Positions 1 through 64,000 of a stretch of 64,000 nt of DNA are shown here, piece by piece. Numbering within the stretch: position 1 is the stretch's first letter; every line of letters begins with the position of its first letter. The position numbers and the translations under genes are program-made. The notes below the pieces were generated by a model that was not told the DNA's origin, did not search any database, and worked only from the letters and a program-made list of their open reading frames with translations. Source of the DNA: Candidatus Dormibacteria bacterium (GTDB taxonomy: Bacteria > Chloroflexota > Dormibacteria > Aeolococcales > Aeolococcaceae); contig JBEKIT010000002.1 of assembly GCA_050011555.1 (NCBI GenBank), positions 22,253 to 86,252 of the forward strand, in the 5' to 3' direction.

Positions 1-1533
1 CCGGGCCAGTCGCTCAGTCTCTTCTTCCCCCACAACGAGCACTGGTCGACCATCCCCATCCTCCTCAACCTGGGTCTGTACAAGCTCGTCGGTCTGCGCA
101 GCTACGTCCCCTACATCGCTCTCGACCTGATCGCCCACCTGGCGGTGGCCCATCTGCTCTGGCGCTGGATGCGCCGGCTCGACGTGGATCCCTGGCTCGC
201 CACCGGCCTCGCCGCAGCCTTCATCGTGCTGGGCGGCGGTGTCGAGAACCTCACCTCCTCCTTCCAGATCGGCTTCGTCCTCCCCTGCGTGCTCGGCCTG
301 CTGGGTGCCTTCCTCCTCGACTACTCGGGCCCCAGCCGGTGGGATCGGGATACCGGCTACTGGATCTTCGGGGTGGCCGCCATCATGTGCTCGGGGATCG
401 GCGTCTGCGCCGTCCTGCTCGGCGCCGCGCTCGCCCTGCTCCGCCGGGGCTGGCTGGCCGCCCTCCGCGCCGCCTGCGTGCCTGCCGTCGTCTACCTGGT
501 GTGGCTGGCGCTGATCGGGCACAAGGCGATCTCAACGACCCCCGCACCCAAGTACGACCTCCCGCTGGTGGTGCAGTACGTCTGGACCGGCCTCACCAGC
601 GCGATCGAGGGCACCACCGGCTGGACCGGGCTGGGCGGGGCGCTCGCCCTCGGGCTCGGGGTGTGGCTGTACCTCAACCGGCGCCTGGCGCGCGGCCCCC
701 TGGCGTTCGCCTTCGCGGGGCCCCCGGTGGCCCTGATCTTCTTCGCCACCATCGGGGTGGGGCGCATCTCCCTCGGGGTGCAGGAGTCCACCTTCAGCCA
801 CTACGCGTACGAGTGGGTGATCCTTCTGCTCCCGGTGACCGCGGTTGCGCTGACCCAGCTGACGCGGCGCTCGCTGACCGGCCGGTTCGTGGCGCTGGCA
901 CTCACCGCGGTGGTCGCCGTCAACGGGGTCGCGGGCATCTCCACCTGGCTGTTCACGAACAACCCCATCCAGGAGGGGACGGAGGGCCAGATCCTTGCCG
1001 CCGCCCACCTGGCCACGGGCGGTGCGCCGCTCGCGGTGGGCGACGCGGCCGAGGTGGCACCGGCCAACTCGCCCAACCTGACACTCGGCGACCTGCGCTC
1101 GATGCTCGCGGCCGGGGCGATCCCCCTGGGCACGGCCATCACCGCCACCGACACCCTGAACGCCTCGCTCTACCTGCAGGTGAGCGTCACCCGGACGCCG
1201 CTCGACACCGGGCCTCAACCGACGATCGGGAACGACGTCCAGCCGGCTCCCGAGTCGTCGGGGGGCAGCTGCTACACCGTGGCCAACGGTGCCTCGCCGG
1301 CGGTGCTGCGGCTCGTCTTCACGTCGGCGGGGTCGGTCGAGATCACGCCGAGCGGAGGCGGTGACATCGTCGTCCAGCTCGCCCCCCAGGGCGACCCCCT
1401 GGATCTCACGGCGACCAACAGCTTCCCGGTCGGCGCAGGCCAGACCGTGTACCTGAACGTCACCGCGGCCGGCACCGCCCCGCTGATCTCGCTGCCGCCG
1501 GGGGTCACCACGGTCTGCGGTGTCGCCGGCTGA
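1..1533 (+). CDS. Polytopic membrane protein, 5' end outside the window. Paralogue of the next gene. About 10 or more TM helices plus a C-terminal extracytoplasmic domain of about 150 aa. Possible glycosyltransferase-like membrane enzyme.
   Basis: The frame stays open from nucleotide 2. The N-terminus PGQSLSLFFPHNEHWSTIPILLNLGLYK...HLLWRWMRRL aligns with residues 75-135 of the downstream paralogue. Multiple hydrophobic segments. Stop at 1531-1533. Confidence 0.5.
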   Translation, partial: PGQSLSLFFPHNEHWSTIPILLNLGLYKLVGLRSYVPYIALDLIAHLAVAHLLWRWMRRLDVDPWLATGLAAAFIVLGGGVENLTSSFQIGFVLPCVLGLLGAFLLDYSGPSRWDRDTGYWIFGVAAIMCSGIGVCAVLLGAALALLRRGWLAALRAACVPAVVYLVWLALIGHKAISTTPAPKYDLPLVVQYVWTGLTSAIEGTTGWTGLGGALALGLGVWLYLNRRLARGPLAFAFAGPPVALIFFATIGVGRISLGVQESTFSHYAYEWVILLLPVTAVALTQLTRRSLTGRFVALALTAVVAVNGVAGISTWLFTNNPIQEGTEGQILAAAHLATGGAPLAVGDAAEVAPANSPNLTLGDLRSMLAAGAIPLGTAITATDTLNASLYLQVSVTRTPLDTGPQPTIGNDVQPAPESSGGSCYTVANGASPAVLRLVFTSAGSVEITPSGGGDIVVQLAPQGDPLDLTATNSFPVGAGQTVYLNVTAAGTAPLISLPPGVTTVCGVAG

Positions 1534-3286
1534 GGGCGCCGTCCCGGCCGGCGATGCGCCGCGGGACGATTCGCCACCCGCACGAGCCGTCTCGGCGCAG
1601 CGCAGGCAGGGCTGGATCGAGCTCGCGAGAGACGCCGCCGCTCCGGCCCACTACCTCTCGCTGATCGTGGGCGTCGCGGTCATCCTCTACCTCGACCGGA
1701 GCAACTGGTTCCTCGGCGATGAGTTCGAGTTCTTCGGGAGGATGCAGCCGGGTACCTCCCTCAACCTCCTCGTGCCCCACAACGGCCACTGGTCCACGGT
1801 GCCGATCCTCCTCACCCTGGGTCTCTACAAGGTGTACGGGCTGCGCTCCTTCCTCCCCTACGCGCTGATGGACATCGCCGCCCATCTCGCCGTCGTCCAC
1901 CTGCTGTGGCGCTGGATGCGCCGGCTCGGAGCCGACCCCTGGGTGGCCACCGGATTGGCCGCCGTCTTCGTGGTCGTCGGAGGCGGTGTCGAGAACGTCT
2001 GGTCCTGGTTCCAGGTCAGCTTCGTCCTGCCGGTCGCTCTCGGGCTGGCCGCGGCCTTCCTCGTCGACCACACCGAGGCGGGCTCAGGTCGCGACCTGCT
2101 CACATGGCCGCTCGGGGTCGCGGCCGTCATGTGCTCCGGCGTCGGCGTGATCATGGTCTTCCTCTACGCCCTCCTGGCCCTGCTCCGACGAGGCTGGCGG
2201 GCCGCATTCCGGGTGGCCGTGCTGCCGGCCGTCGTGTACCTGGCCTGGTTCGCGGCGATCGGGAGGGAGTACCTCTCCCTCCAACCTGGGCCGCTCTGGC
2301 AGCACTTCCTGGTCTTCGACTACGCCTGGACCGGGCTCACCAGCGCGGTCGGTGCCACGGTCGGGTGGAGTGGCTTCGGTCCCATCCTGTTCGTGGCGCT
2401 CCTCGTCTGGCTCTTCCTCGAACGCCGGCGGATCCGGACCAACACGGCCTTCGTCTTCGCCTCGGCGGGAGTCGCCCTGCTCTACTTCGTCCTGCTCGGT
2501 GTCGACCGGGTGACCGCCGGGCTGTGGGAGTCGACCCTCACCCGCTACGGCTACATCGGCATCGCCCTGCTGCTCCCCGCCACCGCTGATGTGCTGACGC
2601 GCCTGGCGCGGCGGGGAGTGACCGGAAGGGTCGTGGTCCTCACCGCCTGCGGCCTGGCGGTGGTGGGCAGCGTGGGCAGCTGGGTCACCTTCGTCCAGAC
2701 CTGGAATCCCATCACCACCACCACGGAAGGGCAGGTCCTGGCAGCGGCTCACCTGCTCCAGAGCGGCGCCCCCCTGGCGGTCACCGGTGGGGCCGGGGTC
2801 GAACCGGTTCACTCCGGCAACCTCACCGTCGACATGCTCCGCTCGATGATCGGCACGGGCAGCATCTCGACCGACGCGCCGGTGTCGGCAACCGACATGC
2901 TGAATGCGGAGCTCTTCCTCCAGGTGGGCATCAGCTCGAGCGCGCCGACCGGCACCGGCCAGGCCGCCCGCATCGACCCCGCGTCGCTCCCTCTGGTGAC
3001 CGCCACCGGTGACGGCTGCGTGTCCGCGGGCTCGGCCAGCGGGACGTCGGTGCTGCAGCTCGACTTCGCCGGCCCCGGCGCCGTCGCCATGTCGACCGAG
3101 CAGAGCTCGGAGATGACCCTCCAGCTGAGCCTCACCGGAACTCCCGGCGTCGCCTCGTCCGCGACCAGCACGTTCGGGCTGACGGCCGGCCAGAAGACGT
3201 ATCTCGAGGTGACGGCGAGCGGCGTCGCCACCCTGCTGACGCTGCCGGCCGGGACCACCACGATCTGCGGCCTTGGCGGGGGCTGA
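1520..3286 (+). CDS. Polytopic membrane protein, tandem paralogue of the upstream gene. Unknown function, possibly GT-C-like.
   Basis: GTG at 1520 overlaps the upstream stop. The protein is about 45% identical to the upstream gene over both the TM region and the C-terminal domain (..LQV..//..TxICGxxG end). Confidence 0.5.
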   Translation: MSPAEGAVPAGDAPRDDSPPARAVSAQRRQGWIELARDAAAPAHYLSLIVGVAVILYLDRSNWFLGDEFEFFGRMQPGTSLNLLVPHNGHWSTVPILLTLGLYKVYGLRSFLPYALMDIAAHLAVVHLLWRWMRRLGADPWVATGLAAVFVVVGGGVENVWSWFQVSFVLPVALGLAAAFLVDHTEAGSGRDLLTWPLGVAAVMCSGVGVIMVFLYALLALLRRGWRAAFRVAVLPAVVYLAWFAAIGREYLSLQPGPLWQHFLVFDYAWTGLTSAVGATVGWSGFGPILFVALLVWLFLERRRIRTNTAFVFASAGVALLYFVLLGVDRVTAGLWESTLTRYGYIGIALLLPATADVLTRLARRGVTGRVVVLTACGLAVVGSVGSWVTFVQTWNPITTTTEGQVLAAAHLLQSGAPLAVTGGAGVEPVHSGNLTVDMLRSMIGTGSISTDAPVSATDMLNAELFLQVGISSSAPTGTGQAARIDPASLPLVTATGDGCVSAGSASGTSVLQLDFAGPGAVAMSTEQSSEMTLQLSLTGTPGVASSATSTFGLTAGQKTYLEVTASGVATLLTLPAGTTTICGLGGG

Positions 3287-3352
3287 TCGCCGGCGACGAA
3301 TCATGGAGACGACTGGTGGGCGCGGTTCGACGATGCGGCTGAGGCCCGAGGC

Positions 3353-4681
3353 GTGATCGCCGGCCACCGGGCCCGGTTCGCCATCGCTCTGGCGGTCCCC
3401 TGCGCCCTGTTTCTGGCGGTGACGCTCGCCATGAGCCTGCGCACCCCCGCCCTGAGCAACAACGACGAGGGCGATCACATCCAGTACGCCCTGTACATCC
3501 GGAGCCACCACTCGCTGCCCCTGATCAGCGTTCAGAACGGAGACGAGTCTCATCAGCCGCCCCTGTACTACATCTCACTCGCGGTCTGGATGAAGGTCCT
3601 CGGGATGCAGCCGTTCACACCTTCGCTGCCGCCTGCACCGACCAGCGCGGCCAACCTCGATGGCTTCGACCACACGTACACGACCACCGCGGAGCGTCAG
3701 ATGGCGGTCGACGTCCACCTGCTCCGGTTGCCGAGCATCGGATACGGACTGATCGTCGTGATGGCGTCATTCGGTTCGGGGTGGGTGCTCACTCGGCGGC
3801 TCTCCATCTCGTCGGCCGTTGCATCAGCGGTCGGCCTCTGGCCCAAGTTCGATGTCGTCTCCGCCGCCGTGTCCAACGAATCCCTCAACTTCGCGCTCTG
3901 CGCCCTCGCCCTGCTCGCCCTCCTCCTCTGGCTGCGCGGCGGTGGGCGACATCGGCTCTGGGCTGCCACGGTCGGGGTGTTCCTGGGCTTGGCGGCCATC
4001 ACAGAGCTCACGTCGGTCCCGGTCGCCGGCCTTCTGCTGCTGCTCCTCGCCGCGGTGTCGGTGCGCCGGGGGCGGACGGGAGATCTCCTCGCCGCCGCGG
4101 TCGCCTTCGCCGCCCTCAGCGGATGGTGGTTCGCCCGCAACGTCGCCCTGTACGGCGACCCCCTGGCGAGTGGCGCCACCCGGACCTACCTCACGAAGCT
4201 CGTGGCAGGTCTGGTACGCCCCGTGCCATCCCTGGATCCATCGGTGCTCAACTTCTCGTTCCATCAGCTCCTGAACAGCGTCTGGTTCGACGGTGGGGCG
4301 AATCAGCTCACCCTGCCATGGTCGCTGGACATCGGGGTGAGCCTGTTAGCGCTGGTGTGCCTGGCAGGCGGAGCCTGGGTCGTCTGGCGGCATTGGGGTG
4401 GCCGAGGGCTGTCGCCGCTGGGCGTCTCGGCGCTCGGGCTCGCGGCTGCCGGGTCGATCGTCAGCTGGGTGCTGATCATCCGCGAGACGACCCAGGCTGA
4501 GGGGCGGTACCTGCTGGTCGCCATCACCGCCTGGAGCCTCCTTCTCGTCGCCGGGACCGACTCGGTGAGGGGCTTACCCGCGGCGGCGCGCCATGCTCTT
4601 CCGTGGCTCTGGCCGGCCATCTTCGCCGGCTTGGACGCGTACGTCTTCGCCCAATATCTCATCCCCCACGGAGGGTTCTGA
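3353..4681 (+). CDS. GT-C fold membrane glycosyltransferase, family 39/83-like (PMT/ArnT-like). Candidate lipid-linked sugar:acceptor transferase.
   Basis: N-terminal TM helix is followed by an acidic loop (NNDEGDHIQYALYI...QPPLYY), typical of the DE-motif first periplasmic loop of PMT/ArnT-family enzymes. About 11 TM segments. Family assigned from motif memory only. Confidence 0.45.
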   Translation: MIAGHRARFAIALAVPCALFLAVTLAMSLRTPALSNNDEGDHIQYALYIRSHHSLPLISVQNGDESHQPPLYYISLAVWMKVLGMQPFTPSLPPAPTSAANLDGFDHTYTTTAERQMAVDVHLLRLPSIGYGLIVVMASFGSGWVLTRRLSISSAVASAVGLWPKFDVVSAAVSNESLNFALCALALLALLLWLRGGGRHRLWAATVGVFLGLAAITELTSVPVAGLLLLLLAAVSVRRGRTGDLLAAAVAFAALSGWWFARNVALYGDPLASGATRTYLTKLVAGLVRPVPSLDPSVLNFSFHQLLNSVWFDGGANQLTLPWSLDIGVSLLALVCLAGGAWVVWRHWGGRGLSPLGVSALGLAAAGSIVSWVLIIRETTQAEGRYLLVAITAWSLLLVAGTDSVRGLPAAARHALPWLWPAIFAGLDAYVFAQYLIPHGGF

Positions 4682-4692
4682 GCCGGCCCCGT

Positions 4693-6132
4693 CTACCGGC
4701 GGCGCTCTCCGCGGCGGCCGAGCGTGCGCAGCACCCTCGCGAGGGCGCTCGAGAACCACTTGGAGCGTCGGATCCCCGAGGGGAGCCCCCGGTAGGCGGA
4801 GCGCAGCGCTCGGTAGGGGAGGCCCGGACGCGGGGGCGGCGCGTCGGCCGCAGTGAAGGCCTCAGGAGCGCCGGCGACGTCGTCCCGCGTCGGGGTGAAG
4901 GGGACCGGCAGCCGGGCCAGCCCCGGCTCGCGGTCAGCTGCAGGGCGCGGATCGGCGCAAAAGCGGCGGAGCGGCGCCGCTGCTGCCGGCCAGGTGAGCG
5001 ACGCCGCGTGGGCCACCGACCGTGCGCCACATTCCCGGCGCCTTGCGGCATCCTCCGCCAACTCCACCAGCGCGCGCGCAACGGCCTCGGGGCTCTCCGG
5101 AGGGACGGTCACCCCGATGCCCAGCCGCTCGATATCGTCGGCAAGGGTGTCGCCGGCGGTGCAGATCACCGGCAGCCCGGACCAGAAGTAGTCGAGGATC
5201 CGGGTCCGGAAGGAGAAGCGGGTCTCCACATGGTCGAAGTGGGTGGAGACGCCGATGTCGGCGTCGAGCAGCCAGTCGGCCCGGTCCTCGTACGCGACCC
5301 AGCTCTCGTTGAAGAAGACGTGGGTGCCGAGCAGGCCGAGCTCGCCGGCCACCCGCCGCGCCTCGACCTGCGTCCACATGGTCTGGATCTCCGGGTTGGG
5401 ATGCCCGGTGGACATGAAGACGAGGCGGAGGCCCGGGAGGCGCCGGGCCGCGATCTCCACCCCGCGGATCAGGGTGACGGGGTCGAACCAGTTGTAGATG
5501 CCTCCACCCCACAGCACCACGAGGTCGCCCTCGCCGATGCCGTCGATGACGCCGCGGATGGCCGGGTGCCGGCGGCGGGGCGGCTCCGAGGGAACCCCGA
5601 AGGGCACGACGTCGAGGAGCGAGCGGAGGGTCGGGTCCTGCCGATGGGTGAGCGGGTTGACCCGGCTCGCCGCGGTCAGCCATCCCAGCCAGTAGTCGCG
5701 TTGCTTCTCGCTGGCGCAGAGGAAGAGGTCGCCGTCACGGACCTGGTCGGTGACGGCCCGGATCGAGTCCCGCTGGGCCTCCAGGCGCTTCTCCAGCGGC
5801 TCCTTCGCGAAGAGGATGAGCACCTCCAGCGGGAAGGGGTCGTAGAGATCGATGACCAGCCGGACGTCCGCCTCGCGGAGCAGGGGGAAGCGCTCCATCA
5901 CCCACCCCTGGAGGATCACCACGCGGTGATCCGCCAGCAGGGCCGGCAGGCTCGACGCGTCGTAGGTGGTCACCGCGAAGGGCTGGGGCGGGAGGTCGCT
6001 GGGAAAGGGCGACGCCAGGGTCACCCGGTGCCCGTCCGCGCTCAGCACCCGGGAGAACTCGAAGGAGCGGATCGAGGGCCCTGCCATCCGCCGGTTGACG
6101 TGCTCGTTGGCGAGCACCAGGATGTCGGTCAC
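4693..6132 (-). CDS. GT4 (GT-B, retaining) glycosyltransferase, translationally coupled to rmlD.
   Basis: GT4-type C-terminal half (..VFMSTGHPNP..FNESWVAYEDRADWLLDADIGVSTH..). The proposed GTG start at 6132-6130 overlaps the rmlD stop TGA at 6131-6129 as GTGA. The longer ATG frame to 6198 overlaps rmlD by 70 nt and is less likely. Confidence 0.65.
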   Translation of the reverse strand: MTDILVLANEHVNRRMAGPSIRSFEFSRVLSADGHRVTLASPFPSDLPPQPFAVTTYDASSLPALLADHRVVILQGWVMERFPLLREADVRLVIDLYDPFPLEVLILFAKEPLEKRLEAQRDSIRAVTDQVRDGDLFLCASEKQRDYWLGWLTAASRVNPLTHRQDPTLRSLLDVVPFGVPSEPPRRRHPAIRGVIDGIGEGDLVVLWGGGIYNWFDPVTLIRGVEIAARRLPGLRLVFMSTGHPNPEIQTMWTQVEARRVAGELGLLGTHVFFNESWVAYEDRADWLLDADIGVSTHFDHVETRFSFRTRILDYFWSGLPVICTAGDTLADDIERLGIGVTVPPESPEAVARALVELAEDAARRRECGARSVAHAASLTWPAAAAPLRRFCADPRPAADREPGLARLPVPFTPTRDDVAGAPEAFTAADAPPPRPGLPYRALRSAYRGLPSGIRRSKWFSSALARVLRTLGRRGERRR

Positions 6133-6998
6133 GTCGCAGCGGGCTGCGGAGGCCGGCCGGCGAGCTCCGCCAGGTAGGCGCGCAGCCCCTCCCGCCACGC
6201 GGGCAGCGGGGCCTCCCCCAGGGCCTGCCAGGCGCGGTTGGCCAGCACCGAGTACGCGGGGCGGGGTGCCGGGGTGGGGTAGTCGGCGGTCTGGATCGCC
6301 TCCACCGGCACGCTGAGCCCCGCCTCCGCGACGATGGCCTCGGCGAAGCCATGCCAGCTGGTCGTCCCGGAGTTGGTGAGGTGGTAGGTGCCGGGCTCAC
6401 CGCGCTCGACCAGCCGGACCAGGGCAGGGGCGAGGTGCCCCGTCCAGGTGGGCGAGCCCCACTGGTCGGCGACCACGCGCAGCGCAGCCCGCTCCCGGGC
6501 CAGCCTCAGCATGGTGAGCACGAAGTTGGGCCCCTCCTGGCCGTAGAGCCAGGCCGTGCGGGCGATCTGGTGGGAGGTCAGGGCAGCGCGGACCGCCTCC
6601 TCGCCGGCGAGCTTCCCCCGACCATAGGCGCTCTGCGGGTGGGGCGTGGCCGCCTCGTCGATGGGCTCGGTCGCGGTGCCATCGAAGACGTAATCCGTGC
6701 TCAGGTGGCAGAGGAGGACGCCGCGCGGCCGGCAGGCCTCGGCCAGCACCCGCGGACCCTCGGCGTTGACGGCGTAGGCCGCCGCCTCCTCGGTCTCGGC
6801 GGCGTCCACCCGCGTCCAGGCGGCGCAATTGATGACGGCGTCGGGCCGCACCTGGTCCAGCAGGGCACCGACCGATCCGGGGTCACGGATGTCGACGGCC
6901 TCGACGTCATGCCCGGTGGCCCGGTGCGATGTGCCCGCCAGGGTCCACAGCAGCTCGCGTCCGAGCTGCCCGCGGGAGCCGATGATCTCGATCCGCAT
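6129..6998 (-). CDS. rmlD: dTDP-4-dehydrorhamnose reductase
   Basis: MRIEIIGSRGQLG Rossmann start, ..STDYVFDG.., YGRGKLAGE: the RmlD family signature. ATG at 6998. The extension to 7103 overlaps rmlB and is rejected. Confidence 0.85.
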   Translation of the reverse strand: MRIEIIGSRGQLGRELLWTLAGTSHRATGHDVEAVDIRDPGSVGALLDQVRPDAVINCAAWTRVDAAETEEAAAYAVNAEGPRVLAEACRPRGVLLCHLSTDYVFDGTATEPIDEAATPHPQSAYGRGKLAGEEAVRAALTSHQIARTAWLYGQEGPNFVLTMLRLARERAALRVVADQWGSPTWTGHLAPALVRLVERGEPGTYHLTNSGTTSWHGFAEAIVAEAGLSVPVEAIQTADYPTPAPRPAYSVLANRAWQALGEAPLPAWREGLRAYLAELAGRPPQPAAT

Positions 6999-7009
6999 CC
7001 CCGGACCGC

Positions 7010-8035
7010 TCAGCCGGCGCCCGAGCCCGGGAGGGGCGTCACCGTCCTGTAGTTGCGCTGGTAGAAGGCCCAGAACTCCCCGCTCTTGAGCGGTCTCCAC
7101 CACTCCTCGTGCTCCACGTACCAGCGCACCGTCATCTCCATCCCCTTCTCGACGTCGATGCGCGGCTCCCAGCCGAGAGTGCGGAGCTTGGTGGAGTCGA
7201 GGGCGTAGCGCCGGTCGTGGCCGGGCCGATCGCTGACGTACTGCTTCAGGGAGGGAGGCTTATCGAGGAGACGAAGCACCGTGTCAGCCACCGTGATCCC
7301 GTTGATCTCCCGGCCCGCCCCGATGTTGTAGTCCTCTCCGGGCACCCCCCGGCGCAGCGCCAGGTCGATGCCGCGGCAGTGGTCCTCGACGAAGATGTAG
7401 TCCCTCACCGCGCCCCCGTCCCCGTAGATGGGGAGGGGCCGGTCCTCCAGGGCGTTGGTGATGAAGAGCGGGATGATCTTCTCCGGGTACTGGTACCAGC
7501 CGTAGGTGTTGGAGCCCCGGGTGATGATCGCCGGTAACCCGTGCGAGGCGCGGTAGGCCTGCACCAGCATCTCCCCGCCCGCCTTGCTGGCGCTGTACGG
7601 GCTCCGCGGCCGGAGCGGGTCGCCCTCCCGGGAGCGCCCCGTGGCGACGTCGCCGTAGACCTCGTCGGTGCTCACCTGAAGGTAGCGCGGGTGCCCAGCC
7701 GCACGCGCCGCCTCGAGGAGGACGTAGGTGCCGTAGACGTCGGTGATGATGAACTGGCCGGGGGCCTCGAGGGAGCGGTCGACGTGCGACTCCGCGGCGA
7801 AGTTGACGATCGTGTCGCACCCCCGGGCCAGCGGTCCCACCGCCGCCGGGTCCGCGATGTCACCCTGCACGAAGCGGAAGCGCGCATCGCCTCGGACCGG
7901 GTCGAGGTTGCGCTCGTTGCCGGCGTAGGTGAGCTTGTCGAGCACGGTGACCTGGTCCTCGGGATGCTCACGCAGCGTCATCCGGACGAACTCGCTGCCG
8001 ATGAACCCCGCTCCTCCGGTTACGAGCAGCCGCAT
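7010..8035 (-). CDS. rmlB: dTDP-glucose 4,6-dehydratase
   Basis: MRLLVTGGAGFIGSEFVR.., YSASKAGGE catalytic motif, and overall RmlB/SDR-extended similarity. Starts 1 nt after the rmlC stop. Confidence 0.9.
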   Translation of the reverse strand: MRLLVTGGAGFIGSEFVRMTLREHPEDQVTVLDKLTYAGNERNLDPVRGDARFRFVQGDIADPAAVGPLARGCDTIVNFAAESHVDRSLEAPGQFIITDVYGTYVLLEAARAAGHPRYLQVSTDEVYGDVATGRSREGDPLRPRSPYSASKAGGEMLVQAYRASHGLPAIITRGSNTYGWYQYPEKIIPLFITNALEDRPLPIYGDGGAVRDYIFVEDHCRGIDLALRRGVPGEDYNIGAGREINGITVADTVLRLLDKPPSLKQYVSDRPGHDRRYALDSTKLRTLGWEPRIDVEKGMEMTVRWYVEHEEWWRPLKSGEFWAFYQRNYRTVTPLPGSGAG

Positions 8036-8036
8036 C

Positions 8037-8615
8037 TCAGATGTTCTCGATGCTCCAGTCGAAGCCGATGCGCGGGTCGTCCCAGGCGATCCGGCCCTCG
8101 TCGGGGTCGGCGGGATCGTAGGGCTCGGTCACGTAGTAGTTGAGGATGACGTCCTGGAGGCTCAGCACCTGGTAACCGTGGCCCACGAAAGGGGGGATGG
8201 CCACCATCTTGGGTGAGTGCTCGCCGAGGATGATCGACTGGATGCGTCCGGCGGTCGGGGACCCCTCGCGGAGGTCGACGAGAACCACGCGGGCATTCCC
8301 CTGCACGATGTCCCAGTAGTCCCACTGGCGCTTGTGCCAGTGGAAGGCCTTGATCAGCTCCGGCGGGTTCCCACCCCGCGCATACGCGAGGCTGCGGGAC
8401 ATCTGGGCAAACGGCTCGGCGGGGATGAAGGGACGGCCCTCGTCGTCGAGGTCCCCCCGCTTGAGCTGCTCGATGAAGTAGCCGCGCTGGTCGGCGTGCT
8501 TGCGGAAGGTCTTCACCATGACGCCGTCGATGCGCCCCACCCGCTGAGAGGCAGGGACGCTGCTGATGTCTGCGAGCACCCGCTCCATCGACTCGGTGAC
8601 CGCCATCCAGGCCAT
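8037..8615 (-). CDS. rmlC: dTDP-4-dehydrorhamnose 3,5-epimerase
   Basis: The C-terminal 192 aa of the long ORF match the RmlC cupin (..FRKHADQRGYFIEQ..KAFHWHKRQWDYWDIVQG..PPFVGHGYQVL..). ATG at 8615-8613 shares one base with the rmlA stop (TGATG). The upstream 140 aa of the ORF is only the other frame of rmlA. Confidence 0.85.
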   Translation of the reverse strand: MAWMAVTESMERVLADISSVPASQRVGRIDGVMVKTFRKHADQRGYFIEQLKRGDLDDEGRPFIPAEPFAQMSRSLAYARGGNPPELIKAFHWHKRQWDYWDIVQGNARVVLVDLREGSPTAGRIQSIILGEHSPKMVAIPPFVGHGYQVLSLQDVILNYYVTEPYDPADPDEGRIAWDDPRIGFDWSIENI

Positions 8616-9679
8616 CAGCGCAGCTCCACGCGGGACTGGTCGCCCAGCATCAGGCGGTAGGCGCGCGGCCGTTCCGGGGAGGAGCGCACGGTGCACCCCT
8701 TGCCGATCAGCGAGGACTCGATCTTGCCGTCGACGCCGTCGATCACGCTGCCCTCGAGGACGATCGAGTGCTCGATCTCGGACCTCCGGATCGTGCAGTC
8801 GTGGTAGATGGAGGTGAACGGCCCCACGTAGGACTGCTCGATGAGGGTCCCGGACCCGATGATGGCCGGTCCTCGGACCAGGCAGTTGCGGAGCTGCGCC
8901 CCTGTCTGGATCACGACCTTGCCCTCGAGCCGCACGTCCTCGCCGAGGAGGCCCTCGACCCGGGGCGCCAGGGTGTCGAGGATGATCCGGTTGGCCTCCA
9001 GCATGTCCTCGAGGCGCCCGGTGTCCTTCCACCACCCGGTGATGACGTGGGGCACCACCCGGGCTCCGTCATCGATCATCCGCTGGATCGCATCGGTGAT
9101 CTCCAGCTCGCCGCGGGCGCTGAGCTCGATCCGCTCGATGGCGTGGAACACCGCCGGGGAGAAGAGGTAGACGCCCACCAGGGCCAGGTCGCTCCGGGGC
9201 ACCGGCGGCTTCTCGACCAACCGGACCACTCGCCCATCCTCCAGCTCGGCCACCCCGAAGCGCTGGGGCTCGGGGACCCGGGCCAGCAGGATCTCGGCGT
9301 CCGGCTGCAGCCGGCGGAACTCGTCCACGAACTCCGTGATCCCGTCCCGGATGAGGTTGTCGCCCAGATACATGACGAACCGGTCCTCGCCGAGGAAGTC
9401 CCTGGCGATGAGCACGGCGTGGGCGAGGCCGAGCGGCGCCTCCTGGGGGATGTAGGTCACCGAGGCGCCGAAGCGCGAGCCGTCGCCGACCGCCGCTCGC
9501 ACCTCCGGGCCGGTCTCGCCGGTGATGATCCCGATCTCGGTGATGCCGGCCGCGACCACCGCCTCGATCCCGTAGAAGAGGATCGGCTTGTTGGCGATGG
9601 GGACCAGCTGCTTGGCGCTGGTGTGGGTGATCGGCCGGAGGCGGGTGCCCGTGCCCCCGCTCAGGATCAGCGCCTTCAC
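8615..9679 (-). CDS. rmlA: Glucose-1-phosphate thymidylyltransferase, long form with C-terminal left-handed beta-helix
   Basis: MKALILSGGTGTRLRPITHTSAKQLVPIANKPIL..., the canonical RmlA N-terminus. 354 aa with a hexapeptide-repeat-like tail. Confidence 0.9.
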   Translation of the reverse strand: MKALILSGGTGTRLRPITHTSAKQLVPIANKPILFYGIEAVVAAGITEIGIITGETGPEVRAAVGDGSRFGASVTYIPQEAPLGLAHAVLIARDFLGEDRFVMYLGDNLIRDGITEFVDEFRRLQPDAEILLARVPEPQRFGVAELEDGRVVRLVEKPPVPRSDLALVGVYLFSPAVFHAIERIELSARGELEITDAIQRMIDDGARVVPHVITGWWKDTGRLEDMLEANRIILDTLAPRVEGLLGEDVRLEGKVVIQTGAQLRNCLVRGPAIIGSGTLIEQSYVGPFTSIYHDCTIRRSEIEHSIVLEGSVIDGVDGKIESSLIGKGCTVRSSPERPRAYRLMLGDQSRVELR

Positions 9680-9863
9680 CTGGTCACCTCCGTCTCGGGC
9701 CGCCGGGTCGTCTCTCCCGTGGCGCCGGTCCCCGCTCGCGCGGCCCCGATCGGTACCCGAACGCCATCCCCCGGCCGCGCGGACGCGATGATAGCAGCGT
9801 TCGGTGACGGCCGGGATCGTCCCGAACGCGTCACACCGCGCGAGCCGGGGAATTCCGTGACGA
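9680..9863 (-). promoter_or_regulatory. rml operon upstream and leader region, with three copies of an 8-9-bp element that can form mutually exclusive hairpins
   Basis: CCGAACGC at 9757-9764, GCGTTCGG at 9797-9804, and CCGAACGCG at 9822-9830. The middle element can pair with either neighbour. The region also lies downstream of the convergent stop of the 9864 gene. Confidence 0.3.
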
Positions 9864-12341
9864 TCAGACCACTGGCGGAAGCTGGAACCAGCCTGCCACG
9901 TCGACGATGGCGTCGATGCTGCCCTGGTTGTTGTAGAGGTCGACCTCCCCCGCGTTTCCCCCGGTGGCGGGGAGCTGGACGATCACGAGGTTGGGGGTGT
10001 TCTGCTGCGGGCTGACATTGAGGTCGCTCGCATTGGGGAGCGAGACGTTGGCCGGGTAGAGGGTGAAGTAGGTGAAAGCCGAGCCCGAAACCGCCGTGAC
10101 GTTGGCGATCACCGCCACCGGCGGGGTGGCGCCACCGTCCGCCGGAAGGCTGTCGACCCCTGCCACCGGGATGGTCAGGGTGCCACCCTGGGTGAGGGTC
10201 GCGTCCGAGCACTCGGTTGAGTAGTTCACCGCGAGCTCATCGCGGGTGTCGCAGATCCGGAGCGGGCTGACCGCATAGAACTCCGCGCCCTGGGTGCTCT
10301 CACTCCCGTTGCCGAACCAGCCGTTGACGTCGAGGATGAAGTTGATCGACCCCAGCGAGTTGTAGACGCAGACGTCGTTGGCCGGTCCCAGGGGCACGAT
10401 CACCCGGTTGGGGAGATTGGTCTGGGCGTTCACGTTGACGTTGGAGAACTGGGGCGTCCCGCTCGGGCAGGTGCCACCGGCTCCGGCAGGCTCCACCGCC
10501 ATGTAGGTGAGCGAGGTCCCCGAGACCGCGGTCAGGTTGAGGGCCACCGCCGCCGCGTCCGTGGCCGGCACCGATGGGGTGCAGGTGGGATCGCCGGTGG
10601 GGCAGCCGGAGACCACCACCCTTGTCCACTGGCCGGGGCCCAACGGGTTCCCGGAGCAGGCGGTGCCCGTCCCCGAGCGGCTGTCGCAGATCCGCAGCGG
10701 GGAGATGGGGTGGAAGAGCCCGGGGATCGACGAGGAGCCCGAGGGCGCGGCGAAGTATCCCTCGACGTCGACCGCGACGTTGATGGAGCCGAGCGAGTTG
10801 TAGATGCTCACCTGGCCGCCAGCTCCCAGGGCGACCACCACCAGGTTGGCCTGGTTGGTCGCCGCGTTGACGTTGATATTGGACGCGGTGGGCACGGCCG
10901 ATCCGGCCGGGAAAGCGGTCAGGAAGGTGCCCGCGGTGCCGCTGATGGCGGTGACGTTGAGGACCACCGACTGGGCGTCGCTAGGCACCGGCTCCGACCC
11001 GACCCCGGTCACCTGGAAGGTCATGGTCGCGCCCTGGCCGAGAGGCCCGTCCGACGAGCACTCCGTCGAGTACCCGGTCACCGCTGCGGTGCGCGTGTCG
11101 CAGATCCGGGAGGGTGAAAGAGCCGTGTACGCGGTCGCGACCGGCTGGTACGTCTGCTCGATCAGGGCCTGGCCCGAGTTCCAGTCCACCCCGACGGCGA
11201 TGCAGTCGGCGGCGGAGATGCAGGCGGGCTGGACCAGCTCGGCGTTATCGCTCGGGCTGGGGCTGTAGGCGAGGCTCCAACTCGTCCCGTTGTACTGCTC
11301 GATGAGCGTGAATTGCTCGTTGCTGCTGTCTAGGTAGTAGCCGACGGCCCAGCAGTCACTGGCTGAGGCGCACGTCACGCCGAAGTGGACGCCGTTGACG
11401 CTGCTGGGCGGGTTGGGGCTGGCGACGGTGCTCCAGCTCGACCCGCCGTACTGCTGGGTCAGGGTGAACCAGTAGCCGCTGCTGTCCGCATACTGGCCTA
11501 CCGCCCAGCAGTCGCTGGTCGACACGCAGGTCACGCCGAAGAGACCCGACTGGGCGCTGCCCGCCGGGCCGGGGTTGGTGGCGATGCTCCAGCTCGACCC
11601 CGTGTACTCCTCGGTGAGGGAGGTGGAGTTCCCGGAGTTGTCGGTGGAGTAGCCCACCGCCCAGCACTCGCTGGCCGAGGCGCAGGCCACGCCGTTGAGG
11701 ACGGAGTACGGGCTTCCCACCACGCTGAGGCTGGAGACGAGGTCCCAGGCGCTCCCCGTGTACTGCTCGGTCAGGGTGTAGGTCGTATCGTTGCTGTCCG
11801 CGTAGTTGCCGACGGCCCAGCAGTCGTCCGCCGAGAGACAGGTCACGGCCGCAAATTCGGAGTACGGCGCGCGCCCGGGTGCGGGGGCGGTCGAGACGAC
11901 GCTCCAGCTCGTGCCGTTGTACTGCTCGATGAGCGCGGACGGGTCCAACGCGCCTCCTGACAAACCCACCGCCCAGCAGTCGTCGACACCCACGCAGGAG
12001 ACCTGAGCCAGGTAGGCGCCGCCGCTGACGGCGGGGCTGCCGACGACGCTCCAGCTCGTGCCGTTGTACTGCTCGACCAGGGCGGTCGAGTCGAGGATTG
12101 ATCCCACGAACCCGACCGCCCAGCAGTCGTCGGCGTTGACGCAGGTGATCCCGGACAGGAAGGAGTTCGCGACCTGCGGGCTCGCGACCGTGGTCCAAAG
12201 GGTGGGTCCCACCGGCACAGCGCCTGCCTCCGCTCGCTGCGGACGTGCAAGGCTCAGTCCCGCCGAGGCCGCCGCGACGACGGCCGCCACGAGCAGCCCC
12301 CGGGTCAGCAGACCCCACCTTCGATTCTGTGTGATCGCCAC
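9864..12341 (-). CDS. Secreted repeat protein: signal peptide, about 9 'DCWAVG' ~50-aa repeats (putative beta-propeller), and a C-terminal triplicated GWFQ module (subfamily 1)
   Basis: GTG at 12341 is preceded by GGAGGA with a 6-nt spacer. Signal-like RRWGLLTRGLLVAAVVAAASAGLSLA. Repeats VTCxSxxDCWAVG...EQYNGTSWS. Three C-terminal repeats of about 130 aa (..SPLRICDTR..VLNVTAISGTAGTFLT..PTASNLN..GSINxxVDVxGWF). Ends ..VAGWFQLPPVV. Confidence 0.7.
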   Translation of the reverse strand: MAITQNRRWGLLTRGLLVAAVVAAASAGLSLARPQRAEAGAVPVGPTLWTTVASPQVANSFLSGITCVNADDCWAVGFVGSILDSTALVEQYNGTSWSVVGSPAVSGGAYLAQVSCVGVDDCWAVGLSGGALDPSALIEQYNGTSWSVVSTAPAPGRAPYSEFAAVTCLSADDCWAVGNYADSNDTTYTLTEQYTGSAWDLVSSLSVVGSPYSVLNGVACASASECWAVGYSTDNSGNSTSLTEEYTGSSWSIATNPGPAGSAQSGLFGVTCVSTSDCWAVGQYADSSGYWFTLTQQYGGSSWSTVASPNPPSSVNGVHFGVTCASASDCWAVGYYLDSSNEQFTLIEQYNGTSWSLAYSPSPSDNAELVQPACISAADCIAVGVDWNSGQALIEQTYQPVATAYTALSPSRICDTRTAAVTGYSTECSSDGPLGQGATMTFQVTGVGSEPVPSDAQSVVLNVTAISGTAGTFLTAFPAGSAVPTASNINVNAATNQANLVVVALGAGGQVSIYNSLGSINVAVDVEGYFAAPSGSSSIPGLFHPISPLRICDSRSGTGTACSGNPLGPGQWTRVVVSGCPTGDPTCTPSVPATDAAAVALNLTAVSGTSLTYMAVEPAGAGGTCPSGTPQFSNVNVNAQTNLPNRVIVPLGPANDVCVYNSLGSINFILDVNGWFGNGSESTQGAEFYAVSPLRICDTRDELAVNYSTECSDATLTQGGTLTIPVAGVDSLPADGGATPPVAVIANVTAVSGSAFTYFTLYPANVSLPNASDLNVSPQQNTPNLVIVQLPATGGNAGEVDLYNNQGSIDAIVDVAGWFQLPPVV

Positions 12342-12634
12342 CTGATGTCCTCCTGAGCCCCAGATGTTCGATTCGAGACGCCCCGGCACGATGAGACGCC
12401 CCTGCGACGCTCCGCGACGCCTGGCGCCCTGTCGCAGGGGAGCGCTCAGGGAATGGGAGGCCGCGCGGAGTATGTGCCGCCGCACTCGGGGCCCACAAGT
12501 GCCCCCGACACATGTGCAGGCACCAACCTCGGCTTCCAGGATCCCCGGCGGCGTGGTCGGAGGCGTCGCGAGCCGCGCGCCCATGGTAGGCTCGCTGGGC
12601 CTTGCGCATCCTCCAGGGCTGAAGGATCACGTCC

Positions 12635-15600
12635 ATGCTCACGTCGCACCCGCCGAGGCGCTTCCTCACGACCGGCACCGCCCGCCTGGGTCTCGCCGCC
12701 CTGCTGGCCGCCGGCGCCCTCGCCGGAGGGCCCGCCATCTCCGGACTCCCCGCGACGGCGGCGGCTCAGCAGCCGGCCGGATCTCCGCGCTCCGGTGTGG
12801 TCAGCCCCCAGCACCCCGCACCGCTTCCGCACGCGACCGGCACCGTCCCGGACGGCTTGGGGGCGGTCCAGGAGAGCCCGCTACGGACGCCCTCGGGCAG
12901 CCGAGCGTCGTCGCTCGCCACCTCCAATCTGGGATCGGCGAGCGCGCCCCTCCCACTCCAGGCGTGGGTGGGGACCAGCCTCAGCGGGGAGACCAGCGCC
13001 TTCGGCTCCGACCAGGCGGGCGTCGCGCCTCCCGACCCGGACGTGGCGGTCAGCGGGCAGTGGGTGGTCGAGACCACCAACCAGTCCCTCTACGTGCGTC
13101 AGCGCAGCGGCGCCGCCTACCCCGATCAGCCCGGCGCCGCCTGCCCGCCGCCCGGCCCGGGCTCGCCGAACTACGCCCAGTACAGCCTGACTGGCTGCGA
13201 CGAGATCGACCTCAACAACTTCGTCGAATCCAACGGGTGGGAGCTCAGCGATCCCCGAGTCGTCTACGACCCCGGGGCGGGGCAGTTCTACCTCTCCTTC
13301 TTCGTCACCACCACCCCGAACGCCAGCACCTCCTGCCTGCCGGGCTACCCGGTCGGCGCCACCTGCAGCCGCTTCTACCTCTTCCACACCGAGGATGGGG
13401 ACCCGACCGGCCAGTGGGAGGGCTACTTCTTCGACTCGTACTACGCGGACACCATCACCGACCAGCCGATGGTCGGCTTCTCCAGCGACAAGATCGGGGT
13501 CTCGTGGGACGAGTTCGACGTCGCGAACCACCTCTGGGTGGGCGACGAGTACTTCGTCCTCTCCAAGGCGACGTTCCTCGCGAACGCCCCAAACTCGGAT
13601 CCCGTCATCGACCCCCAGTCCACCCAGCTCGGTGCACCCTCCACGAACTTCTTCAGCCTGTTCCCGGTGTCCGACCTCTCCAGCGGATCGACCCTCTACT
13701 TCGTCAGCAACAACGGCTCCGATGACCTCCCCTCATCGCCGCCGGGCCCCTCCATCTTCGTCCTCGGCGTGACCGGGAACACCCCGGCCACCATCGCTCA
13801 GACCTACCACTACCCATCGACCGCGGAATCCTCGGCCCCGCCCGCGGCACTCCAGAAGGGGAGCTCGGACACCATCGACACCGACGACGACCGCATCGAC
13901 GGTGGGGTCTGGAGCAACGGGATCCTCTGGACCGGCTTCGACGCCGCCTGCACCCCGACCGGTGACACCACCGAGCGGGCCTGCATCCGCTACATCGAGA
14001 TCACCACGACAACCTTCGGCGTGCCGGAGGACGACAGCTACGGGGTCTCCGGGACCTACGTCTACTACCCCTCCTTCGGGATCGACCCGAACGGCGACCT
14101 GATGAGCACCTTCACCAGCTCCAGCAGCACCTCCTACCCGACCGTCGTGGCGATGGGCCTCCCCGCCGGCCAGACCCTCCTCTCCGCGCCGGAGACCCTG
14201 CTGACGGGCAGCGGGCCGTATGCCGACCCGAGCACCACGGACGGTGTCTGCAGCATCGACAACGACCCGGTGACCGACACCACCGCCTGCCGCTACGGCG
14301 ACTACGGTGCGGGTGCCACGGACCCGGAGTATCCGGAGGACTTCTGGTTCGTCAACGAGGTCCAGCTCGATGGCAGCAACTCGGCTGACTGGGGGACCGA
14401 GATCGGGGAGCTGACCTACTCCGGGCCCTCGATCACCAGCTTCGACCCCGCCGTCGGCCCGACCACCGGGGGCGTCACCGTCACTGTCGAAGGCACCGAC
14501 TTCGCGCTCGGTACCACCTTCAGCTTCAACGGCGCGTCGACGGCGATCACCAACCTCACCCCCGAGTCGTTCACCTTCACAGCACCCGCCCATGCTGCGG
14601 GCACGGTCACGGGGGCCGCGACCGACTCCTTCGGCACCAGCTCGCCGGCAACCTCCTACCTCTACGTCGGGCCATCCCGCTACCAGCCGCTCGCGCCCTA
14701 CCGGGTGCTCGACACGCGTTCCGCCACCTGCGTGCAGTGCGCGGGCGGAGCAATCGGGTCGGCTCAGACGCGTACGATCCAGGTCGGTGGCTACACCCCA
14801 CCCGGCTACAGCGGGACCATCGTCCCCGCCGGGGCTACGGCGGTGGTGCTCAACGTCACCGCGGTGAGCGGGACTGCCGGCACCTTCCTCACCGTCTTCC
14901 CCGCCGGTGGGGCGGTCCCCACCGCCTCCAACCTGAACACGCCCGCGTCCACCAACATCGCCAACCTGGTGACCGTCGCCCTCGGTGCCTCCAGCGGAAG
15001 TCCGGGGTACGTCAGCATCTACAACGCGGTGGGCACCATCGACGTGGTTGCCGATGTGGAGGGCTACTACTTCACCGGCGGCAGCGGCTCCGCCGGTGAG
15101 TTCCACGCCCTCTCCCCGCCCGTGCGCGTGTGCGACTCGCGGGGGAATCAGGGTACTCCGGGGACGCTGTGCAGCGGAGCCGGCGGCGCCAGCGACCCTC
15201 TCGCCTCCGGGCAGAGCCGTCTGGTCGCGGTGACCGACGGCACCACGGGTGTCTCGACCTCGGGTGACGCCGCAGCGGCGGTGCTCAACCTGACCGCTGT
15301 GAGCGGGACGGCGGGCACGTTCCTCACCGTGTACCCACCCACCCCCGACGGCGGCAGCCCCCCCACCTGCGGCTCGCCGCCGAACGCGTCCAACCTCAAC
15401 ATCCCCGCCGGTACCAACCAGCCCAACCGGGTGATCGCCCAGGTCGTCCAGTTCGATGGGACGGGATACGTCTGCGTCTTCAACGACCTCGGCACCATCA
15501 ACTTCATCATCGACGTCAGCGGCTGGTTCGGCAACGGCACTGACACGGGAGGCGCGCTCTTCTACCCGCTCGGCCCGTCGCGCATCTGCGACACCCGATT

Positions 15601-15925
15601 CGGCTCGGAGACGGAGTGCGCCGGCGACGCTCTGGGCTCCGGCGGCAGCGAGTCCGTCCAGGTCGAGGGCGCCGGCCCACTGCCCGACTCCGGCATCGTT
15701 GCGCTCGTCGCCAACGTCACGGCGGTGAGCGGTACCGCCGCCACCTTCCTCACCGTCTACCCCGCCTCCGGCTCACCGCCCGTGACCTCCGACCTCAACC
15801 CGCCCGCTCAAACCAACATCGCCAACCTGGTCATCGTCGCGGTCGCCGCCGACGGCCGGGTCGACGTCTACAACTCGCTGGGCAGCATCAACTTCATCAT
15901 CGACGCCGTCGGCTGGTTCCAGTAG
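12635..15925 (+). CDS. Secreted protein (1096 aa): unknown N-terminal domain of about 600 aa, an IPT/TIG domain, and a C-terminal triplicated GWFQ module (subfamily 2)
   Basis: Signal peptide MLTSHPPRRFLTTGTARLGLAALLAAGALAG. IPT-like PSITSFDPAVGPTTGGVTVTVEGTDF. Three repeats start at YQPLAPYRVLDTR. Ends ..IIDAVGWFQ. Confidence 0.7.
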   Translation: MLTSHPPRRFLTTGTARLGLAALLAAGALAGGPAISGLPATAAAQQPAGSPRSGVVSPQHPAPLPHATGTVPDGLGAVQESPLRTPSGSRASSLATSNLGSASAPLPLQAWVGTSLSGETSAFGSDQAGVAPPDPDVAVSGQWVVETTNQSLYVRQRSGAAYPDQPGAACPPPGPGSPNYAQYSLTGCDEIDLNNFVESNGWELSDPRVVYDPGAGQFYLSFFVTTTPNASTSCLPGYPVGATCSRFYLFHTEDGDPTGQWEGYFFDSYYADTITDQPMVGFSSDKIGVSWDEFDVANHLWVGDEYFVLSKATFLANAPNSDPVIDPQSTQLGAPSTNFFSLFPVSDLSSGSTLYFVSNNGSDDLPSSPPGPSIFVLGVTGNTPATIAQTYHYPSTAESSAPPAALQKGSSDTIDTDDDRIDGGVWSNGILWTGFDAACTPTGDTTERACIRYIEITTTTFGVPEDDSYGVSGTYVYYPSFGIDPNGDLMSTFTSSSSTSYPTVVAMGLPAGQTLLSAPETLLTGSGPYADPSTTDGVCSIDNDPVTDTTACRYGDYGAGATDPEYPEDFWFVNEVQLDGSNSADWGTEIGELTYSGPSITSFDPAVGPTTGGVTVTVEGTDFALGTTFSFNGASTAITNLTPESFTFTAPAHAAGTVTGAATDSFGTSSPATSYLYVGPSRYQPLAPYRVLDTRSATCVQCAGGAIGSAQTRTIQVGGYTPPGYSGTIVPAGATAVVLNVTAVSGTAGTFLTVFPAGGAVPTASNLNTPASTNIANLVTVALGASSGSPGYVSIYNAVGTIDVVADVEGYYFTGGSGSAGEFHALSPPVRVCDSRGNQGTPGTLCSGAGGASDPLASGQSRLVAVTDGTTGVSTSGDAAAAVLNLTAVSGTAGTFLTVYPPTPDGGSPPTCGSPPNASNLNIPAGTNQPNRVIAQVVQFDGTGYVCVFNDLGTINFIIDVSGWFGNGTDTGGALFYPLGPSRICDTRFGSETECAGDALGSGGSESVQVEGAGPLPDSGIVALVANVTAVSGTAATFLTVYPASGSPPVTSDLNPPAQTNIANLVIVAVAADGRVDVYNSLGSINFIIDAVGWFQ

Positions 15926-15941
15926 GGCACAATCTGAGGGC

Positions 15942-18602
15942 ATGCGGCGCCTGCTCCTCGGCCTCGCACTGCTCGCCCTGGTTCCGGCAGGCGCCACTGC
16001 GGCGAACTGGCCCACCTACCACGGCGACAACACGCGGCAGGGCTACGACGGCAGTGACCCCGGGTTGGCCAGCCCGACCCGCGCGTGGACGTCCCCCGAG
16101 CTCGACGGGCAGGTCTACGCGCAGCCGCTCGTCGAGGGGACGCAGGTCATCGTCGCCACCGAGAACAACACGGTGTACTCACTGAATGCGGCGAGTGGTG
16201 CTATCGAGTGGTCCACCAATCTCGGCACGCCGCGCACCACGGCGATCCTCTGTGGCGATATCAACCCGCAGGGGATCACCTCCACACCCGTCATCGACGG
16301 CGGCAACATCTATGTGGTTGCCAATATCCAGACCGGGTCGTCCACCTTCTACTTCGAGCTGGCCAGCCTCAGCCTGGCCACCGGGAGCGTGAGCTGGACC
16401 GCGAACGTGGACCCGACCGACACCAGCAACCCCTCCGGCATCACCTGGAGCTCGGAGGCCCTCGCGATGGAGGACCGCGGTGCGCTGCTCGTCACCGACG
16501 GGCTGGTGCTGATCCCGATGGGGGGTAACGACGGGGACTGCGGCGGCTACCACGGCTACGTGGTCAGCTACCCGGAGACGGGACCGGGCACGGGGAGCCT
16601 GGCGTGGTGGGCGTCCAGCGAGGTGGACGCAGGGGACAGTCAGGGCGCGATCTGGGCCGCCGGGGGGCTCTCCGAGGACGCCGACGGGTATGTCTATGCC
16701 GGCACCGGGAACAGCAACCACGACCAGTCGACCGACGCCTACGACTACGGCGACGGGGTGATCAAGCTCGACCCCACCGATCTCGCCCCAGGTGCACCGG
16801 TCGATTACTTCGCCCCCTCGAACTGGTACCAGGACAACGCCAACGACGAGGACCTGGGCTCGAGCACCCCGCTGCAGCTTCCCGGTGACCGGATCTTCCA
16901 GGTCGGCAAGTCGGGGATCGGGTACCTCCTCAACAGCACCGACCTGGGCCACATCGGCGGCCAGCTCGCGGAGCATCAGCTCTGCCACGCCACCAGCGAC
17001 GCCGCCTTTGGAAGCCTCGCCTATGCCGCCAGCGTGGTGTTTGTCGGCTGCAGCGACGGGCTGGCCGCGGTCCAGATCGCGGCCAGCGGGGACGATTTCT
17101 CGCCGCTCTGGTACAACACCAGCGACGTCGCCACCCACCCTCCGACCGTGGCCGGCGGAATGGTCTGGTCGGTCAGCGCCGGCGGCGGCCAGCTGCTGGG
17201 CCTCTCAGCGACCACCGGGGTCCTGGAGGACAGCCTGAGCATCACGGGCTCCAACTCCAACCACTTCACCACCCCGACCGCCTCCGATGACCAGCTGTAC
17301 GTGGCGGCCGGCACCGCCGTCGACGCTTTCACCGGGAGCCCGCCACCGGCCACGCGCTATCAACCGCTGTCCCCCTACCGGGTCCTGGACACCCGCTCGG
17401 CCACCTGCGTCCAGTGCACGGGCGGTGCCCTCGGGGGGGGCCAGACGCGCACCATCCAGGTCGGCGGCTACACCCCACCCGGCTACGGCGGGAGCGTCGT
17501 CCCCGCCGGGGCGGTGGCGGTCGTGCTCAACCTCACCGCGGTCAGCGGGACCCAGGGCACCTTCCTCACCGTCTTCCCCGCAGGGGAGGCGGTCCCCAAC
17601 GCCTCCAACCTGAACACCCCGGCCCGCGACAACGTCGCCAACCTGGTGACCGTGGCCGTCGGCACGTCGGGCGGCAATCCCGGTTACGCCAGCATCTTCA
17701 ACGACGCCGGCACCATCGACGTGGTGGCCGACGTGGAGGGCTACTACTTCAGCGGCGGGTCCGGATCCTCGGGCGAGTTCCACGCTCTCTCCCCGCCCAT
17801 CCGGGTCTGCGACTCGCGCGGCGACCAGGGCACCCCCGGCACGCTGTGCGCCGGCACCGGCGGGAGCAGCGACCCGCTCAGCGCGGGCGAGGCCCGCCTG
17901 GTGGCGGTCACGGACGGCGCCACCGGCGTCTCCACCTCGGGTGACGCCGAGGCCGCGGTGCTCAACCTCACGGCCGTCAGCGGCACGGCGGGCACGTTCC
18001 TCACCGTGTACCCGCCCACGTCGAGCGGCAGCGGTCCGCCCACCTGTGGCACGCCCCCGACCGCGTCCACTCTCAACGTCCCGGCCAACACCAACCAGCC
18101 CAACCGGGTGATCGCCACGGTGGTCCAGTCCGGCGGCACCGGCTACGTCTGCATCTTCAACGATCTCGGGATCATCAACGTGGTGGTCGACGTCAGCGGC
18201 TGGTTCGGCAACGGCTCGGACACCGGGGGAACCCTCTTCCACCCACTCACCCCGACGCACATCTGCGACACCCGGCCGGGGCAGGACGTCGTCTGCGAGG
18301 GCGAGACGCTGGCAGGTGGCGCCACCGACTCCGTCCAGGTGGCTGGGGTGGGACCACTACCCGCGACGGGCGTCATGGCCTTGGTCGCCAACCTGACGGC
18401 GGTGAGCGGCACCGCGGGCACGTATCTCACCGCCTATCCGGACTCCGCGTCGCGGCCGACGACGTCCGACCTCAACCCGCCCGCTCAGACCAACATCGCC
18501 AACCTGGTCATGGTCGCGGTCGCGACCGACGGCAGGGTCGACGTCTACAACTCGTTGGGCAGCATCAACTTCATCGTCGATGCCGTCGGCTGGTTCCAGT
18601 AG
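15942..18602 (+). CDS. Secreted protein: PQQ-like (BamB/quinoprotein-type) beta-propeller plus a C-terminal triplicated GWFQ module (subfamily 2)
   Basis: Signal peptide MRRLLLGLALLALVPAGATAANWPTYHGDNTRQGY and repeated ..VYAQPLV..TVYSLNAASGAIEW.. propeller blades. The C-terminal 415 aa are about 85% identical to the C-terminus of the upstream gene. Confidence 0.7.
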   Translation: MRRLLLGLALLALVPAGATAANWPTYHGDNTRQGYDGSDPGLASPTRAWTSPELDGQVYAQPLVEGTQVIVATENNTVYSLNAASGAIEWSTNLGTPRTTAILCGDINPQGITSTPVIDGGNIYVVANIQTGSSTFYFELASLSLATGSVSWTANVDPTDTSNPSGITWSSEALAMEDRGALLVTDGLVLIPMGGNDGDCGGYHGYVVSYPETGPGTGSLAWWASSEVDAGDSQGAIWAAGGLSEDADGYVYAGTGNSNHDQSTDAYDYGDGVIKLDPTDLAPGAPVDYFAPSNWYQDNANDEDLGSSTPLQLPGDRIFQVGKSGIGYLLNSTDLGHIGGQLAEHQLCHATSDAAFGSLAYAASVVFVGCSDGLAAVQIAASGDDFSPLWYNTSDVATHPPTVAGGMVWSVSAGGGQLLGLSATTGVLEDSLSITGSNSNHFTTPTASDDQLYVAAGTAVDAFTGSPPPATRYQPLSPYRVLDTRSATCVQCTGGALGGGQTRTIQVGGYTPPGYGGSVVPAGAVAVVLNLTAVSGTQGTFLTVFPAGEAVPNASNLNTPARDNVANLVTVAVGTSGGNPGYASIFNDAGTIDVVADVEGYYFSGGSGSSGEFHALSPPIRVCDSRGDQGTPGTLCAGTGGSSDPLSAGEARLVAVTDGATGVSTSGDAEAAVLNLTAVSGTAGTFLTVYPPTSSGSGPPTCGTPPTASTLNVPANTNQPNRVIATVVQSGGTGYVCIFNDLGIINVVVDVSGWFGNGSDTGGTLFHPLTPTHICDTRPGQDVVCEGETLAGGATDSVQVAGVGPLPATGVMALVANLTAVSGTAGTYLTAYPDSASRPTTSDLNPPAQTNIANLVMVAVATDGRVDVYNSLGSINFIVDAVGWFQ

Positions 18603-18675
18603 GGCGCCGGCCGCGCAGAGCGGGCCGGCGGCGGTCACGGGATGGCACATCCCGGTGATGGACCCGTAACGATGG

Positions 18676-18704
18676 CGTCTCCGTCGGTTGACATCACGGA
18701 GACG
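18676..18704. terminator. Inverted repeat (8-bp stem, 13-nt loop) downstream of the 15942-18602 gene. Candidate terminator or regulatory hairpin. The loop contains TTGACA.
   Basis: CGTCTCCG tcggttgacatca CGGAGACG. Confidence 0.25.
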
Positions 18705-18720
18705 TACGGGGCGTCCCCAT

Positions 18721-19752
18721 ATGGTGGGGGGCGCTGTGGGATGGCATGTCCGACCCCTCCGACGCCTGCTCGCCATGCTGCTGCCCGTGGCTTTGGCAGC
18801 CGCGATCGTCACCACGTCGCAGCCCGCACGGGCCGCCACGATACCCTGGGGAACCGTCCTGGTGCCGGGGTCGGCGTGGGCCGGCTCGTACGCATCGCTC
18901 GGCGACCTCAACGTCTACAGCAATGGGGATGGTGACGAGGATGTCTGGGGATCGTACGGGTGGGAGTACGAGTGCTTCGAGCTGGCGGCGCGCTGGGCCG
19001 ACATCGCCTATGGAGATCCGCCCTTCGGCTGGAACGCCGCCTACGCCTATCAGATGTACGCGACCGGCCCCTACCAGAACCCCCCCTTCCTGCAGCAGCC
19101 CAATGGCGGCAGCTACGCCCCGCAGTTCGGTGACCTGCTGGTGTTCGACCAGACCTCGTTCGACCCGAGCGGCCACGTCGCGGTGGTCACGAGCGTCAGC
19201 GACGGTTACGTGAACATCGTCGAGCAGAACTGGGGTGATCCCGACCCCACCGGCTACGCCTCGCTCCCCATCGGCGGTGACGTCAACGGGGTCTGGGACC
19301 CGACCTACATGCCGCCGCGCTGGGGGCTGCCCATCCTCGGCTGGCTGCAATCGAGCGTGCTTCGCCAGGGCGTCGCCGGATCGGGTGCGACGCTCCCCTC
19401 CGCCTCGCCCACATCCGGGGCCGAGCCCTCCTCGCGGATCACCCCGCCCACCCCGACCGCGATGGGCTCGCCGGTGCCCACGACGGCACCCTCGAGTGAC
19501 CCGACCATCGGGACCGTGGGCCCGGGGACCTCGTCCGGCTCGGGCACCGATCCCGCGGTGCCCCTCCCGCCGTGCGATTGCACCTGGGGAACGCAGTTCC
19601 TGCCCACCGGTCAGGTGGTGTCCGGTTCCGGCAGTGGGTCGCATCCGCTCCCATCGACGCCTTCGCTGACGGCGAGGGCGTCGCCGTCGGACATCCCCCC
19701 GGGCATCAGCACGCTGCCGCCGACCAATGAGCCGCAGCCCCGGATCGAGTGA
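18721..19752 (+). CDS. Secreted CHAP-domain amidase/peptidase with a C-terminal Pro/Ser/Thr-rich tail
   Basis: Signal peptide ..LRRLLAMLLPVALAAAIVTTSQPARA. CHAP-like core (..YECFELAARW..GDLLVF..GHVAVVTSV..). The tail is rich in P/S/T/G. The start could instead be at 18688. Confidence 0.6.
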   Translation: MVGGAVGWHVRPLRRLLAMLLPVALAAAIVTTSQPARAATIPWGTVLVPGSAWAGSYASLGDLNVYSNGDGDEDVWGSYGWEYECFELAARWADIAYGDPPFGWNAAYAYQMYATGPYQNPPFLQQPNGGSYAPQFGDLLVFDQTSFDPSGHVAVVTSVSDGYVNIVEQNWGDPDPTGYASLPIGGDVNGVWDPTYMPPRWGLPILGWLQSSVLRQGVAGSGATLPSASPTSGAEPSSRITPPTPTAMGSPVPTTAPSSDPTIGTVGPGTSSGSGTDPAVPLPPCDCTWGTQFLPTGQVVSGSGSGSHPLPSTPSLTARASPSDIPPGISTLPPTNEPQPRIE

Positions 19753-19783
19753 GCAGCGCAAGGCCGACTCCGCGAGACATACG

Positions 19784-21868
19784 AGCCAGGAGATGAAGAC
19801 ACGCCACAGCCATGTCCGCCCCGGCAGGCAGGCGCTCACCCTCGGGGTGGCGGTGCTCCTGGCGGCCGCCCTCTGCGCGCGGTCGCCGATCGCGGTCTCG
19901 GCGCAGACGGCCACCCTCTGGGGGATCGACGCCTGCGACCCCGCTCAGTCGGTAGTGCCGGGCACGCAGTCGACCATGGGCAATCCTCAGTTCATGGCGC
20001 GCTACCTGGGAACGTCGAATGCGTGCGGAAGCCCTGGGCTTACCCCCTCCGAGGTCTCGTACCTGTCCTCGCAGGACATCTACATCATGCTCATCGCCGA
20101 CCCTTCCAGCGTCGACTTCAGCAGCGGCACGGCGGATGCACAGAACGCCATCCAGCAAGCGCAGAGCCTCGGTGCGCCCCCGGGCACGGCGATCTTTCGC
20201 GACGTCGAGAACTCCTCGCCGATCTCTGTGTCGTACATCGAGAGCTGGTATGCGGCCTTCGAGTCATCGTCGAGCGGCTATGTCCCCGGCTTCTACGAGA
20301 ACCCTTACAGCGGCAGCGGGAGCTTCCCCGAGGACTACTGCTCGGCGGTGAGCGTGATGGCGGCGATCAGCACGGGCGTTGTCCTCTGGAGCGACGAGCC
20401 GGAGCCCAACTACGGGAACGCCTCTCCGACGGAGGCTGCCGCGCCGGCGTGGAACCCCTCCACCCCCCCCTGCTCGAATACGACGGTCGCTTGGCAGTAC
20501 CTGGAAGACGGTGGCTTCTCCGCGGGCAGCTGGCCCAGCGTCGACGTCGACGAGTTCGACGCGGCCGATGAGAGCCTGCTCTGGAACGCTCCGAAGGGCC
20601 CCGGCGCGTACACGCCGCTCGCCCCGTTCCGGGTCTGCGACACCAGGGCGAGCAACACCACCGCGTGCAGCGGTCACCCCCTGACTCAGGGAGGCACCCT
20701 CGGCGTACAGATCACCGGTGTGGACGGCCCCTCGGGCCAGTCGGTGCCGTCCAGCGCCCAGTCGGTGGTCCTCAACGTCACCGCCATCAGCGACACCGCC
20801 GCCACCGCGCTCACCGTCTACCCCACCGGGTATGCCCTCCCCGACACCTCCAACCTCAACGTCGATGCCGATGTCAACCAGGCCAACCTGGTGGTGGTGG
20901 CCCTCGGCGGCGGCGGCCGGGTGAGCATCTACAACTCGCTGGGCTCCCTCAACATCGCGGTCGACGTCGAGGGCTACTTCGCGGCCCCCGCCGGCTCCTC
21001 GGATGTCCCCGGTCTCTTCCACCCCATCGCCCCGCTCCGGATCTGCGACACCCGCCAGGGCACCGGGACCGCCTGTTCGGGGACCCACAGCGACGACCTC
21101 CTCGGCCCCGGCCAGTGGACCAGGGTGGTGGTCTCCGGCTGCCCCACCGGTGACCCCACCTGCTCCTCCTCGGTGCCCGCCAACAGCACCGCCGCAGCGG
21201 TCGCCCTCAACCTGACCGCGGTCTCGGGGACCTCTCCCACCTACATGGCGGTGGAGCCCGCCGGAGCCGGTGGCACCTGTCCGAGCGGAACGCCCGCCTT
21301 CTCCAACCTCAACGTCAACGGGGGGACCAACCTGCCTAACCGGGTGATCGTGCCCCTGGGACCTCAGCAGGACGTCTGCGTCTACAACTCGCTGGGGTCG
21401 ATCGACTTCATCCTCGACGTCAACGGCTGGTTCGGCAACGGGAGTGAGAGCACCCAGGGGGCCTACTTCTACGCGGTCAGCCCACTGCGCATCTGCGACA
21501 CCCGCGGCGCCGCCAGCGTCGGTTACTCGACAGAGTGCTCCGGGAACACCCTGGGGCCGCGGGGGACGCTGACCGTCCCGGTGGCGGGAGTGGACGGCCT
21601 GCCCCCGATGTCCGGCTCCTCGCCGCCGGTGGCGGTGATCGCCAATGTCACGGCGGTCTCGGGTTCGGCCTTCACCTACTTCACCGTCTACCCGGCCAAC
21701 GCCTCGCTGCCCACCGCCAGCGACCTCAACGCCACGCCCGGTCAGAACGTCGCCAACCTGGACATCGTCCAGCTCGCCGGCAGCGGCGCCAACGCCGGGG
21801 CCGTCGACGTCTACAACAACCAGGGCAGCATCAACGCCGTCGTCGACGTCGAGGCCTGGTTCCAGTAA
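19784..21868 (+). CDS. Secreted protein: N-terminal DUF1906/GH25-like (Rv2525c-like) glycoside-hydrolase-like domain plus a C-terminal triplicated GWFQ module (subfamily 1)
   Basis: Signal peptide MKTRHSHVRPGRQALTLGVAVLLAAALCA. ..LWGIDACDP.. motif. Three repeats start at YTPLAPFRVCDTR. Ends ..VDVEAWFQ. The longer frame from 19727 overlaps the CHAP gene, so the start is uncertain. Confidence 0.6.
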   Translation, partial: SQEMKTRHSHVRPGRQALTLGVAVLLAAALCARSPIAVSAQTATLWGIDACDPAQSVVPGTQSTMGNPQFMARYLGTSNACGSPGLTPSEVSYLSSQDIYIMLIADPSSVDFSSGTADAQNAIQQAQSLGAPPGTAIFRDVENSSPISVSYIESWYAAFESSSSGYVPGFYENPYSGSGSFPEDYCSAVSVMAAISTGVVLWSDEPEPNYGNASPTEAAAPAWNPSTPPCSNTTVAWQYLEDGGFSAGSWPSVDVDEFDAADESLLWNAPKGPGAYTPLAPFRVCDTRASNTTACSGHPLTQGGTLGVQITGVDGPSGQSVPSSAQSVVLNVTAISDTAATALTVYPTGYALPDTSNLNVDADVNQANLVVVALGGGGRVSIYNSLGSLNIAVDVEGYFAAPAGSSDVPGLFHPIAPLRICDTRQGTGTACSGTHSDDLLGPGQWTRVVVSGCPTGDPTCSSSVPANSTAAAVALNLTAVSGTSPTYMAVEPAGAGGTCPSGTPAFSNLNVNGGTNLPNRVIVPLGPQQDVCVYNSLGSIDFILDVNGWFGNGSESTQGAYFYAVSPLRICDTRGAASVGYSTECSGNTLGPRGTLTVPVAGVDGLPPMSGSSPPVAVIANVTAVSGSAFTYFTVYPANASLPTASDLNATPGQNVANLDIVQLAGSGANAGAVDVYNNQGSINAVVDVEAWFQ

Positions 21869-21905
21869 ATGCATCAAACGGGCCGGTAGGCTGCGCCACC
21901 GGGGA

Positions 21906-24900
21906 ATGCTCGGTGACGGGCGTCGGCGGAAGCTAGGTATGCGGGGACACGGGGTGGTGGTCACGTTCGGGACGCGGGAGGGGGTCGACCAGCCCGGCGA
22001 TCGCCATCGGCGGGAGAGGGTGGGGCGGCCTCCCAGCCGGTCGATCCTCATCCTGATCGTCGGCGGTGCCGTGGTCGTCGGTTGCCTCGGTACCGGCGCG
22101 ATGGCGTCCGCCATCTCCGCGGCGGCGGCCTCCTCCTCGTGGGGCGGGGCCCCGGTGGGGCGCGGCACGGCTCAATTTGCCCGCGGTCGGGTCGAGACCC
22201 CTCGCGAGGTCCCGGACTCCGGGCCTGTGAGCGGCGCACGCGGCACCCCCTCCTCCGCGAGCGGTGACCTGGGCGGAGTCACATGCCTGAGCACCATCGA
22301 CTGCCAGGCAATGGGTGAACGCAACGACGGCCCCCTGATCGGGCAGGTGTACCAGCCGCCCGGGCCCTGGACACTGGCGGGCGGCGCGGAGGGCGGCTCA
22401 CTCTCCGGCGACACGTGCGCGGGTCCGGATGACTGCTGGGCGGTGGGCACCACCGCGAGCGGGTTGGGCACCCTGATCGAGCAGAACACCGGGGACGGCT
22501 GGGGTACGGTGACCAGCCCGAGCGAGGGCGGCGGCGGATACACCGAGTTGAGCGCGGTGACCTGTGTGAGTCCGAGCGACTGCTGGGCCGTCGGTGGCTA
22601 CGACAATGCCAACGGCGTGCCCGAGACCCTGATCGAGTGGTACCACGGCACGAGCTGGTCCATCGTGTACAGCCCGAATGAAGGAAGTGGCGACTGGCTC
22701 TTGGGGATCGCCTGCGCCGGGTCGGCGGAGTGTTGGGCGGTCGGCCAGTACGGCGACATCGAGATCGGCGAGGGGCAGCCTCTCCTCCTGGAATACAACG
22801 GGGCCGGCTGGTCTGGCCCAGCGTGGGAGCAGTATGGAAACACGCTGAATGCCATCACCTGCGTGAACGCGAGCGACTGCTGGGCGGCGGGCAACTACTT
22901 CGACGGCTCTGAGTACCAGACCCTGGTCTTCCAATACAACGGCACCGACTGGTCCCGGGGCACGAGCCCCGATGCAGGAAGCCCTGATCCGTCGGTGGTC
23001 TACAACTCTCTGAATGCGGTCGCCTGCAGCGGTGCCGACGACTGCTGGGCAGTCGGCCTGTACGACGAGCCGGGAGGGCTCTTCAACCAGACCCTCATCG
23101 AGCAGTTCGACGGCACAGGCTGGACCGTGGTCGGCAGCCCTGATCCCGGTGGGGCTGACATCCTGTACGGAGTGGCGTGCGCCAGCAGCACCGACTGCTG
23201 GGCGGTCGGCGAGTACTGGCCTGACCCGGCCATCACCGCCGACTATCAGACGCTGATCGAGGAGCTGACCGTCACCTCGTGGACCGCGGCCGCCAGCCCT
23301 GATGTGAGCAGCGCGGATGTCCTCGGCAACGTGGCATGCGATGGCAGCGTCAACTGTTGGGCGGTGGGCAGCTCGTTCAGCGGCAGCCAGACCGTGATCG
23401 AGCAGAGCGTGCAGGGGGATGCGCCGCCGATGGTGACGTCGCTCACCCCGGCGGCGGGGCCGGTGGGCGGCGGGCAGACGGTCACCGTCAACGGGTACGG
23501 CTTCGTGGCCGGGATGACCGTCACCCTGGGTGGCGTCGCGGTGACCCCCTCCAACGTCACCCCCGACAGCTTCATCTTCACCACCCCTTCGGCGAGCGCC
23601 GGCTACGTCACCCTCCAGGCCACCGACGGGTACGGCTCCAGCCTCGAGGACGGCAACGTGGGGTACATCTATGCCGCCCTCGCCGCGTATCACCCGCTCA
23701 CCCCGTTCCGCATCCTGGACACCCGTTCGTCCTCCTGCATCCAGTGCGGGACGGGAGCCCTGCTGCCATCGGGGACCACGACCCTGCAGGTGACCGGGTA
23801 CAGCTCGGGCGGGGAGTCGGTGCCGGCGGACGCGACCGCGGTGGCCCTCAACGTCACCGCGGTCTCCGGCTCGGCGGCCAGCTTCATCGGGGTCTACCCG
23901 GCCGGCACCGGCCGGCCCGACTCCTCCAACCTCAACTTCCTCGCCCAGACCAACACCGCCAACCTGGTGGTGGTGGCCCTCGGCCCCACCGGGGCCGTCG
24001 ACCTGTACAACAGCCTGGGCGCGGTGGACGTGGTCGCCGACGTCGAGGGGTACTTCACCGCCCCCTCGGGCACCCAGGGCCAGTTCCACCCGATCGCCCC
24101 GCTGCGGGTCTGCGACACCCGGCTGGGCCAGCCCGCCAACCCCTGCAACGAGGAGGGGACCGCGGATCTGGCGCTGGGCCCGGGCCAGGTGGCCAAGGTC
24201 GACGTGGCGGCGGTGACCAGCGCCCAGGGGGACATCCCCAGTGACGGCAGCGCCGAGGCGGCGGTGCTCAACCTGACCGCCGTCTCGGACACCCAGGCCA
24301 CCTACCTGAGCGTCTTCCCGAGCTCCTCCAACGGCACCTGCAGCACGGCGGTCCCCCAGAGCTCGACCCTCAACGTCAGCGCCCGGACCAACCAGGCCAA
24401 CCGGGTGATCGTGCCCCTGGGTCCGGCGACCAACGGGGGTCACGACACGGACGTCTGCGTGTACAACTCCCTGGGCAGCATCGACTTCCTCCTGGACGCC
24501 AATGGCTGGTTCGGGGCCAGCGGAGCGGCGGCCGGGACCGACTTCCAGGTGATCGGGCCCTCCCGGATCTGCGACACCCGGGCCGGGATGGGGACGGCGT
24601 GCAGCGGGGACTCGCTGACCCCCGGGGGCGTCCTGCCGGTGCAGGTGACCGGGATGGGCGGGGTGCCCTCCTCGGGGCCGGTGGCGGTGGTGGCCAACCT
24701 CACCGCGGTGTCAGGGACGTCGATGACCTACTTCACCCTCTACCCGGCGGGGGGCACCACCCCCAACGCCTCGGACCTGAACGTGGATGCCCAGCAGAAC
24801 CTCCCCAACCTGGCCATCACCGAGCTGGGCTCCGGGGGGACCCTCGACCTCTACAACTCCCTCGGCACCATCGACGCCGTCCTCGACGTCGAGGGCTGGT

Positions 24901-24908
24901 TCCAGTAG
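21906..24908 (+). CDS. Secreted or membrane-anchored protein: about 9 'DCWAVG' repeats (propeller), an IPT/TIG domain, and a C-terminal triplicated GWFQ module (subfamily 3)
   Basis: Hydrophobic N-terminus SILILIVGGAVVVGCLGTGAMASAISAAAA. Repeats VTCLSTIDCQAMG / TCAGPDDCWAVG / ..NGTSWS. IPT-like PMVTSLTPAAGPVGGGQTVTVNGYGF. Three repeats from YHPLTPFRILDTR. Ends ..VEGWFQ. The start at 21906 or 21939 is uncertain. The track start at 21645 overlaps the previous gene. Confidence 0.65.
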   Translation: MLGDGRRRKLGMRGHGVVVTFGTREGVDQPGDRHRRERVGRPPSRSILILIVGGAVVVGCLGTGAMASAISAAAASSSWGGAPVGRGTAQFARGRVETPREVPDSGPVSGARGTPSSASGDLGGVTCLSTIDCQAMGERNDGPLIGQVYQPPGPWTLAGGAEGGSLSGDTCAGPDDCWAVGTTASGLGTLIEQNTGDGWGTVTSPSEGGGGYTELSAVTCVSPSDCWAVGGYDNANGVPETLIEWYHGTSWSIVYSPNEGSGDWLLGIACAGSAECWAVGQYGDIEIGEGQPLLLEYNGAGWSGPAWEQYGNTLNAITCVNASDCWAAGNYFDGSEYQTLVFQYNGTDWSRGTSPDAGSPDPSVVYNSLNAVACSGADDCWAVGLYDEPGGLFNQTLIEQFDGTGWTVVGSPDPGGADILYGVACASSTDCWAVGEYWPDPAITADYQTLIEELTVTSWTAAASPDVSSADVLGNVACDGSVNCWAVGSSFSGSQTVIEQSVQGDAPPMVTSLTPAAGPVGGGQTVTVNGYGFVAGMTVTLGGVAVTPSNVTPDSFIFTTPSASAGYVTLQATDGYGSSLEDGNVGYIYAALAAYHPLTPFRILDTRSSSCIQCGTGALLPSGTTTLQVTGYSSGGESVPADATAVALNVTAVSGSAASFIGVYPAGTGRPDSSNLNFLAQTNTANLVVVALGPTGAVDLYNSLGAVDVVADVEGYFTAPSGTQGQFHPIAPLRVCDTRLGQPANPCNEEGTADLALGPGQVAKVDVAAVTSAQGDIPSDGSAEAAVLNLTAVSDTQATYLSVFPSSSNGTCSTAVPQSSTLNVSARTNQANRVIVPLGPATNGGHDTDVCVYNSLGSIDFLLDANGWFGASGAAAGTDFQVIGPSRICDTRAGMGTACSGDSLTPGGVLPVQVTGMGGVPSSGPVAVVANLTAVSGTSMTYFTLYPAGGTTPNASDLNVDAQQNLPNLAITELGSGGTLDLYNSLGTIDAVLDVEGWFQ

Positions 24909-25114
24909 CTCGGCTTGGCCGAGCGACGGCTGGGTTCTCGACGCCTGCTGCGGGATCCGCGCGCGTCGGTAGTCGTACAGAAACGGGGGTCGAAGGTCAC
25001 CTGAAGTGAGATGACGCGTGCCCCTGGCGACGGCTGGGCTCGGACGCGTAAGGCGTCGCCTGAGATGGCCTGAATGTCAGGTCTCGGCGAACGGGCGAAC
25101 GCGGAGGCGCTGAG

Positions 25115-28100
25115 ATGGGTCAGCAGGTGGCGACCGCGAGGTCGGACGGCTACAACAGTGTCGTCGACCGGTGGCGGGGAGGGTACCCCTGCCGCCCGCG
25201 ACGGTCCCGGACGGGTCTGGTGCGCGGGGCCGGGATCGCAGTGGTCCTGGCCAGCCTCACCTCCGGGTTGACATCACCCCAGCGGGTCACCGCCACTTCC
25301 ACGCCGGGGACGGCGTACACCGCGCTGCTGCCCTTCCGGGCCTGCGACACACGGCACGCAACGAGCACCGAGTGCTCCGGCACCACGTCGGACAGCCTCC
25401 TCGGCCAGGGCCAGAGCATGACCTTCCAGGTCACCGGGGTGGGGCCCTCGGGGGACCAGGTGCCCGCGGACGCCGAGTCGGTGGTGCTCAACGTCACCGC
25501 CATCAGCGGCACCGCCGGCACGTTCCTTACCGTCTTCCCGGGCGGCGCCTCCGTGCCCACCGCCTCCAACCTCAACGTCCCGGCCCAGACCAACCAGGCC
25601 AACCTGGTGGTGGTCGCTCTGGGCACCGGGGGTCAGGTCTCCATCTACAACTCGCTGGGCTCCATCAACGTCGCCGTCGACGTCGAGGGTTACTTCGCCG
25701 CTCCCGCGGGGTCCTCCTCGGTCCCCGGCCTCTTCCACCCCATCCCCCCGCTCCGGATCTGCGACACCCGGACCGGCACGGGTACCGCCTGCTCGACCAA
25801 GGGTCCCCTCGGTCCGGGCTACTGGACCAAGGTCGTGGTCTCCGGATGCCCCACCGGCAACCCCTCCTGCGGAGCCTCGGTGCCTGACGACGGGACAGCC
25901 GCGGCGGTGGCCCTCAACCTCACCGCCGTCTCCGGGACCTCCTCCACGTACCTGAGCGTGGTCCCCCCCAACGTCAGTGACAGCTGCCCCAGCGGCGCCC
26001 CGGCCTTCTCCAACCTCAACGTCAACGCCCAGACCAACCTCCCCAACCGGGTGATCGTCCCCCTGGGACCCGACCGGGACGTCTGCGTCTACAACTCCCT
26101 GGGCTCGATCAACTTCATCCTCGACCTCAACGGCTGGTTCGGTACCGGAGGCGAGGCCTCCCCGGGCGCCTACTACTGGGCGGTCACCCCCACCCGTATC
26201 TGCGACACGCGCAGCGCCGCCGCCACGGGCTACAGCACCGAGTGCTCCGGCAGCCCGGTCGGCCCCGCCCAGAGCCTCCCTGTCCAGGTGGCCGGCGTGG
26301 ATGGCATCCCCGCCGCCGGGGGGAGCACCGCGCCGGTGGCGGTGATCGCCAACGTCACGGCGGTGAGCGGCACCTCCTTCACCTACCTCACCCTCTATCC
26401 GGCGGACAGCGTCAGCGTGCCCAACGCCAGTGACCTCAACGTGAGCGCGTACCAGAACACCCCCAACCTCAGCATCGTCCAGCTGGCCGCCGGCGGCGCT
26501 CATCCGGGGGCCCTCGACCTCTTCAACGACCTGGGCACCATCAACGCCATCGTCGACGTCGCCGGGTGGTTCTCGTCCAAGCTCAAGCCGCAGGCCATCA
26601 CCTTCACCAGCTCGGCACCGAGCGATGCGGTGGTGGGCGGCGCGAGCTACACGCCCACGGCATCAGGTGGGGGGTCAGGCAACCCCGTCACTTTCAGCAT
26701 CGACCCCTCCTCGACCGCCGGCTGCGCCCTCTCCTCCGGGGCCGTCTCCTTCACCGCGGTCGGCACCTGCGTGGTCGACGCCAACCAGGCGGGCAACACC
26801 TACTACAGCGCCGCCGCGCAGGTCCAGCAGTCGTTCACGGTGGGGAAGAGGGCGCAGGTCATCAGCTTCACCAGCCCGGCACCCGCGGATGCGCTGGTGG
26901 GTGGTGCCACCTACACCCCAACGGCGACGGCCACCTCGGGCTTGCCCGTGGCCTTCACCATCGACGGGTCGAGCACCTCCGACTGCTCGATCTCCACTGG
27001 GATCGTCTCCTTCCCCGCCACGCCCGGTAGCTGCATCGTCGACGCCAACCAGCCGGGCGGCACCGACTACACCGCCGCCCCTCAAGCCCAGCAGACGTTC
27101 TCGGTCCGACTGACTCAAACCATCAGCTTCACCGCACCATCGAGCGGGACGGTGAAGGGCTCTGACGCCCTGACGCCCACAGCATCATCGGGTCTCACCG
27201 TCGCCCTGACCGTCGACGCCTCGACCACCAACGACGCCTGCTCGCTGAGCGGCGACACCGTGAGCTACCTCCACAGCGGCAGCTGCGTCCTCGACGCCAA
27301 CCAGGCGGGCGACGCCGACCACACCGCCGCCGCCCAAGTCCAGCAGACGATCGCGGTCGGCCAGGCCGCCCAGACGATTGCCTTCACCGCCCCGTCGAGC
27401 GGGATGGTCAATGGCTCCGACGTGCTCGCGCCGACGGCCTCCTCGGGGCTCGCCGTTACCCTCTCCGTCGACGCCTCGACCACCAATGACGCCTGCTCCC
27501 TGGACAGCGACACGGTCGACTACCTCCACACCGGCAGCTGCGTCCTCGATGCCGAGCAGGGGGGAAACATCGACTACAGCTCGGCCAACCAGGTCAAGCA
27601 GACGATTGCCGTGGGCCCGGCCACCCAGACGATCAGCTTCACCGCTCCGTCCAGCGGGACCATGACCGGCTCTGCCACGCTGGCGCCGACGGCATCATCG
27701 GGCCTCATTGTCACGCTGACCGTCGACACCTCGACGACCGACACCGCCTGTTCGCTGAATGGCGACACCGTCAACTACCTCCACACCGGTGACTGTGTCC
27801 TCGACGCCAACCAGGCCGGCGACGCGGACTACAACGCGGCCAGTCAGGTTCAGCAGACGATCACCGTGAGCGCGGCTCAGCTGGTGTTCACCACCGAGCC
27901 CGGTGGCGCCACCGCGGGTTCGCTCCTCAGCCCCCAGCCGGTGGTGACCATCGAGGACGTGCACGGCACCCCCATCACGACCGACATCGGCACGGTGACC
28001 CTGGCGATCACCTCGGGGACCGGAACCTCGGGAGCCCTCCTCGACGCGGGCTGCACCGCGACGACCGCGGCGGGCGTGGCCAGCTTCACCGGCTGCGAGA

Positions 28101-31100
28101 TCGACACGGCCGGCACGGGCTACACCCTCACGGCCACCTATGCCAGTGACGGCCTGACCGGCGCGAGCAGTGCCTTCGGCGTCGGCGCCGGCCCGGCCAG
28201 TCAGCTGGCGTTCACCACCCAGCCCGGCGGCGCCGCCGTGGGCTCACCCTTCATCGATCAGCCGGTGGTGACCATCGAGGACGGCTACGGCAACCCCGCC
28301 ACGAGCGACACCAGCACGGTGATCCTGGCGCTCACGCCAGGGACCGGACCCTCGGGCGCCGACCTCGTGGGCTGCAGCGGGACGACCGTGGCAGGTGTGG
28401 CCACCTTCTCGAGCTGCGAGATCGACACGGTCGGCACCGGCTACACGCTGACGGCCACCGACACCACTGACAGCCTGACCGCCACCAGCAGCAGCTTCCC
28501 TGTCTTCACCAGCTCGGACAGCGGAACCTCGAGCAGCTCCACAGGAACGGCGACGGCCACCACCGACAGCACCACGGCCAGCGCCATGGGGGTGGGGGCT
28601 CTCACCCTGGGCGAGTACGGGTCGGACCCGGTCGGCGCCCCGACCTTCTCCTCGGCGGGGGAGTACTTCGACGTGGCCCTCTCCCCAGGCAACTCATTCA
28701 CCACCGCGACCATCAACGACTGCAACCTGAACGGAGGCGGCACCATCGTGTGGTGGAATCCGGCAGCCTCCGGGGGCAGCGGAGCGTGGCAGCCGGTCTA
28801 CCCGGCACCGAGCTACACCGCCGGTCCTCCGGCGTGCGCTGCGGTGACCCTCACCAGCTCCTCGAGCCCGACGCTGGCGGAGTTGACCGGCACCGTCTTC
28901 GCCGCAGTCACCACGCCCACGCTGTCGTGGTCGCAGCCGCTTCCCATCGAGGGTACGCTGGTCAGCCTCACCTCCGTGTCCTGCCCCTCGGCCGACTTCT
29001 GCGCCGCCGTGGACAACCAGGGCAATGTGCTGACCTACAACGGCACCAGTTGGACCACGCCAACCAGTGAGGAGAGCAACGCCTTCAGCTCGGTGTCCTG
29101 CCCGTCGGATGACTTCTGCGTCGCCGTCGACGGCGGGAGCGGGGGGCACGCTGGAGTGGCGACCTTCAACGGCACTGGCTGGAGCACCTCGACCATCACC
29201 GATTCCGGCTTCCTCACCTCTGTGTCGTGCTTTTCGGCGTCCTTCTGCGCGGCGGTGGACGGCTACGGGAACGCCCTGACCTACGACGGCAGCACCTGGA
29301 CCGCCCCGGCCGATATCGACGGCACCTCGCCCCTCGTCTCAGTGTCCTGCCCCCTGGTGTCGTTCTGCATGGCCGTCGATGTGAGTGGCAATGCTTTCAC
29401 TTCCACCGGCGGCGATTCGTGGACGGCGTCCAGCGGCATCGTCAGCATTGGCAGCGTCAACTCGCTGTCGTGTGTCTCAGCGACCTATTGTATGGCGACC
29501 ACCGCCTACGACACCGGCGTCTACGGCGTGGGAACCAGCCAGGTCTTCAACTTCGATGGCAGCTCCTGGAGCGTGTCGACCACTATCAACGAGCCGGACC
29601 TCTGGACAATTTCCTGCGCGTCGACGACCGTCTGCATGGCGCTGGAATGGGACGGGTACACCCACGAGTTCAACGATGGCATCTGGAGCAGCTCGCCGAC
29701 CACGGTGGACATCGGTAGCGGCGCTCCCTCGGTCTCGTGTGCCTCAGCGTCCTTCTGCGCAGCCGTGGACAACATCGGTCGGGCGCTCACCTTCGACGGC
29801 AGCTCCTGGACATCGCTGAGCAACATCGATGGCATTGCCGCGGGTCTGAGCGCGGTGTCGTGTCCCTCGATGACATTCTGCGCCGCCACCGACTACGACG
29901 GGCGCGCTCTGACCTATAACGGCACCAAGTGGACCACGCCGACCCCCATCGACGGCGTGGGCGCGGGTCTCAGCTCGGTGTCGTGTGCATCCTCGTCATT
30001 CTGTTTGGCGGTGGATGCGGAAGGGAACGCGATTACCTTCAACGGCAGTGGCTGGGGCGCTCCGCAGAGCATTGGCAACGGTGCCGCGCTCAGTTCGGTG
30101 TCCTGCCCCACAGATCAGTTCTGCGCCGCCGCCGACGGTGGGGGTCCTGAGGGCAATATGCTGACCTGGGTTGGGAGTACCGGTAAGTGGAGCACCACCC
30201 CACTCAGCGGTACGGGCCCCTTCAGCTCGGTGTCGTGCCCCTCGGCTGACTTCTGCGTCGCCGTGGACGGTGGTGGTGGTGGTGGCGGCGGTGGTGGTGC
30301 GAACGTGGCGGTCTGGAACGGTACCACCTGGACCACCTCGCTCAACCCAGATCCCAACTGGCTCAGCTCGGTCTCATGTTCCTCGACGTCATTCTGCGCG
30401 GCGGTGGACGGCCTGCTCAGTGCCTTAACGTTCGACGGCAGCTCCTGGACCACCCCGGTCACCATCGACAGCACCGGTGGCCTCGAATCGGTTTCCTGTC
30501 CCGTGGATGAGTTCTGCGCCGCGGTGGACGGCTACGGTAACGTCCTGACCTTTGACAGCGGCACCTGGAGCACGAAGACCCCCGTCACCTCCTGGGGCCT
30601 GCAAACTGTCTCCTGCCCCTCTGTCTCCTTCTGCATGGCGCTCGATGGTGCCGGTGACGTCCTCTACGGCACGGCCAACGGCACGACTCAGATGATCAAC
30701 TTCAGCAGTCTGGCACCGACAGATGCGGTGGTTGGCGGCGCCACCTACACGCCGACGGCCACGGCGACGTCGGGTTTGCCGGTGATCCTCACCATCGATC
30801 CCTCGAGCAGCTCGGGCTGCGCGATTGCCGACGGGGTCATCTCCTTCCCGACCACGGCGGGCACCTGTGTCATCGACGCCAATCAGCCGGGGAACGCCGA
30901 CTACAGCGCGGCAGCCCAGGTTCAGCAGTCGTTCGAGGTGGGGAAGGAGTCGCAGACCATCAGCTTCACCAGCACGGCACCGACCGATGCGGTGGTCGGT
31001 GGTGCCACCTACACGCCAACCGCAACGGCCACGTCGGGCTTGGCAGTGACGGTCAGCCTGGATGGCACGTCGGTCGGATGCACCCTCTCCGCTGGGGTGG

Positions 31101-32146
31101 TGTCCTTCACGGCTGCGGGCACGTGTCTCCTCGATGCCAACCAGGCTGGCAACCTCAACTACAGCGCCGCGCCCCAGGTGCAGCAGCCAGTGACAGTGAT
31201 CGCAGGTTGGATGCAGTTGAGGCCCGCCACTTCTCCCTCGGCAAGAGCTGATGCATCGATCACAACCCTGACCGCCGGCCCCGACACCGGGGATGTGATG
31301 TTGTTCGGCGGTTCCGATGACAGGAGTGGCTACCTTGCCGACACCTGGGTCTTCAACGGTAGCACATGGACGCAACTCAGCCCTTCCACCTCGCCCCCTG
31401 GAAGACTTGGCGCATCGATGGCGACCTTGACCGCCGGCCCTGACGCCGGGGATGTGGTGTTGTTCGGCGGATGGGATTACAGCAGTGGCATCCTCGCAGA
31501 TACGTGGCTCTTCAACGGCAGCACCTGGACACAACTCAGCCCACCCACGTCACCTCTTGCGCGAGGTAAGGCCTCAATGACGACCTTGACCACGGGCCCT
31601 GACGCCGGGGATGTGGTGCTATTCGGCGGCTGCGACAACAGTGGGGGCTACCTCGGCGATACGTGGGTCTTCGACGGCAGCACCTGGACGCAACTCAGCC
31701 CACTCACCTCGCCCCCTGTGAGACAAGACGCGTCGATGGCAACCGTGAATGCCGGCCCCGACGCTGGCGACGTGATCCTGTCCGGCGGCTATGGTGACAC
31801 TGGGTACCTCTGGGACATCTGGGTCTTCAACGGCAGCACCTGGACGCAACTCAACTCACCCACCTCCTTCCCTGCGAGAACTGCGGCGTCAATGGCCGCC
31901 GTCAGTGCCGGCCCTGATGCCGGTGACGTGGTGCTGGTCGGCGGGTATGACAGTGGCTACCTCGGCGACACTTGGATCTTTGACGGCAGCACCTGGACGC
32001 AACTCAGCCCAGCCACCTCTCCCCCTGGCAGAGATCGGGCGTCGATGGCAACCTTGAACGCTGGCCCCGACGCCGGGGATGTGGTGTTGTTCGGCGGTTG
32101 GGGTGGTAGTGACTACGTTGGTGACACCTGGATTCTCGGCAACTGA
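25115..32146 (+). CDS. Giant secreted multi-repeat protein (2343 aa). N-terminal triplicated module (subfamily 1), then about 7 Ig-like two-Cys repeats of ~90 aa, 2 'QPVVTIED' repeats, a Ser/Thr linker, about 16 'SCPSxxFCxAVD' repeats, and about 6 Kelch-like repeats.
   Basis: Continuous ORF. The N-terminal TM/signal is ..GAGIAVVLASLTSG... The module triplet is in residues ~60-480 and ends ..VAGWFSSKLKP. All repeat classes are directly visible in the translation. Gly11 run at about residue 1720. Confidence 0.75.
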   Translation: MGQQVATARSDGYNSVVDRWRGGYPCRPRRSRTGLVRGAGIAVVLASLTSGLTSPQRVTATSTPGTAYTALLPFRACDTRHATSTECSGTTSDSLLGQGQSMTFQVTGVGPSGDQVPADAESVVLNVTAISGTAGTFLTVFPGGASVPTASNLNVPAQTNQANLVVVALGTGGQVSIYNSLGSINVAVDVEGYFAAPAGSSSVPGLFHPIPPLRICDTRTGTGTACSTKGPLGPGYWTKVVVSGCPTGNPSCGASVPDDGTAAAVALNLTAVSGTSSTYLSVVPPNVSDSCPSGAPAFSNLNVNAQTNLPNRVIVPLGPDRDVCVYNSLGSINFILDLNGWFGTGGEASPGAYYWAVTPTRICDTRSAAATGYSTECSGSPVGPAQSLPVQVAGVDGIPAAGGSTAPVAVIANVTAVSGTSFTYLTLYPADSVSVPNASDLNVSAYQNTPNLSIVQLAAGGAHPGALDLFNDLGTINAIVDVAGWFSSKLKPQAITFTSSAPSDAVVGGASYTPTASGGGSGNPVTFSIDPSSTAGCALSSGAVSFTAVGTCVVDANQAGNTYYSAAAQVQQSFTVGKRAQVISFTSPAPADALVGGATYTPTATATSGLPVAFTIDGSSTSDCSISTGIVSFPATPGSCIVDANQPGGTDYTAAPQAQQTFSVRLTQTISFTAPSSGTVKGSDALTPTASSGLTVALTVDASTTNDACSLSGDTVSYLHSGSCVLDANQAGDADHTAAAQVQQTIAVGQAAQTIAFTAPSSGMVNGSDVLAPTASSGLAVTLSVDASTTNDACSLDSDTVDYLHTGSCVLDAEQGGNIDYSSANQVKQTIAVGPATQTISFTAPSSGTMTGSATLAPTASSGLIVTLTVDTSTTDTACSLNGDTVNYLHTGDCVLDANQAGDADYNAASQVQQTITVSAAQLVFTTEPGGATAGSLLSPQPVVTIEDVHGTPITTDIGTVTLAITSGTGTSGALLDAGCTATTAAGVASFTGCEIDTAGTGYTLTATYASDGLTGASSAFGVGAGPASQLAFTTQPGGAAVGSPFIDQPVVTIEDGYGNPATSDTSTVILALTPGTGPSGADLVGCSGTTVAGVATFSSCEIDTVGTGYTLTATDTTDSLTATSSSFPVFTSSDSGTSSSSTGTATATTDSTTASAMGVGALTLGEYGSDPVGAPTFSSAGEYFDVALSPGNSFTTATINDCNLNGGGTIVWWNPAASGGSGAWQPVYPAPSYTAGPPACAAVTLTSSSSPTLAELTGTVFAAVTTPTLSWSQPLPIEGTLVSLTSVSCPSADFCAAVDNQGNVLTYNGTSWTTPTSEESNAFSSVSCPSDDFCVAVDGGSGGHAGVATFNGTGWSTSTITDSGFLTSVSCFSASFCAAVDGYGNALTYDGSTWTAPADIDGTSPLVSVSCPLVSFCMAVDVSGNAFTSTGGDSWTASSGIVSIGSVNSLSCVSATYCMATTAYDTGVYGVGTSQVFNFDGSSWSVSTTINEPDLWTISCASTTVCMALEWDGYTHEFNDGIWSSSPTTVDIGSGAPSVSCASASFCAAVDNIGRALTFDGSSWTSLSNIDGIAAGLSAVSCPSMTFCAATDYDGRALTYNGTKWTTPTPIDGVGAGLSSVSCASSSFCLAVDAEGNAITFNGSGWGAPQSIGNGAALSSVSCPTDQFCAAADGGGPEGNMLTWVGSTGKWSTTPLSGTGPFSSVSCPSADFCVAVDGGGGGGGGGGANVAVWNGTTWTTSLNPDPNWLSSVSCSSTSFCAAVDGLLSALTFDGSSWTTPVTIDSTGGLESVSCPVDEFCAAVDGYGNVLTFDSGTWSTKTPVTSWGLQTVSCPSVSFCMALDGAGDVLYGTANGTTQMINFSSLAPTDAVVGGATYTPTATATSGLPVILTIDPSSSSGCAIADGVISFPTTAGTCVIDANQPGNADYSAAAQVQQSFEVGKESQTISFTSTAPTDAVVGGATYTPTATATSGLAVTVSLDGTSVGCTLSAGVVSFTAAGTCLLDANQAGNLNYSAAPQVQQPVTVIAGWMQLRPATSPSARADASITTLTAGPDTGDVMLFGGSDDRSGYLADTWVFNGSTWTQLSPSTSPPGRLGASMATLTAGPDAGDVVLFGGWDYSSGILADTWLFNGSTWTQLSPPTSPLARGKASMTTLTTGPDAGDVVLFGGCDNSGGYLGDTWVFDGSTWTQLSPLTSPPVRQDASMATVNAGPDAGDVILSGGYGDTGYLWDIWVFNGSTWTQLNSPTSFPARTAASMAAVSAGPDAGDVVLVGGYDSGYLGDTWIFDGSTWTQLSPATSPPGRDRASMATLNAGPDAGDVVLFGGWGGSDYVGDTWILGN

Positions 32147-32285
32147 GTTGATGGCCCGAAGGTGGCGCGGTTCAGGGAGGGCCGGGGTGCGGGCTGGACG
32201 GCCTCGGACGGGCGGTCCGTTGCTCGCTCCGCCGGATGCATCGGTGGAGGTGTCGCCGTCCCACCGGTGGGAGATCGGCGCCCTC

Positions 32286-34079
32286 TCAGGCTGAGGACCT
32301 GGATGCACGCGCCTGATCGCGGCGGCGCGGGATCCGGAGCGTGAGCGGCCGCGGCCAGGCGACGTGCGGACCGAGGAAGGCGTCGCGCAACCGGTCCTCC
32401 GCGCCCCAGCGGAGGCAGAAGCGGCGGTAGTCGTCCTCGGGCGCGAGGCTCCCCCGGCTGGAACCCTCGTCGTGCTGGAGCTCGGCGAGCGGGGTCATCA
32501 CCACGCGCCATCCCGCCCGCCAGAGGCGGAGGCAGAAGTCGACGTCGTTGAAGGCCACGGGGAGGCTCTCGTCGAAGCCGCCGACCGCGTCCCAGGCCTC
32601 GCGGCGAACCATCATGCAGGCGCCGGTCACGGCGCTGCAGGCCCGCGCTGCCGACCAGCCGAGATCGAGGTTCGCGGCCACCCGGCCGATGCCGATGCCA
32701 ATGCCCTCGTGCTGTACTCGTCCGTCGGCGAAGACGAGTCGCGCCCCCACGGCGCCGACGCCGGGCCGCCCGCACCACTCGAGCATCGCCTCCAGCCACC
32801 CGGGGGTGCGCACCACGGTGTCGTTGTTGAGGAGGACGACGTAGGGGGTCTCGGTGGCCTCGACCCCCCGGTTGACGATGGCCGAGAAGTTGAAGTCACC
32901 CGGGTGGGGGACGACGTGCGGCAGCCGGCCCAGGTAGGCCAGGGTCCCCGGCTCGCGGCTGCCGTTGTCGACGATGACCACCCGACGGCGTGGGTGGGTG
33001 CTAGTCGCCACGCTCTCGAGGCAGCGGCGGAGCAGCTCATGCCGGTCCCGCGTGGGGATGACGATGGCGACCTCCGGGAGAGATCCGGGGTCGAACCGAA
33101 CATCGGTGACCCCGGGTTCCCGACCCGTCTCCACCCGGGCACCGGGATCGCGGGCGCGCAGCCAGGCCTCGAGGCACCGCCGCCGCACCGGCGCCGGCGC
33201 CTCGTGGGCGGAGCCCGCAGGTCGGGAGAGGGCCACCACCGGGAGGTGGCGCGGGTCGCGCAGGTGGGCCGATGCGCGCAGCAGCTCGGCATAGACCTCG
33301 GTGGGGGCGTCACTCTCGCTCCACCCCCCGGCGGCCTCCAGCAGGGCGGCCCGCTGGAGTACCAGGCCTCCCCCGACCTGGTCGCGACCCATGAGCAGCT
33401 CCGGTGACCAGCCGTAGGCCAGGTGCGGATGGTGGCGCCGGCCCCGGCCGTCCATGTCGTCCCAGTCGGTGTACGCGAGGTCGCAGTCAGGCGCCGCCCG
33501 GAGGGCCTCCGCCACCTCCACCAGGCCGTGGCGGGTCACCCGGCACCCGGGGGCGATCACGGCAACGAACTCCCCGGGCTCGGGCCGCGCCGCCTCCAGG
33601 AGGGGGGTCGCCCAGTGGGCGCCGGGCTGCCGTGGCGTCCAGCTGATGCGCGCGTCCTCGAGCGGCCCGGAGCCGTCCGGATCGGCCCAGGCCGCGGCGC
33701 GCCACCACGGGTAAGGCTGTGCCTGGAGGGAGAGCAGGGTCGCGCGGATCGCAGCCTGCTCACCGGGCGCGGAGGGGAGGAGGAGCACCACGGAGATGTG
33801 CGACTCCCAGGACTGGGCGGCGGCGGCCAGCCGGCGCAGCGCGCGGGCGTCCGGCTCTGTCCGGGCCCGCCAGCGGCGGTACTGGACCTCGAGGGGCACG
33901 CGGCTGGGGCCCGTCCCACGCCGTGGGGAAGGGCGCGACCGCCCCAGGCGGTCGAGCAGGTCGGCCGCCGCTTCTCGACGCCACAGGCTAAGCGCGCGGC
34001 GCATCCTGCCCGGCGCCGAGCGGGCCCCGCCGGGACGCTGGGGAGCGCTCACCGCACCCCGAGGCGTCGAGCCACCCAC
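32286..34079 (-). CDS. Two-domain GT2 family glycosyltransferase
   Basis: C-terminal GT2-A fold (VAIVIPTRDRHELLRRCLESV..VVIVDNGS..LLNNDT..) with DxD-like motifs. An N-terminal second GT2-like half. Overlaps the upstream gene by 31 nt. Confidence 0.7.
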   Translation of the reverse strand: MGGSTPRGAVSAPQRPGGARSAPGRMRRALSLWRREAAADLLDRLGRSRPSPRRGTGPSRVPLEVQYRRWRARTEPDARALRRLAAAAQSWESHISVVLLLPSAPGEQAAIRATLLSLQAQPYPWWRAAAWADPDGSGPLEDARISWTPRQPGAHWATPLLEAARPEPGEFVAVIAPGCRVTRHGLVEVAEALRAAPDCDLAYTDWDDMDGRGRRHHPHLAYGWSPELLMGRDQVGGGLVLQRAALLEAAGGWSESDAPTEVYAELLRASAHLRDPRHLPVVALSRPAGSAHEAPAPVRRRCLEAWLRARDPGARVETGREPGVTDVRFDPGSLPEVAIVIPTRDRHELLRRCLESVATSTHPRRRVVIVDNGSREPGTLAYLGRLPHVVPHPGDFNFSAIVNRGVEATETPYVVLLNNDTVVRTPGWLEAMLEWCGRPGVGAVGARLVFADGRVQHEGIGIGIGRVAANLDLGWSAARACSAVTGACMMVRREAWDAVGGFDESLPVAFNDVDFCLRLWRAGWRVVMTPLAELQHDEGSSRGSLAPEDDYRRFCLRWGAEDRLRDAFLGPHVAWPRPLTLRIPRRRDQARASRSSA

Positions 34080-35203
34080 GCGGCAGCTCGGCGTCCCCCC
34101 GGCACGCGACCGGTGAGGGCGCGCAAGCCCTCCATCCGGGCGTGCTCGCCGCGCAGCTGGTGCAGCAGCTCGTCACCGAGCGCGACGGCGGCCTGGAGTG
34201 CGCCGACCTGGACCCGCAACGCCTCGACCTCGGTGGGCGGCGCGGATGGCCTCGGGTCCGCGGCCTCGGGCTGGAGCGCCGGCAGCGGGCGGCGCTCGGC
34301 ACGGAGGATCGCGGCGGCCACCGCCGCGTCGCGGTCTCCGTCGGCCGGCGGCGGATCGAAGTCCCGCAGGGAGTCGCCCCACTTGGCGAGAAAGCGCCTG
34401 CCGCTGCGGACGGCCACCAGGGCTCGCAGGTCGTCGGGCAGGCTGGCGCCTCCGTGGTGAACGAGACGCGCGTTGGGCGCGTACAGGGTGCGGAACCCCC
34501 GGGCGCGGAGCGACAGGCAGAGGTCGACGTCCTCGAAGTAGGCGGGGAAGTACCTCTCGTCGAAGCCGCCGACCGCGCCCCACGCGTCGCGGGTGACCAG
34601 CAGGCCGCAGCCGGAGCAGTAGTCTGTTTGCCGGACACGGTTGTAGCTGTCTGACCCTGCGGGTAGCCCGTGGCCCACCTGATGGGTTCCCGCGTCTCGC
34701 CACAGGATGGATCCCGCCTCCTGGAGGCTCCCGTCGGGCGAGAGCAGCCGGCTGCCGACCGCTCCCGCCCGCGGCTCGCTCTCCGCCACCTCGACGAGGG
34801 CCCGCAGCCAGCCCGCCTCGACCTCGGTGTCGTCGTTGAGGAAGACCAGGTGACGGCCGCGCGCAAATCGGGCCCCCCAGTTGCACCCACCCGCGAAACC
34901 GAGGTTGACGGGTGAGGGGACGACGACCAGCGAGTCCAGGCCGGCCAGCGCGGCCAGGGTCTCCACCGGGGTGCCGTTGCCCACGACCACGACCTCGTGC
35001 GACGGCGCCTCGTGGAGCTTCGCCAGGGAGGCCAAGCAGGCGACGAGGCGATCGACGTCGGCCATCACCAGGATGACCACGGAGGCGATCGGGGAGTCGG
35101 CGACTCGCCTCCCCCGCCACACCAGGTCGGCGGCCGGTGAGGGCGGGGCCGGCCGGCCACCCGGGCGGACGCCGCCCGCCGCCACGCCCCGGGGCTCAGT
35201 CAT
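34049..35203 (-). CDS. GT2 family glycosyltransferase
   Basis: ..ASVVILVMADVDRLVACLASL..VVVVGNGTP..VFLNDDTEV..YFEDVDLCLS.. GT2 signature. ATG at 35203 lies 2 nt after the upstream stop (35196-35198). The longer frame to 35488 is rejected. Confidence 0.7.
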   Translation of the reverse strand: MTEPRGVAAGGVRPGGRPAPPSPAADLVWRGRRVADSPIASVVILVMADVDRLVACLASLAKLHEAPSHEVVVVGNGTPVETLAALAGLDSLVVVPSPVNLGFAGGCNWGARFARGRHLVFLNDDTEVEAGWLRALVEVAESEPRAGAVGSRLLSPDGSLQEAGSILWRDAGTHQVGHGLPAGSDSYNRVRQTDYCSGCGLLVTRDAWGAVGGFDERYFPAYFEDVDLCLSLRARGFRTLYAPNARLVHHGGASLPDDLRALVAVRSGRRFLAKWGDSLRDFDPPPADGDRDAAVAAAILRAERRPLPALQPEAADPRPSAPPTEVEALRVQVGALQAAVALGDELLHQLRGEHARMEGLRALTGRVPGGRRAAAWVARRLGVR

Positions 35204-38200
35204 GCCGCTGGCGGCCCTCGGCCGGACGCTGGCTTCGGTGGCTGCCCGCGGCCCCGACGACGAGGACGTCGGCGGCTCCCACGCCCTCCGGGTCGGTGAG
35301 GAAGTCGTAGATGCCGCCGAGCGCGGCATCCCAGTCGGAGTGGAACTCCGCGATGTCCTTGAGCGCCTGTCCGGCCAGGCGGCGGCGCAGAGGCGGGTTG
35401 ACCGCCATCGCCTCCAGCCTGTCCACCAGGCCGTCCACCGTTCGCGGTGCCAGCAGGCAGTTGACGCCGTCCCGCAGCAGCCAGCCACCGGCGGGGTTGT
35501 CGAGGCAGACCACCGAGGTCCCGCACGCCATCAGCTCGAGAGGAAGGTATGACGGGTGTTCGGAGACGGTGAGGGCCAATCCCATGTCGCAGCTCCGGTA
35601 CAGGTCCCCGGTCTCCGCGTAGTCGAGCAGGCCGAGGTGTGCGATCGCGGGCAGCCTGTCGCCTGATTCCACCGGGGCCCACGAGCCCGCCGCGACGATC
35701 CGGATCCGGTCCCCCATCCGATCCTTCAGCTCGTGCAGGGCGGCCTCGGCCAGCTCCCAGCAGTTGCGCCAGTGTCCGGGCCGCGCGTAGACGAAGAGGG
35801 TGACGGGGCCCTCGGGGCTCCGGCGCACCCGGTGGCGCGCGTGGAAGACGGCACCGTCGACGGCCGGGGTGAAGTGGGTGGCGGTGCCGCCGTAGGAGCG
35901 GTAGAGGCGGGCCAGGTTCTCGGTGTTGCAGATCCCGTAGAGACCGAGCCGGTAGCTCTCCTCCGCCAGAGCGTAGATGGTGCCGGCGGGGTAGAACATC
36001 GGCTCGAAGTCCTGCACCAGGTAGAAGCGCCGGCCCGCCCCTGGGTGCACCGCAACCTGGTAGGCGGTCGTCCAGAGGGTCGCGATGGCGGCGTCAGCCG
36101 CGGGCACGCGGGCCAGCTGCGCGTCGGTCTCTGCGATGAAGGTCGGTGCGGAGGCCAGCCCGGGGAATGCCGCCGCGATGCCGGTGCGGATGTACTCCTC
36201 GGGCCCGAGCCCGCAGACGACGAAGCGGTTCTCGACGGCGTGATCGGCGGCGAGCTTGGTGGCCAGGCGCAGGGCGGTATTGATGCCGCCGTAGAAGGGG
36301 CTGTCGATCCCGGGTATGAACCAGTTGACGGTTCGGGGGGCGGCCGGTGCGGAGTGGGCCCGGTGCTGGGCCTTGACCGCATCCACCTCGGCGGGGTCGA
36401 TCCGGCAGCGTGAGGCGAGCGCGGCAGCCTGAGCGAGGTCGTCCTGTGAATGCCAGATCGAGAGCCGGCGTCCGACGTGGGGGGCCGCCAGCTCAACGGC
36501 CGCCGGCTCGCCCGGCCGGCGGAGTCGTGGCGCGGTGCTCTCGACACTGAGACGGGGATGGAAGTACGGGTCTCCTGAGCGAATCCAGCGTTGGTAGCGC
36601 CACCACGACACGAAGTAGTCGGAGCGCGGTACGGTCGGGCCACGCGTCGCCGACTCCAGGTGGGTGAGGGCGTTGCTCGGCACGCAGAGGCTGCGCAGCC
36701 CGCGCTGCCGGAGGGCGAGGCCCAGGGCCACGTCGCTGCCACAGAGGGTGAATTCCTCGTCGAAGCCGCCCACGCTCTCGAAGTTGTCACGCCGGACGGC
36801 GACGCAGGCGGCGGTGACGGCGAGGACGTCCCGGTACCAGGAGCTGGAGCCAAGCAGGGTGGACGAACCGGGGCGCAGCCCCGCGAAGAGGTGGCCCGCG
36901 AAACCGGTGAGCCCGAGGATCACGCCGCCATGTTGGATCCGGCCCTGGGGATCGATGAGCTGGATGCCCACCGAGCCCACCTCGGTGACCGTCGTCCAGC
37001 CCACCAGCTTCTCGAGCCAGCCGGGATCTCCGGTGACCCGGATGTCGTCGTTGAGGAAGAGCAGCACCCCCCCGGTGGCCGCTCGCGCACCGGCGTTGTT
37101 GACCGCTGAGTAGTTGAACGGCCGATCCCACCAGATGACGGTGGGGTGGAGCGGCCGCCCCTCGTACCAGCTCTCGTTCTCGGGGGTCCGCGCCCCGTTG
37201 TCGACGATCACCGCCTCCAGTTCCGGATAGCCGGAGCGAGCCAGTCCGTCGAGCAGGGGGCCGACCAGTGCCCGGTTGTGGCGGGTGGGGACGATCACGC
37301 TCACCCGCGGCCAGGAGGACAGGTCCCAGTTGACACGGACGGCGTCGCCACGCCACCGAGCCGTGGCGGGCCAGGAGCGGCGCTCGAGGGCCTGGCCGAC
37401 CACCGTGACGGCGTCGCCGGGTGGGATCGCGGCGGTGGTCCGAACACGGCCGAGCACCTGAGGGATGTGGCTCACCCGATCGCCCGCCATCTCGCAGCGG
37501 AGGAGGAGGTCCCAGAGCTTCGCCCTCCCCGCCTCTTGGCGGACGCCGCCCGCGACCAGGGCGCGCGCGGACCGCAGGGCGAAGCTCCGGTCGAGATAGG
37601 GTGCCGACAGCAGGACCTCGGGGGACCAGGACGGTCGGAGCCGTGGGCGCCAGCGACCCCCGCCGCCGCTGGCCTCGTCGTCCCAGCTGACCAGATCGAT
37701 CAGTGGGTCACGGTGGACGCTGGCGGCGACCTGGTAGAGGCAGCTCGGTGCCAGGGTGTCGCCCGCCTCGAGGAAGATGACCATCTCCCGGTGCGGGATC
37801 TCCGCGAGCACAGCATTGATCCCCCCGGCACCGAGCCCACCATGATGGTGTTCGACGCGCGCACCGCCGGAGTGACCAGACTGAGAGCCGCGATGCTTGG
37901 TCGGGTGCAGCACGGCCGCCCGCCAGTGCGGCCAGGTCTGACCCTCCAGTGAACGCAGGGTGGCGGCCAGCGAACCCCCGGATCGCGCCAGCACCAGCAC
38001 CGAGAACGCCTGGGGACGCGCCACCCCCAGGGCCGCCAGGTGCTGGAGCGCCGCCTCGGCGGTGACGAACACCCCGGGGTCGACCGGGGCGGCGGACTCG
38101 ACCGCTCTCGAGGGTGGTGCTGAGGGCTCTGTGCGCCGCCCCAGGGCTCGCTTGGCGACCCGGCGCCGGCGCGACCCCGGCGGGAGCAGTCGGCGCGCCA

Positions 38201-39008
38201 CGCCGCTGGCGGCCGCCGCCGCCCGGTAGGTGGTGGACCCGTGGACCGCGGCGAGCATCCGCCGGGCTTCGTCCAGCTCCGGGCCGCCACCACCCTCGCC
38301 GGACTGGGTGCCCGCCAGCTGCCGAGCGCGGGCGAGCTCGGCGCGAACCTGGCGCAGCTCGGCGAGCAGGACCTCCTCGGCGGTCGGAGCCCTTCCAGGC
38401 TCGGGAGCGACCTCGGCGGCGTACAGGTCTGAGCGCCGTTCCCCGGAAGCGGCGAGGATGACACGGTTGGGCGGCACGGTCCCGCGCACCCCGCACTGCC
38501 AGCGGCTGTTCTCACCCGTCTTGTAGTAGACGGGCGCCCAGGTCGCGGTGTCGACCGGTCTGATGTCGATGAGTCCGGCGCGCTCGAAGAGGCGGGTTAG
38601 CGACTCGATGTCGTGGCACCAGCGGTGGTGACTGGGCTGGACATACGAGTAGACGAACGAATCGTTGAGGATGACGTTGTCCACCTCGCCGTCCAGGTAC
38701 GCGCGGAAGATCGCGCGCATGTCCGGGGTCACCGCGGACACCGTGGTCCCGGCCGCCAGCCGCTCCGCCACGGTTATCAGGAGCACCACCGCGTCATCCA
38801 GGGTGAGGTGCTCGATGAGGTGCCCCATGTACACCTCGCTGATGCTCTCCGCGTGCTCCCGGATGAACTCGACGGCGTCGCCGTGCACGTCGGCGCGCAC
38901 ATCGGGATCGCTGTCGACGTTGACCCAGCCATCGAGGTACAGCGGCCCGCAGCCGAGGTTGACCCTCACCGCCTGGCCGCCGCCACGCGCGTCGAAGCTC
39001 CGAGCCAC
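35196..39008 (-). CDS. Trifunctional glycan-synthesis enzyme: N-terminal class I SAM methyltransferase, a central GT2 domain, and a C-terminal GT-B (GT4, WsaF-like) domain. Its architecture resembles WsaE/WsaF-type rhamnosyltransferases.
   Basis: MT motif VNLGCGPLYLDGWVNVD. GT2 region VSVIVPTRHNRALV..VIVDNGA..FLNDDIRV. C-terminal WFIPGIDSPFYGGINTALRLA...EHPSYLPLELMACGTSVV is a GT-B fold. 1270 aa. Confidence 0.7.
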   Translation of the reverse strand: MARSFDARGGGQAVRVNLGCGPLYLDGWVNVDSDPDVRADVHGDAVEFIREHAESISEVYMGHLIEHLTLDDAVVLLITVAERLAAGTTVSAVTPDMRAIFRAYLDGEVDNVILNDSFVYSYVQPSHHRWCHDIESLTRLFERAGLIDIRPVDTATWAPVYYKTGENSRWQCGVRGTVPPNRVILAASGERRSDLYAAEVAPEPGRAPTAEEVLLAELRQVRAELARARQLAGTQSGEGGGGPELDEARRMLAAVHGSTTYRAAAAASGVARRLLPPGSRRRRVAKRALGRRTEPSAPPSRAVESAAPVDPGVFVTAEAALQHLAALGVARPQAFSVLVLARSGGSLAATLRSLEGQTWPHWRAAVLHPTKHRGSQSGHSGGARVEHHHGGLGAGGINAVLAEIPHREMVIFLEAGDTLAPSCLYQVAASVHRDPLIDLVSWDDEASGGGGRWRPRLRPSWSPEVLLSAPYLDRSFALRSARALVAGGVRQEAGRAKLWDLLLRCEMAGDRVSHIPQVLGRVRTTAAIPPGDAVTVVGQALERRSWPATARWRGDAVRVNWDLSSWPRVSVIVPTRHNRALVGPLLDGLARSGYPELEAVIVDNGARTPENESWYEGRPLHPTVIWWDRPFNYSAVNNAGARAATGGVLLFLNDDIRVTGDPGWLEKLVGWTTVTEVGSVGIQLIDPQGRIQHGGVILGLTGFAGHLFAGLRPGSSTLLGSSSWYRDVLAVTAACVAVRRDNFESVGGFDEEFTLCGSDVALGLALRQRGLRSLCVPSNALTHLESATRGPTVPRSDYFVSWWRYQRWIRSGDPYFHPRLSVESTAPRLRRPGEPAAVELAAPHVGRRLSIWHSQDDLAQAAALASRCRIDPAEVDAVKAQHRAHSAPAAPRTVNWFIPGIDSPFYGGINTALRLATKLAADHAVENRFVVCGLGPEEYIRTGIAAAFPGLASAPTFIAETDAQLARVPAADAAIATLWTTAYQVAVHPGAGRRFYLVQDFEPMFYPAGTIYALAEESYRLGLYGICNTENLARLYRSYGGTATHFTPAVDGAVFHARHRVRRSPEGPVTLFVYARPGHWRNCWELAEAALHELKDRMGDRIRIVAAGSWAPVESGDRLPAIAHLGLLDYAETGDLYRSCDMGLALTVSEHPSYLPLELMACGTSVVCLDNPAGGWLLRDGVNCLLAPRTVDGLVDRLEAMAVNPPLRRRLAGQALKDIAEFHSDWDAALGGIYDFLTDPEGVGAADVLVVGAAGSHRSQRPAEGRQRHD

Positions 39009-39017
39009 CTCATCGGC

Positions 39018-40133
39018 CTATTCTGACCTGTCCGATCGGGGGGGCGCTGAACCCCTGCCTCCGGGTCGGGGGTCATGAGCGGCGTTCGTCAGCCGCTCCC
39101 GCACCGAACGGATAGTCCCGTCAAGCCCTCTCTCCGCCAGCTTGGTGACCTCGCGCGCCAGCGCGGCAGTGAGGCGCCTCCGCCGGGTACCGGCGGGCGC
39201 GGCTCGGCGCACCGCGGCACGGCACATGACCGCGACGCGGATCGCCGCGCTCGCCTGCAGCTCGCGATACTCGTCCACCACCGCGGACTGGGACTGGAGC
39301 CGGGCCTGGAGCTCCTCGAGCAGGCTGCCCGGGTCGGCGAGCCCGGGATCGCGCCGCCCGCCGTCCGCCGAGGGGTCGCGTGCCGTCCTGCCGGCCTGAT
39401 CCCCGGGGGGGAGCGGTGGGAGGTCATCGATGCCCTTCCCAAAGATGAAGATGTACTCGTCGTCCTCGCCCGGGCGGGATGCAGCGAACTCCAGCAACTC
39501 CAGGGTGACACCCGCCTCGGCTCGCGCCGCCGCGATCACCTCGAGGAAGCCCTCTGGGCGCCACACGTGGAAATGGATGCTGTAGTCCATCCCCATCAGC
39601 TCCCGAACACGATCCGGGCCGGTGGGCACGCCGGCATCGATCATCCACTCGACGAGGGGCTCCGCGCGTTCCACCCACTCGGCGTAGTGCACCTCGCGGG
39701 TCGCGTCGGTGCCGGTCCGATACTCGCCAGCCACGTGATCGATCGGAGTCAGATCCCTGGCCCGGTCGAAGGTCAGGCGCGGATCGGGCAGCGCCACGTA
39801 GAGAATCCCCCCGGGTCGCAGCACACGCGCCATCTCCTGCAAGCCGCGGATCGGGTTCTCCAAGTGCTCCAAGAGGTGGTTGGCGATTACGAAGTCCTGC
39901 GAGCCGTCGCCGAAGCGCGAGAGGTCCTCGGCGTCGCCGATCAGGTCGACGGGGACCAGCGACTGGTCGCCCAGCTCCGGGTAGTGGCGCTTGAGATCCT
40001 CCGCATTGAAGCGGTCCACGTAGTGAACCGTCGCCGCGGGAGGTACGGCCAGAGGGTTGTGCAGAGCCCCGATCTCGATGCCGGAACCTTGCAGCCATCG
40101 GGCGGCGTGGCTCCGTTTGGCGGTGACCTTCAC
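39018..40133 (-). CDS. Class I SAM-dependent methyltransferase with a C-terminal coiled-coil-like extension
   Basis: ..GSQDFVIANHLLEHLENPIRGLQEMARVLRPGGILYVALPD.. (methyltransferase type 11). GTG start at 40133. The stop lies 10 nt upstream of the next gene start. Confidence 0.7.
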   Translation of the reverse strand: MKVTAKRSHAARWLQGSGIEIGALHNPLAVPPAATVHYVDRFNAEDLKRHYPELGDQSLVPVDLIGDAEDLSRFGDGSQDFVIANHLLEHLENPIRGLQEMARVLRPGGILYVALPDPRLTFDRARDLTPIDHVAGEYRTGTDATREVHYAEWVERAEPLVEWMIDAGVPTGPDRVRELMGMDYSIHFHVWRPEGFLEVIAAARAEAGVTLELLEFAASRPGEDDEYIFIFGKGIDDLPPLPPGDQAGRTARDPSADGGRRDPGLADPGSLLEELQARLQSQSAVVDEYRELQASAAIRVAVMCRAAVRRAAPAGTRRRRLTAALAREVTKLAERGLDGTIRSVRERLTNAAHDPRPGGRGSAPPRSDRSE

Positions 40134-40295
40134 GGGCGCTTGATTCTACCCTTCGCCCCTCGTGTCAACCGGAGCGCCATCTCTCCGAGGCAGTGCCAGC
40201 GCCGGCCCTGCGAGCAGATCCGTTCGCCGGGAGCGCCGGGAGGCACGCGGCGCATGATGGCCAGAACGCCCTCGGACCCCACCATGAGGGAAGGG

Positions 40296-43200
40296 TCAGG
40301 GCTGGAACCAACCGGCCACGTCAACGATGGCGTTGATGCTGCCCAGGTCGTTGAAGAGGTCCATCTCTCCCGCCGAGCTCCCCGTGCTTGCCAGCTGGAC
40401 GATGCACAGGTTGGGGGTGTTCTGCTGCGGGCTGACGTTCAGGTCGCTGGCATTGGGTAGCGCGACATTGGCCGGGTAGAGGGTGAAGTAGGTGAAGGCG
40501 CTCCCCGACACCGCGGTGACGTTGGCGATCACCGCCACCGGCGGCGAGCTGCCGCCCGCGGGGGGCGGGCCGTCCACCCCCGCCACCGGAATCCTCAGGG
40601 TCCCACCCGGTCCGAGGGTGTCGCCGGAGCACTCGGTGGAGTACCCGACGCTGGCTACGCTGCGCGTGTCGCAGATGCGGGTGGGTGAGATCGCGTAGAA
40701 CTCCGCGCCTTGGCTACTCTCGCTCCCGGTCCCGAACCAGCCATTGACATCGAGGATGAAGTTGATGGTGCCCAGGGAGTTGTAGACGCAGACGCCCTGG
40801 TCCGGTCCTAGGGGCACGATCACCCGGTTGGGGAGATTGGTCTGCGGGTTCACGTTGACGTTGGAGAACTGGGGCGTCCCGCTCGGACAGGTGCCACCGA
40901 CTCCGGCGGGCTCCACTGCCATATAGGTGAGCGAGGTCCCCGAGACCGCGGTCAGATTGAGGGCCACCGCCGCCGCGTCCGTGGTCGGCACCGAGGTGCA
41001 GGTGGGGTCGCCGCTGGGGCAGCCACTGACCACCACCTTGGTCCACTGGCCGGGGCCCAGGGGGCTGCCCGAGCAAGCGGTGCCCGTCCCCGAGCGGCTG
41101 TCGCAGATCCGGAGCGGGGAGATGGGGTGGAAGAGCCCGGGGATCGACGAGGAGCCGGAGGGTCCGGCGAAGTACCCCTGCACGTCGACCGCGATGTTGA
41201 TCGAGCCGAGCGAGTTGTAGATGCTCACCTGGCCGTCCGTCCCCAGTGCGACCACCACCAGGTTGGCCTGGTTGCTCGCCGCGTCGACGTTGAGGTTGGA
41301 GGCGGTGGGCACCGCCGAGCCGGCCGGGTACACCGTCAGGAAGGTGCCGGCGGTGCCGCTGATGGCGGTGACGTTGAGCACTACCGACTGAGCGTCGCTG
41401 GGCACCGACTCGCTGTCCACAGTGACCCCGGTTACCGGGAAGGTCATGGTCTGGCCCTGCCCCAGCGGGTCGTCGCTCGAGCACTCGGTCGAGTACCCGG
41501 TGACGGCGGAGCTGCGCGTGTCGCAGATCCGGAAGGGTTGCAACGCGGTGTACGCCGTCGCAGTCGGGTAGGTAAACGACGAGCTCTGGATTCCGGAGCC
41601 GAGGACACTCGACCCGTCGACCGGGACCGTGCCGCTGCCCGCCGGAACGACGACCGTCGCCTGCGTGGCATTCGCGGACACCACCTGCGCGGGGGTCCCC
41701 CCGAAAGAGATGGTCGCGTGCTCCAGTCCCAATCCGAACACGGTCACCTCGGTCCCCGGCAGCCCCATGGACGGCTGGATCGAGGTGATCTCAGGACAGG
41801 ACAGCCCGGCCGCCCGGGGTGAGCCGAGACCGGTCGCACCGTCATACCCCGATGTTGCCGGGTACTCGCCGCCGTTCGACCCGGTCATGTCGTTGTTGCC
41901 GCTCGTGACGTCGGTCAACGCAGTTCCGTAGGCGCCCTCCGCGGCGAGCCCGTACAACGCCGGGGTCCACAGCCCGCTGGACGTTGTGCAGCCGTCGTTT
42001 CTGTCGGCCACCAGGCCTGCCACCAGCGGCGCTGCGAAACTGGTCCCTCCCCCCGCGGCCCAGCTGCCGTCGGCATAGACGACCATGCCGACGCCGGCGT
42101 TCGCGGAGATGTCCGGCACCTCCCGGCAGGACGGGCCGCAGGGTGGGAGTGAGCCCGTCCACTCCAGGACCCCGGGCTGCCAGTTCGGCCTCTGAATGTA
42201 GATCGACATCCCTCCACCGCCGGCGGCCATGCCGCCATCGTCCACTGCGCAGGGGAGGCTCTCGTCGGTCTGGCAGAAGTTCCACGTGACCTCATCCGAC
42301 GGCGAGAACAGCTCTGTGCCACCCACGGTGGTCACATCCTCGTCCGATGCGGGATAGTCGACCTCCAGCGACGTCGAGCCGTTCTGAGCAAAGCAGCCCT
42401 CGGACCCCGAGTCGCCGGCGGCTGCCACCACGGTCTGCCCCTGCGCCGCCGCCTCCTCGAACAGCGTCGGGAACGAAGAGAGATCGCCATCCTCGGAAGC
42501 GAGTGGCTCGCACTCGCCCCAGCTGGTCGAGATCACCTGGGCGGCGTCCGCATGCACGATGGCGTACCAGGTGTCGTACGCGCCCGTGTCCGTGTCGTTT
42601 GGTCCCTCGTAGGAGATGATCGATGCGCCGGGAGCCTGGGTGGCGGCCTGCTCGATGTCGAGGTCAGCCTCGGCGGTGCCGCCCCCCCCAACCGCGCCGC
42701 CCCCTCCATCCACGGGCACCGTGCTGACCGAGTCAGTGAGGCCGAAACAGCTCTCGTAGGTCTCCACGTCGGTGACCGAGTGCGAGGCCAGCTCGTAGAG
42801 GCCGATGGTCTCTCCGTGACCGTTCTGACCGTCGACCAGCAGCGTACCGATCCCGTAGGCGGCGCCCAGCTCGTCCAGCGTGTAGTAGTCACCGGATGGC
42901 GTGGTGGCCGCCCTCACCGCCGCCGCGCATGGGGTCAGGCCATCCGCTTCTGGCTGCGGTGAGATGCCGCCCGAGACCGCAGGAGCCGGCGTGCTCAGCG
43001 GCACGAACTGGGTGAGCGTGTTCAGACCGAGAATCGCGGATATCTGGCCTCCCGCGAGCGACTCGGGAACCAGTGGCGTCTGCTGGGCCAGGTAGCCGTC
43101 GGCGCCCGATCGAGCACGATACCGTTCGAACGACGTGCCCAAGGCCGTGGCAACGTCCTGTTCTGAAGCCGAGATGTCAACGGCGAAGCCCGCGAGTGAG

Positions 43201-43598
43201 GTGGACATCAAGCCGGCTCCGTGCAGCCATGAGTCGACAGCGGAGACACTCGCTGGCGATGGCCCGAAGTCCGCAAGGAACTCTGCCGAGCTGAGCCAGT
43301 CGTGAAAGAGTGGCGACTGCGGGTTGTACAGATCCTGCAGAAGTGCCTGCAGCGCGCCCTGGTTCGACGGCGGGAGTACGACCCTGAGGTCGATCGTCTG
43401 CGACGCGGGCAGGGGTCCGAGCACGCTCGCCCCGGGCGGTGCGGCTCCAGGAGCAAGGTGCTCGGGACGGACCCACGACCCTCCCGCCGCAGAGACGCCC
43501 GCCCCGAATCCAATCAGCACGCACGCCACGGCGACGAGGACCGCGACTCCACGGCCGACCGGACCTCCTGTCATCGTGATTGCGCCTTTTCGCATCAC
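40296..43598 (-). CDS. Secreted sedolisin (S53) serine peptidase with a pro-kumamolisin activation domain, IPT/TIG, and a C-terminal triplicated GWFQ module (subfamily 1)
   Basis: Signal/TM ..VAVLVAVACVLIGFGAGVSAAG. Pro-domain ..QTIDLRVVLPPSNQGALQALL... Catalytic ..SWGECE.. and ..GGTSFAAPLVAGL... IPT ..PEITSIQPSMGLPGTEVTVFGLG... Three repeats from TAYTALQPFRICDTR. Ends ..VAGWFQP. Confidence 0.75.
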   Translation of the reverse strand: MMRKGAITMTGGPVGRGVAVLVAVACVLIGFGAGVSAAGGSWVRPEHLAPGAAPPGASVLGPLPASQTIDLRVVLPPSNQGALQALLQDLYNPQSPLFHDWLSSAEFLADFGPSPASVSAVDSWLHGAGLMSTSLAGFAVDISASEQDVATALGTSFERYRARSGADGYLAQQTPLVPESLAGGQISAILGLNTLTQFVPLSTPAPAVSGGISPQPEADGLTPCAAAVRAATTPSGDYYTLDELGAAYGIGTLLVDGQNGHGETIGLYELASHSVTDVETYESCFGLTDSVSTVPVDGGGGAVGGGGTAEADLDIEQAATQAPGASIISYEGPNDTDTGAYDTWYAIVHADAAQVISTSWGECEPLASEDGDLSSFPTLFEEAAAQGQTVVAAAGDSGSEGCFAQNGSTSLEVDYPASDEDVTTVGGTELFSPSDEVTWNFCQTDESLPCAVDDGGMAAGGGGMSIYIQRPNWQPGVLEWTGSLPPCGPSCREVPDISANAGVGMVVYADGSWAAGGGTSFAAPLVAGLVADRNDGCTTSSGLWTPALYGLAAEGAYGTALTDVTSGNNDMTGSNGGEYPATSGYDGATGLGSPRAAGLSCPEITSIQPSMGLPGTEVTVFGLGLEHATISFGGTPAQVVSANATQATVVVPAGSGTVPVDGSSVLGSGIQSSSFTYPTATAYTALQPFRICDTRSSAVTGYSTECSSDDPLGQGQTMTFPVTGVTVDSESVPSDAQSVVLNVTAISGTAGTFLTVYPAGSAVPTASNLNVDAASNQANLVVVALGTDGQVSIYNSLGSINIAVDVQGYFAGPSGSSSIPGLFHPISPLRICDSRSGTGTACSGSPLGPGQWTKVVVSGCPSGDPTCTSVPTTDAAAVALNLTAVSGTSLTYMAVEPAGVGGTCPSGTPQFSNVNVNPQTNLPNRVIVPLGPDQGVCVYNSLGTINFILDVNGWFGTGSESSQGAEFYAISPTRICDTRSVASVGYSTECSGDTLGPGGTLRIPVAGVDGPPPAGGSSPPVAVIANVTAVSGSAFTYFTLYPANVALPNASDLNVSPQQNTPNLCIVQLASTGSSAGEMDLFNDLGSINAIVDVAGWFQP

Positions 43599-43754
43599 GG
43601 GGCGAGTGTAGCGACCCAGCCTTCCAAGAGATCGGGAAGCTGTTACAAAGCGCGGGCGCTCTCACCCCGGCTCCGGCTCTGCTCCGGCCCGAGGCATCCA
43701 TCCTCGATGCTGCGAGGCAGAGGAGCGGGGTCTCAATCGGCGCGTCGCCCGCCT

Positions 43755-44192
43755 CTACCCCAGCTCGAGGCGCTCGATGCGGCCCTCGCGGCAGTCGACC
43801 GTCGCGTTCAGGTGATGGCTCAGTGGCCCGGCGGGCACCGGCGCCAGGGACGGCCCCCAGACCACCCCGTCGTCGGCGACCTCCAGCTCGACGTCGACCT
43901 CGTCGGGCGTCTCCTCCCGCCAGTAGGCGGCGGTGACGCAGCGCTCGCCGGCGTCCTCCAGGGACGAGGCGGCGCGGCCGATCAGGTGGTAGGTCTCGGG
44001 ATCGCCGCGGACTGCATCCAGGGCGTCGCCGTCCAGGTAGTCGAGGCGGGGCTGCTGGACGGCGTCGAGCTGGGCCAGGTCGCCGAGCAGGCGGCTGAGC
44101 AGCTCCGATAGCCGGGTGGTCTCCGAAGCCCGGACCGCCGCATCCTTGCTCCAGCCCGAGCCCCGAGCCGGTTCCACATGGATGAAGGTCAT
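43755..44192 (-). CDS. Hypothetical acidic cytoplasmic protein (145 aa)
   Basis: ATG at 44192 with a purine-rich upstream stretch. No recognisable family. The extension to 44360 is unsupported. Confidence 0.3.
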   Translation of the reverse strand: MTFIHVEPARGSGWSKDAAVRASETTRLSELLSRLLGDLAQLDAVQQPRLDYLDGDALDAVRGDPETYHLIGRAASSLEDAGERCVTAAYWREETPDEVDVELEVADDGVVWGPSLAPVPAGPLSHHLNATVDCREGRIERLELG

Positions 44193-44384
44193 CTCTCTTA
44201 TCTCTTCTCCCCTCCGTGCGCCGCCACGGCAGCGCCCCGGACGATGCATGATAGCCGAGTTCGGCGTGATTCGCACTCCGGCTGGGTCGCCGTGTGCGCT
44301 CCCAGAAGACGTCCGTCCTGAGGGTGGCGCGACCTCTTCCTCCCAGGGAGGGTCCGGCACCTCGAGCGGTCAGAATGGCGGCCT

Positions 44385-46013
44385 GTGCGGGTTCCCCGAC
44401 CGGCTCGATCCGCCGGTGCCCCGATCCTGAGAGGGGTGCGCCGGCCTGCCGTCGCCGTCGCCGGCTCGGTGGCCCTCTTCGCGCTGCTGGCGCTCGCCAT
44501 CGGGCGCCTCAGCCAGCAGGTGCCCCTCAACTCCGACCAGGCGAGCTCGGTGCTCGAGGGCTGGGCGATGGCTCACGGCAACCCGCTGCTGAGCGGGTGG
44601 ACGCTCCCCTCCGACGGCTTCTTCACCGACAAGCTCCCCCTGCTGGCGCTCCTGGAGAGGTTCCAGGGGCTCACCCCCGAGGTCGTGTACGAGGTCTCCG
44701 GGCTGCTCGGCGCGGGGGTGGTGGTGGCCGGGATCTGGCTGGCCGGTGGCCGGCTCCACGGCCGGACCCGCGTGCTGGCCATGCTGGTCACCGGCGTCCT
44801 GCTTGCCTCCCAGGCCCTGCTCATCCCGGGGGTCGAGGGGTCGTTCCCGGGTGGGGCGATGCTGCCCGCCGGTTCCGACCACGCCGCCACCCTCCTGCTC
44901 CTCCTGGTGGCTTGCCTGGCCCTCCAGCGCTGGACGCGGTCGTGGATCGGGCCGGCCGTCGCCTGGGTGGCGCTGACGGCGGCGTCGATCGGCGACCCGC
45001 TCGCGGCGGTGGTAGGGGGAGGGGCGCTCACGGTGGTGGGCGCGGTCGGGCTGGCCACCCGGCGGCGTGCGGCCGCCGATCGCGAAGGTCCCGGTCTGGA
45101 CGCGGCGCTGGTCGTCATCGGTGTCACCTCGGCCATTGCGGTCCCGATCGCGTGGTGGTCGATCCGCCGCCTGGGCGGCTTCACCGCCGCGCCCCTCCTC
45201 GGCGGTGGGTACGGGCTGCCCGCCCCGGTCTCCTCGCTCGGCCACAACCTCTCGGTGGGCGGTCGGGCTCTCCTCACCGTCTTCGGCGCCGACGTGATCG
45301 ACCAACCGGCCGGGCTCGGCTGGGCGGCGGCGCTCCTCCACCTCTGCGGGCTGGCCATGGTGCTGGCGGTGCTGGTCTGGCTGCTCCGGCCCCGGCGATG
45401 GCTCGGCCTCGATCTGGTGTCGCGAGTGCTGACCGTCGGGCTGCTGCTCGACGCCGCCGCCTACCTCGCCGGCCAGCAGGCCACCGACCTGACCTCGGCC
45501 CGCTACCTGGTCTCCCTCCTCGGCTTCGGCGCCGTGCTGGCGGGGCGCGAGGGAGTGCCTCGGCTGATCGCTCGCGGGCCGCGTCTCCGAGTCGGGCTGC
45601 TGGCCCTGGTCGCCGCCTACGCAGGGGTCTTCGCCGCGGGGGCGGTGACCGCCCAGCCCGCCCCCCCGCCGCTCGCCGGGGTGACCGCGTGGCTTGCCCG
45701 GCACGGGGCGACCTACGGGCTCGGGACCTACTGGGACGCGAACGTGGTGACGGTCAGCACGCATGGGGAGATCGCGGTGCGCTCCGTCGACACGCCCGCG
45801 GAGGCGCCCCGGCCATTCCTATGGCACTCGACGACCGCCTGGTATGACCCCGCCACCCAACGCGCCACATTCATCCTCCTGGCAAGCACCGACACCACCG
45901 ATCGGGTGGCCTTCGAGGCGGTCCTGGGCGACCCCATCGAGACGGCGACGGTGGGGGACACCACCATCATGGTGTGGTCGAGGAATCTCCTGGGTGAACT
46001 CTGGTCGCCGTGA
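44385..46013 (+). CDS. Polytopic membrane protein with a C-terminal extracytoplasmic domain. Possibly a glycosyltransferase-like (GT-C-like) membrane enzyme.
   Basis: More than 10 hydrophobic helices and a C-terminal soluble ~100 aa. No firm family assignment. Confidence 0.45.
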   Translation: MRVPRPARSAGAPILRGVRRPAVAVAGSVALFALLALAIGRLSQQVPLNSDQASSVLEGWAMAHGNPLLSGWTLPSDGFFTDKLPLLALLERFQGLTPEVVYEVSGLLGAGVVVAGIWLAGGRLHGRTRVLAMLVTGVLLASQALLIPGVEGSFPGGAMLPAGSDHAATLLLLLVACLALQRWTRSWIGPAVAWVALTAASIGDPLAAVVGGGALTVVGAVGLATRRRAAADREGPGLDAALVVIGVTSAIAVPIAWWSIRRLGGFTAAPLLGGGYGLPAPVSSLGHNLSVGGRALLTVFGADVIDQPAGLGWAAALLHLCGLAMVLAVLVWLLRPRRWLGLDLVSRVLTVGLLLDAAAYLAGQQATDLTSARYLVSLLGFGAVLAGREGVPRLIARGPRLRVGLLALVAAYAGVFAAGAVTAQPAPPPLAGVTAWLARHGATYGLGTYWDANVVTVSTHGEIAVRSVDTPAEAPRPFLWHSTTAWYDPATQRATFILLASTDTTDRVAFEAVLGDPIETATVGDTTIMVWSRNLLGELWSP

Positions 46014-46136
46014 GGACGGACCCCCTTCTGCGCGGCAGGACGCACCCAGCGACCGCTCGAGGCCGGGCCATGACGCGTCCACGCCCGGCCATGACGCCCG
46101 CGGGAGCCGCCGCGCCGGCTCCGTAGACTGGTCGAG

Positions 46137-47324
46137 GTGAAGCCCCTCTACCTGGACCACGCCGCCACCACCCCGCTCGACCCCGAGGTGCGGGCGGCGA
46201 TGCTGACCTGGCTCGGGGACCGGTTCGGCAACCCGTCGTCGGTCCACGGGCACGGCCGGCAGGCCCGCGCCGCCGTGGACGAGGCCCGGGACCGGGTGGC
46301 CGACGCCGCCGGCTGCGCGGCCCGCGAGGTCACCTTCACCTCGGGCGGCACCGAGGCCGACAACCTGGCCCTCCGCGGGGTGCTGGAGCGATGGGGTCCG
46401 GAGCGGGGCCGCCACCTGGTGGTCAGCGCGGTCGAGCACGAGGCGGTCCTGGCCACCGCGGACGCGCTCGCCGGGGCCGGCCGGGCCGAGCTGACCGTGG
46501 TCGGCTGCGATCGCAGCGGCCGGGTCGATCCCGCCGAGGTGGCTGCCGCGATCCGGCCCGACACGGTCCTGGTGTCCGTGATGCTCGCCAACAACGAGAT
46601 CGGCACCGTCGAGGACGTCGCCTCGATCGCCGGCGCCGTCCGCGCCCGCAACCCGCGGGCGCTGGTCCACACCGATGCGGTCCAGGCCCTGGGCCGGCTC
46701 CCCCTGGGACTCGACGCCCTCGGGGTGGACCTGATCAGCCTCAGCGCCCACAAGGCGTACGGCCCCCAGGGGGTGGGTGCGCTGGTGGCGCGACACGGCG
46801 TCTTCCCGGCGGCCCAGCTCACCGGCGGCGGCCAGGAGCGCGGCCGCCGCAGCGGTACCGAGAACGTCGCCGGCGTCGCCGGCTTCGGGGTGGCCGCCGA
46901 CTTGGCGGACCGGCGGCGGGAGACCGACGTCGCGGGGCTGGTCAACCTCACTGGTCGGCTGACCAACCTACTCACCGCAATCCCCGGGGTCGAGCCCACC
47001 GGCGATCGGACCCGCCGGCTCCCCGGCCTCTGCAGCTTCGTCGTGGCCGGATGTCGCAGCGATCTTCTGCTCGCGGTCCTCGACGAGCTGGGCGTCTGCG
47101 CCTCGGCGGGGAGCGCCTGCTCCAGCGGGGCGCCGGTCCCCTCCCACGTGCTGGCCGCCATGGGCTTTGGTGAGCTCTCCGGCTGCGCGCTGCGGCTGGC
47201 GCTGGGCCGCTCGACCACCGAGGCCGACGTCGACGTGGCCGCCGCACGGGTCGAGCGGGCGGTCAGCCGCATCCGCTCGGCGGGGTCGGCGGCCGGCTCG
47301 GCGGCGGCAGCCGCTGCCGGGTGA
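46137..47324 (+). CDS. Cysteine desulfurase, group I (IscS/NifS-like)
   Basis: GTG start. ..LYLDHAATTP.., PLP-lysine motif ..SLSAHKAYGPQG.., and the group-I loop ..ASAGSACSSG... Confidence 0.8.
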   Translation: MKPLYLDHAATTPLDPEVRAAMLTWLGDRFGNPSSVHGHGRQARAAVDEARDRVADAAGCAAREVTFTSGGTEADNLALRGVLERWGPERGRHLVVSAVEHEAVLATADALAGAGRAELTVVGCDRSGRVDPAEVAAAIRPDTVLVSVMLANNEIGTVEDVASIAGAVRARNPRALVHTDAVQALGRLPLGLDALGVDLISLSAHKAYGPQGVGALVARHGVFPAAQLTGGGQERGRRSGTENVAGVAGFGVAADLADRRRETDVAGLVNLTGRLTNLLTAIPGVEPTGDRTRRLPGLCSFVVAGCRSDLLLAVLDELGVCASAGSACSSGAPVPSHVLAAMGFGELSGCALRLALGRSTTEADVDVAAARVERAVSRIRSAGSAAGSAAAAAAG

Positions 47325-47363
47325 GCCCCTGAGCCGGGACGGCAGTGACCGGCCCGGACCGCG

Positions 47364-47391
47364 TACAATTCCCGGTATGACAGTCGGGATT
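47364..47391 (+). promoter_or_regulatory. Candidate promoter -10 (TACAAT) overlapping an IscR-type-1-like imperfect palindrome, 22 nt upstream of the Rrf2 gene
   Basis: gcgTACAATTCCCGGTATGACAGTCGGGATTcc. The half-sites AATCCCGAC and GTCGGGATT resemble the E. coli IscR type-1 half-sites (ATAGTTGAC...ACTCGGGAAT), matched from memory. Confidence 0.35.
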
Positions 47392-47412
47392 CCGGCGACG
47401 GCCTCGTTCAGC

Positions 47413-47907
47413 ATGCGGGTGAGCTCCAAAGCTCACTACGGCCTGCGGATGATGACCGAGTTCGCCCGGGCCTATGGAAGCGGTCCGATGAGCCTTGCGG
47501 AGGTCTCCCGGATCGAGCACCTGCCCCTCTCCTACCTCGAGCAGCTCGCCGCCCAGCTCCGCCGTGGCGGGCTGGTCGAGTCCACCCGCGGGGTGCACGG
47601 CGGCTACCGCCTGACCCGCCACCCTGCCCTGATCTCGGTGCTCGAGGTGGTCGAGGTGGTCGAGGGAGAGGTGTCACCGGTGGAGTGCGTCGCCCACGAT
47701 TACGTCCCGGGCAGCTGCATCCGGGAGGGGGACTGCGCCTCCCAGCCGCTCTGGCGCCGGCTCAAGGCGTCGATCGACGCCGTGCTCAGCCAGACCACCC
47801 TCGCCGAGCTGGTCGCCGACCACGCCCTCGTCAGCAGCTTCGCCCCGCTGCCCGTGCTCCCCGACCGGGGGCGCCGGGGGGCGGTTCAGGAGGTGGCCCA
47901 TGCCTGA
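47413..47907 (+). CDS. Rrf2 family transcriptional regulator (IscR/SufR-like), first gene of the suf operon
   Basis: MRVSSKAHYGLRMMTEFA.. winged-helix Rrf2 N-terminus. Cys cluster C..C.....C (..VECVAHDYVPGSCIREGDCAS..) consistent with Fe-S ligation. Overlaps sufC by 8 nt. Confidence 0.75.
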   Translation: MRVSSKAHYGLRMMTEFARAYGSGPMSLAEVSRIEHLPLSYLEQLAAQLRRGGLVESTRGVHGGYRLTRHPALISVLEVVEVVEGEVSPVECVAHDYVPGSCIREGDCASQPLWRRLKASIDAVLSQTTLAELVADHALVSSFAPLPVLPDRGRRGAVQEVAHA

Positions 47908-48739
47908 GACCGCCGGGGGGGCCCAGGTCGTGGTCGCCGGTAGCGGTGCCGTCGTCGCCCCGACCACCGAGCTCCACGTCGACGGCCTCCGGGTCGCGGT
48001 GGAGGGCAAGCCCATCCTGGACGGCGTGGACCTGCGGGTCCCGGTCGGAGAGGTGCACGTCCTGATGGGGCCCAACGGGTCGGGTAAGTCCACCCTCGCC
48101 TACAGCCTGATGGGCCACCCCAAGTACAAGGTGACCGGCGGGTCGGCCAGCTTCGACGGCCAGGACCTGCTCGCCCTCACCCCCGACCGCCGGGCCCAGC
48201 TCGGGCTCTTCCTCTCCTTCCAGAACCCGATCGCCATCCCCGGGGTGACCACCGTCAACTTCCTCCGGGCCGCGCTGCGCGCCCAGGGCAAGGAGCTTCC
48301 GGCCCGGGAGTTCATCGCCCGCCTGGGCGAGGAGATGGGCTCGCTCCGGATGGACGCGAGCTTCCGCGGCCGCTACATCAACGACGGCTTCTCCGGCGGG
48401 GAGAAGAAGCGGGCCGAGATCCTCCAGCTCGCCATGCTCGAGCCCCGGCTCGCGATCCTCGACGAGCCCGACTCCGGACTCGACGTCGACGCCCTGCGCA
48501 TCGTCGCCGAGGGCGTCCTCCGGGTCATGGAGAAGAGCGAGGGGCGGATGGGCGTGCTGCTCATCACCCACTACTACCGGATCCTCGAGAACCTCACCCC
48601 GGATCGGGTCCACATCATGCACCAGGGGAAGATCGTGGACAGCGGCGGGCCCGAGCTGGCCCACGTGATCGAGCGCGAAGGGTACGACCCCTACATCACC
48701 GCGACCAGCCCCACGGGGCCGGAGGTCTCACGCCGATGA
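47900..48739 (+). CDS. sufC: Fe-S cluster assembly ATPase SufC
   Basis: Walker A GPNGSGKST. ABC signature ..FSGGEKKR... Walker B ..LAILDEPDSGLD... Confidence 0.9.
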   Translation: MPETAGGAQVVVAGSGAVVAPTTELHVDGLRVAVEGKPILDGVDLRVPVGEVHVLMGPNGSGKSTLAYSLMGHPKYKVTGGSASFDGQDLLALTPDRRAQLGLFLSFQNPIAIPGVTTVNFLRAALRAQGKELPAREFIARLGEEMGSLRMDASFRGRYINDGFSGGEKKRAEILQLAMLEPRLAILDEPDSGLDVDALRIVAEGVLRVMEKSEGRMGVLLITHYYRILENLTPDRVHIMHQGKIVDSGGPELAHVIEREGYDPYITATSPTGPEVSRR

Positions 48740-51159
48740 CGGTCCAGGCCCACGAGCTGACCAAGGACTACAAGTATGGCTTCCACGACGCCGACGTCTC
48801 GGTCTTCCGCACCGAGAAGGGGATCTCGCCGGAGGTGGTGGCGGCCATCTCCGCCCACAAGGCCGAGCCGGAGTGGATGCTCAAGTTCCGGCTCAAGGCG
48901 CTGGCCCACTTCTTCAAGCGGCCGATGCCCAACTGGGGCGCCAATCTCTCCGGGATCGACTTCGACAACATCTACTACTACATCAAGCCGGTCGACGAGA
49001 TGGGCCGGAGCTGGGACGACGTCCCCGACTCGATCCGCAACACCTTTGACCGGCTGGGAATCCCCGAGGCGGAGCGGAACTTCCTGGCCGGGGTGTCCGC
49101 CCAGTACGACTCGGAGGTCGTCTACCACAGCATCCGGGCCGACCTCGAGAAGCTCGGGGTGCTGTTCAGCGACTGCGACACCGGGCTGCGCGACCACGAG
49201 GAGCTCTTCAGGCGCTACTTCGGCACCGTGATCCCGCCCAACGACAACAAGTTCGCGGCCCTCAACAGCGCGGTGTGGTCGGGCGGCTCCTTCGTCTACG
49301 TCCCCAAGGGGGTGCGCGTCGAGATCCCGCTCCAGGCCTACTTCCGGATCAACAGCGACAACATGGGCCAGTTCGAGCGGACCCTGATCATCGCCGACGA
49401 GGACTCCTACGTCCACTACATCGAGGGCTGCACCGCCCCCACCTACTCCAACGACTCGCTGCACGCCGCGGTGGTCGAGATCATCGCCGAGCGGGGGGCC
49501 CACGTCCGCTACACCACCATCCAGAACTGGTCGGACAACGTCTACAACCTGGTCACCAAGCGGGCCATCGCCAAGCAGAATGCCACCATCGAGTGGATCG
49601 ACGGCAACCTGGGCTGTCTCGCAGGTGGGACACGGGTCTTCACCAACAATGACGTCAAGACGATCGAGGAGATTCGGCCGGGAGACATGGTGTACAGCCT
49701 GACCCCGGAGTTCGAATGGTCACGCCAGCGCGTGGTCGCCACCAGGGCCAATCCCCCGCGACAGACCTATCGGATGACCACGGTCGACCACCGCGAGGTG
49801 GTCGCCACCGACAACCATCCCTTCCTGGTGCTGCGCAAGGCCGGCCGGCTGCGCTCGGTGCAGTGGCTGCGGCTGGATGACATCAACGTGGGCGACGAGA
49901 TCGCCATCTCGGGGCTGATTCCGGACCATGGGCAGCCATACGAGCTGCCGGTGCCAGTGCGTCCGATGTGGTCCCGCAACCCATTCCGGGCGCCCGGAGC
50001 GAGCAATCCCGATCTCATGTGGCTGCTCGGTTTCTACCTCGGCGACGGGCTCAAGGAGGCCGCCCGGGTCATCTTCTGCGTCCCCGAGAGCGACCCGGCT
50101 GAGCCCCGGATCCACGAGGTCCTGGCCTCCCAGTTCGGCATCCAGACGACCAGCCGCCAGCGCGTCCAGCTCCGGGTCAACTCGGTGGCGCTCTGCCGCT
50201 TCCTGGACACCATCGGCTTCGGCGGCAACGCCGTCACCAAGCGCCTGCCTGAGTGGGTGTACACGATTCCCTTCGACCAGAAGCGAGCCCTGATCGACGG
50301 CTACATCGCCGCGGATGGCCACATCCGTGCCAACCACAAGAACGTCTCTCTGACCAGCGTCAACCGCGACCTCCTCGAGGATGTCAAGGCGCTGGCTCTC
50401 TCGTGCGGGCTCAATCCGCTCAAGATCAGCAAGTGGTCGCGGCGGGAGCTGAAGCCGCTGGGCATCGAGGAGAAGCTCTACGAGCACTACTTCCTCTACT
50501 TCGGCGAGAGCCGCCCGGAGGCCCCCGTCTACTTCTCCGAGGTCATGAAGATCGAGGAGGGCGAGGTGGTGCCGACCTTCGACATCGAGGTGGAGGGCTC
50601 GGCGAACTTCATCGCCAACGGCGTGGTGGCCCACAACTCCAAGGTCACGATGAAGTACCCCTCGATCTACCTGATGGGCGAGGGAGCCCACGGGGAGGTC
50701 CTCTCGGCCGCCTTCGCCGGGACCGGCCAGCACCAGGACGCCGGCAGCAAGTGCATCCACGTGGCCCCCAACACCACGAGCAACGTGGTCAGCCGCTCGA
50801 TCTCCAAGGGGCGCGGGCGCACCTCCTACCGTGGCCACATCAAGGTCCTGCCCAAGGCGACCAACGTGAAGGCCAACGTCCGCTGCGACGCGCTGCTGCT
50901 CGACGAGGAGTCGCGCAGCGACACCTACCCCTACATGGACATCGAGAACCCGGACGTCACCTTCGGTCACGAGGCGACCGTCTCCAAGGTCGGCGAGGAC
51001 CAGATCTTCTACCTCCAGTCCCGGGGCATCGACGAGCAGCAGGCGACCGCCCTCATCGTCAACGGCTTCTTCGAACCCTTCGTCAAGGAGCTGCCGATGG
51101 AGTACGCGGTCGAGCTGAACCGCCTGCTGGCGCTCTCGATGGAGGGGTCGATCGGGTGA
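48736..51159 (+). CDS. sufB: Fe-S cluster assembly protein SufB, interrupted by an in-frame intein
   Basis: SufB N- and C-exteins (..FRTEKGISPEVV.. and ..KYPSIYLMGEGAHGEVLSAAFAG..) flank a 341-aa insertion with intein boundaries. Confidence 0.9.
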   Translation: MTVQAHELTKDYKYGFHDADVSVFRTEKGISPEVVAAISAHKAEPEWMLKFRLKALAHFFKRPMPNWGANLSGIDFDNIYYYIKPVDEMGRSWDDVPDSIRNTFDRLGIPEAERNFLAGVSAQYDSEVVYHSIRADLEKLGVLFSDCDTGLRDHEELFRRYFGTVIPPNDNKFAALNSAVWSGGSFVYVPKGVRVEIPLQAYFRINSDNMGQFERTLIIADEDSYVHYIEGCTAPTYSNDSLHAAVVEIIAERGAHVRYTTIQNWSDNVYNLVTKRAIAKQNATIEWIDGNLGCLAGGTRVFTNNDVKTIEEIRPGDMVYSLTPEFEWSRQRVVATRANPPRQTYRMTTVDHREVVATDNHPFLVLRKAGRLRSVQWLRLDDINVGDEIAISGLIPDHGQPYELPVPVRPMWSRNPFRAPGASNPDLMWLLGFYLGDGLKEAARVIFCVPESDPAEPRIHEVLASQFGIQTTSRQRVQLRVNSVALCRFLDTIGFGGNAVTKRLPEWVYTIPFDQKRALIDGYIAADGHIRANHKNVSLTSVNRDLLEDVKALALSCGLNPLKISKWSRRELKPLGIEEKLYEHYFLYFGESRPEAPVYFSEVMKIEEGEVVPTFDIEVEGSANFIANGVVAHNSKVTMKYPSIYLMGEGAHGEVLSAAFAGTGQHQDAGSKCIHVAPNTTSNVVSRSISKGRGRTSYRGHIKVLPKATNVKANVRCDALLLDEESRSDTYPYMDIENPDVTFGHEATVSKVGEDQIFYLQSRGIDEQQATALIVNGFFEPFVKELPMEYAVELNRLLALSMEGSIG
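49615..50637 (+). mobile_element. SufB intein (341 aa) with a LAGLIDADG homing-endonuclease domain
   Basis: Starts with Cys (..IDGNLG|CLAGGTRVF..) and ends ..GVVAHN|SKV (His-Asn followed by Ser+1). Two LAGLIDADG-like motifs: LLGFYLGDGLKEA and LIDGYIAADGHI. Confidence 0.85.
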
Positions 51160-52496
51160 CCGAGGCAGCGACCGCCGCCGGCGCGGTCAGCCGGGAGAGC
51201 CTGGACGCGCGCCTGGCCACGAGCCCGGGATGGCTGGCGGATCGGCGCAACGCCGCCTGGGACGCCTTCACCGCGATGCCCGCGCCCTCGTCCGCGCGTG
51301 ACGAGGACTGGCGCCGCACTGACATCGGCCGGCTCCACCTCGACCGCTTCGGCCCGGCCGGGCCCGCCGCCCCCGGGTTGCTCGAGCTGGCCCGAAGCCG
51401 CCACGCCACCGCGCTCCCCGGGGCGGCTCTGCTCGTCAGCGAGCCCGCCGGGACGGTCACGATCGACAACGCGGAGGCGCTGCTCGCCCAGGGGGTGATC
51501 ATCTCGTCCCTGGAGGAGGCGGCCGAGCGCCACCCGGAGCTGGTCCAGCGCGGCCTCTCGGGGATCGGGATTGACGACTCGTACTTCGCGGCGCTCTGGA
51601 ACTCGCTCTGGCTGGGCGGAGCCTTCGTGTACGTCCCCGCCGGGGTGCAGGCCATGACCCCGGTCTGGGTCAGCCACCTGGCCGCCGGCGCCGATGCCGC
51701 CGCCTTCCCCGCCACCGTGGTGGTGCTCGACGGACACGCCTCGCTCACCCTGGTCGAGGACCTGGTCGGCCCTGCGGCGGACCCGGCCGCGCGCGTCTCG
51801 GTGGCGGTGACCGCCCTCCAGCTCGGCGACGACGCCCGCCTCGACGACATCCCGGTCCAGCAGCTCCCCCCCGCCACCTGGCACTTCGCGCTCCGCCGCG
51901 CGAGCTGCGGCCCGTCCGCCCACTACCGCCTGCTGGGGGCGACCCTGGGGGCGCGACTGCAGAAGTCGTACTGGGACGTGATCCTGGACGGGCGCGGCGC
52001 CGAGGCGGACATCCTCGCCGTCTGCTTCGCGGACGCCGACCAGCACCTCGACCACCAGTCGCTGCAGCTCCACCGCGGTCCCGACACCCGGAGCAACCTG
52101 CTCCTCAAGGTCGCCGCGCGGGATCGCGCCCAGAGCGTCTACGGCGGCCTGATCGACGTCGAGCCGGGGGCGATCCACGCCGACGGCTATGTGGTCAACC
52201 GCAACCTCCTGCTCAGCCAGGGGGCCAGCGCCAGCGGGGTCCCGCGGCTGGAGATCAAGGCCAACGACGTCCGCTGCGGGCACGGGACGACGGTGGGCCA
52301 CGTGGACGACGAGGAGCGCTTCTACCTGATGGCGCGCGGCATCCCCGCCGACGAGGCCGAGAGGCTGGTGGTCCGCGGCTACTTCGCCGACGTCCTCGAC
52401 CGCCTCCCCATCGAGTCGACCCGGGACTGGCTGGTCTCGCTGCTCGACTCCGAGATCGGCGACCGGGGACCGAGCCGCTTCGGCGAGGCGGGCTGA
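51156..52496 (+). CDS. sufD: Fe-S cluster assembly protein SufD
   Basis: GTG at 51156 overlaps the sufB stop (GTGA). SufD-like C-terminus ..NDVRCGHGTTVGHVDDEERFYLMARGI... The 747-aa track ORF from 50253 is a read-through of the sufB region in another frame. Confidence 0.8.
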   Translation: MTEAATAAGAVSRESLDARLATSPGWLADRRNAAWDAFTAMPAPSSARDEDWRRTDIGRLHLDRFGPAGPAAPGLLELARSRHATALPGAALLVSEPAGTVTIDNAEALLAQGVIISSLEEAAERHPELVQRGLSGIGIDDSYFAALWNSLWLGGAFVYVPAGVQAMTPVWVSHLAAGADAAAFPATVVVLDGHASLTLVEDLVGPAADPAARVSVAVTALQLGDDARLDDIPVQQLPPATWHFALRRASCGPSAHYRLLGATLGARLQKSYWDVILDGRGAEADILAVCFADADQHLDHQSLQLHRGPDTRSNLLLKVAARDRAQSVYGGLIDVEPGAIHADGYVVNRNLLLSQGASASGVPRLEIKANDVRCGHGTTVGHVDDEERFYLMARGIPADEAERLVVRGYFADVLDRLPIESTRDWLVSLLDSEIGDRGPSRFGEAG

Positions 52497-52498
52497 CC

Positions 52499-52822
52499 GT
52501 GGTGGGCGCATGGGTCACGGTCGCCCGGGTGACCGACATCCCCCCCGGCCACGCGGCTCGGGTCGAGATCGACGAGGTGCCCATCGCCATCTTCAACGTC
52601 GAGGGGGAGCTGCACTGCATCGACGACACCTGCACCCACCAGGAGGCCTCGCTCTCGGAGGGCGACCTCGACGTCGAGCGCTGCGCCATCGAGTGCCCGC
52701 TGCACGGCTCCGGCTTCGACCTGCGCACGGGTGACGCCATCACCCTGCCCGCGGTGGAGCCAGTGCGCGTCCACCGCGTGGAGGTCAGCGACGGCATGAT
52801 CCGGGTTGCCCTGAGGGACTGA
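52499..52822 (+). CDS. Rieske-type [2Fe-2S] ferredoxin associated with the suf operon
   Basis: Rieske boxes CTHQEA...CPLHGSGF. Confidence 0.75.
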   Translation: MVGAWVTVARVTDIPPGHAARVEIDEVPIAIFNVEGELHCIDDTCTHQEASLSEGDLDVERCAIECPLHGSGFDLRTGDAITLPAVEPVRVHRVEVSDGMIRVALRD

Positions 52823-52828
52823 ATCAGC

Positions 52829-54082
52829 ATGGCTGCGACCGCCGAGCCCACCACCGCCCCGCCCCTGGACCTGGACCGGCTCCGCGCCGACTTCCCGATC
52901 CTGGAGCGCCAGGTCAACGGCCACCGGCTCGTCTACCTGGACTCGGCGGCCACCTCCCAGAAGCCGCGCCAAGTTCTGGACGCAATCGACCATTACTATC
53001 AGACCAGCAACGCCAACGCCCACCGCAGCGTGCACCGGCTGGCCGCCGAGGCCACCGAGCTCTTCGAGCAGGCCCGCACCCGGGTCGCCGGCTTCATCGA
53101 CGCCGACCCCGAGGGCGTGGTCCTCTTGCGCAACACCACGGAGGCACTGAACCTGGTCGCCGCCTCCTACGCCCGGGAGCTGCTCCAGCCGGGTGACCGG
53201 GTGGTGCTGACCCTGATGGAGCATCACAGCAACCTGGTGCCCTGGCAGCTCGCCGCCCAGCGGGCCGGGCTGCGGCTCGCCTTCATCGGCGTGACCGACG
53301 AGGGCCGGCTCGACCTCTCCAACCTCGACGAGCTGCTCAGCCCGCCCACCCGGCTGCTGAGCGTCACCCATCAGTCCAACGTCCTGGGCACCATCAACGA
53401 CGTGGCGGCGCTGGCCGCCGAGGCCCACCGCCGCGGCGTGCTGGTCTGCGTCGACGCGGCCCAGGCGGTGCCCAGCATGAGGGTCTCGGTGCGCGAGCTG
53501 GACGCCGATTTCTACGCCTTCTCCGGCCACAAGATGTGCGGTCCGATGGGGATCGGAGTGCTCTGGGCCCGACCCGAGCTGCTGGAGCGGATGCCCCCCT
53601 TCCTGGGCGGCGGCGAGATGATCGCCAAGGTGGAGCTGGAGAGCTCCACGTGGAACGAGGTCCCCCACAAGTTCGAGGCCGGGACGCCTGACGTTGCCTC
53701 GGCGGTCGGCCTGGCCGCGGCCTGCGACTACCTGGACGGGGTGGGCCTGGAGCTGATCCGCGCCCACGAGCAGGGGTTGGTGCGCCACCTCTTGGACGTC
53801 CTCGACGAGTCGGGGGCCACCGTGTACGGCCCCCGCGACGTCTCCATCCACGGAGGCGCGGTGAGCTTCAACGTCGCCGACGTCCACCCCCACGACACCG
53901 GCACCGTCCTCGACCGCCTGGGGATCGCGGTGAGGGCGGGCCACCACTGCTGCCAGCCGCTGATGCGCCGGCTGGGGGTGGCCGCCACCGCCCGGGCGTC
54001 GATGTACCTCTACACCACCCACGAGGAGATCGACCGGCTGGGCGAGGGCATCGCCGAGGTGCGCCGGGTCTTCAGGGTCTGA
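52829..54082 (+). CDS. sufS: Cysteine desulfurase SufS (group II)
   Basis: ..FSGHKMCGPMGIGVL.. PLP-Lys and the group-II motif RAGHHCCQPL. Confidence 0.85.
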   Translation: MAATAEPTTAPPLDLDRLRADFPILERQVNGHRLVYLDSAATSQKPRQVLDAIDHYYQTSNANAHRSVHRLAAEATELFEQARTRVAGFIDADPEGVVLLRNTTEALNLVAASYARELLQPGDRVVLTLMEHHSNLVPWQLAAQRAGLRLAFIGVTDEGRLDLSNLDELLSPPTRLLSVTHQSNVLGTINDVAALAAEAHRRGVLVCVDAAQAVPSMRVSVRELDADFYAFSGHKMCGPMGIGVLWARPELLERMPPFLGGGEMIAKVELESSTWNEVPHKFEAGTPDVASAVGLAAACDYLDGVGLELIRAHEQGLVRHLLDVLDESGATVYGPRDVSIHGGAVSFNVADVHPHDTGTVLDRLGIAVRAGHHCCQPLMRRLGVAATARASMYLYTTHEEIDRLGEGIAEVRRVFRV

Positions 54083-54094
54083 GGCGAGGCGGGT

Positions 54095-54463
54095 TCAGCT
54101 CTTCCTGCGAAGCCGATCGGCCATCACCGACATCAGCTCGAGCGCGAACATCGGGGTCTCCTGGACCAGGAAGAGGAAGCGGCGGCGGTCGACCGTCGCC
54201 AGGGTCGTCTCCGTCAGCGCCACCGCGGTGGCGCTCCGTGGCGAGTCGTCCACCAGCGCCATCTCACCGAAGACCTCGCGGGGCCCGAGCCGCTCCATCA
54301 GGCCGCCCGCCCCGCGCAGCTCCACCTCGCCGTCGACGATGCCGTACATCTCGGCACCCGGGTCGCCCTCGCTGAATATCACGGCGCCCGCGCTCACCTT
54401 CCTGGTGTCGGTCGCGTTGTGGAACAGCCCCCACACGGTGGTCGTCTCTGCCATGGTCTCCAC
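54095..54463 (-). CDS. Stand-alone cyclic-nucleotide-binding (cNMP) domain protein with no HTH
   Basis: 122-aa C-terminal part of the longer ORF with the CAP-family motif ..GPREVFGEMALVDDSPRSATAVA... The upstream 150 aa of the track ORF are low-complexity and unlikely to be coding. Confidence 0.55.
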   Translation of the reverse strand: METMAETTTVWGLFHNATDTRKVSAGAVIFSEGDPGAEMYGIVDGEVELRGAGGLMERLGPREVFGEMALVDDSPRSATAVALTETTLATVDRRRFLFLVQETPMFALELMSVMADRLRRKS

Positions 54464-54780
54464 TCCCTCACACAGCGCAGCGCCTGGAGTGTGGGATTCT
54501 CGCATAGGTCCGTCTGCGGCCTTGTGGTGGACGGCCGGCCCACCCGCTGCCACCCCGCGGAGGAGGCTCGGCACGCCCGCTGTGACCCCACGGTGGGGCC
54601 CGGCGGTCCAGACGTCCGCCGCGGTGGAGGGCTGAGGCGCCAGGCCTCCGCGGGTCTGCAGTCGCGCACCCCCCACGAATGGTGGGCTGGACGCGGCTGG
54701 CTGCCTGATGTACGGTGTCGATGATCGCGCCGGGCCAGACGGGTGTGCCCGGTGACGAGAGTCCACGGGAGGTGAGGGTG

Positions 54781-56208
54781 ATGCGTCGACGCAGGCTCGG
54801 CGTGCTGAGCTGGGCGGTTGTTCTCCTGGTCGCTGCCGCGACCGGTGTGTGGGGAGGCGTGGCCTCGGCCGGCGGGGACTGCGCCGGGAACTGCGTGCTC
54901 GGCGTGCTGGAGCTGACCGGCCCACCGCCCGTGCTCAACCCCACCGTGGGGGCGGGCACGACCTCGTCGCTGACATTCACCGTGACCAACGACACCGCCG
55001 GCGCCACCTCCGAGGGCTCCGCCGGGAAGGGTCCGCTGCTGGTGGAATCGGCCGAGCTGACCGCGCCCGCCGGTTTCGCGATCCAGTCCGCGACGCTGGT
55101 CGCCCCTCGCAAGCACGACCCGCCAACCGCCCACGTGAGCATCGACACGGCCACGACGCCCTACACCTACACGGTGGACCTGGACGATCTCGATCTCGCG
55201 CCCGGAGCCTCGATCTCGGCGGTGCTCTCGGTCACCGCCTCCTGCGCAGCCACCTCCGGAACTTGGGCGCTCTCCGTCCAGCCCGCACCGACCGCTCACG
55301 GCCAGGGCTTCACCGTCGACCCGAGCAGCGCGCTCTCGGTCGGCGTGACGGGAGCCTGCACCCTGGCGTTCACGGCTGATCCGACCAACGCGGTCATCGG
55401 CCAGGACATCACCCATCAGGGCTTCGACCCCAGCGGGTCACCGGTGGAGGTCGAGGCCCGCGCCGCCAACGGCCGCCCCGTCGCAGGAGTTGAGGTGACC
55501 CTGAGCGCGGAGGTCGGATCGGGCACCCTCAGCGGCACGACCTCCAGCACCACCGGCGGCCCCGACGCCGGGACGTTGGGGGTGGCCGCCTTCTCCCCGC
55601 TGAGCATCGGCCAGACCGGCTACTACTCCCTCCAGGCGGGCGCGCCCGCCTTCGTGACCGCCGACTCGAGTCTCTTCCAGATCACCGACGGCGCGACGCC
55701 CTGCACCGGCAGCTGCTCCGGCTCGGCGAGCAACGACACGGTGTCGGCGGCGGTCTCGGTGAGCAACCCGGGAACCGGTGACACGCTCAGCGTGGCGCTG
55801 AGCGGCTTCTCCTACCAGTGCCCCGACTGGCTGTCGCCCACCGGCTACTACCCGACGGTGACCACTCCGCTGGGGGTCGACCTCTGGCAGTCGGATGGCT
55901 CCCTCGACCCATCCCCGCGCTCCGTGCAGGTGGCCCTCACCATCCCCGGCAGCGCGCCCCCACCGCCGTTCTTCCCCTTCTACCAGGTCTGCTACGCGAG
56001 CACCGAGCCATTCTCCGGCGGCACCCTGGTCGGCGCCGCCCAGTCGATCCCCGGTTACGCCGGCAGCACCTACGTCGGACTGCTGCCCTACTGTCCCGTC
56101 GCCGCCACGGCCGCTGACGCACCCTGCGTCCTCTCCAGCTCCTGGGGAGACGGCAGCGCGGTCGTCACCTTCGTGGGCGCGCCCGGCGACTTCTGGGGGT
56201 CCGCCTAG
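54781..56208 (+). CDS. Secreted hypothetical protein, Ig-like or adhesin-like and Thr/Ser/Gly-rich
   Basis: Signal peptide MRRRRLGVLSWAVVLLVAAATGVWGGVASA. No family recognised. The start could be at 54715. Confidence 0.45.
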   Translation: MRRRRLGVLSWAVVLLVAAATGVWGGVASAGGDCAGNCVLGVLELTGPPPVLNPTVGAGTTSSLTFTVTNDTAGATSEGSAGKGPLLVESAELTAPAGFAIQSATLVAPRKHDPPTAHVSIDTATTPYTYTVDLDDLDLAPGASISAVLSVTASCAATSGTWALSVQPAPTAHGQGFTVDPSSALSVGVTGACTLAFTADPTNAVIGQDITHQGFDPSGSPVEVEARAANGRPVAGVEVTLSAEVGSGTLSGTTSSTTGGPDAGTLGVAAFSPLSIGQTGYYSLQAGAPAFVTADSSLFQITDGATPCTGSCSGSASNDTVSAAVSVSNPGTGDTLSVALSGFSYQCPDWLSPTGYYPTVTTPLGVDLWQSDGSLDPSPRSVQVALTIPGSAPPPPFFPFYQVCYASTEPFSGGTLVGAAQSIPGYAGSTYVGLLPYCPVAATAADAPCVLSSSWGDGSAVVTFVGAPGDFWGSA

Positions 56209-56318
56209 TACGAGCCGGTTGACCGCGCCGCCGCGCGGCTCCGTCCACGGGGCGGAGCCGCTGCCCTCCGTCCCAGCCTGCCTGAGGTGCGCGGCGGAGG
56301 GCGTCCACTCCTGAGGTC

Positions 56319-59300
56319 GTGATGCGCATCTGTCCCAGCTGCGGAGAGGAGAACCCCGAGAGGTTCCGCCTCTGCGGCTTCTGCGGCGTCCCCCTTGCCG
56401 CTCCGGCACCGCCCCAGGAGGTCCGGAAGACCGTCACCGTGGTCTTCTCCGATCTCAGGGGCTCCACCGCGCTCGGAGAGAGGCTCGACAGCGAGGCCGT
56501 GCGCGAGGTCCTGGACGCGTACTTCACCGAGATGCGCGGTGTCCTCGAGCGCCACGGGGGGGTGGTGGAGAAGTACGTCGGCGACGCCATCATGGCCGTC
56601 TTCGGTCTGCCCCGCCTCCACGAGGACGACGCCCTGCGTGCCGTCCGGGCCGCCCACGAGATGCGAGCCGCCCTGGCCAACGTCAACCGGCGCCTCGAGG
56701 ATCGGTGGGGAGTCCGGTTGGAGAACCGCACCGGGGTCAACACCGGTGAGGTGGTCGCCGGCGACCATGCCGGCGGGCAGCGGCTGGTGACCGGGGACAC
56801 CGTCAACGTGGCCGCCCGGCTGGAGCAGGCGGCGCCTCCGCTCGAGGTCCTGATCGGCGAGCCCACCTACCGGATGGTGCGCAACGCCGTCGAGGTGGAG
56901 GCGCTGCCGCCGCTGGAGCTCAGGGGGAAGTCCCGGCGCATCCCCGCCTACCGGCTGCTCGGGGTCAGCCGGGGGGACGGCGTCGCCCGCCGGGCCGACA
57001 CTCCGCTGGTCGGCCGCGCCGAGGAGCTGGCCGTCCTCTCCGCCGCGCTGGAGCGGTCGGCGAGGAGCCGGCGGCCGGAGCTGGTGACCCTGCTCGCGCC
57101 CGCGGGCACCGGGAAGTCCCGGCTGCTCCACGAGTTCGTGAGCGGGGCGGCGGGCGGGGCACGGGTGCTGCGTGGACGCTGCCTCTCCTACGGGGAGGGG
57201 ATCACCTTCTGGCCGCTGGCCGAGATCGCTCGCGATGCGGCCGGCATCGCCGAGGACGAGCCGGTCGACCAGGCCCGCTCCAGGCTCACCGCCCTGCTCG
57301 GCGAGGAGGCGGCCGACGTCGCCGCCCGGCTGGCATCGGTCATGGGGCTGTCCGAGGCCGCCTACCCCGTTCACGAGACCTTCTGGGCGGCCCGGCGGCT
57401 GCTCGAGACCGTGGCCCGGGACGGGCCGGTCGTGACCGTGATCGAGGACATCCATTGGGCCGAGGCCACCTTCCTCGACCTGATCGCCCACGTGGCCGAG
57501 AACGGGGAGGACGCCGCGCTGGTCCTCCTCTGCACCTCCCGGCCCGAGCTGCTCGAACTCCGGCCCGCCTGGCGGGAGGAGCGCGCCCGGGCGACCACCA
57601 TCTCGCTCCGCCCCCTCAGCGACGCGGAGAGCGCCGAGGTGGTGAGCGGCCTGCTCGGCGAGGTGACGCTGGCGGCCGGGCCCCGGCGCCGGATCATCGA
57701 GGCGGCCCAGGGGAACCCGCTCTTCGTCGAGCAGATGGTGTCGATGATGATCGACGACGGCCTGATCCGCCGCGCGGGCGGTGGCTGGGTGGCGAGCACC
57801 GACCTCGGCGCGCTCGCCGTGCCGCCCAGCATCAGCGCCCTGCTCGCGGCCCGGCTGGACCGGCTCGCCCCCGCGGAGCGGGCGGTGCTGGAGCGCGGCG
57901 CGGTGATCGGCCAGGTCTTCTACCTGGGAGCGGTCGAGGCCCTCTGCCCGGAGGCGGTGCGCCGCGACGTCCGGGCCCACCTCGACAGCCTGGCCCGGCG
58001 CGAGCTGGTGAGTCCCACCGAGTCCACCCTGGCCGGGCAGGATGCATTCAGGTTCCAGCACGTCCTGATCCGGGATGCCGCCTACCAGGGGCTGCTGAAG
58101 CGGACCCGCGCCGAGCTCCATGAGGGCTTCGCGGAGTGGTTGGAGGCCCGCGCCGGCGACCACCCCGGCGACCACGAGGAGATCCGCGGCTACCACCTGG
58201 AGCAGAGCGTGCTCTCCCTGGCGCAGCTCGGCCCGCTCGACGCGCACGCGGCCGCGCTGGCGGCGCGCGCCGCGGGCTACCTGGCCGACGCCGGGGAGCT
58301 GGCCCGCGCCAGAGGGGACATGCCGGCGGCGTCGAGCCTCCTCCGCCGCGCCGCGGCCCTGACCCCCGACTCCCCGGCATCTCCCCGGTGGCTTCTGCAC
58401 GCCGGCGAGGCGCTCGGCGAGATGGGCACCTTCTCGGCCGCCGACGAGGTGCTGTCGAGGGCCGCCGAGCGGGCCGCCGAGGACGGCGAGCGTGCCCTCG
58501 CCGCCACCGCCGCGGTGGTCGCCCGGATGTGGCGGTTCCTCGCCAATCCCGAGGCCGCCCCGGCGGTGCAGGTGGCGGAGGCCGCCCGCACGGCGATCGC
58601 CGAGCTCGAGCGGCTGGAGGCCCACGAGGGGCTGGCCCGCGCCTGGAAGCTGATGATGTATGTCCACTTCTACGAGGGCCGTTTCAGCCCCGCGGAGGAG
58701 TGCGTGACCCGCGCCCTGCGCCACGCCGAGCTGGCCCAGGACAAGGTCTTCGAGGTCCGGCTGCTCTCCGCCCTCGCCTCCTGCCTCGTCTACAGCGCCA
58801 CCTCCGCCGCCGAGGCCCTGGACCGATGCCGCGACCTCCTGGAGCGAGGAGCCGGGGATCGGCGCACCGAGGCGATGACCCTCTCGGCGATGAGCCACCT
58901 GGAGGCGATGCGGGGGGACGCGGAGGGTGCTCGCGAGCACTACCGGCGGAGCCGGGCGATGCTGACTGATCTCGGCTTCACCCTCAGCGCGGCGATCACC
59001 TCGCTGCACTCCGGCCCGGCGGAGGTACTGGCCGGAGACCTCGAGCGGGCGGAGGCCGAGCTCCGCGCCGACTACGAGACCCTCCAGGCGATGGGCGACA
59101 CGGGCTACACGCCCTCCGTGGCGGCGCTCCTCGCCGAGGTCCTGCACGCGCAGGGTCGCGACCGGGAGGCCGGGGAGCTCGCGGAGGTCTGCCGCCAGAA
59201 GGCGTCACCGCAGGATGTGGGTGCGCAGTACCAGTGGCGGAGCATCCGGGCGAGGCTGCTCGCCGTCGAGGGCCAGACGGCCGAGGCGGAGGCCCTCGCC

Positions 59301-59534
59301 CGCGAGAGCGTGCGCCTGATCTCGACCACCGACCAGCCGGACATCCAGGGGCAGGCGCTGGCCGGGCTGGCCGAGGTCCTGGAGGCGGCCGGCAAGGGTG
59401 CAGCCGCCGCCGCGTCGCTGCGGTATGCGCTGACGCTCTTCGAGACCAAGGGCAACGAGGTCGCCGCAGCCCGCGCCCGGGGGGAGCTGGCGCGGCTCAC
59501 CACCGCGCCTGCGGGCAGTTCGCGGCAGGTGTAG
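56319..59534 (+). CDS. Multidomain signalling protein: N-terminal zinc ribbon, class III adenylate/guanylate cyclase domain, AAA/NB-ARC-like ATPase, and C-terminal TPR repeats
   Basis: CPSCGEENPERFRLCGFCG. Cyclase core ..TVVFSDLRGSTAL..KYVGDAIMAVFG..GVNTGEVVAG... P-loop LLAPAGTGKSRLL. Long helical TPR-like C-terminus. Confidence 0.75.
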   Translation: MMRICPSCGEENPERFRLCGFCGVPLAAPAPPQEVRKTVTVVFSDLRGSTALGERLDSEAVREVLDAYFTEMRGVLERHGGVVEKYVGDAIMAVFGLPRLHEDDALRAVRAAHEMRAALANVNRRLEDRWGVRLENRTGVNTGEVVAGDHAGGQRLVTGDTVNVAARLEQAAPPLEVLIGEPTYRMVRNAVEVEALPPLELRGKSRRIPAYRLLGVSRGDGVARRADTPLVGRAEELAVLSAALERSARSRRPELVTLLAPAGTGKSRLLHEFVSGAAGGARVLRGRCLSYGEGITFWPLAEIARDAAGIAEDEPVDQARSRLTALLGEEAADVAARLASVMGLSEAAYPVHETFWAARRLLETVARDGPVVTVIEDIHWAEATFLDLIAHVAENGEDAALVLLCTSRPELLELRPAWREERARATTISLRPLSDAESAEVVSGLLGEVTLAAGPRRRIIEAAQGNPLFVEQMVSMMIDDGLIRRAGGGWVASTDLGALAVPPSISALLAARLDRLAPAERAVLERGAVIGQVFYLGAVEALCPEAVRRDVRAHLDSLARRELVSPTESTLAGQDAFRFQHVLIRDAAYQGLLKRTRAELHEGFAEWLEARAGDHPGDHEEIRGYHLEQSVLSLAQLGPLDAHAAALAARAAGYLADAGELARARGDMPAASSLLRRAAALTPDSPASPRWLLHAGEALGEMGTFSAADEVLSRAAERAAEDGERALAATAAVVARMWRFLANPEAAPAVQVAEAARTAIAELERLEAHEGLARAWKLMMYVHFYEGRFSPAEECVTRALRHAELAQDKVFEVRLLSALASCLVYSATSAAEALDRCRDLLERGAGDRRTEAMTLSAMSHLEAMRGDAEGAREHYRRSRAMLTDLGFTLSAAITSLHSGPAEVLAGDLERAEAELRADYETLQAMGDTGYTPSVAALLAEVLHAQGRDREAGELAEVCRQKASPQDVGAQYQWRSIRARLLAVEGQTAEAEALARESVRLISTTDQPDIQGQALAGLAEVLEAAGKGAAAAASLRYALTLFETKGNEVAAARARGELARLTTAPAGSSRQV

Positions 59535-59635
59535 TGGGGGTGGGGGTCACCTTCCTGCGGCGCCGGGCCGGGCTGCCTGCCGGTCACCTCCTCGCCGGCG
59601 TGGCCCGCCATGCCCGCCGCACGTCCCAGGGATTT

Positions 59636-59652
59636 AGGACAGAAACTGTCCT
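59636..59652. repeat. Perfect 7-bp/3-nt-spacer palindrome AGGACAGaaaCTGTCCT in an unusually AT-rich patch
   Basis: Read directly. The surrounding sequence gatttAGGACAGaaaCTGTCCTcaaccac contrasts with the ~70% GC background. Confidence 0.4.
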
Positions 59653-59811
59653 CAACCACTGGACCCGGGGGCGCAGCCGATGGCATGGTCCGGAGACGCC
59701 GGTCGCCGGGGGAGGCGGGGGGGCGGGCTCCCGGCGGTCGCCTCCGGCCGGCAAGGGCTGCCCTGAGGACGCCGGTGGCCAGCCCGGGCGAGGGGCCAGC
59801 GCGCCCCTGTG

Positions 59812-59865
59812 ACTACCAAGATTCCACGCCCGGGACTACCAATCTCACGCAGCCTTGTCTGGCGG
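59812..59865. repeat. Left copy of an imperfect direct repeat with iteron-like ~20-mers (ACTACCAAgaTTcCACGCC, ACTACCAATCTCACGCAGCC)
   Basis: ACTACCAATCTCACGCAGCC at 59835-59854 is identical to 61260-61279. The flanking units are related. Confidence 0.5.
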
Positions 59866-59929
59866 CCTCACGCGGCCGGCGCGATTCCGGCCCGCGCGGT
59901 CGTGGCGTGGGCCGCGGCGGCTGCGCCGC

Positions 59930-61186
59930 TCATGCCCAGAGCGCACACAGGGGAATGGCGTAGACACGCTCGCCGAGCTGGTAGAGGCCCGGTCCGCTGT
60001 GCATCACCGCACCGGCGAGGAAGCCGTCGCGGAGCTCCTTACGCAACCAGAAGAGGTGCCGCGCGTCGTCGCTGCCCGGCGCCGAACCTGCCTTGAACTC
60101 GAAGGCGACCACACGCCCGGCGCCAACCTCGACGACGAGATCGACCTCATGGCGTCCCGCCTCGAGCCGCAGGTGGTGCAGCACCGGGTGGGTTTGGCTG
60201 AGCGCGATCTCAGCCCGCAGCTGAGCGACTGCAAGCGCATCGAAGTAACGTCCGAGGAGGTCCGCATCATCGAGGATGGCCGATGCCGGCAGGTCGGCGG
60301 CGATGGCGGCCAGTCCGCTGTCCACCAGATACCTCTTGCCCTGCTTGACGAGCCGGCTCAGCCGGTTGCTGGCCCAGGCCGGGACCACATCCAGCACGTA
60401 GAGGTTCTTGAGCAGCTGGTCGTATCCGGCGGCCGTCTTGGCATTCACCTCCGCGCTCCGGTAGAGGGAGGCGTCCGACGGCAGGCCGGCATTGTGGAGT
60501 GCCAGGACGTGCACATAGCGGCGCAGCTTCGCCGGGTCCTTGGCGGAGTCCACGAGCGCTGCGTCGCGGGTGACGAGGTCGTCGAGGTAGCTCTCCAGCC
60601 AGATGCCCCGCGCCCTCTCGGTGGGGTGGCGATAGGCGACCTCGGGAAAGCCCCCACGGAGCGCCCTGGCAACGTAGCCGTCGATGGCCGGTGGTTCGGC
60701 ACCGCCGCTGAGATCATCGAGCCCGCCTCTGGTCAGGCGATCGATGAACGACGGCCGTCCGACCGAGACGCGCTCGGCCAGCTCGCGCTCCACCACCGGG
60801 TGCATGGTCATCCGCACGACACGTCCCGTTCCGGCCCAGGTCTCTCGGAAGAGCTCGGCTCTGACGCTCCCGGTGAGGACGAACTGACCTGGCGTTGAAT
60901 CCCGGTTGACGGCGCGCTTCACGGCGGCGAGGACCTCGGGGACCTTCTGCCATTCGTCGATGAGCAACGGGCGGCTCGCACGCCGGAGGGCCGCGTCGGG
61001 GTCGGCCCGGTACGCAGAGGCGACGCCGGGCACTTCGAGCCCCGCGATCTCCGCGACCTGCTGAGCAGCGGTTGTGGTCTTTCCCGCCCCGCGGGCACCT
61101 GTGATCATTACGGCGGGGAACTCGGCGAGCAACCCGGCGAGCTGCGAGTCCACCATCCGCGGTCGGTAGACGCCACCGTCCATCAT
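59930..61186 (-). CDS. AAA-family ATPase with a DUF4143-type C-terminal domain
   Basis: Walker A ..ITGARGAGKTT... ..LLIDEWQKVPEVL... C-terminal ..HEVDLVVEVGAGRVVAFEFKAG.. (DUF4143-like). Confidence 0.65.
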   Translation of the reverse strand: MMDGGVYRPRMVDSQLAGLLAEFPAVMITGARGAGKTTTAAQQVAEIAGLEVPGVASAYRADPDAALRRASRPLLIDEWQKVPEVLAAVKRAVNRDSTPGQFVLTGSVRAELFRETWAGTGRVVRMTMHPVVERELAERVSVGRPSFIDRLTRGGLDDLSGGAEPPAIDGYVARALRGGFPEVAYRHPTERARGIWLESYLDDLVTRDAALVDSAKDPAKLRRYVHVLALHNAGLPSDASLYRSAEVNAKTAAGYDQLLKNLYVLDVVPAWASNRLSRLVKQGKRYLVDSGLAAIAADLPASAILDDADLLGRYFDALAVAQLRAEIALSQTHPVLHHLRLEAGRHEVDLVVEVGAGRVVAFEFKAGSAPGSDDARHLFWLRKELRDGFLAGAVMHSGPGLYQLGERVYAIPLCALWA

Positions 61187-61213
61187 CGGTCCGGGGACGC
61201 CTCGGCGAGGAGC

Positions 61214-61290
61214 ACTACCAACTTCACACGCAGTATGATACCAAGATTACGCAGCTCAGACTACCAATCTCACGCAGCCATGGCTGCCAG
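61214..61290. repeat. Right copy of the direct repeat: three iteron-like units (61214-61233, 61239-61256, 61260-61279)
   Basis: ACTACCAACTTCACACGCAG / ATACCAAGATTACGCAGC / ACTACCAATCTCACGCAGCC. AT-rich relative to the genome. Confidence 0.5.
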
Positions 61291-61504
61291 GCGACGAGGT
61301 CACTCCGACCGACGCCGGTCCGTCAGCCCGAAAGCGGGCCGACGCGGTGAGCAAGGCCCATATCCCCTCACCCATGCGGCGCGGGAGTCCGGCGCAGCTG
61401 ATCGCGTAGTCCGGAGACGCCTGGCCGATCGTCGGCCGCGGCGCGAGGTGGACCGTCCGCGCGGGACTCTTGGGGGACGCAGCGACCGGCCGGTCGAGAC
61501 CCGA

Positions 61505-61867
61505 TCAGGTGAGCCGGATCGGGTCGGTGGTGAGCGGGCTGGGAGTGTCGCCCGTGTTCACCGTCGTCCGCGGCTCGACGAGCAGCACCTCCGCCCCGTC
61601 GGGCGACACGGGCTGATGGCGCCGGCCTCGTGGCACCACGAAGAGCTGGCCCGGGCCGAGCGCGACCTCGTCGTCGTCCAGCCTGATCACCAGCCTGCCG
61701 GAGAGGACCAGGAACATCTCGTCCGTCTCCGGGTGGGCGTGCTCGGTGAACTCGCCACGAGTCTTGACCACCCGGATGTCGTAGTCGTTGAGCGCGGCCA
61801 CGGTGCGCGGCCTCCACGGCTCCGCGAACGAGGCGAGCAGGGTGGCGAGGTCGATGGCGTCAGCCAT
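61505..61867 (-). CDS. Cupin domain protein (about 120 aa)
   Basis: ATG at 61867. Cupin motifs ..HAHPETDEMFLVLSG.. and ..PRGRRHQP... The upstream extension of the track ORF overlaps the dehydrogenase gene. Confidence 0.5.
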   Translation of the reverse strand: MADAIDLATLLASFAEPWRPRTVAALNDYDIRVVKTRGEFTEHAHPETDEMFLVLSGRLVIRLDDDEVALGPGQLFVVPRGRRHQPVSPDGAEVLLVEPRTTVNTGDTPSPLTTDPIRLT

Positions 61868-62972
61868 GCGCCGCCCCGGTGGAGGTGAGCGGACCGACGC
61901 CGAGCGAGCGCCAGACCTCGAGCTTAGCGCCGACCGCCTCGATGACCGCGCCGGTGAACTGGTCGGTGAGGGCGTTGCCCCCCAGGTCGGCGGTGCGGGT
62001 GCCGTGCCGCACCGTCTCGAATACGGCTTCGTAGATCGCCCGCGAAGCCAGGCGGACCTCGTCGCCAGGCATGAAGCCGAGGACGGAGGCACAGGCGAGG
62101 ATCATCGCCATGGGGTTGGCCAGGTTCTTGCCCTGGAGCGCGGGGGCGGTGCCGTGCGGGGCCTCCGCCATCACCACGCTGGGGTTGAGCGAGTCGCCGG
62201 TGAAGCCGATCAGCACCGACTCCGCACCGGCGATCGATCCGAAGAGCCCGAGCACCAGGTCGCTCATGCAGTCCCCGTCCCGGTTCAGGGTCGGGACCAC
62301 CACGGCGTCTCCCCCCTGGTTGAGCAGCAGGGCGTAGGTCGCGTCGATGAGCTGCGGCTCGTACTCCACCTCGGGATGGCGGGCCGCCGCGGCGTCCATC
62401 TCCTCCTTGAGCATCCCCTCGTACACCGGCGAGACCGTGTACTTGGGACCGCCGAAGACGCGGGCGCGGGTGCGCCCGGCGTGGACGAAGGCGAACTCGG
62501 ACACCTCCCGGCAGATCGCCCTCGAGATCCGTTCGGTGCGGAAGGCGACCTCGTCGTCGCCCGACCCCTCCCTCCACTCCTTGGCCCCGTAGGCGTCGTC
62601 CACGGCCATCCGCACCACGCTGATCGGGGCGCTGACCCCGGCGATCGGCACCACTCCGGGGATCCGGCGACCGGTGCGGAGGATCACCGTCCCGCCGACC
62701 TCGGCGCGGAGGATCGCATTGGGGCTGCCCACGTCACCCTGTCCCTCGGGGGTGACGGTGGCCGCCTTGAGCCCGTAGCCCGTCTCCCGCATCGCCCGGC
62801 TGGCCTCGAAGACCACCTGGTTCCGCGTGGCGCGCCGGTTCTCCAGGCCCAGGTCGTGGTGACGCAGCTCGACGGATGTGCCGATCACGGCCGGGTCGAG
62901 CACCCGCAGCGCCTCGACGAGCAGCTCCTCGCCGGTCTGGTCGCCGTGGAGAACCTCGAGGGCAATGGGCAT
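61860..62972 (-). CDS. Isocitrate/isopropylmalate dehydrogenase family (beta-decarboxylating dehydrogenase)
   Basis: ..NRDGDCMSDL.. (the family N-x-Y/F-GD-I-x-SD motif) and overall IDH/IPMDH/tartrate-DH-like similarity. The substrate is not assignable. Confidence 0.7.
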   Translation of the reverse strand: MPIALEVLHGDQTGEELLVEALRVLDPAVIGTSVELRHHDLGLENRRATRNQVVFEASRAMRETGYGLKAATVTPEGQGDVGSPNAILRAEVGGTVILRTGRRIPGVVPIAGVSAPISVVRMAVDDAYGAKEWREGSGDDEVAFRTERISRAICREVSEFAFVHAGRTRARVFGGPKYTVSPVYEGMLKEEMDAAAARHPEVEYEPQLIDATYALLLNQGGDAVVVPTLNRDGDCMSDLVLGLFGSIAGAESVLIGFTGDSLNPSVVMAEAPHGTAPALQGKNLANPMAMILACASVLGFMPGDEVRLASRAIYEAVFETVRHGTRTADLGGNALTDQFTGAVIEAVGAKLEVWRSLGVGPLTSTGAAHG

Positions 62973-63052
62973 CTCAGAGGCAATCTACCAGCCGGGCGGC
63001 CGGCACCGGCGCGCCCGACGGTCCTGGCATCAAGCCATATTGATGCTAATAT

Positions 63053-63328
63053 GTGTCGATGGCAAGGACAACTCTCGACCTGCCCGACGACCTGATGCGG
63101 GCTGTCCGGATCCGCGCCGTCAATGAGGGGCACCGGCTCAAGGACGTGATCGCCGACCTGATCCGGCGCGGGCTGGCCGGCGAGCCCGGGGCCACCGGCG
63201 CGGGGCCACGGCGGGTTCAGCTCCCCCTGGTGATCTGCGCGCATCCCGCCCGTCCCGGGGAGGAGCTGACCCCGGAGCGGGTCGCCCAGCTCCTGGTGGC
63301 GGAGGAGGGGGAGACCGCGGCGTCGTGA
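63053..63328 (+). CDS. vapB: Type II antitoxin (VapB-like)
   Basis: Small 91-aa protein immediately upstream of, and overlapping (GTGA), a PIN-domain gene. N-terminus MARTTLDLPDDLMRAVRIRAV.. is typical of VapB/RHH-type antitoxins. Confidence 0.6.
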   Translation: MSMARTTLDLPDDLMRAVRIRAVNEGHRLKDVIADLIRRGLAGEPGATGAGPRRVQLPLVICAHPARPGEELTPERVAQLLVAEEGETAAS

Positions 63329-63762
63329 ACCTCTGCGACGTCAACATCTGGCTGGCGCTGACCCTCTCCGGCCACCCGCACGCCGCGGCGGCGCGGCGCT
63401 GGTTCGAAGGGGAGGCGGCTCCCGGAGGCATCCTCTTCTGCCGGGCGACCCAGCGGGCCTACCTCCGGTTGCTCACCAACCCGGCGGTGCTGGCACCCTA
63501 CGGCAACCTGCCGCTCACCAACCGGGCCGCCTGGTCCGCCTACCAGGCTCTCCGCGCCGACGATCGGGTGATGCTCCGGGCGGACGAGCCTCCCGGGCTC
63601 GAGGGGCGCTGGCGGGAGCTGGCAACCCGGGACGCCGCCTCGCCGAAGCTCTGGATGGACGCCTACCTCGCCGCCTTCGCGCTGTCCGCGGGCTGCCGGA
63701 TGGTGACGACGGACGCCGCGTTCCGGCAGTTCCCGGGTCTGGACCTCCTGCTCATCGGCTGA
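63325..63762 (+). CDS. vapC: PIN-domain ribonuclease toxin VapC
   Basis: GTG start. ..LCDVNIWLAL.. (first acidic residue), ..LWMDAYLAAFA.. and ..VTTDAAF.., consistent with the PIN-domain acidic residues. Confidence 0.65.
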   Translation: MNLCDVNIWLALTLSGHPHAAAARRWFEGEAAPGGILFCRATQRAYLRLLTNPAVLAPYGNLPLTNRAAWSAYQALRADDRVMLRADEPPGLEGRWRELATRDAASPKLWMDAYLAAFALSAGCRMVTTDAAFRQFPGLDLLLIG

Positions 63763-63830
63763 GCGACGGCTGAGCTGTGCTCGCCGGCCGAGCGGCAGCC
63801 CAAACTCGAGCCCGGGTCCGGGGGTGTCGC

Positions 63831-64000
63831 TCAGGTCGCCGGGCCGTACACCCAGGTGTCGGCGATGTCGGCGATGGTGTTGACGGAGCCCCCGAACAGC
63901 AGCACCTGACCGCTGGCGGCGTCGTAGGCCATCTGCGCGTAGAAGCGCGCCGGGGGGGACGTGGCGGGGTGGAGCTGCCTCCACCCGCCACCGCTCCAGG
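63831..64000 (-). CDS. Partial (C-terminal) Kelch-repeat protein, paralogous to the C-terminus of the giant protein
   Basis: The minus-strand translation ends ..QLHPATSPPARFYAQMAYDAASGQVLLFGGSVNTIADIADTWVYGPAT*. This closely matches the Kelch-like repeats at 31.2-32.1 kb (..QLSPATSPPGRDRASMATLNAGPDAGDVVLFGG...DTWIL). Confidence 0.4.
   Translation of the reverse strand, partial: WSGGGWRQLHPATSPPARFYAQMAYDAASGQVLLFGGSVNTIADIADTWVYGPAT

Follow-up and report, generated by a model that had tools for sequence, protein, structure and literature searches.

Can a single polypeptide both elongate a bacterial surface glycan and end its growth? The question is raised by a long open reading frame (ORF) in the window analysed here, a 64-kb stretch of DNA. 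A preliminary description had read this ORF as three domains, namely a methyltransferase, a GT2 and a GT-B glycosyltransferase. All three were found, whereas a degenerate GT-A domain (residues 331–560) and a linker (residues 186–330) had been overlooked, and we describe the protein in five parts: methyltransferase (MTase-A), helical linker, degenerate GT-A, intact GT2 and WsaF-type GT4. By analogy with characterised systems, it probably builds a cell-surface rhamnose polymer and methylates this polymer. The ORF, its parts and the adjacent methyltransferase gene (MTase-B) are located as follows:

35196..39008, minus strand: fusion ORF, 1270 aa with the longest-ORF start; likely start GTG 38969, giving 1257 aa
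38454..38969, minus strand: MTase-A domain (residues 14–185), predicted class I SAM-dependent methyltransferase (motifs, AF2 fold, Pfam matches of orthologues)
38019..38453, minus strand: linker (residues 186–330), predicted helices, then the conserved basic motif RRLLPPGSRRRRVAKRAL
37329..38018, minus strand: GT2a (residues 331–560), GT-A fold without canonical motifs (hhalign, AF2, motif statistics)
36369..37328, minus strand: GT2b (residues 561–880), intact GT2 (Pfam PF00535, 8.7e-14)
35259..36368, minus strand: WsaF-like GT4 (GT-B) rhamnosyltransferase domain (residues 881–1250; Pfam, PDB, residue mapping)
39018..40133, minus strand: MTase-B, standalone, 371 aa (Methyltransf_11, 49.2 bits, cut-off 21.2)

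The 1270-codon ORF described at these coordinates exists, and every peptide motif quoted for it was found in the translation. Its GC content is 0.89 at third versus 0.53 at second codon positions, as expected of a real gene in 70% GC DNA. Homologues point to GTG at 38969 (MRVNLGCG...) as the probable start, which shortens the protein to 1257 aa and leaves ~48 nt, not ~10 nt, to the upstream stop. A second methyltransferase does lie directly upstream, as had been noted, but the 10-nt spacing given for it was tied to the start of the longest ORF. Both ORFs share one frame, with just one TAG (39018–39020) between them. An assembly error at this stop was considered and rejected because an independent metagenome contig (L087; 99.94% identity, 6 mismatches in 10,184 bp) carries both ORFs and the identical intervening stop codon. 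No transmembrane segment was predicted in the fusion protein, and Rfam, tRNA, promoter and terminator scans in and around the operon returned no matches.

Judged from its motifs and predicted fold, the N-terminus of the fusion is a class I SAM methyltransferase, in agreement with the earlier reading of VNLGCGPLYLDGWVNVD. It carries motif I (VNLGCG), an acidic end of strand 2 (WVNVD) and GHLIEHL. The domain in the window scores below threshold against Pfam Methyltransf_23 (PF13489; E = 0.04), and 13 of 15 orthologous domains match this family (best 3e-10). Foldseek searches of the PDB with its AF2 model (pLDDT 82) returned SAM methyltransferases or close SAM-binding structural relatives for all of the top 50 hits (E ~2e-5). 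The linker that follows is matched by a homologue-built HMM at E = 1e-12. Its predicted helices (model residues 25–103, pLDDT 55–70) are at most 26 residues long each; a WbdD-like molecular ruler, which we considered for this segment, is unlikely given how short these helices are and how low their confidence is.

The same linker motif recurs in MTase-B, whose catalytic domain (~residues 1–240) is followed by a tail with the linker-family motif (AAPAGTRRRRL). The linker HMM matches residues ~283–332 of MTase-B at E = 8.7e-5, with the next best ORF of the window at 0.11. We base this assignment on the profile search because the pairwise similarity of tail and linker is marginal (reached by 11 of 500 shuffles). 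In the closest relatives (P0004–P0007), an MTase-B-type domain is the fused N-terminal domain in place of MTase-A (68% identity to P0004). Conversely, MTase-A is a standalone protein of 277–296 aa in two loci (L088, L090), where it ends right after the linker motif and is encoded directly upstream of a GT2–GT2–WsaF gene. The methyltransferase-plus-linker unit thus exists both fused and separate.

Two GT-A domains follow the methyltransferase, as indicated by hhalign (GT2a against GT2b, E = 1.8e-4) and by AF2/Foldseek. GT2a, modelled with a pLDDT of ~90, lacks PxxN, DDGS and DxD and has EAGD and WDDE in their place. Among 135 aligned sequences (that of this window and 134 representative proteins), its D417 is kept in 120 and its D443 in all 135. 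A degenerate GT-A domain is also present in ~40% of a very large didomain family. GT2b corresponds to the central GT2 recognised earlier from VIVPTRHNR, VIVDNGA and LNDDIRV, and it is intact: it shows the motifs VIVPTRHNR, VIVDNGA, FLNDD and GGFDE, and per-domain profile searches placed Glycos_transf_2 (PF00535) at residues 570–681 with 52.2 bits (cut-off 23.3). Its N653, D654 and D655 do not vary among 41 homologues, and D603, N604 and G605 are conserved. For residues 186–885, the best structural matches of the AF2 model in Foldseek are the two-site polymerases K4CP and PmHS2. Both GT-A domains align to these over ~520–545 columns (E down to 4e-16), at an identity of only 10–12% and with domain orientations that do not superpose (rmsd 16–22 Å).

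The C-terminal GT-B/GT4 domain, proposed from the strings FYGGINTALRLA and EHPSYLPLELMACGTSVV (both present), can be specified as WsaF-like. Pfam WsaF_N matches residues 894–1021 with 37.4 bits and WsaF_C residues 1070–1198 with 69.2 bits (cut-off 27 in both cases), and the PDB entries of WsaF (2x0d/2x0e) align to residues 888–1167 at E = 1e-15. Mutagenesis of WsaF has identified F62, D171, F176, Y247, R249, R254, K302, H326, Y329 and E333 as important (PMC3898925); in that order, they map to Y906, D1000, F1005, Y1074, R1076, R1081, H1124, H1151, Y1154 and E1158. Eight of the ten are identical, the substitutions being F62 to Y906 and K302 to H1124, and nine of the ten mapped positions are invariant in the 41 homologues, H1124 being absent from the list of conserved residues. 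On sequence, GT2b and the WsaF domain both keep catalytic and substrate-binding residues, and by analogy with WsaF the latter would catalyse beta-1,2-rhamnosyl transfer from dTDP-beta-L-Rha.

The genes around the fusion are consistent with a rhamnose product:

34049..35203, minus strand: single-domain GT2, downstream; likely ATG 35203, with an 8-nt overlap with the end of the fusion ORF
32286..34079, minus strand: GT2 didomain, downstream; degenerate GT-A plus intact GT2, paralogue of fusion residues 331–880
8615..9679, minus strand: rmlA, glucose-1-phosphate thymidylyltransferase, long form (TIGR01208, 464 bits, cut-off 320)
8037..8636, minus strand: rmlC-like dTDP-4-dehydrorhamnose 3,5-epimerase, divergent (TIGR01221, E = 3e-19, 69 bits, cut-off 156; tblastn)
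7010..8035, minus strand: rmlB, dTDP-glucose 4,6-dehydratase (TIGR01181, 430 bits, cut-off 365)
6129..7103, minus strand: rmlD, dTDP-4-dehydrorhamnose reductase (TIGR01214, 322 bits, cut-off 224)
4693..6198, minus strand: GT4 glycosyltransferase, orthologue (45–47% identity) of a ~460-aa GT4 flanking the fusion in related loci

The conserved neighbourhood of the fusion gene includes rmlABCD as well as further glycosyltransferases. rmlABCD is the only sugar-nucleotide pathway found there and is syntenic in relatives; rmlA, rmlB and rmlD exceed their equivalog cut-offs and the rmlC-like gene falls below. In one relative (P0003), a homologue of the GT2 didomain is fused to the C-terminus, yielding 1871 aa. 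A linker module in the C-terminal tail of the single-domain GT2 was considered and dropped (33 of 500 shuffles, no HMM match). Large secreted proteins are encoded between the glycosyltransferase operon and the rml operon; in this lineage, the cluster holds seven of them, together with four polytopic membrane proteins that matched no family in Pfam or NCBIfam at relaxed thresholds. The seven secreted enzymes share an undescribed triple-repeat module of ~420 aa (for example at 40299–41552), which public data contain in more than 600 proteins; neither Pfam at standard thresholds nor relaxed-threshold searches of NCBIfam and of PDB sequences assigned it to a family. The whole 64-kb window showed no wzm/wzt, no initiating transferase and no LCP ligase, and no oligosaccharyltransferase of the Wzy_C/WsaB type was recognised.

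Although the fusion had been described as rare, relatives of its GT2–GT2–WsaF core occur in 199 species genomes, with at least 45 clusters of full-length homologues. The joined WsaE+WsaF form is common in soil bacteria, and the family is widespread in Actinomycetota and Dormibacteria-like soil bacteria. An N-terminal methyltransferase is present in ~18 of the best 80 loci, usually right after wzm–wzt (Wzt_C), and wzm–wzt adjoins the core gene in most of the 80. In three loci (L001, L002, L004), wzm–wzt(Wzt_C) is followed directly by the fusion gene, with the ~460-aa GT4 on one flank and rml genes nearby; L002 also has an LCP ligase gene. Most of the more distant orthologous loci encode Wzm/Wzt with the Wzt C-terminal carbohydrate-binding domain, which accompanies terminally modified chains in the E. 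coli O8/O9a systems. No wzm/wzt was present within up to 10 kb of flank in the four closest loci (L005, L006, L007, L043). Across loci, the fused methyltransferase and the Wzt C-domain are uncorrelated, long Wzt occurring both with and without a fused methyltransferase.

With moderate confidence, we read the fusion as a single-chain WsaE+WsaF, that is, a soluble or membrane-peripheral cytoplasmic enzyme that polymerises and caps a rhamnan, with MTase-B acting in trans. The inverting GT2 site would add alpha-L-Rha on a lipid-linked primer and alternate with the retaining WsaF site, which would add beta-1,2-L-Rha. The degenerate GT-A domain is more likely to hold the acceptor or to serve as a scaffold than to catalyse a third linkage. 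The N-terminal methyltransferase would O-methylate the non-reducing terminal rhamnose and thereby terminate elongation; Wzm–Wzt, with a carbohydrate-binding domain at the C-terminus of its Wzt, would then export the capped chain in most related loci. As a second complete methyltransferase-plus-linker module, MTase-B is probably recruited in trans to this enzyme complex by its linker tail and probably adds a second or alternative methyl group. Capping and chain-length control by methylation are proposed by analogy, and we infer the sugar specificity, the linkages and the methylation site of the product.

Methylation could instead be stoichiometric, on every repeat or on many residues, so that the product would be a methylated rhamnan without a cap and with its length set otherwise; two different methyltransferases would then imply two methylation positions. 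The two complete modules in tandem, the lack in the window of a Wzt with a cap-binding domain, the missing correlation between fused methyltransferase and Wzt C-domain, and an S-adenosylhomocysteine hydrolase gene inside a related cluster (L088) all fit such a scheme, as do the two partly redundant methyltransferases of the P. aeruginosa common polysaccharide antigen, which are unlike the chain-length regulator WbdD (PMC3560663). We nonetheless regard it as unlikely, given that the only enzyme of this domain order to have been characterised, WsaE, places its methyl group on the terminal rhamnose (PMC2943079) and that the gene directly follows wzm–wzt with Wzt_C in most related loci. A comparably low probability attaches to a heteropolymer or partial repeat, made if GT2b or the neighbouring GT2/GT4 enzymes use another nucleotide sugar. 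Three more glycosyltransferase genes do lie in the conserved neighbourhood (34049–35203, 32286–34079, 4693–6198), the donor specificity of a GT2 is unreadable from sequence, and the NCBIfam rhamnosyltransferase subfamily TIGR01556 is absent among the matches of the fusion protein and matches the two downstream GT2 proteins weakly, below cut-off. Against this stand rmlABCD as the sole, syntenic sugar-nucleotide pathway found in the neighbourhood and the retention by the WsaF domain of residues implicated in donor binding.

The destination of the glycan allows further readings. It might be transferred to proteins, as on the Geobacillus S-layer, and not linked to peptidoglycan, with the large secreted proteins of the cluster as candidate targets. 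WsaE and WsaF do work in S-layer protein O-glycosylation, the cluster holds seven such proteins beside four unclassified polytopic membrane proteins, and the window showed no LCP ligase; yet no oligosaccharyltransferase was recognised, and LytR-CpsA-Psr ligases in some related actinobacterial and Dormibacter loci indicate wall attachment, which leaves protein glycosylation doubtful in our view. Still more speculative, and rather improbable, is a new wall-anchoring system in which the methylated rhamnan would be the wall ligand of the triple-repeat module, in the way that secondary cell wall polymers are for SLH domains. Export or transfer would then fall to the four polytopic membrane proteins in place of Wzm/Wzt, and the repeat module would recognise a methylation pattern determined by the two interchangeable methyltransferase modules. 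Finally, the tandem could have arisen by recombination and be decaying, with one methyltransferase or even the entire gene having lost its function. The shared frame, the one stop between the ORFs and the duplicated linker motif would suit decay, and MTase-A shares only 54–61% identity with any relative, against 76–81% between the GT domains and their nearest ones, which implies a mosaic origin. However, neither ORF is disrupted, GC3 is of coding type in both (0.85 for MTase-B, 0.89 for the fusion), their motifs are conserved, the second assembly keeps the structure with 6 SNPs, and a fused MTase-A beside a separate gene with similarity to MTase-B recurs in two loci (L017, L019). We consider decay highly improbable.

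If the single-chain WsaE+WsaF reading is correct, one polypeptide carries out elongation, with alpha and beta rhamnosyl linkages, as well as termination, and would offer a compact subject for the coordination of polymerisation and capping, an open question in WbdA/WbdD and WsaE/WsaF. The natural variants, with type A or B methyltransferase, fused or separate, amount to a ready-made domain-swap experiment, and the degenerate GT-A domain deserves a functional explanation. The cell envelopes of the Actinomycetota and Dormibacteria-like soil bacteria that carry the family are almost unstudied. To a specialist, the arrangement will be interesting but unsurprising because Geobacillus and E. coli have already shown the underlying logic.

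Among known systems, the common polysaccharide antigen of P. aeruginosa is likewise an ABC-transporter rhamnan with two separate, partly redundant methyltransferases, PA5457 and PA5459 (PMC3560663). It differs in being built of D-rhamnose from GDP-D-Rha by the GT4 polymerases WbpX, WbpY and WbpZ, and its methyltransferases are without interaction domains and unfused to glycosyltransferases. The E. coli K4 chondroitin polymerase (K4CP) and the Pasteurella heparosan synthase (PmHS2) share the two alignable GT-A domains; they have two catalytic sites, whereas here the first site is degenerate and a second or third activity comes from the GT-B domain. Another analogy is with WbdD/WbdA of E. coli O8/O9a, in that a methyltransferase would be the non-reducing-end terminator physically coupled to polymerising glycosyltransferases, a helical segment separates the terminator from the remainder of the complex, and the Wzt of related loci has a C-terminal carbohydrate-binding domain. 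In E. coli, however, the polymerase consists of GT4 mannosyltransferases and not of GT2 plus a WsaF-type domain; the present protein has no kinase domain, is coupled covalently and not by recruitment, and replaces the long coiled coil of WbdD by predicted helices of at most 26 residues.

The closest likeness in domain order is to WsaE and WsaF of Geobacillus stearothermophilus NRS 2004/3a, the polymerase and terminator of the S-layer glycan L-rhamnan. WsaE combines an N-terminal 2-O-methyltransferase with two rhamnosyltransferase domains, and the gene order is wzm–wzt–wsaE–wsaF (PMC2943079). The comparison with WsaE-type fusions suggested earlier holds at the level of domain order, judged against published domain descriptions, and sequence homology was shown for WsaF only. 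Ten representative proteins of ~1000–1130 aa were considered as WsaE and rejected, being from other organisms, for example Methanoperedens. Both GT domains of WsaE are reported to be active, whereas the canonical motifs for nucleotide and metal are missing from the first GT-A domain here. Further differences are the second methyltransferase module upstream, the lack in the window of wzm/wzt, a WsaP-like initiator and a WsaB-like transferase, and the host, which belongs to a high-GC lineage related to Dormibacteria and is not a Firmicute. Shared with Geobacillus are the association with rmlABCD, the homology to WsaF with its functional residues kept, the position after wzm–wzt in most related loci, as for wsaE, and the order of SAM methyltransferase, two GT-A/GT2 domains and WsaF-type GT4 beta-1,2-rhamnosyltransferase, which is divided between two separate proteins there and contained in one polypeptide here.

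The open reading frame at 35196..39008 (minus strand, 1270 codons) encodes what is, by domain order, a single-chain counterpart of WsaE and WsaF, the rhamnan enzymes of the Geobacillus stearothermophilus S-layer glycan; it has one further, degenerate GT-A domain, and another methyltransferase module lies alongside. We found this ORF in the window together with every motif quoted in the preliminary description, and its GC content by codon position (0.73/0.53/0.89; window ~70% GC) has the pattern of a real gene. The fusion protein consists of five parts, and the methyltransferase claimed directly upstream (MTase-B) is likewise present:

Residues 14-185: MTase-A, a class I SAM methyltransferase
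Residues 186-330: linker, helical, with the conserved basic motif RRLLPPGSRRRRV at its end
Residues 331-560: GT2a, a GT-A domain
Residues 561-880: GT2b, an intact GT2 (PF00535, 8.7e-14)
Residues 881-1250: WsaF-type GT4 domain (Pfam WsaF_N and WsaF_C above threshold)
39018..40133: MTase-B, a separate ORF of 371 aa (Methyltransf_11 by Pfam)

The methyltransferase, GT2 and GT-B/GT4-like domains proposed from the sequence all held up, while GT2a had been overlooked. The window's MTase-A is weak in Pfam (E=0.04); PF13489 is matched by 13 of 15 orthologous domains (best 3e-10), the top 50 PDB matches of its AlphaFold model (pLDDT 82) are solely SAM methyltransferases or SAM-binding close structural relatives, and conservation extends to motif I (VNLGCG) and to the acidic strand-2 end (WVNVD). 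The usual GT2 motifs are complete in GT2b (VIVPTRHNR, VDNG, FLNDD), with N653, D654 and D655 invariant in 41 homologues. The GT4 domain matches the solved WsaF structure (E=1e-15). Eight of the ten WsaF residues tested by mutagenesis (PMC3898925) are identical in the fusion, F62 and K302 being replaced by Y906 and H1124; nine of these positions are invariant across the family alignment, and H1124 is not among the listed conserved residues. No transmembrane segment was predicted in the fusion protein.

GT2a is homologous to the adjoining GT2b (hhalign E=1.8e-4) and was modelled at pLDDT ~90. The best structural matches to the model of residues 186-885 are the two-GT-A-domain polymerases K4CP, PmHS2 and mimivirus R699, both of whose GT-A domains align with the fusion (~520-545 columns). 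When the window domain was aligned with 134 representative proteins containing the same didomain (135 sequences), two classes of first domain emerged. Of these, the canonical one (63 sequences) carries xPNxP, LCIADDGS, DHDD and YSDEDK; the second (57 sequences, including the window) has lost PN, DDGS and DxD and shows xAGD and xWDDD instead. Across the alignment, D417 (120/135) and D443 (135/135) alone remain conserved. Because of these losses, GT2a is, judging by its motifs, probably non-catalytic or non-canonical.

The 10-nt spacing noted between the two genes applies to the longest-ORF start. However, since most homologues with an MTase-A-type N-terminus begin M-[K/R]-V-N-L-G-C-G, the GTG at 38969 appears the likelier start, which would give 1257 aa and a gap of ~48 nt. 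Both ORFs share a reading frame with a single TAG between them (38969-39020 region), for whose readthrough we saw no evidence. MTase-B, a Methyltransf_11-type enzyme different from MTase-A, takes the place of MTase-A as the fused N-terminal domain in the closest relatives (proteins P0004-P0007; loci L005 and L007; 68% identity to the P0004 N-terminus). MTase-A in turn is also found as a standalone protein of 277-296 aa with the linker motif at its very end; its gene directly precedes one for GT2-GT2-WsaF, for example in L090 (Candidatus Dormibacter) and in L088, where the MTase-A and polymerase genes overlap by 4 nt and GT4-wzm-wzt follow. A linker profile built from 40 homologues and searched against all 552 six-frame window ORFs matched the fusion (1e-12) and the MTase-B tail (8.7e-5), the next best hit scoring 0.11. 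From these arrangements and matches we conclude that methyltransferase, helices and basic motif form a module that is found joined to the polymerase or apart from it, two copies of which stand in tandem here. GT2b and the WsaF domain share 76-81% identity with the MTase-B-fused relatives and MTase-A no better than 54-61% with anything, differences that indicate a mosaic origin. The same-frame TAG and doubled linker motif look like a recombination scar, with an MTase-A-linker cassette placed behind an MTase-B-linker cassette. The rhamnan-type cluster L088, with its split MTase-A gene, also contains an S-adenosylhomocysteine hydrolase gene (2998-4266), which could reflect heavy methyl flux or coincidence.

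The observation in the preliminary description stands, and its interpretation is right only in part, as neither the domain count nor the supposed rarity can be kept. A word-indexed search brought together full-length homologues (46-70% identity over 97% of length) in at least 45 clusters, and when one genome per species was scanned, 199 of them contained relatives, mainly Actinomycetota (Acidimicrobiia, Frankiales, Mycobacteriales, Blastococcus, Modestobacter, Bifidobacteriaceae); relatives also occur in MAGs labelled Dormibacteria or Chloroflexota. The usual form is a ~1000-aa core (linker, GT2a, GT2b, WsaF), to which MTase-A is added in ~18 of the best 80 loci, and the GT2a-GT2b didomain alone is a very large family (8139 representatives at E<=1e-30). 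The fusion belongs to a widespread family, named "rhamnosyltransferase WsaF family glycosyltransferase" or "O-antigen biosynthesis protein" by NCBI; the open-access literature searched yielded no paper characterising the fused protein or another member.

In actinobacterial relatives, the fusion gene comes straight after wzm and wzt (with Wzt_C), often with overlapping codons, and adjoins a ~460-aa GT4, with rml genes near; L002 additionally has an LCP ligase gene. In the window, rmlA, rmlB and rmlD (above equivalog cut-offs) lie at 4.7-9.7 kb with an rmlC-like gene and an orthologue of the flanking GT4, and ~22 kb of large secreted-protein genes separate them from the GT operon (MTase-B, the fusion, a GT2 and a GT2 didomain). 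The downstream GT2 protein (32286-34079, minus strand) is itself a degenerate plus intact GT-A didomain, paralogous to fusion residues 331-880, with a first half as degenerate as GT2a; P0003 (1871 aa; L006 10001-15616) carries this didomain as a C-terminal extension of the fusion protein, so that one chain holds six catalytic-type domains. Neither wzm/wzt nor an initiating transferase or LCP ligase was found within the 64-kb window. The closest loci, L043 (77%, Candidatus Dormiibacterota), L007 (66%), L005 (66%) and L006 (61%), are organised as in the window, with no wzm/wzt near the fusion within up to 10 kb of flank. The most unusual aspect is the surroundings and not the gene: in this lineage the cluster has no ABC transporter and is interleaved with secreted enzymes having in common a triple-repeat module not described before. 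No tRNA genes or Rfam families at gathering score were found in the 64 kb, and no sigma-70-like promoter or intrinsic terminator in 31.5-44.5 kb. Elsewhere, SufB (48088-51159, plus strand) is split by an intein that bears a LAGLIDADG endonuclease domain, and is adjoined by SufC (47633-48739) and cysteine desulfurase-type genes (46095-47324, 52823-54082).

Seven large secreted proteins have in common a ~420-aa module of three ~140-aa repeats (P.RICDTR ... LNVTAV ... YP.G ... DV.GWF):

9882-11129 (-): triple-repeat module
14681-15922 (+): triple-repeat module
17358-18599 (+): triple-repeat module
20609-21865 (+): triple-repeat module
23688-24905 (+): triple-repeat module
25316-26572 (+): triple-repeat module
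40299-41552 (-): triple-repeat module

Their catalytic heads vary (sedolisin-like with pro-kumamolisin activation domain, PQQ beta-propeller, Rv2525c-like glycoside hydrolase, Kelch, TIG). Searches of Pfam, NCBIfam and PDB sequences gave no match for the module, which is carried by >611 proteins in public data, the taxon-named carriers coming from MAGs labelled Dormibacteria or Binatia. In L005, L006, L007 and L043 it lies within the same cluster; it is absent from the actinobacterial and split-gene loci, and may bind a wall polymer. In one carrier (25115-32146, plus strand, 2343 aa) it sits near the N-terminus, with C-terminal Kelch repeats whose region gives a weak Tox-HDC match (E=1.3e-4). 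Three paralogues of ~1090-1100 aa have a TIG domain at ~residue 600 and the module C-terminal:

12623-15925 (+): TIG/triple-repeat protein
21639-24908 (+): TIG/triple-repeat protein
40296-43598 (-): TIG/triple-repeat protein, the only one of the three with the pro-kumamolisin activation domain (Pfam)

Four polytopic membrane proteins with 4-9 hydrophobic segments might perform the missing step of export or transfer:

145-1533 (+): polytopic membrane protein
1520-3286 (+): polytopic membrane protein
3353-4681 (+): polytopic membrane protein
44385-46013 (+): polytopic membrane protein

No family was matched by them even when thresholds were relaxed; they are kept beside the cluster in L043 and L005/L007, and have loop motifs (e.g. 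GDEFEF, NNDEGDH) reminiscent of GT-C glycosyltransferases.

From the domain architecture, active-site residue conservation, donor pathway and synteny, all observed, we infer the remaining steps of a model. A lipid-linked primer would probably be extended into an alpha/beta L-rhamnan by the inverting GT2b and retaining WsaF sites acting in turn, with GT2a probably holding the acceptor or acting as enzyme scaffold. MTase-B probably docks via its linker tail, contributing a second or an alternative methyl group. Alternatively, methylation could be stoichiometric instead of terminal, the product could be a heteropolymer, or the glycan could go onto proteins instead of forming a wall polymer. That the tandem is a decaying recombination product is unlikely; an independent metagenome contig (L087), with 6 differences from the window in 10,184 positions, has both ORFs and the intervening stop in identical arrangement.

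For the alternating rhamnan polymerase proposed here, Wzm-Wzt export is supported for most relatives and not for the window's lineage. The order wzm-wzt-wsaE-wsaF reported in G. stearothermophilus (PMC2943079) is the same in the loci of the actinobacterial relatives. WsaE is reported to methylate the terminal rhamnose and so stop growth, and MTase-A would probably do likewise at the non-reducing terminal rhamnose of the glycan made here.
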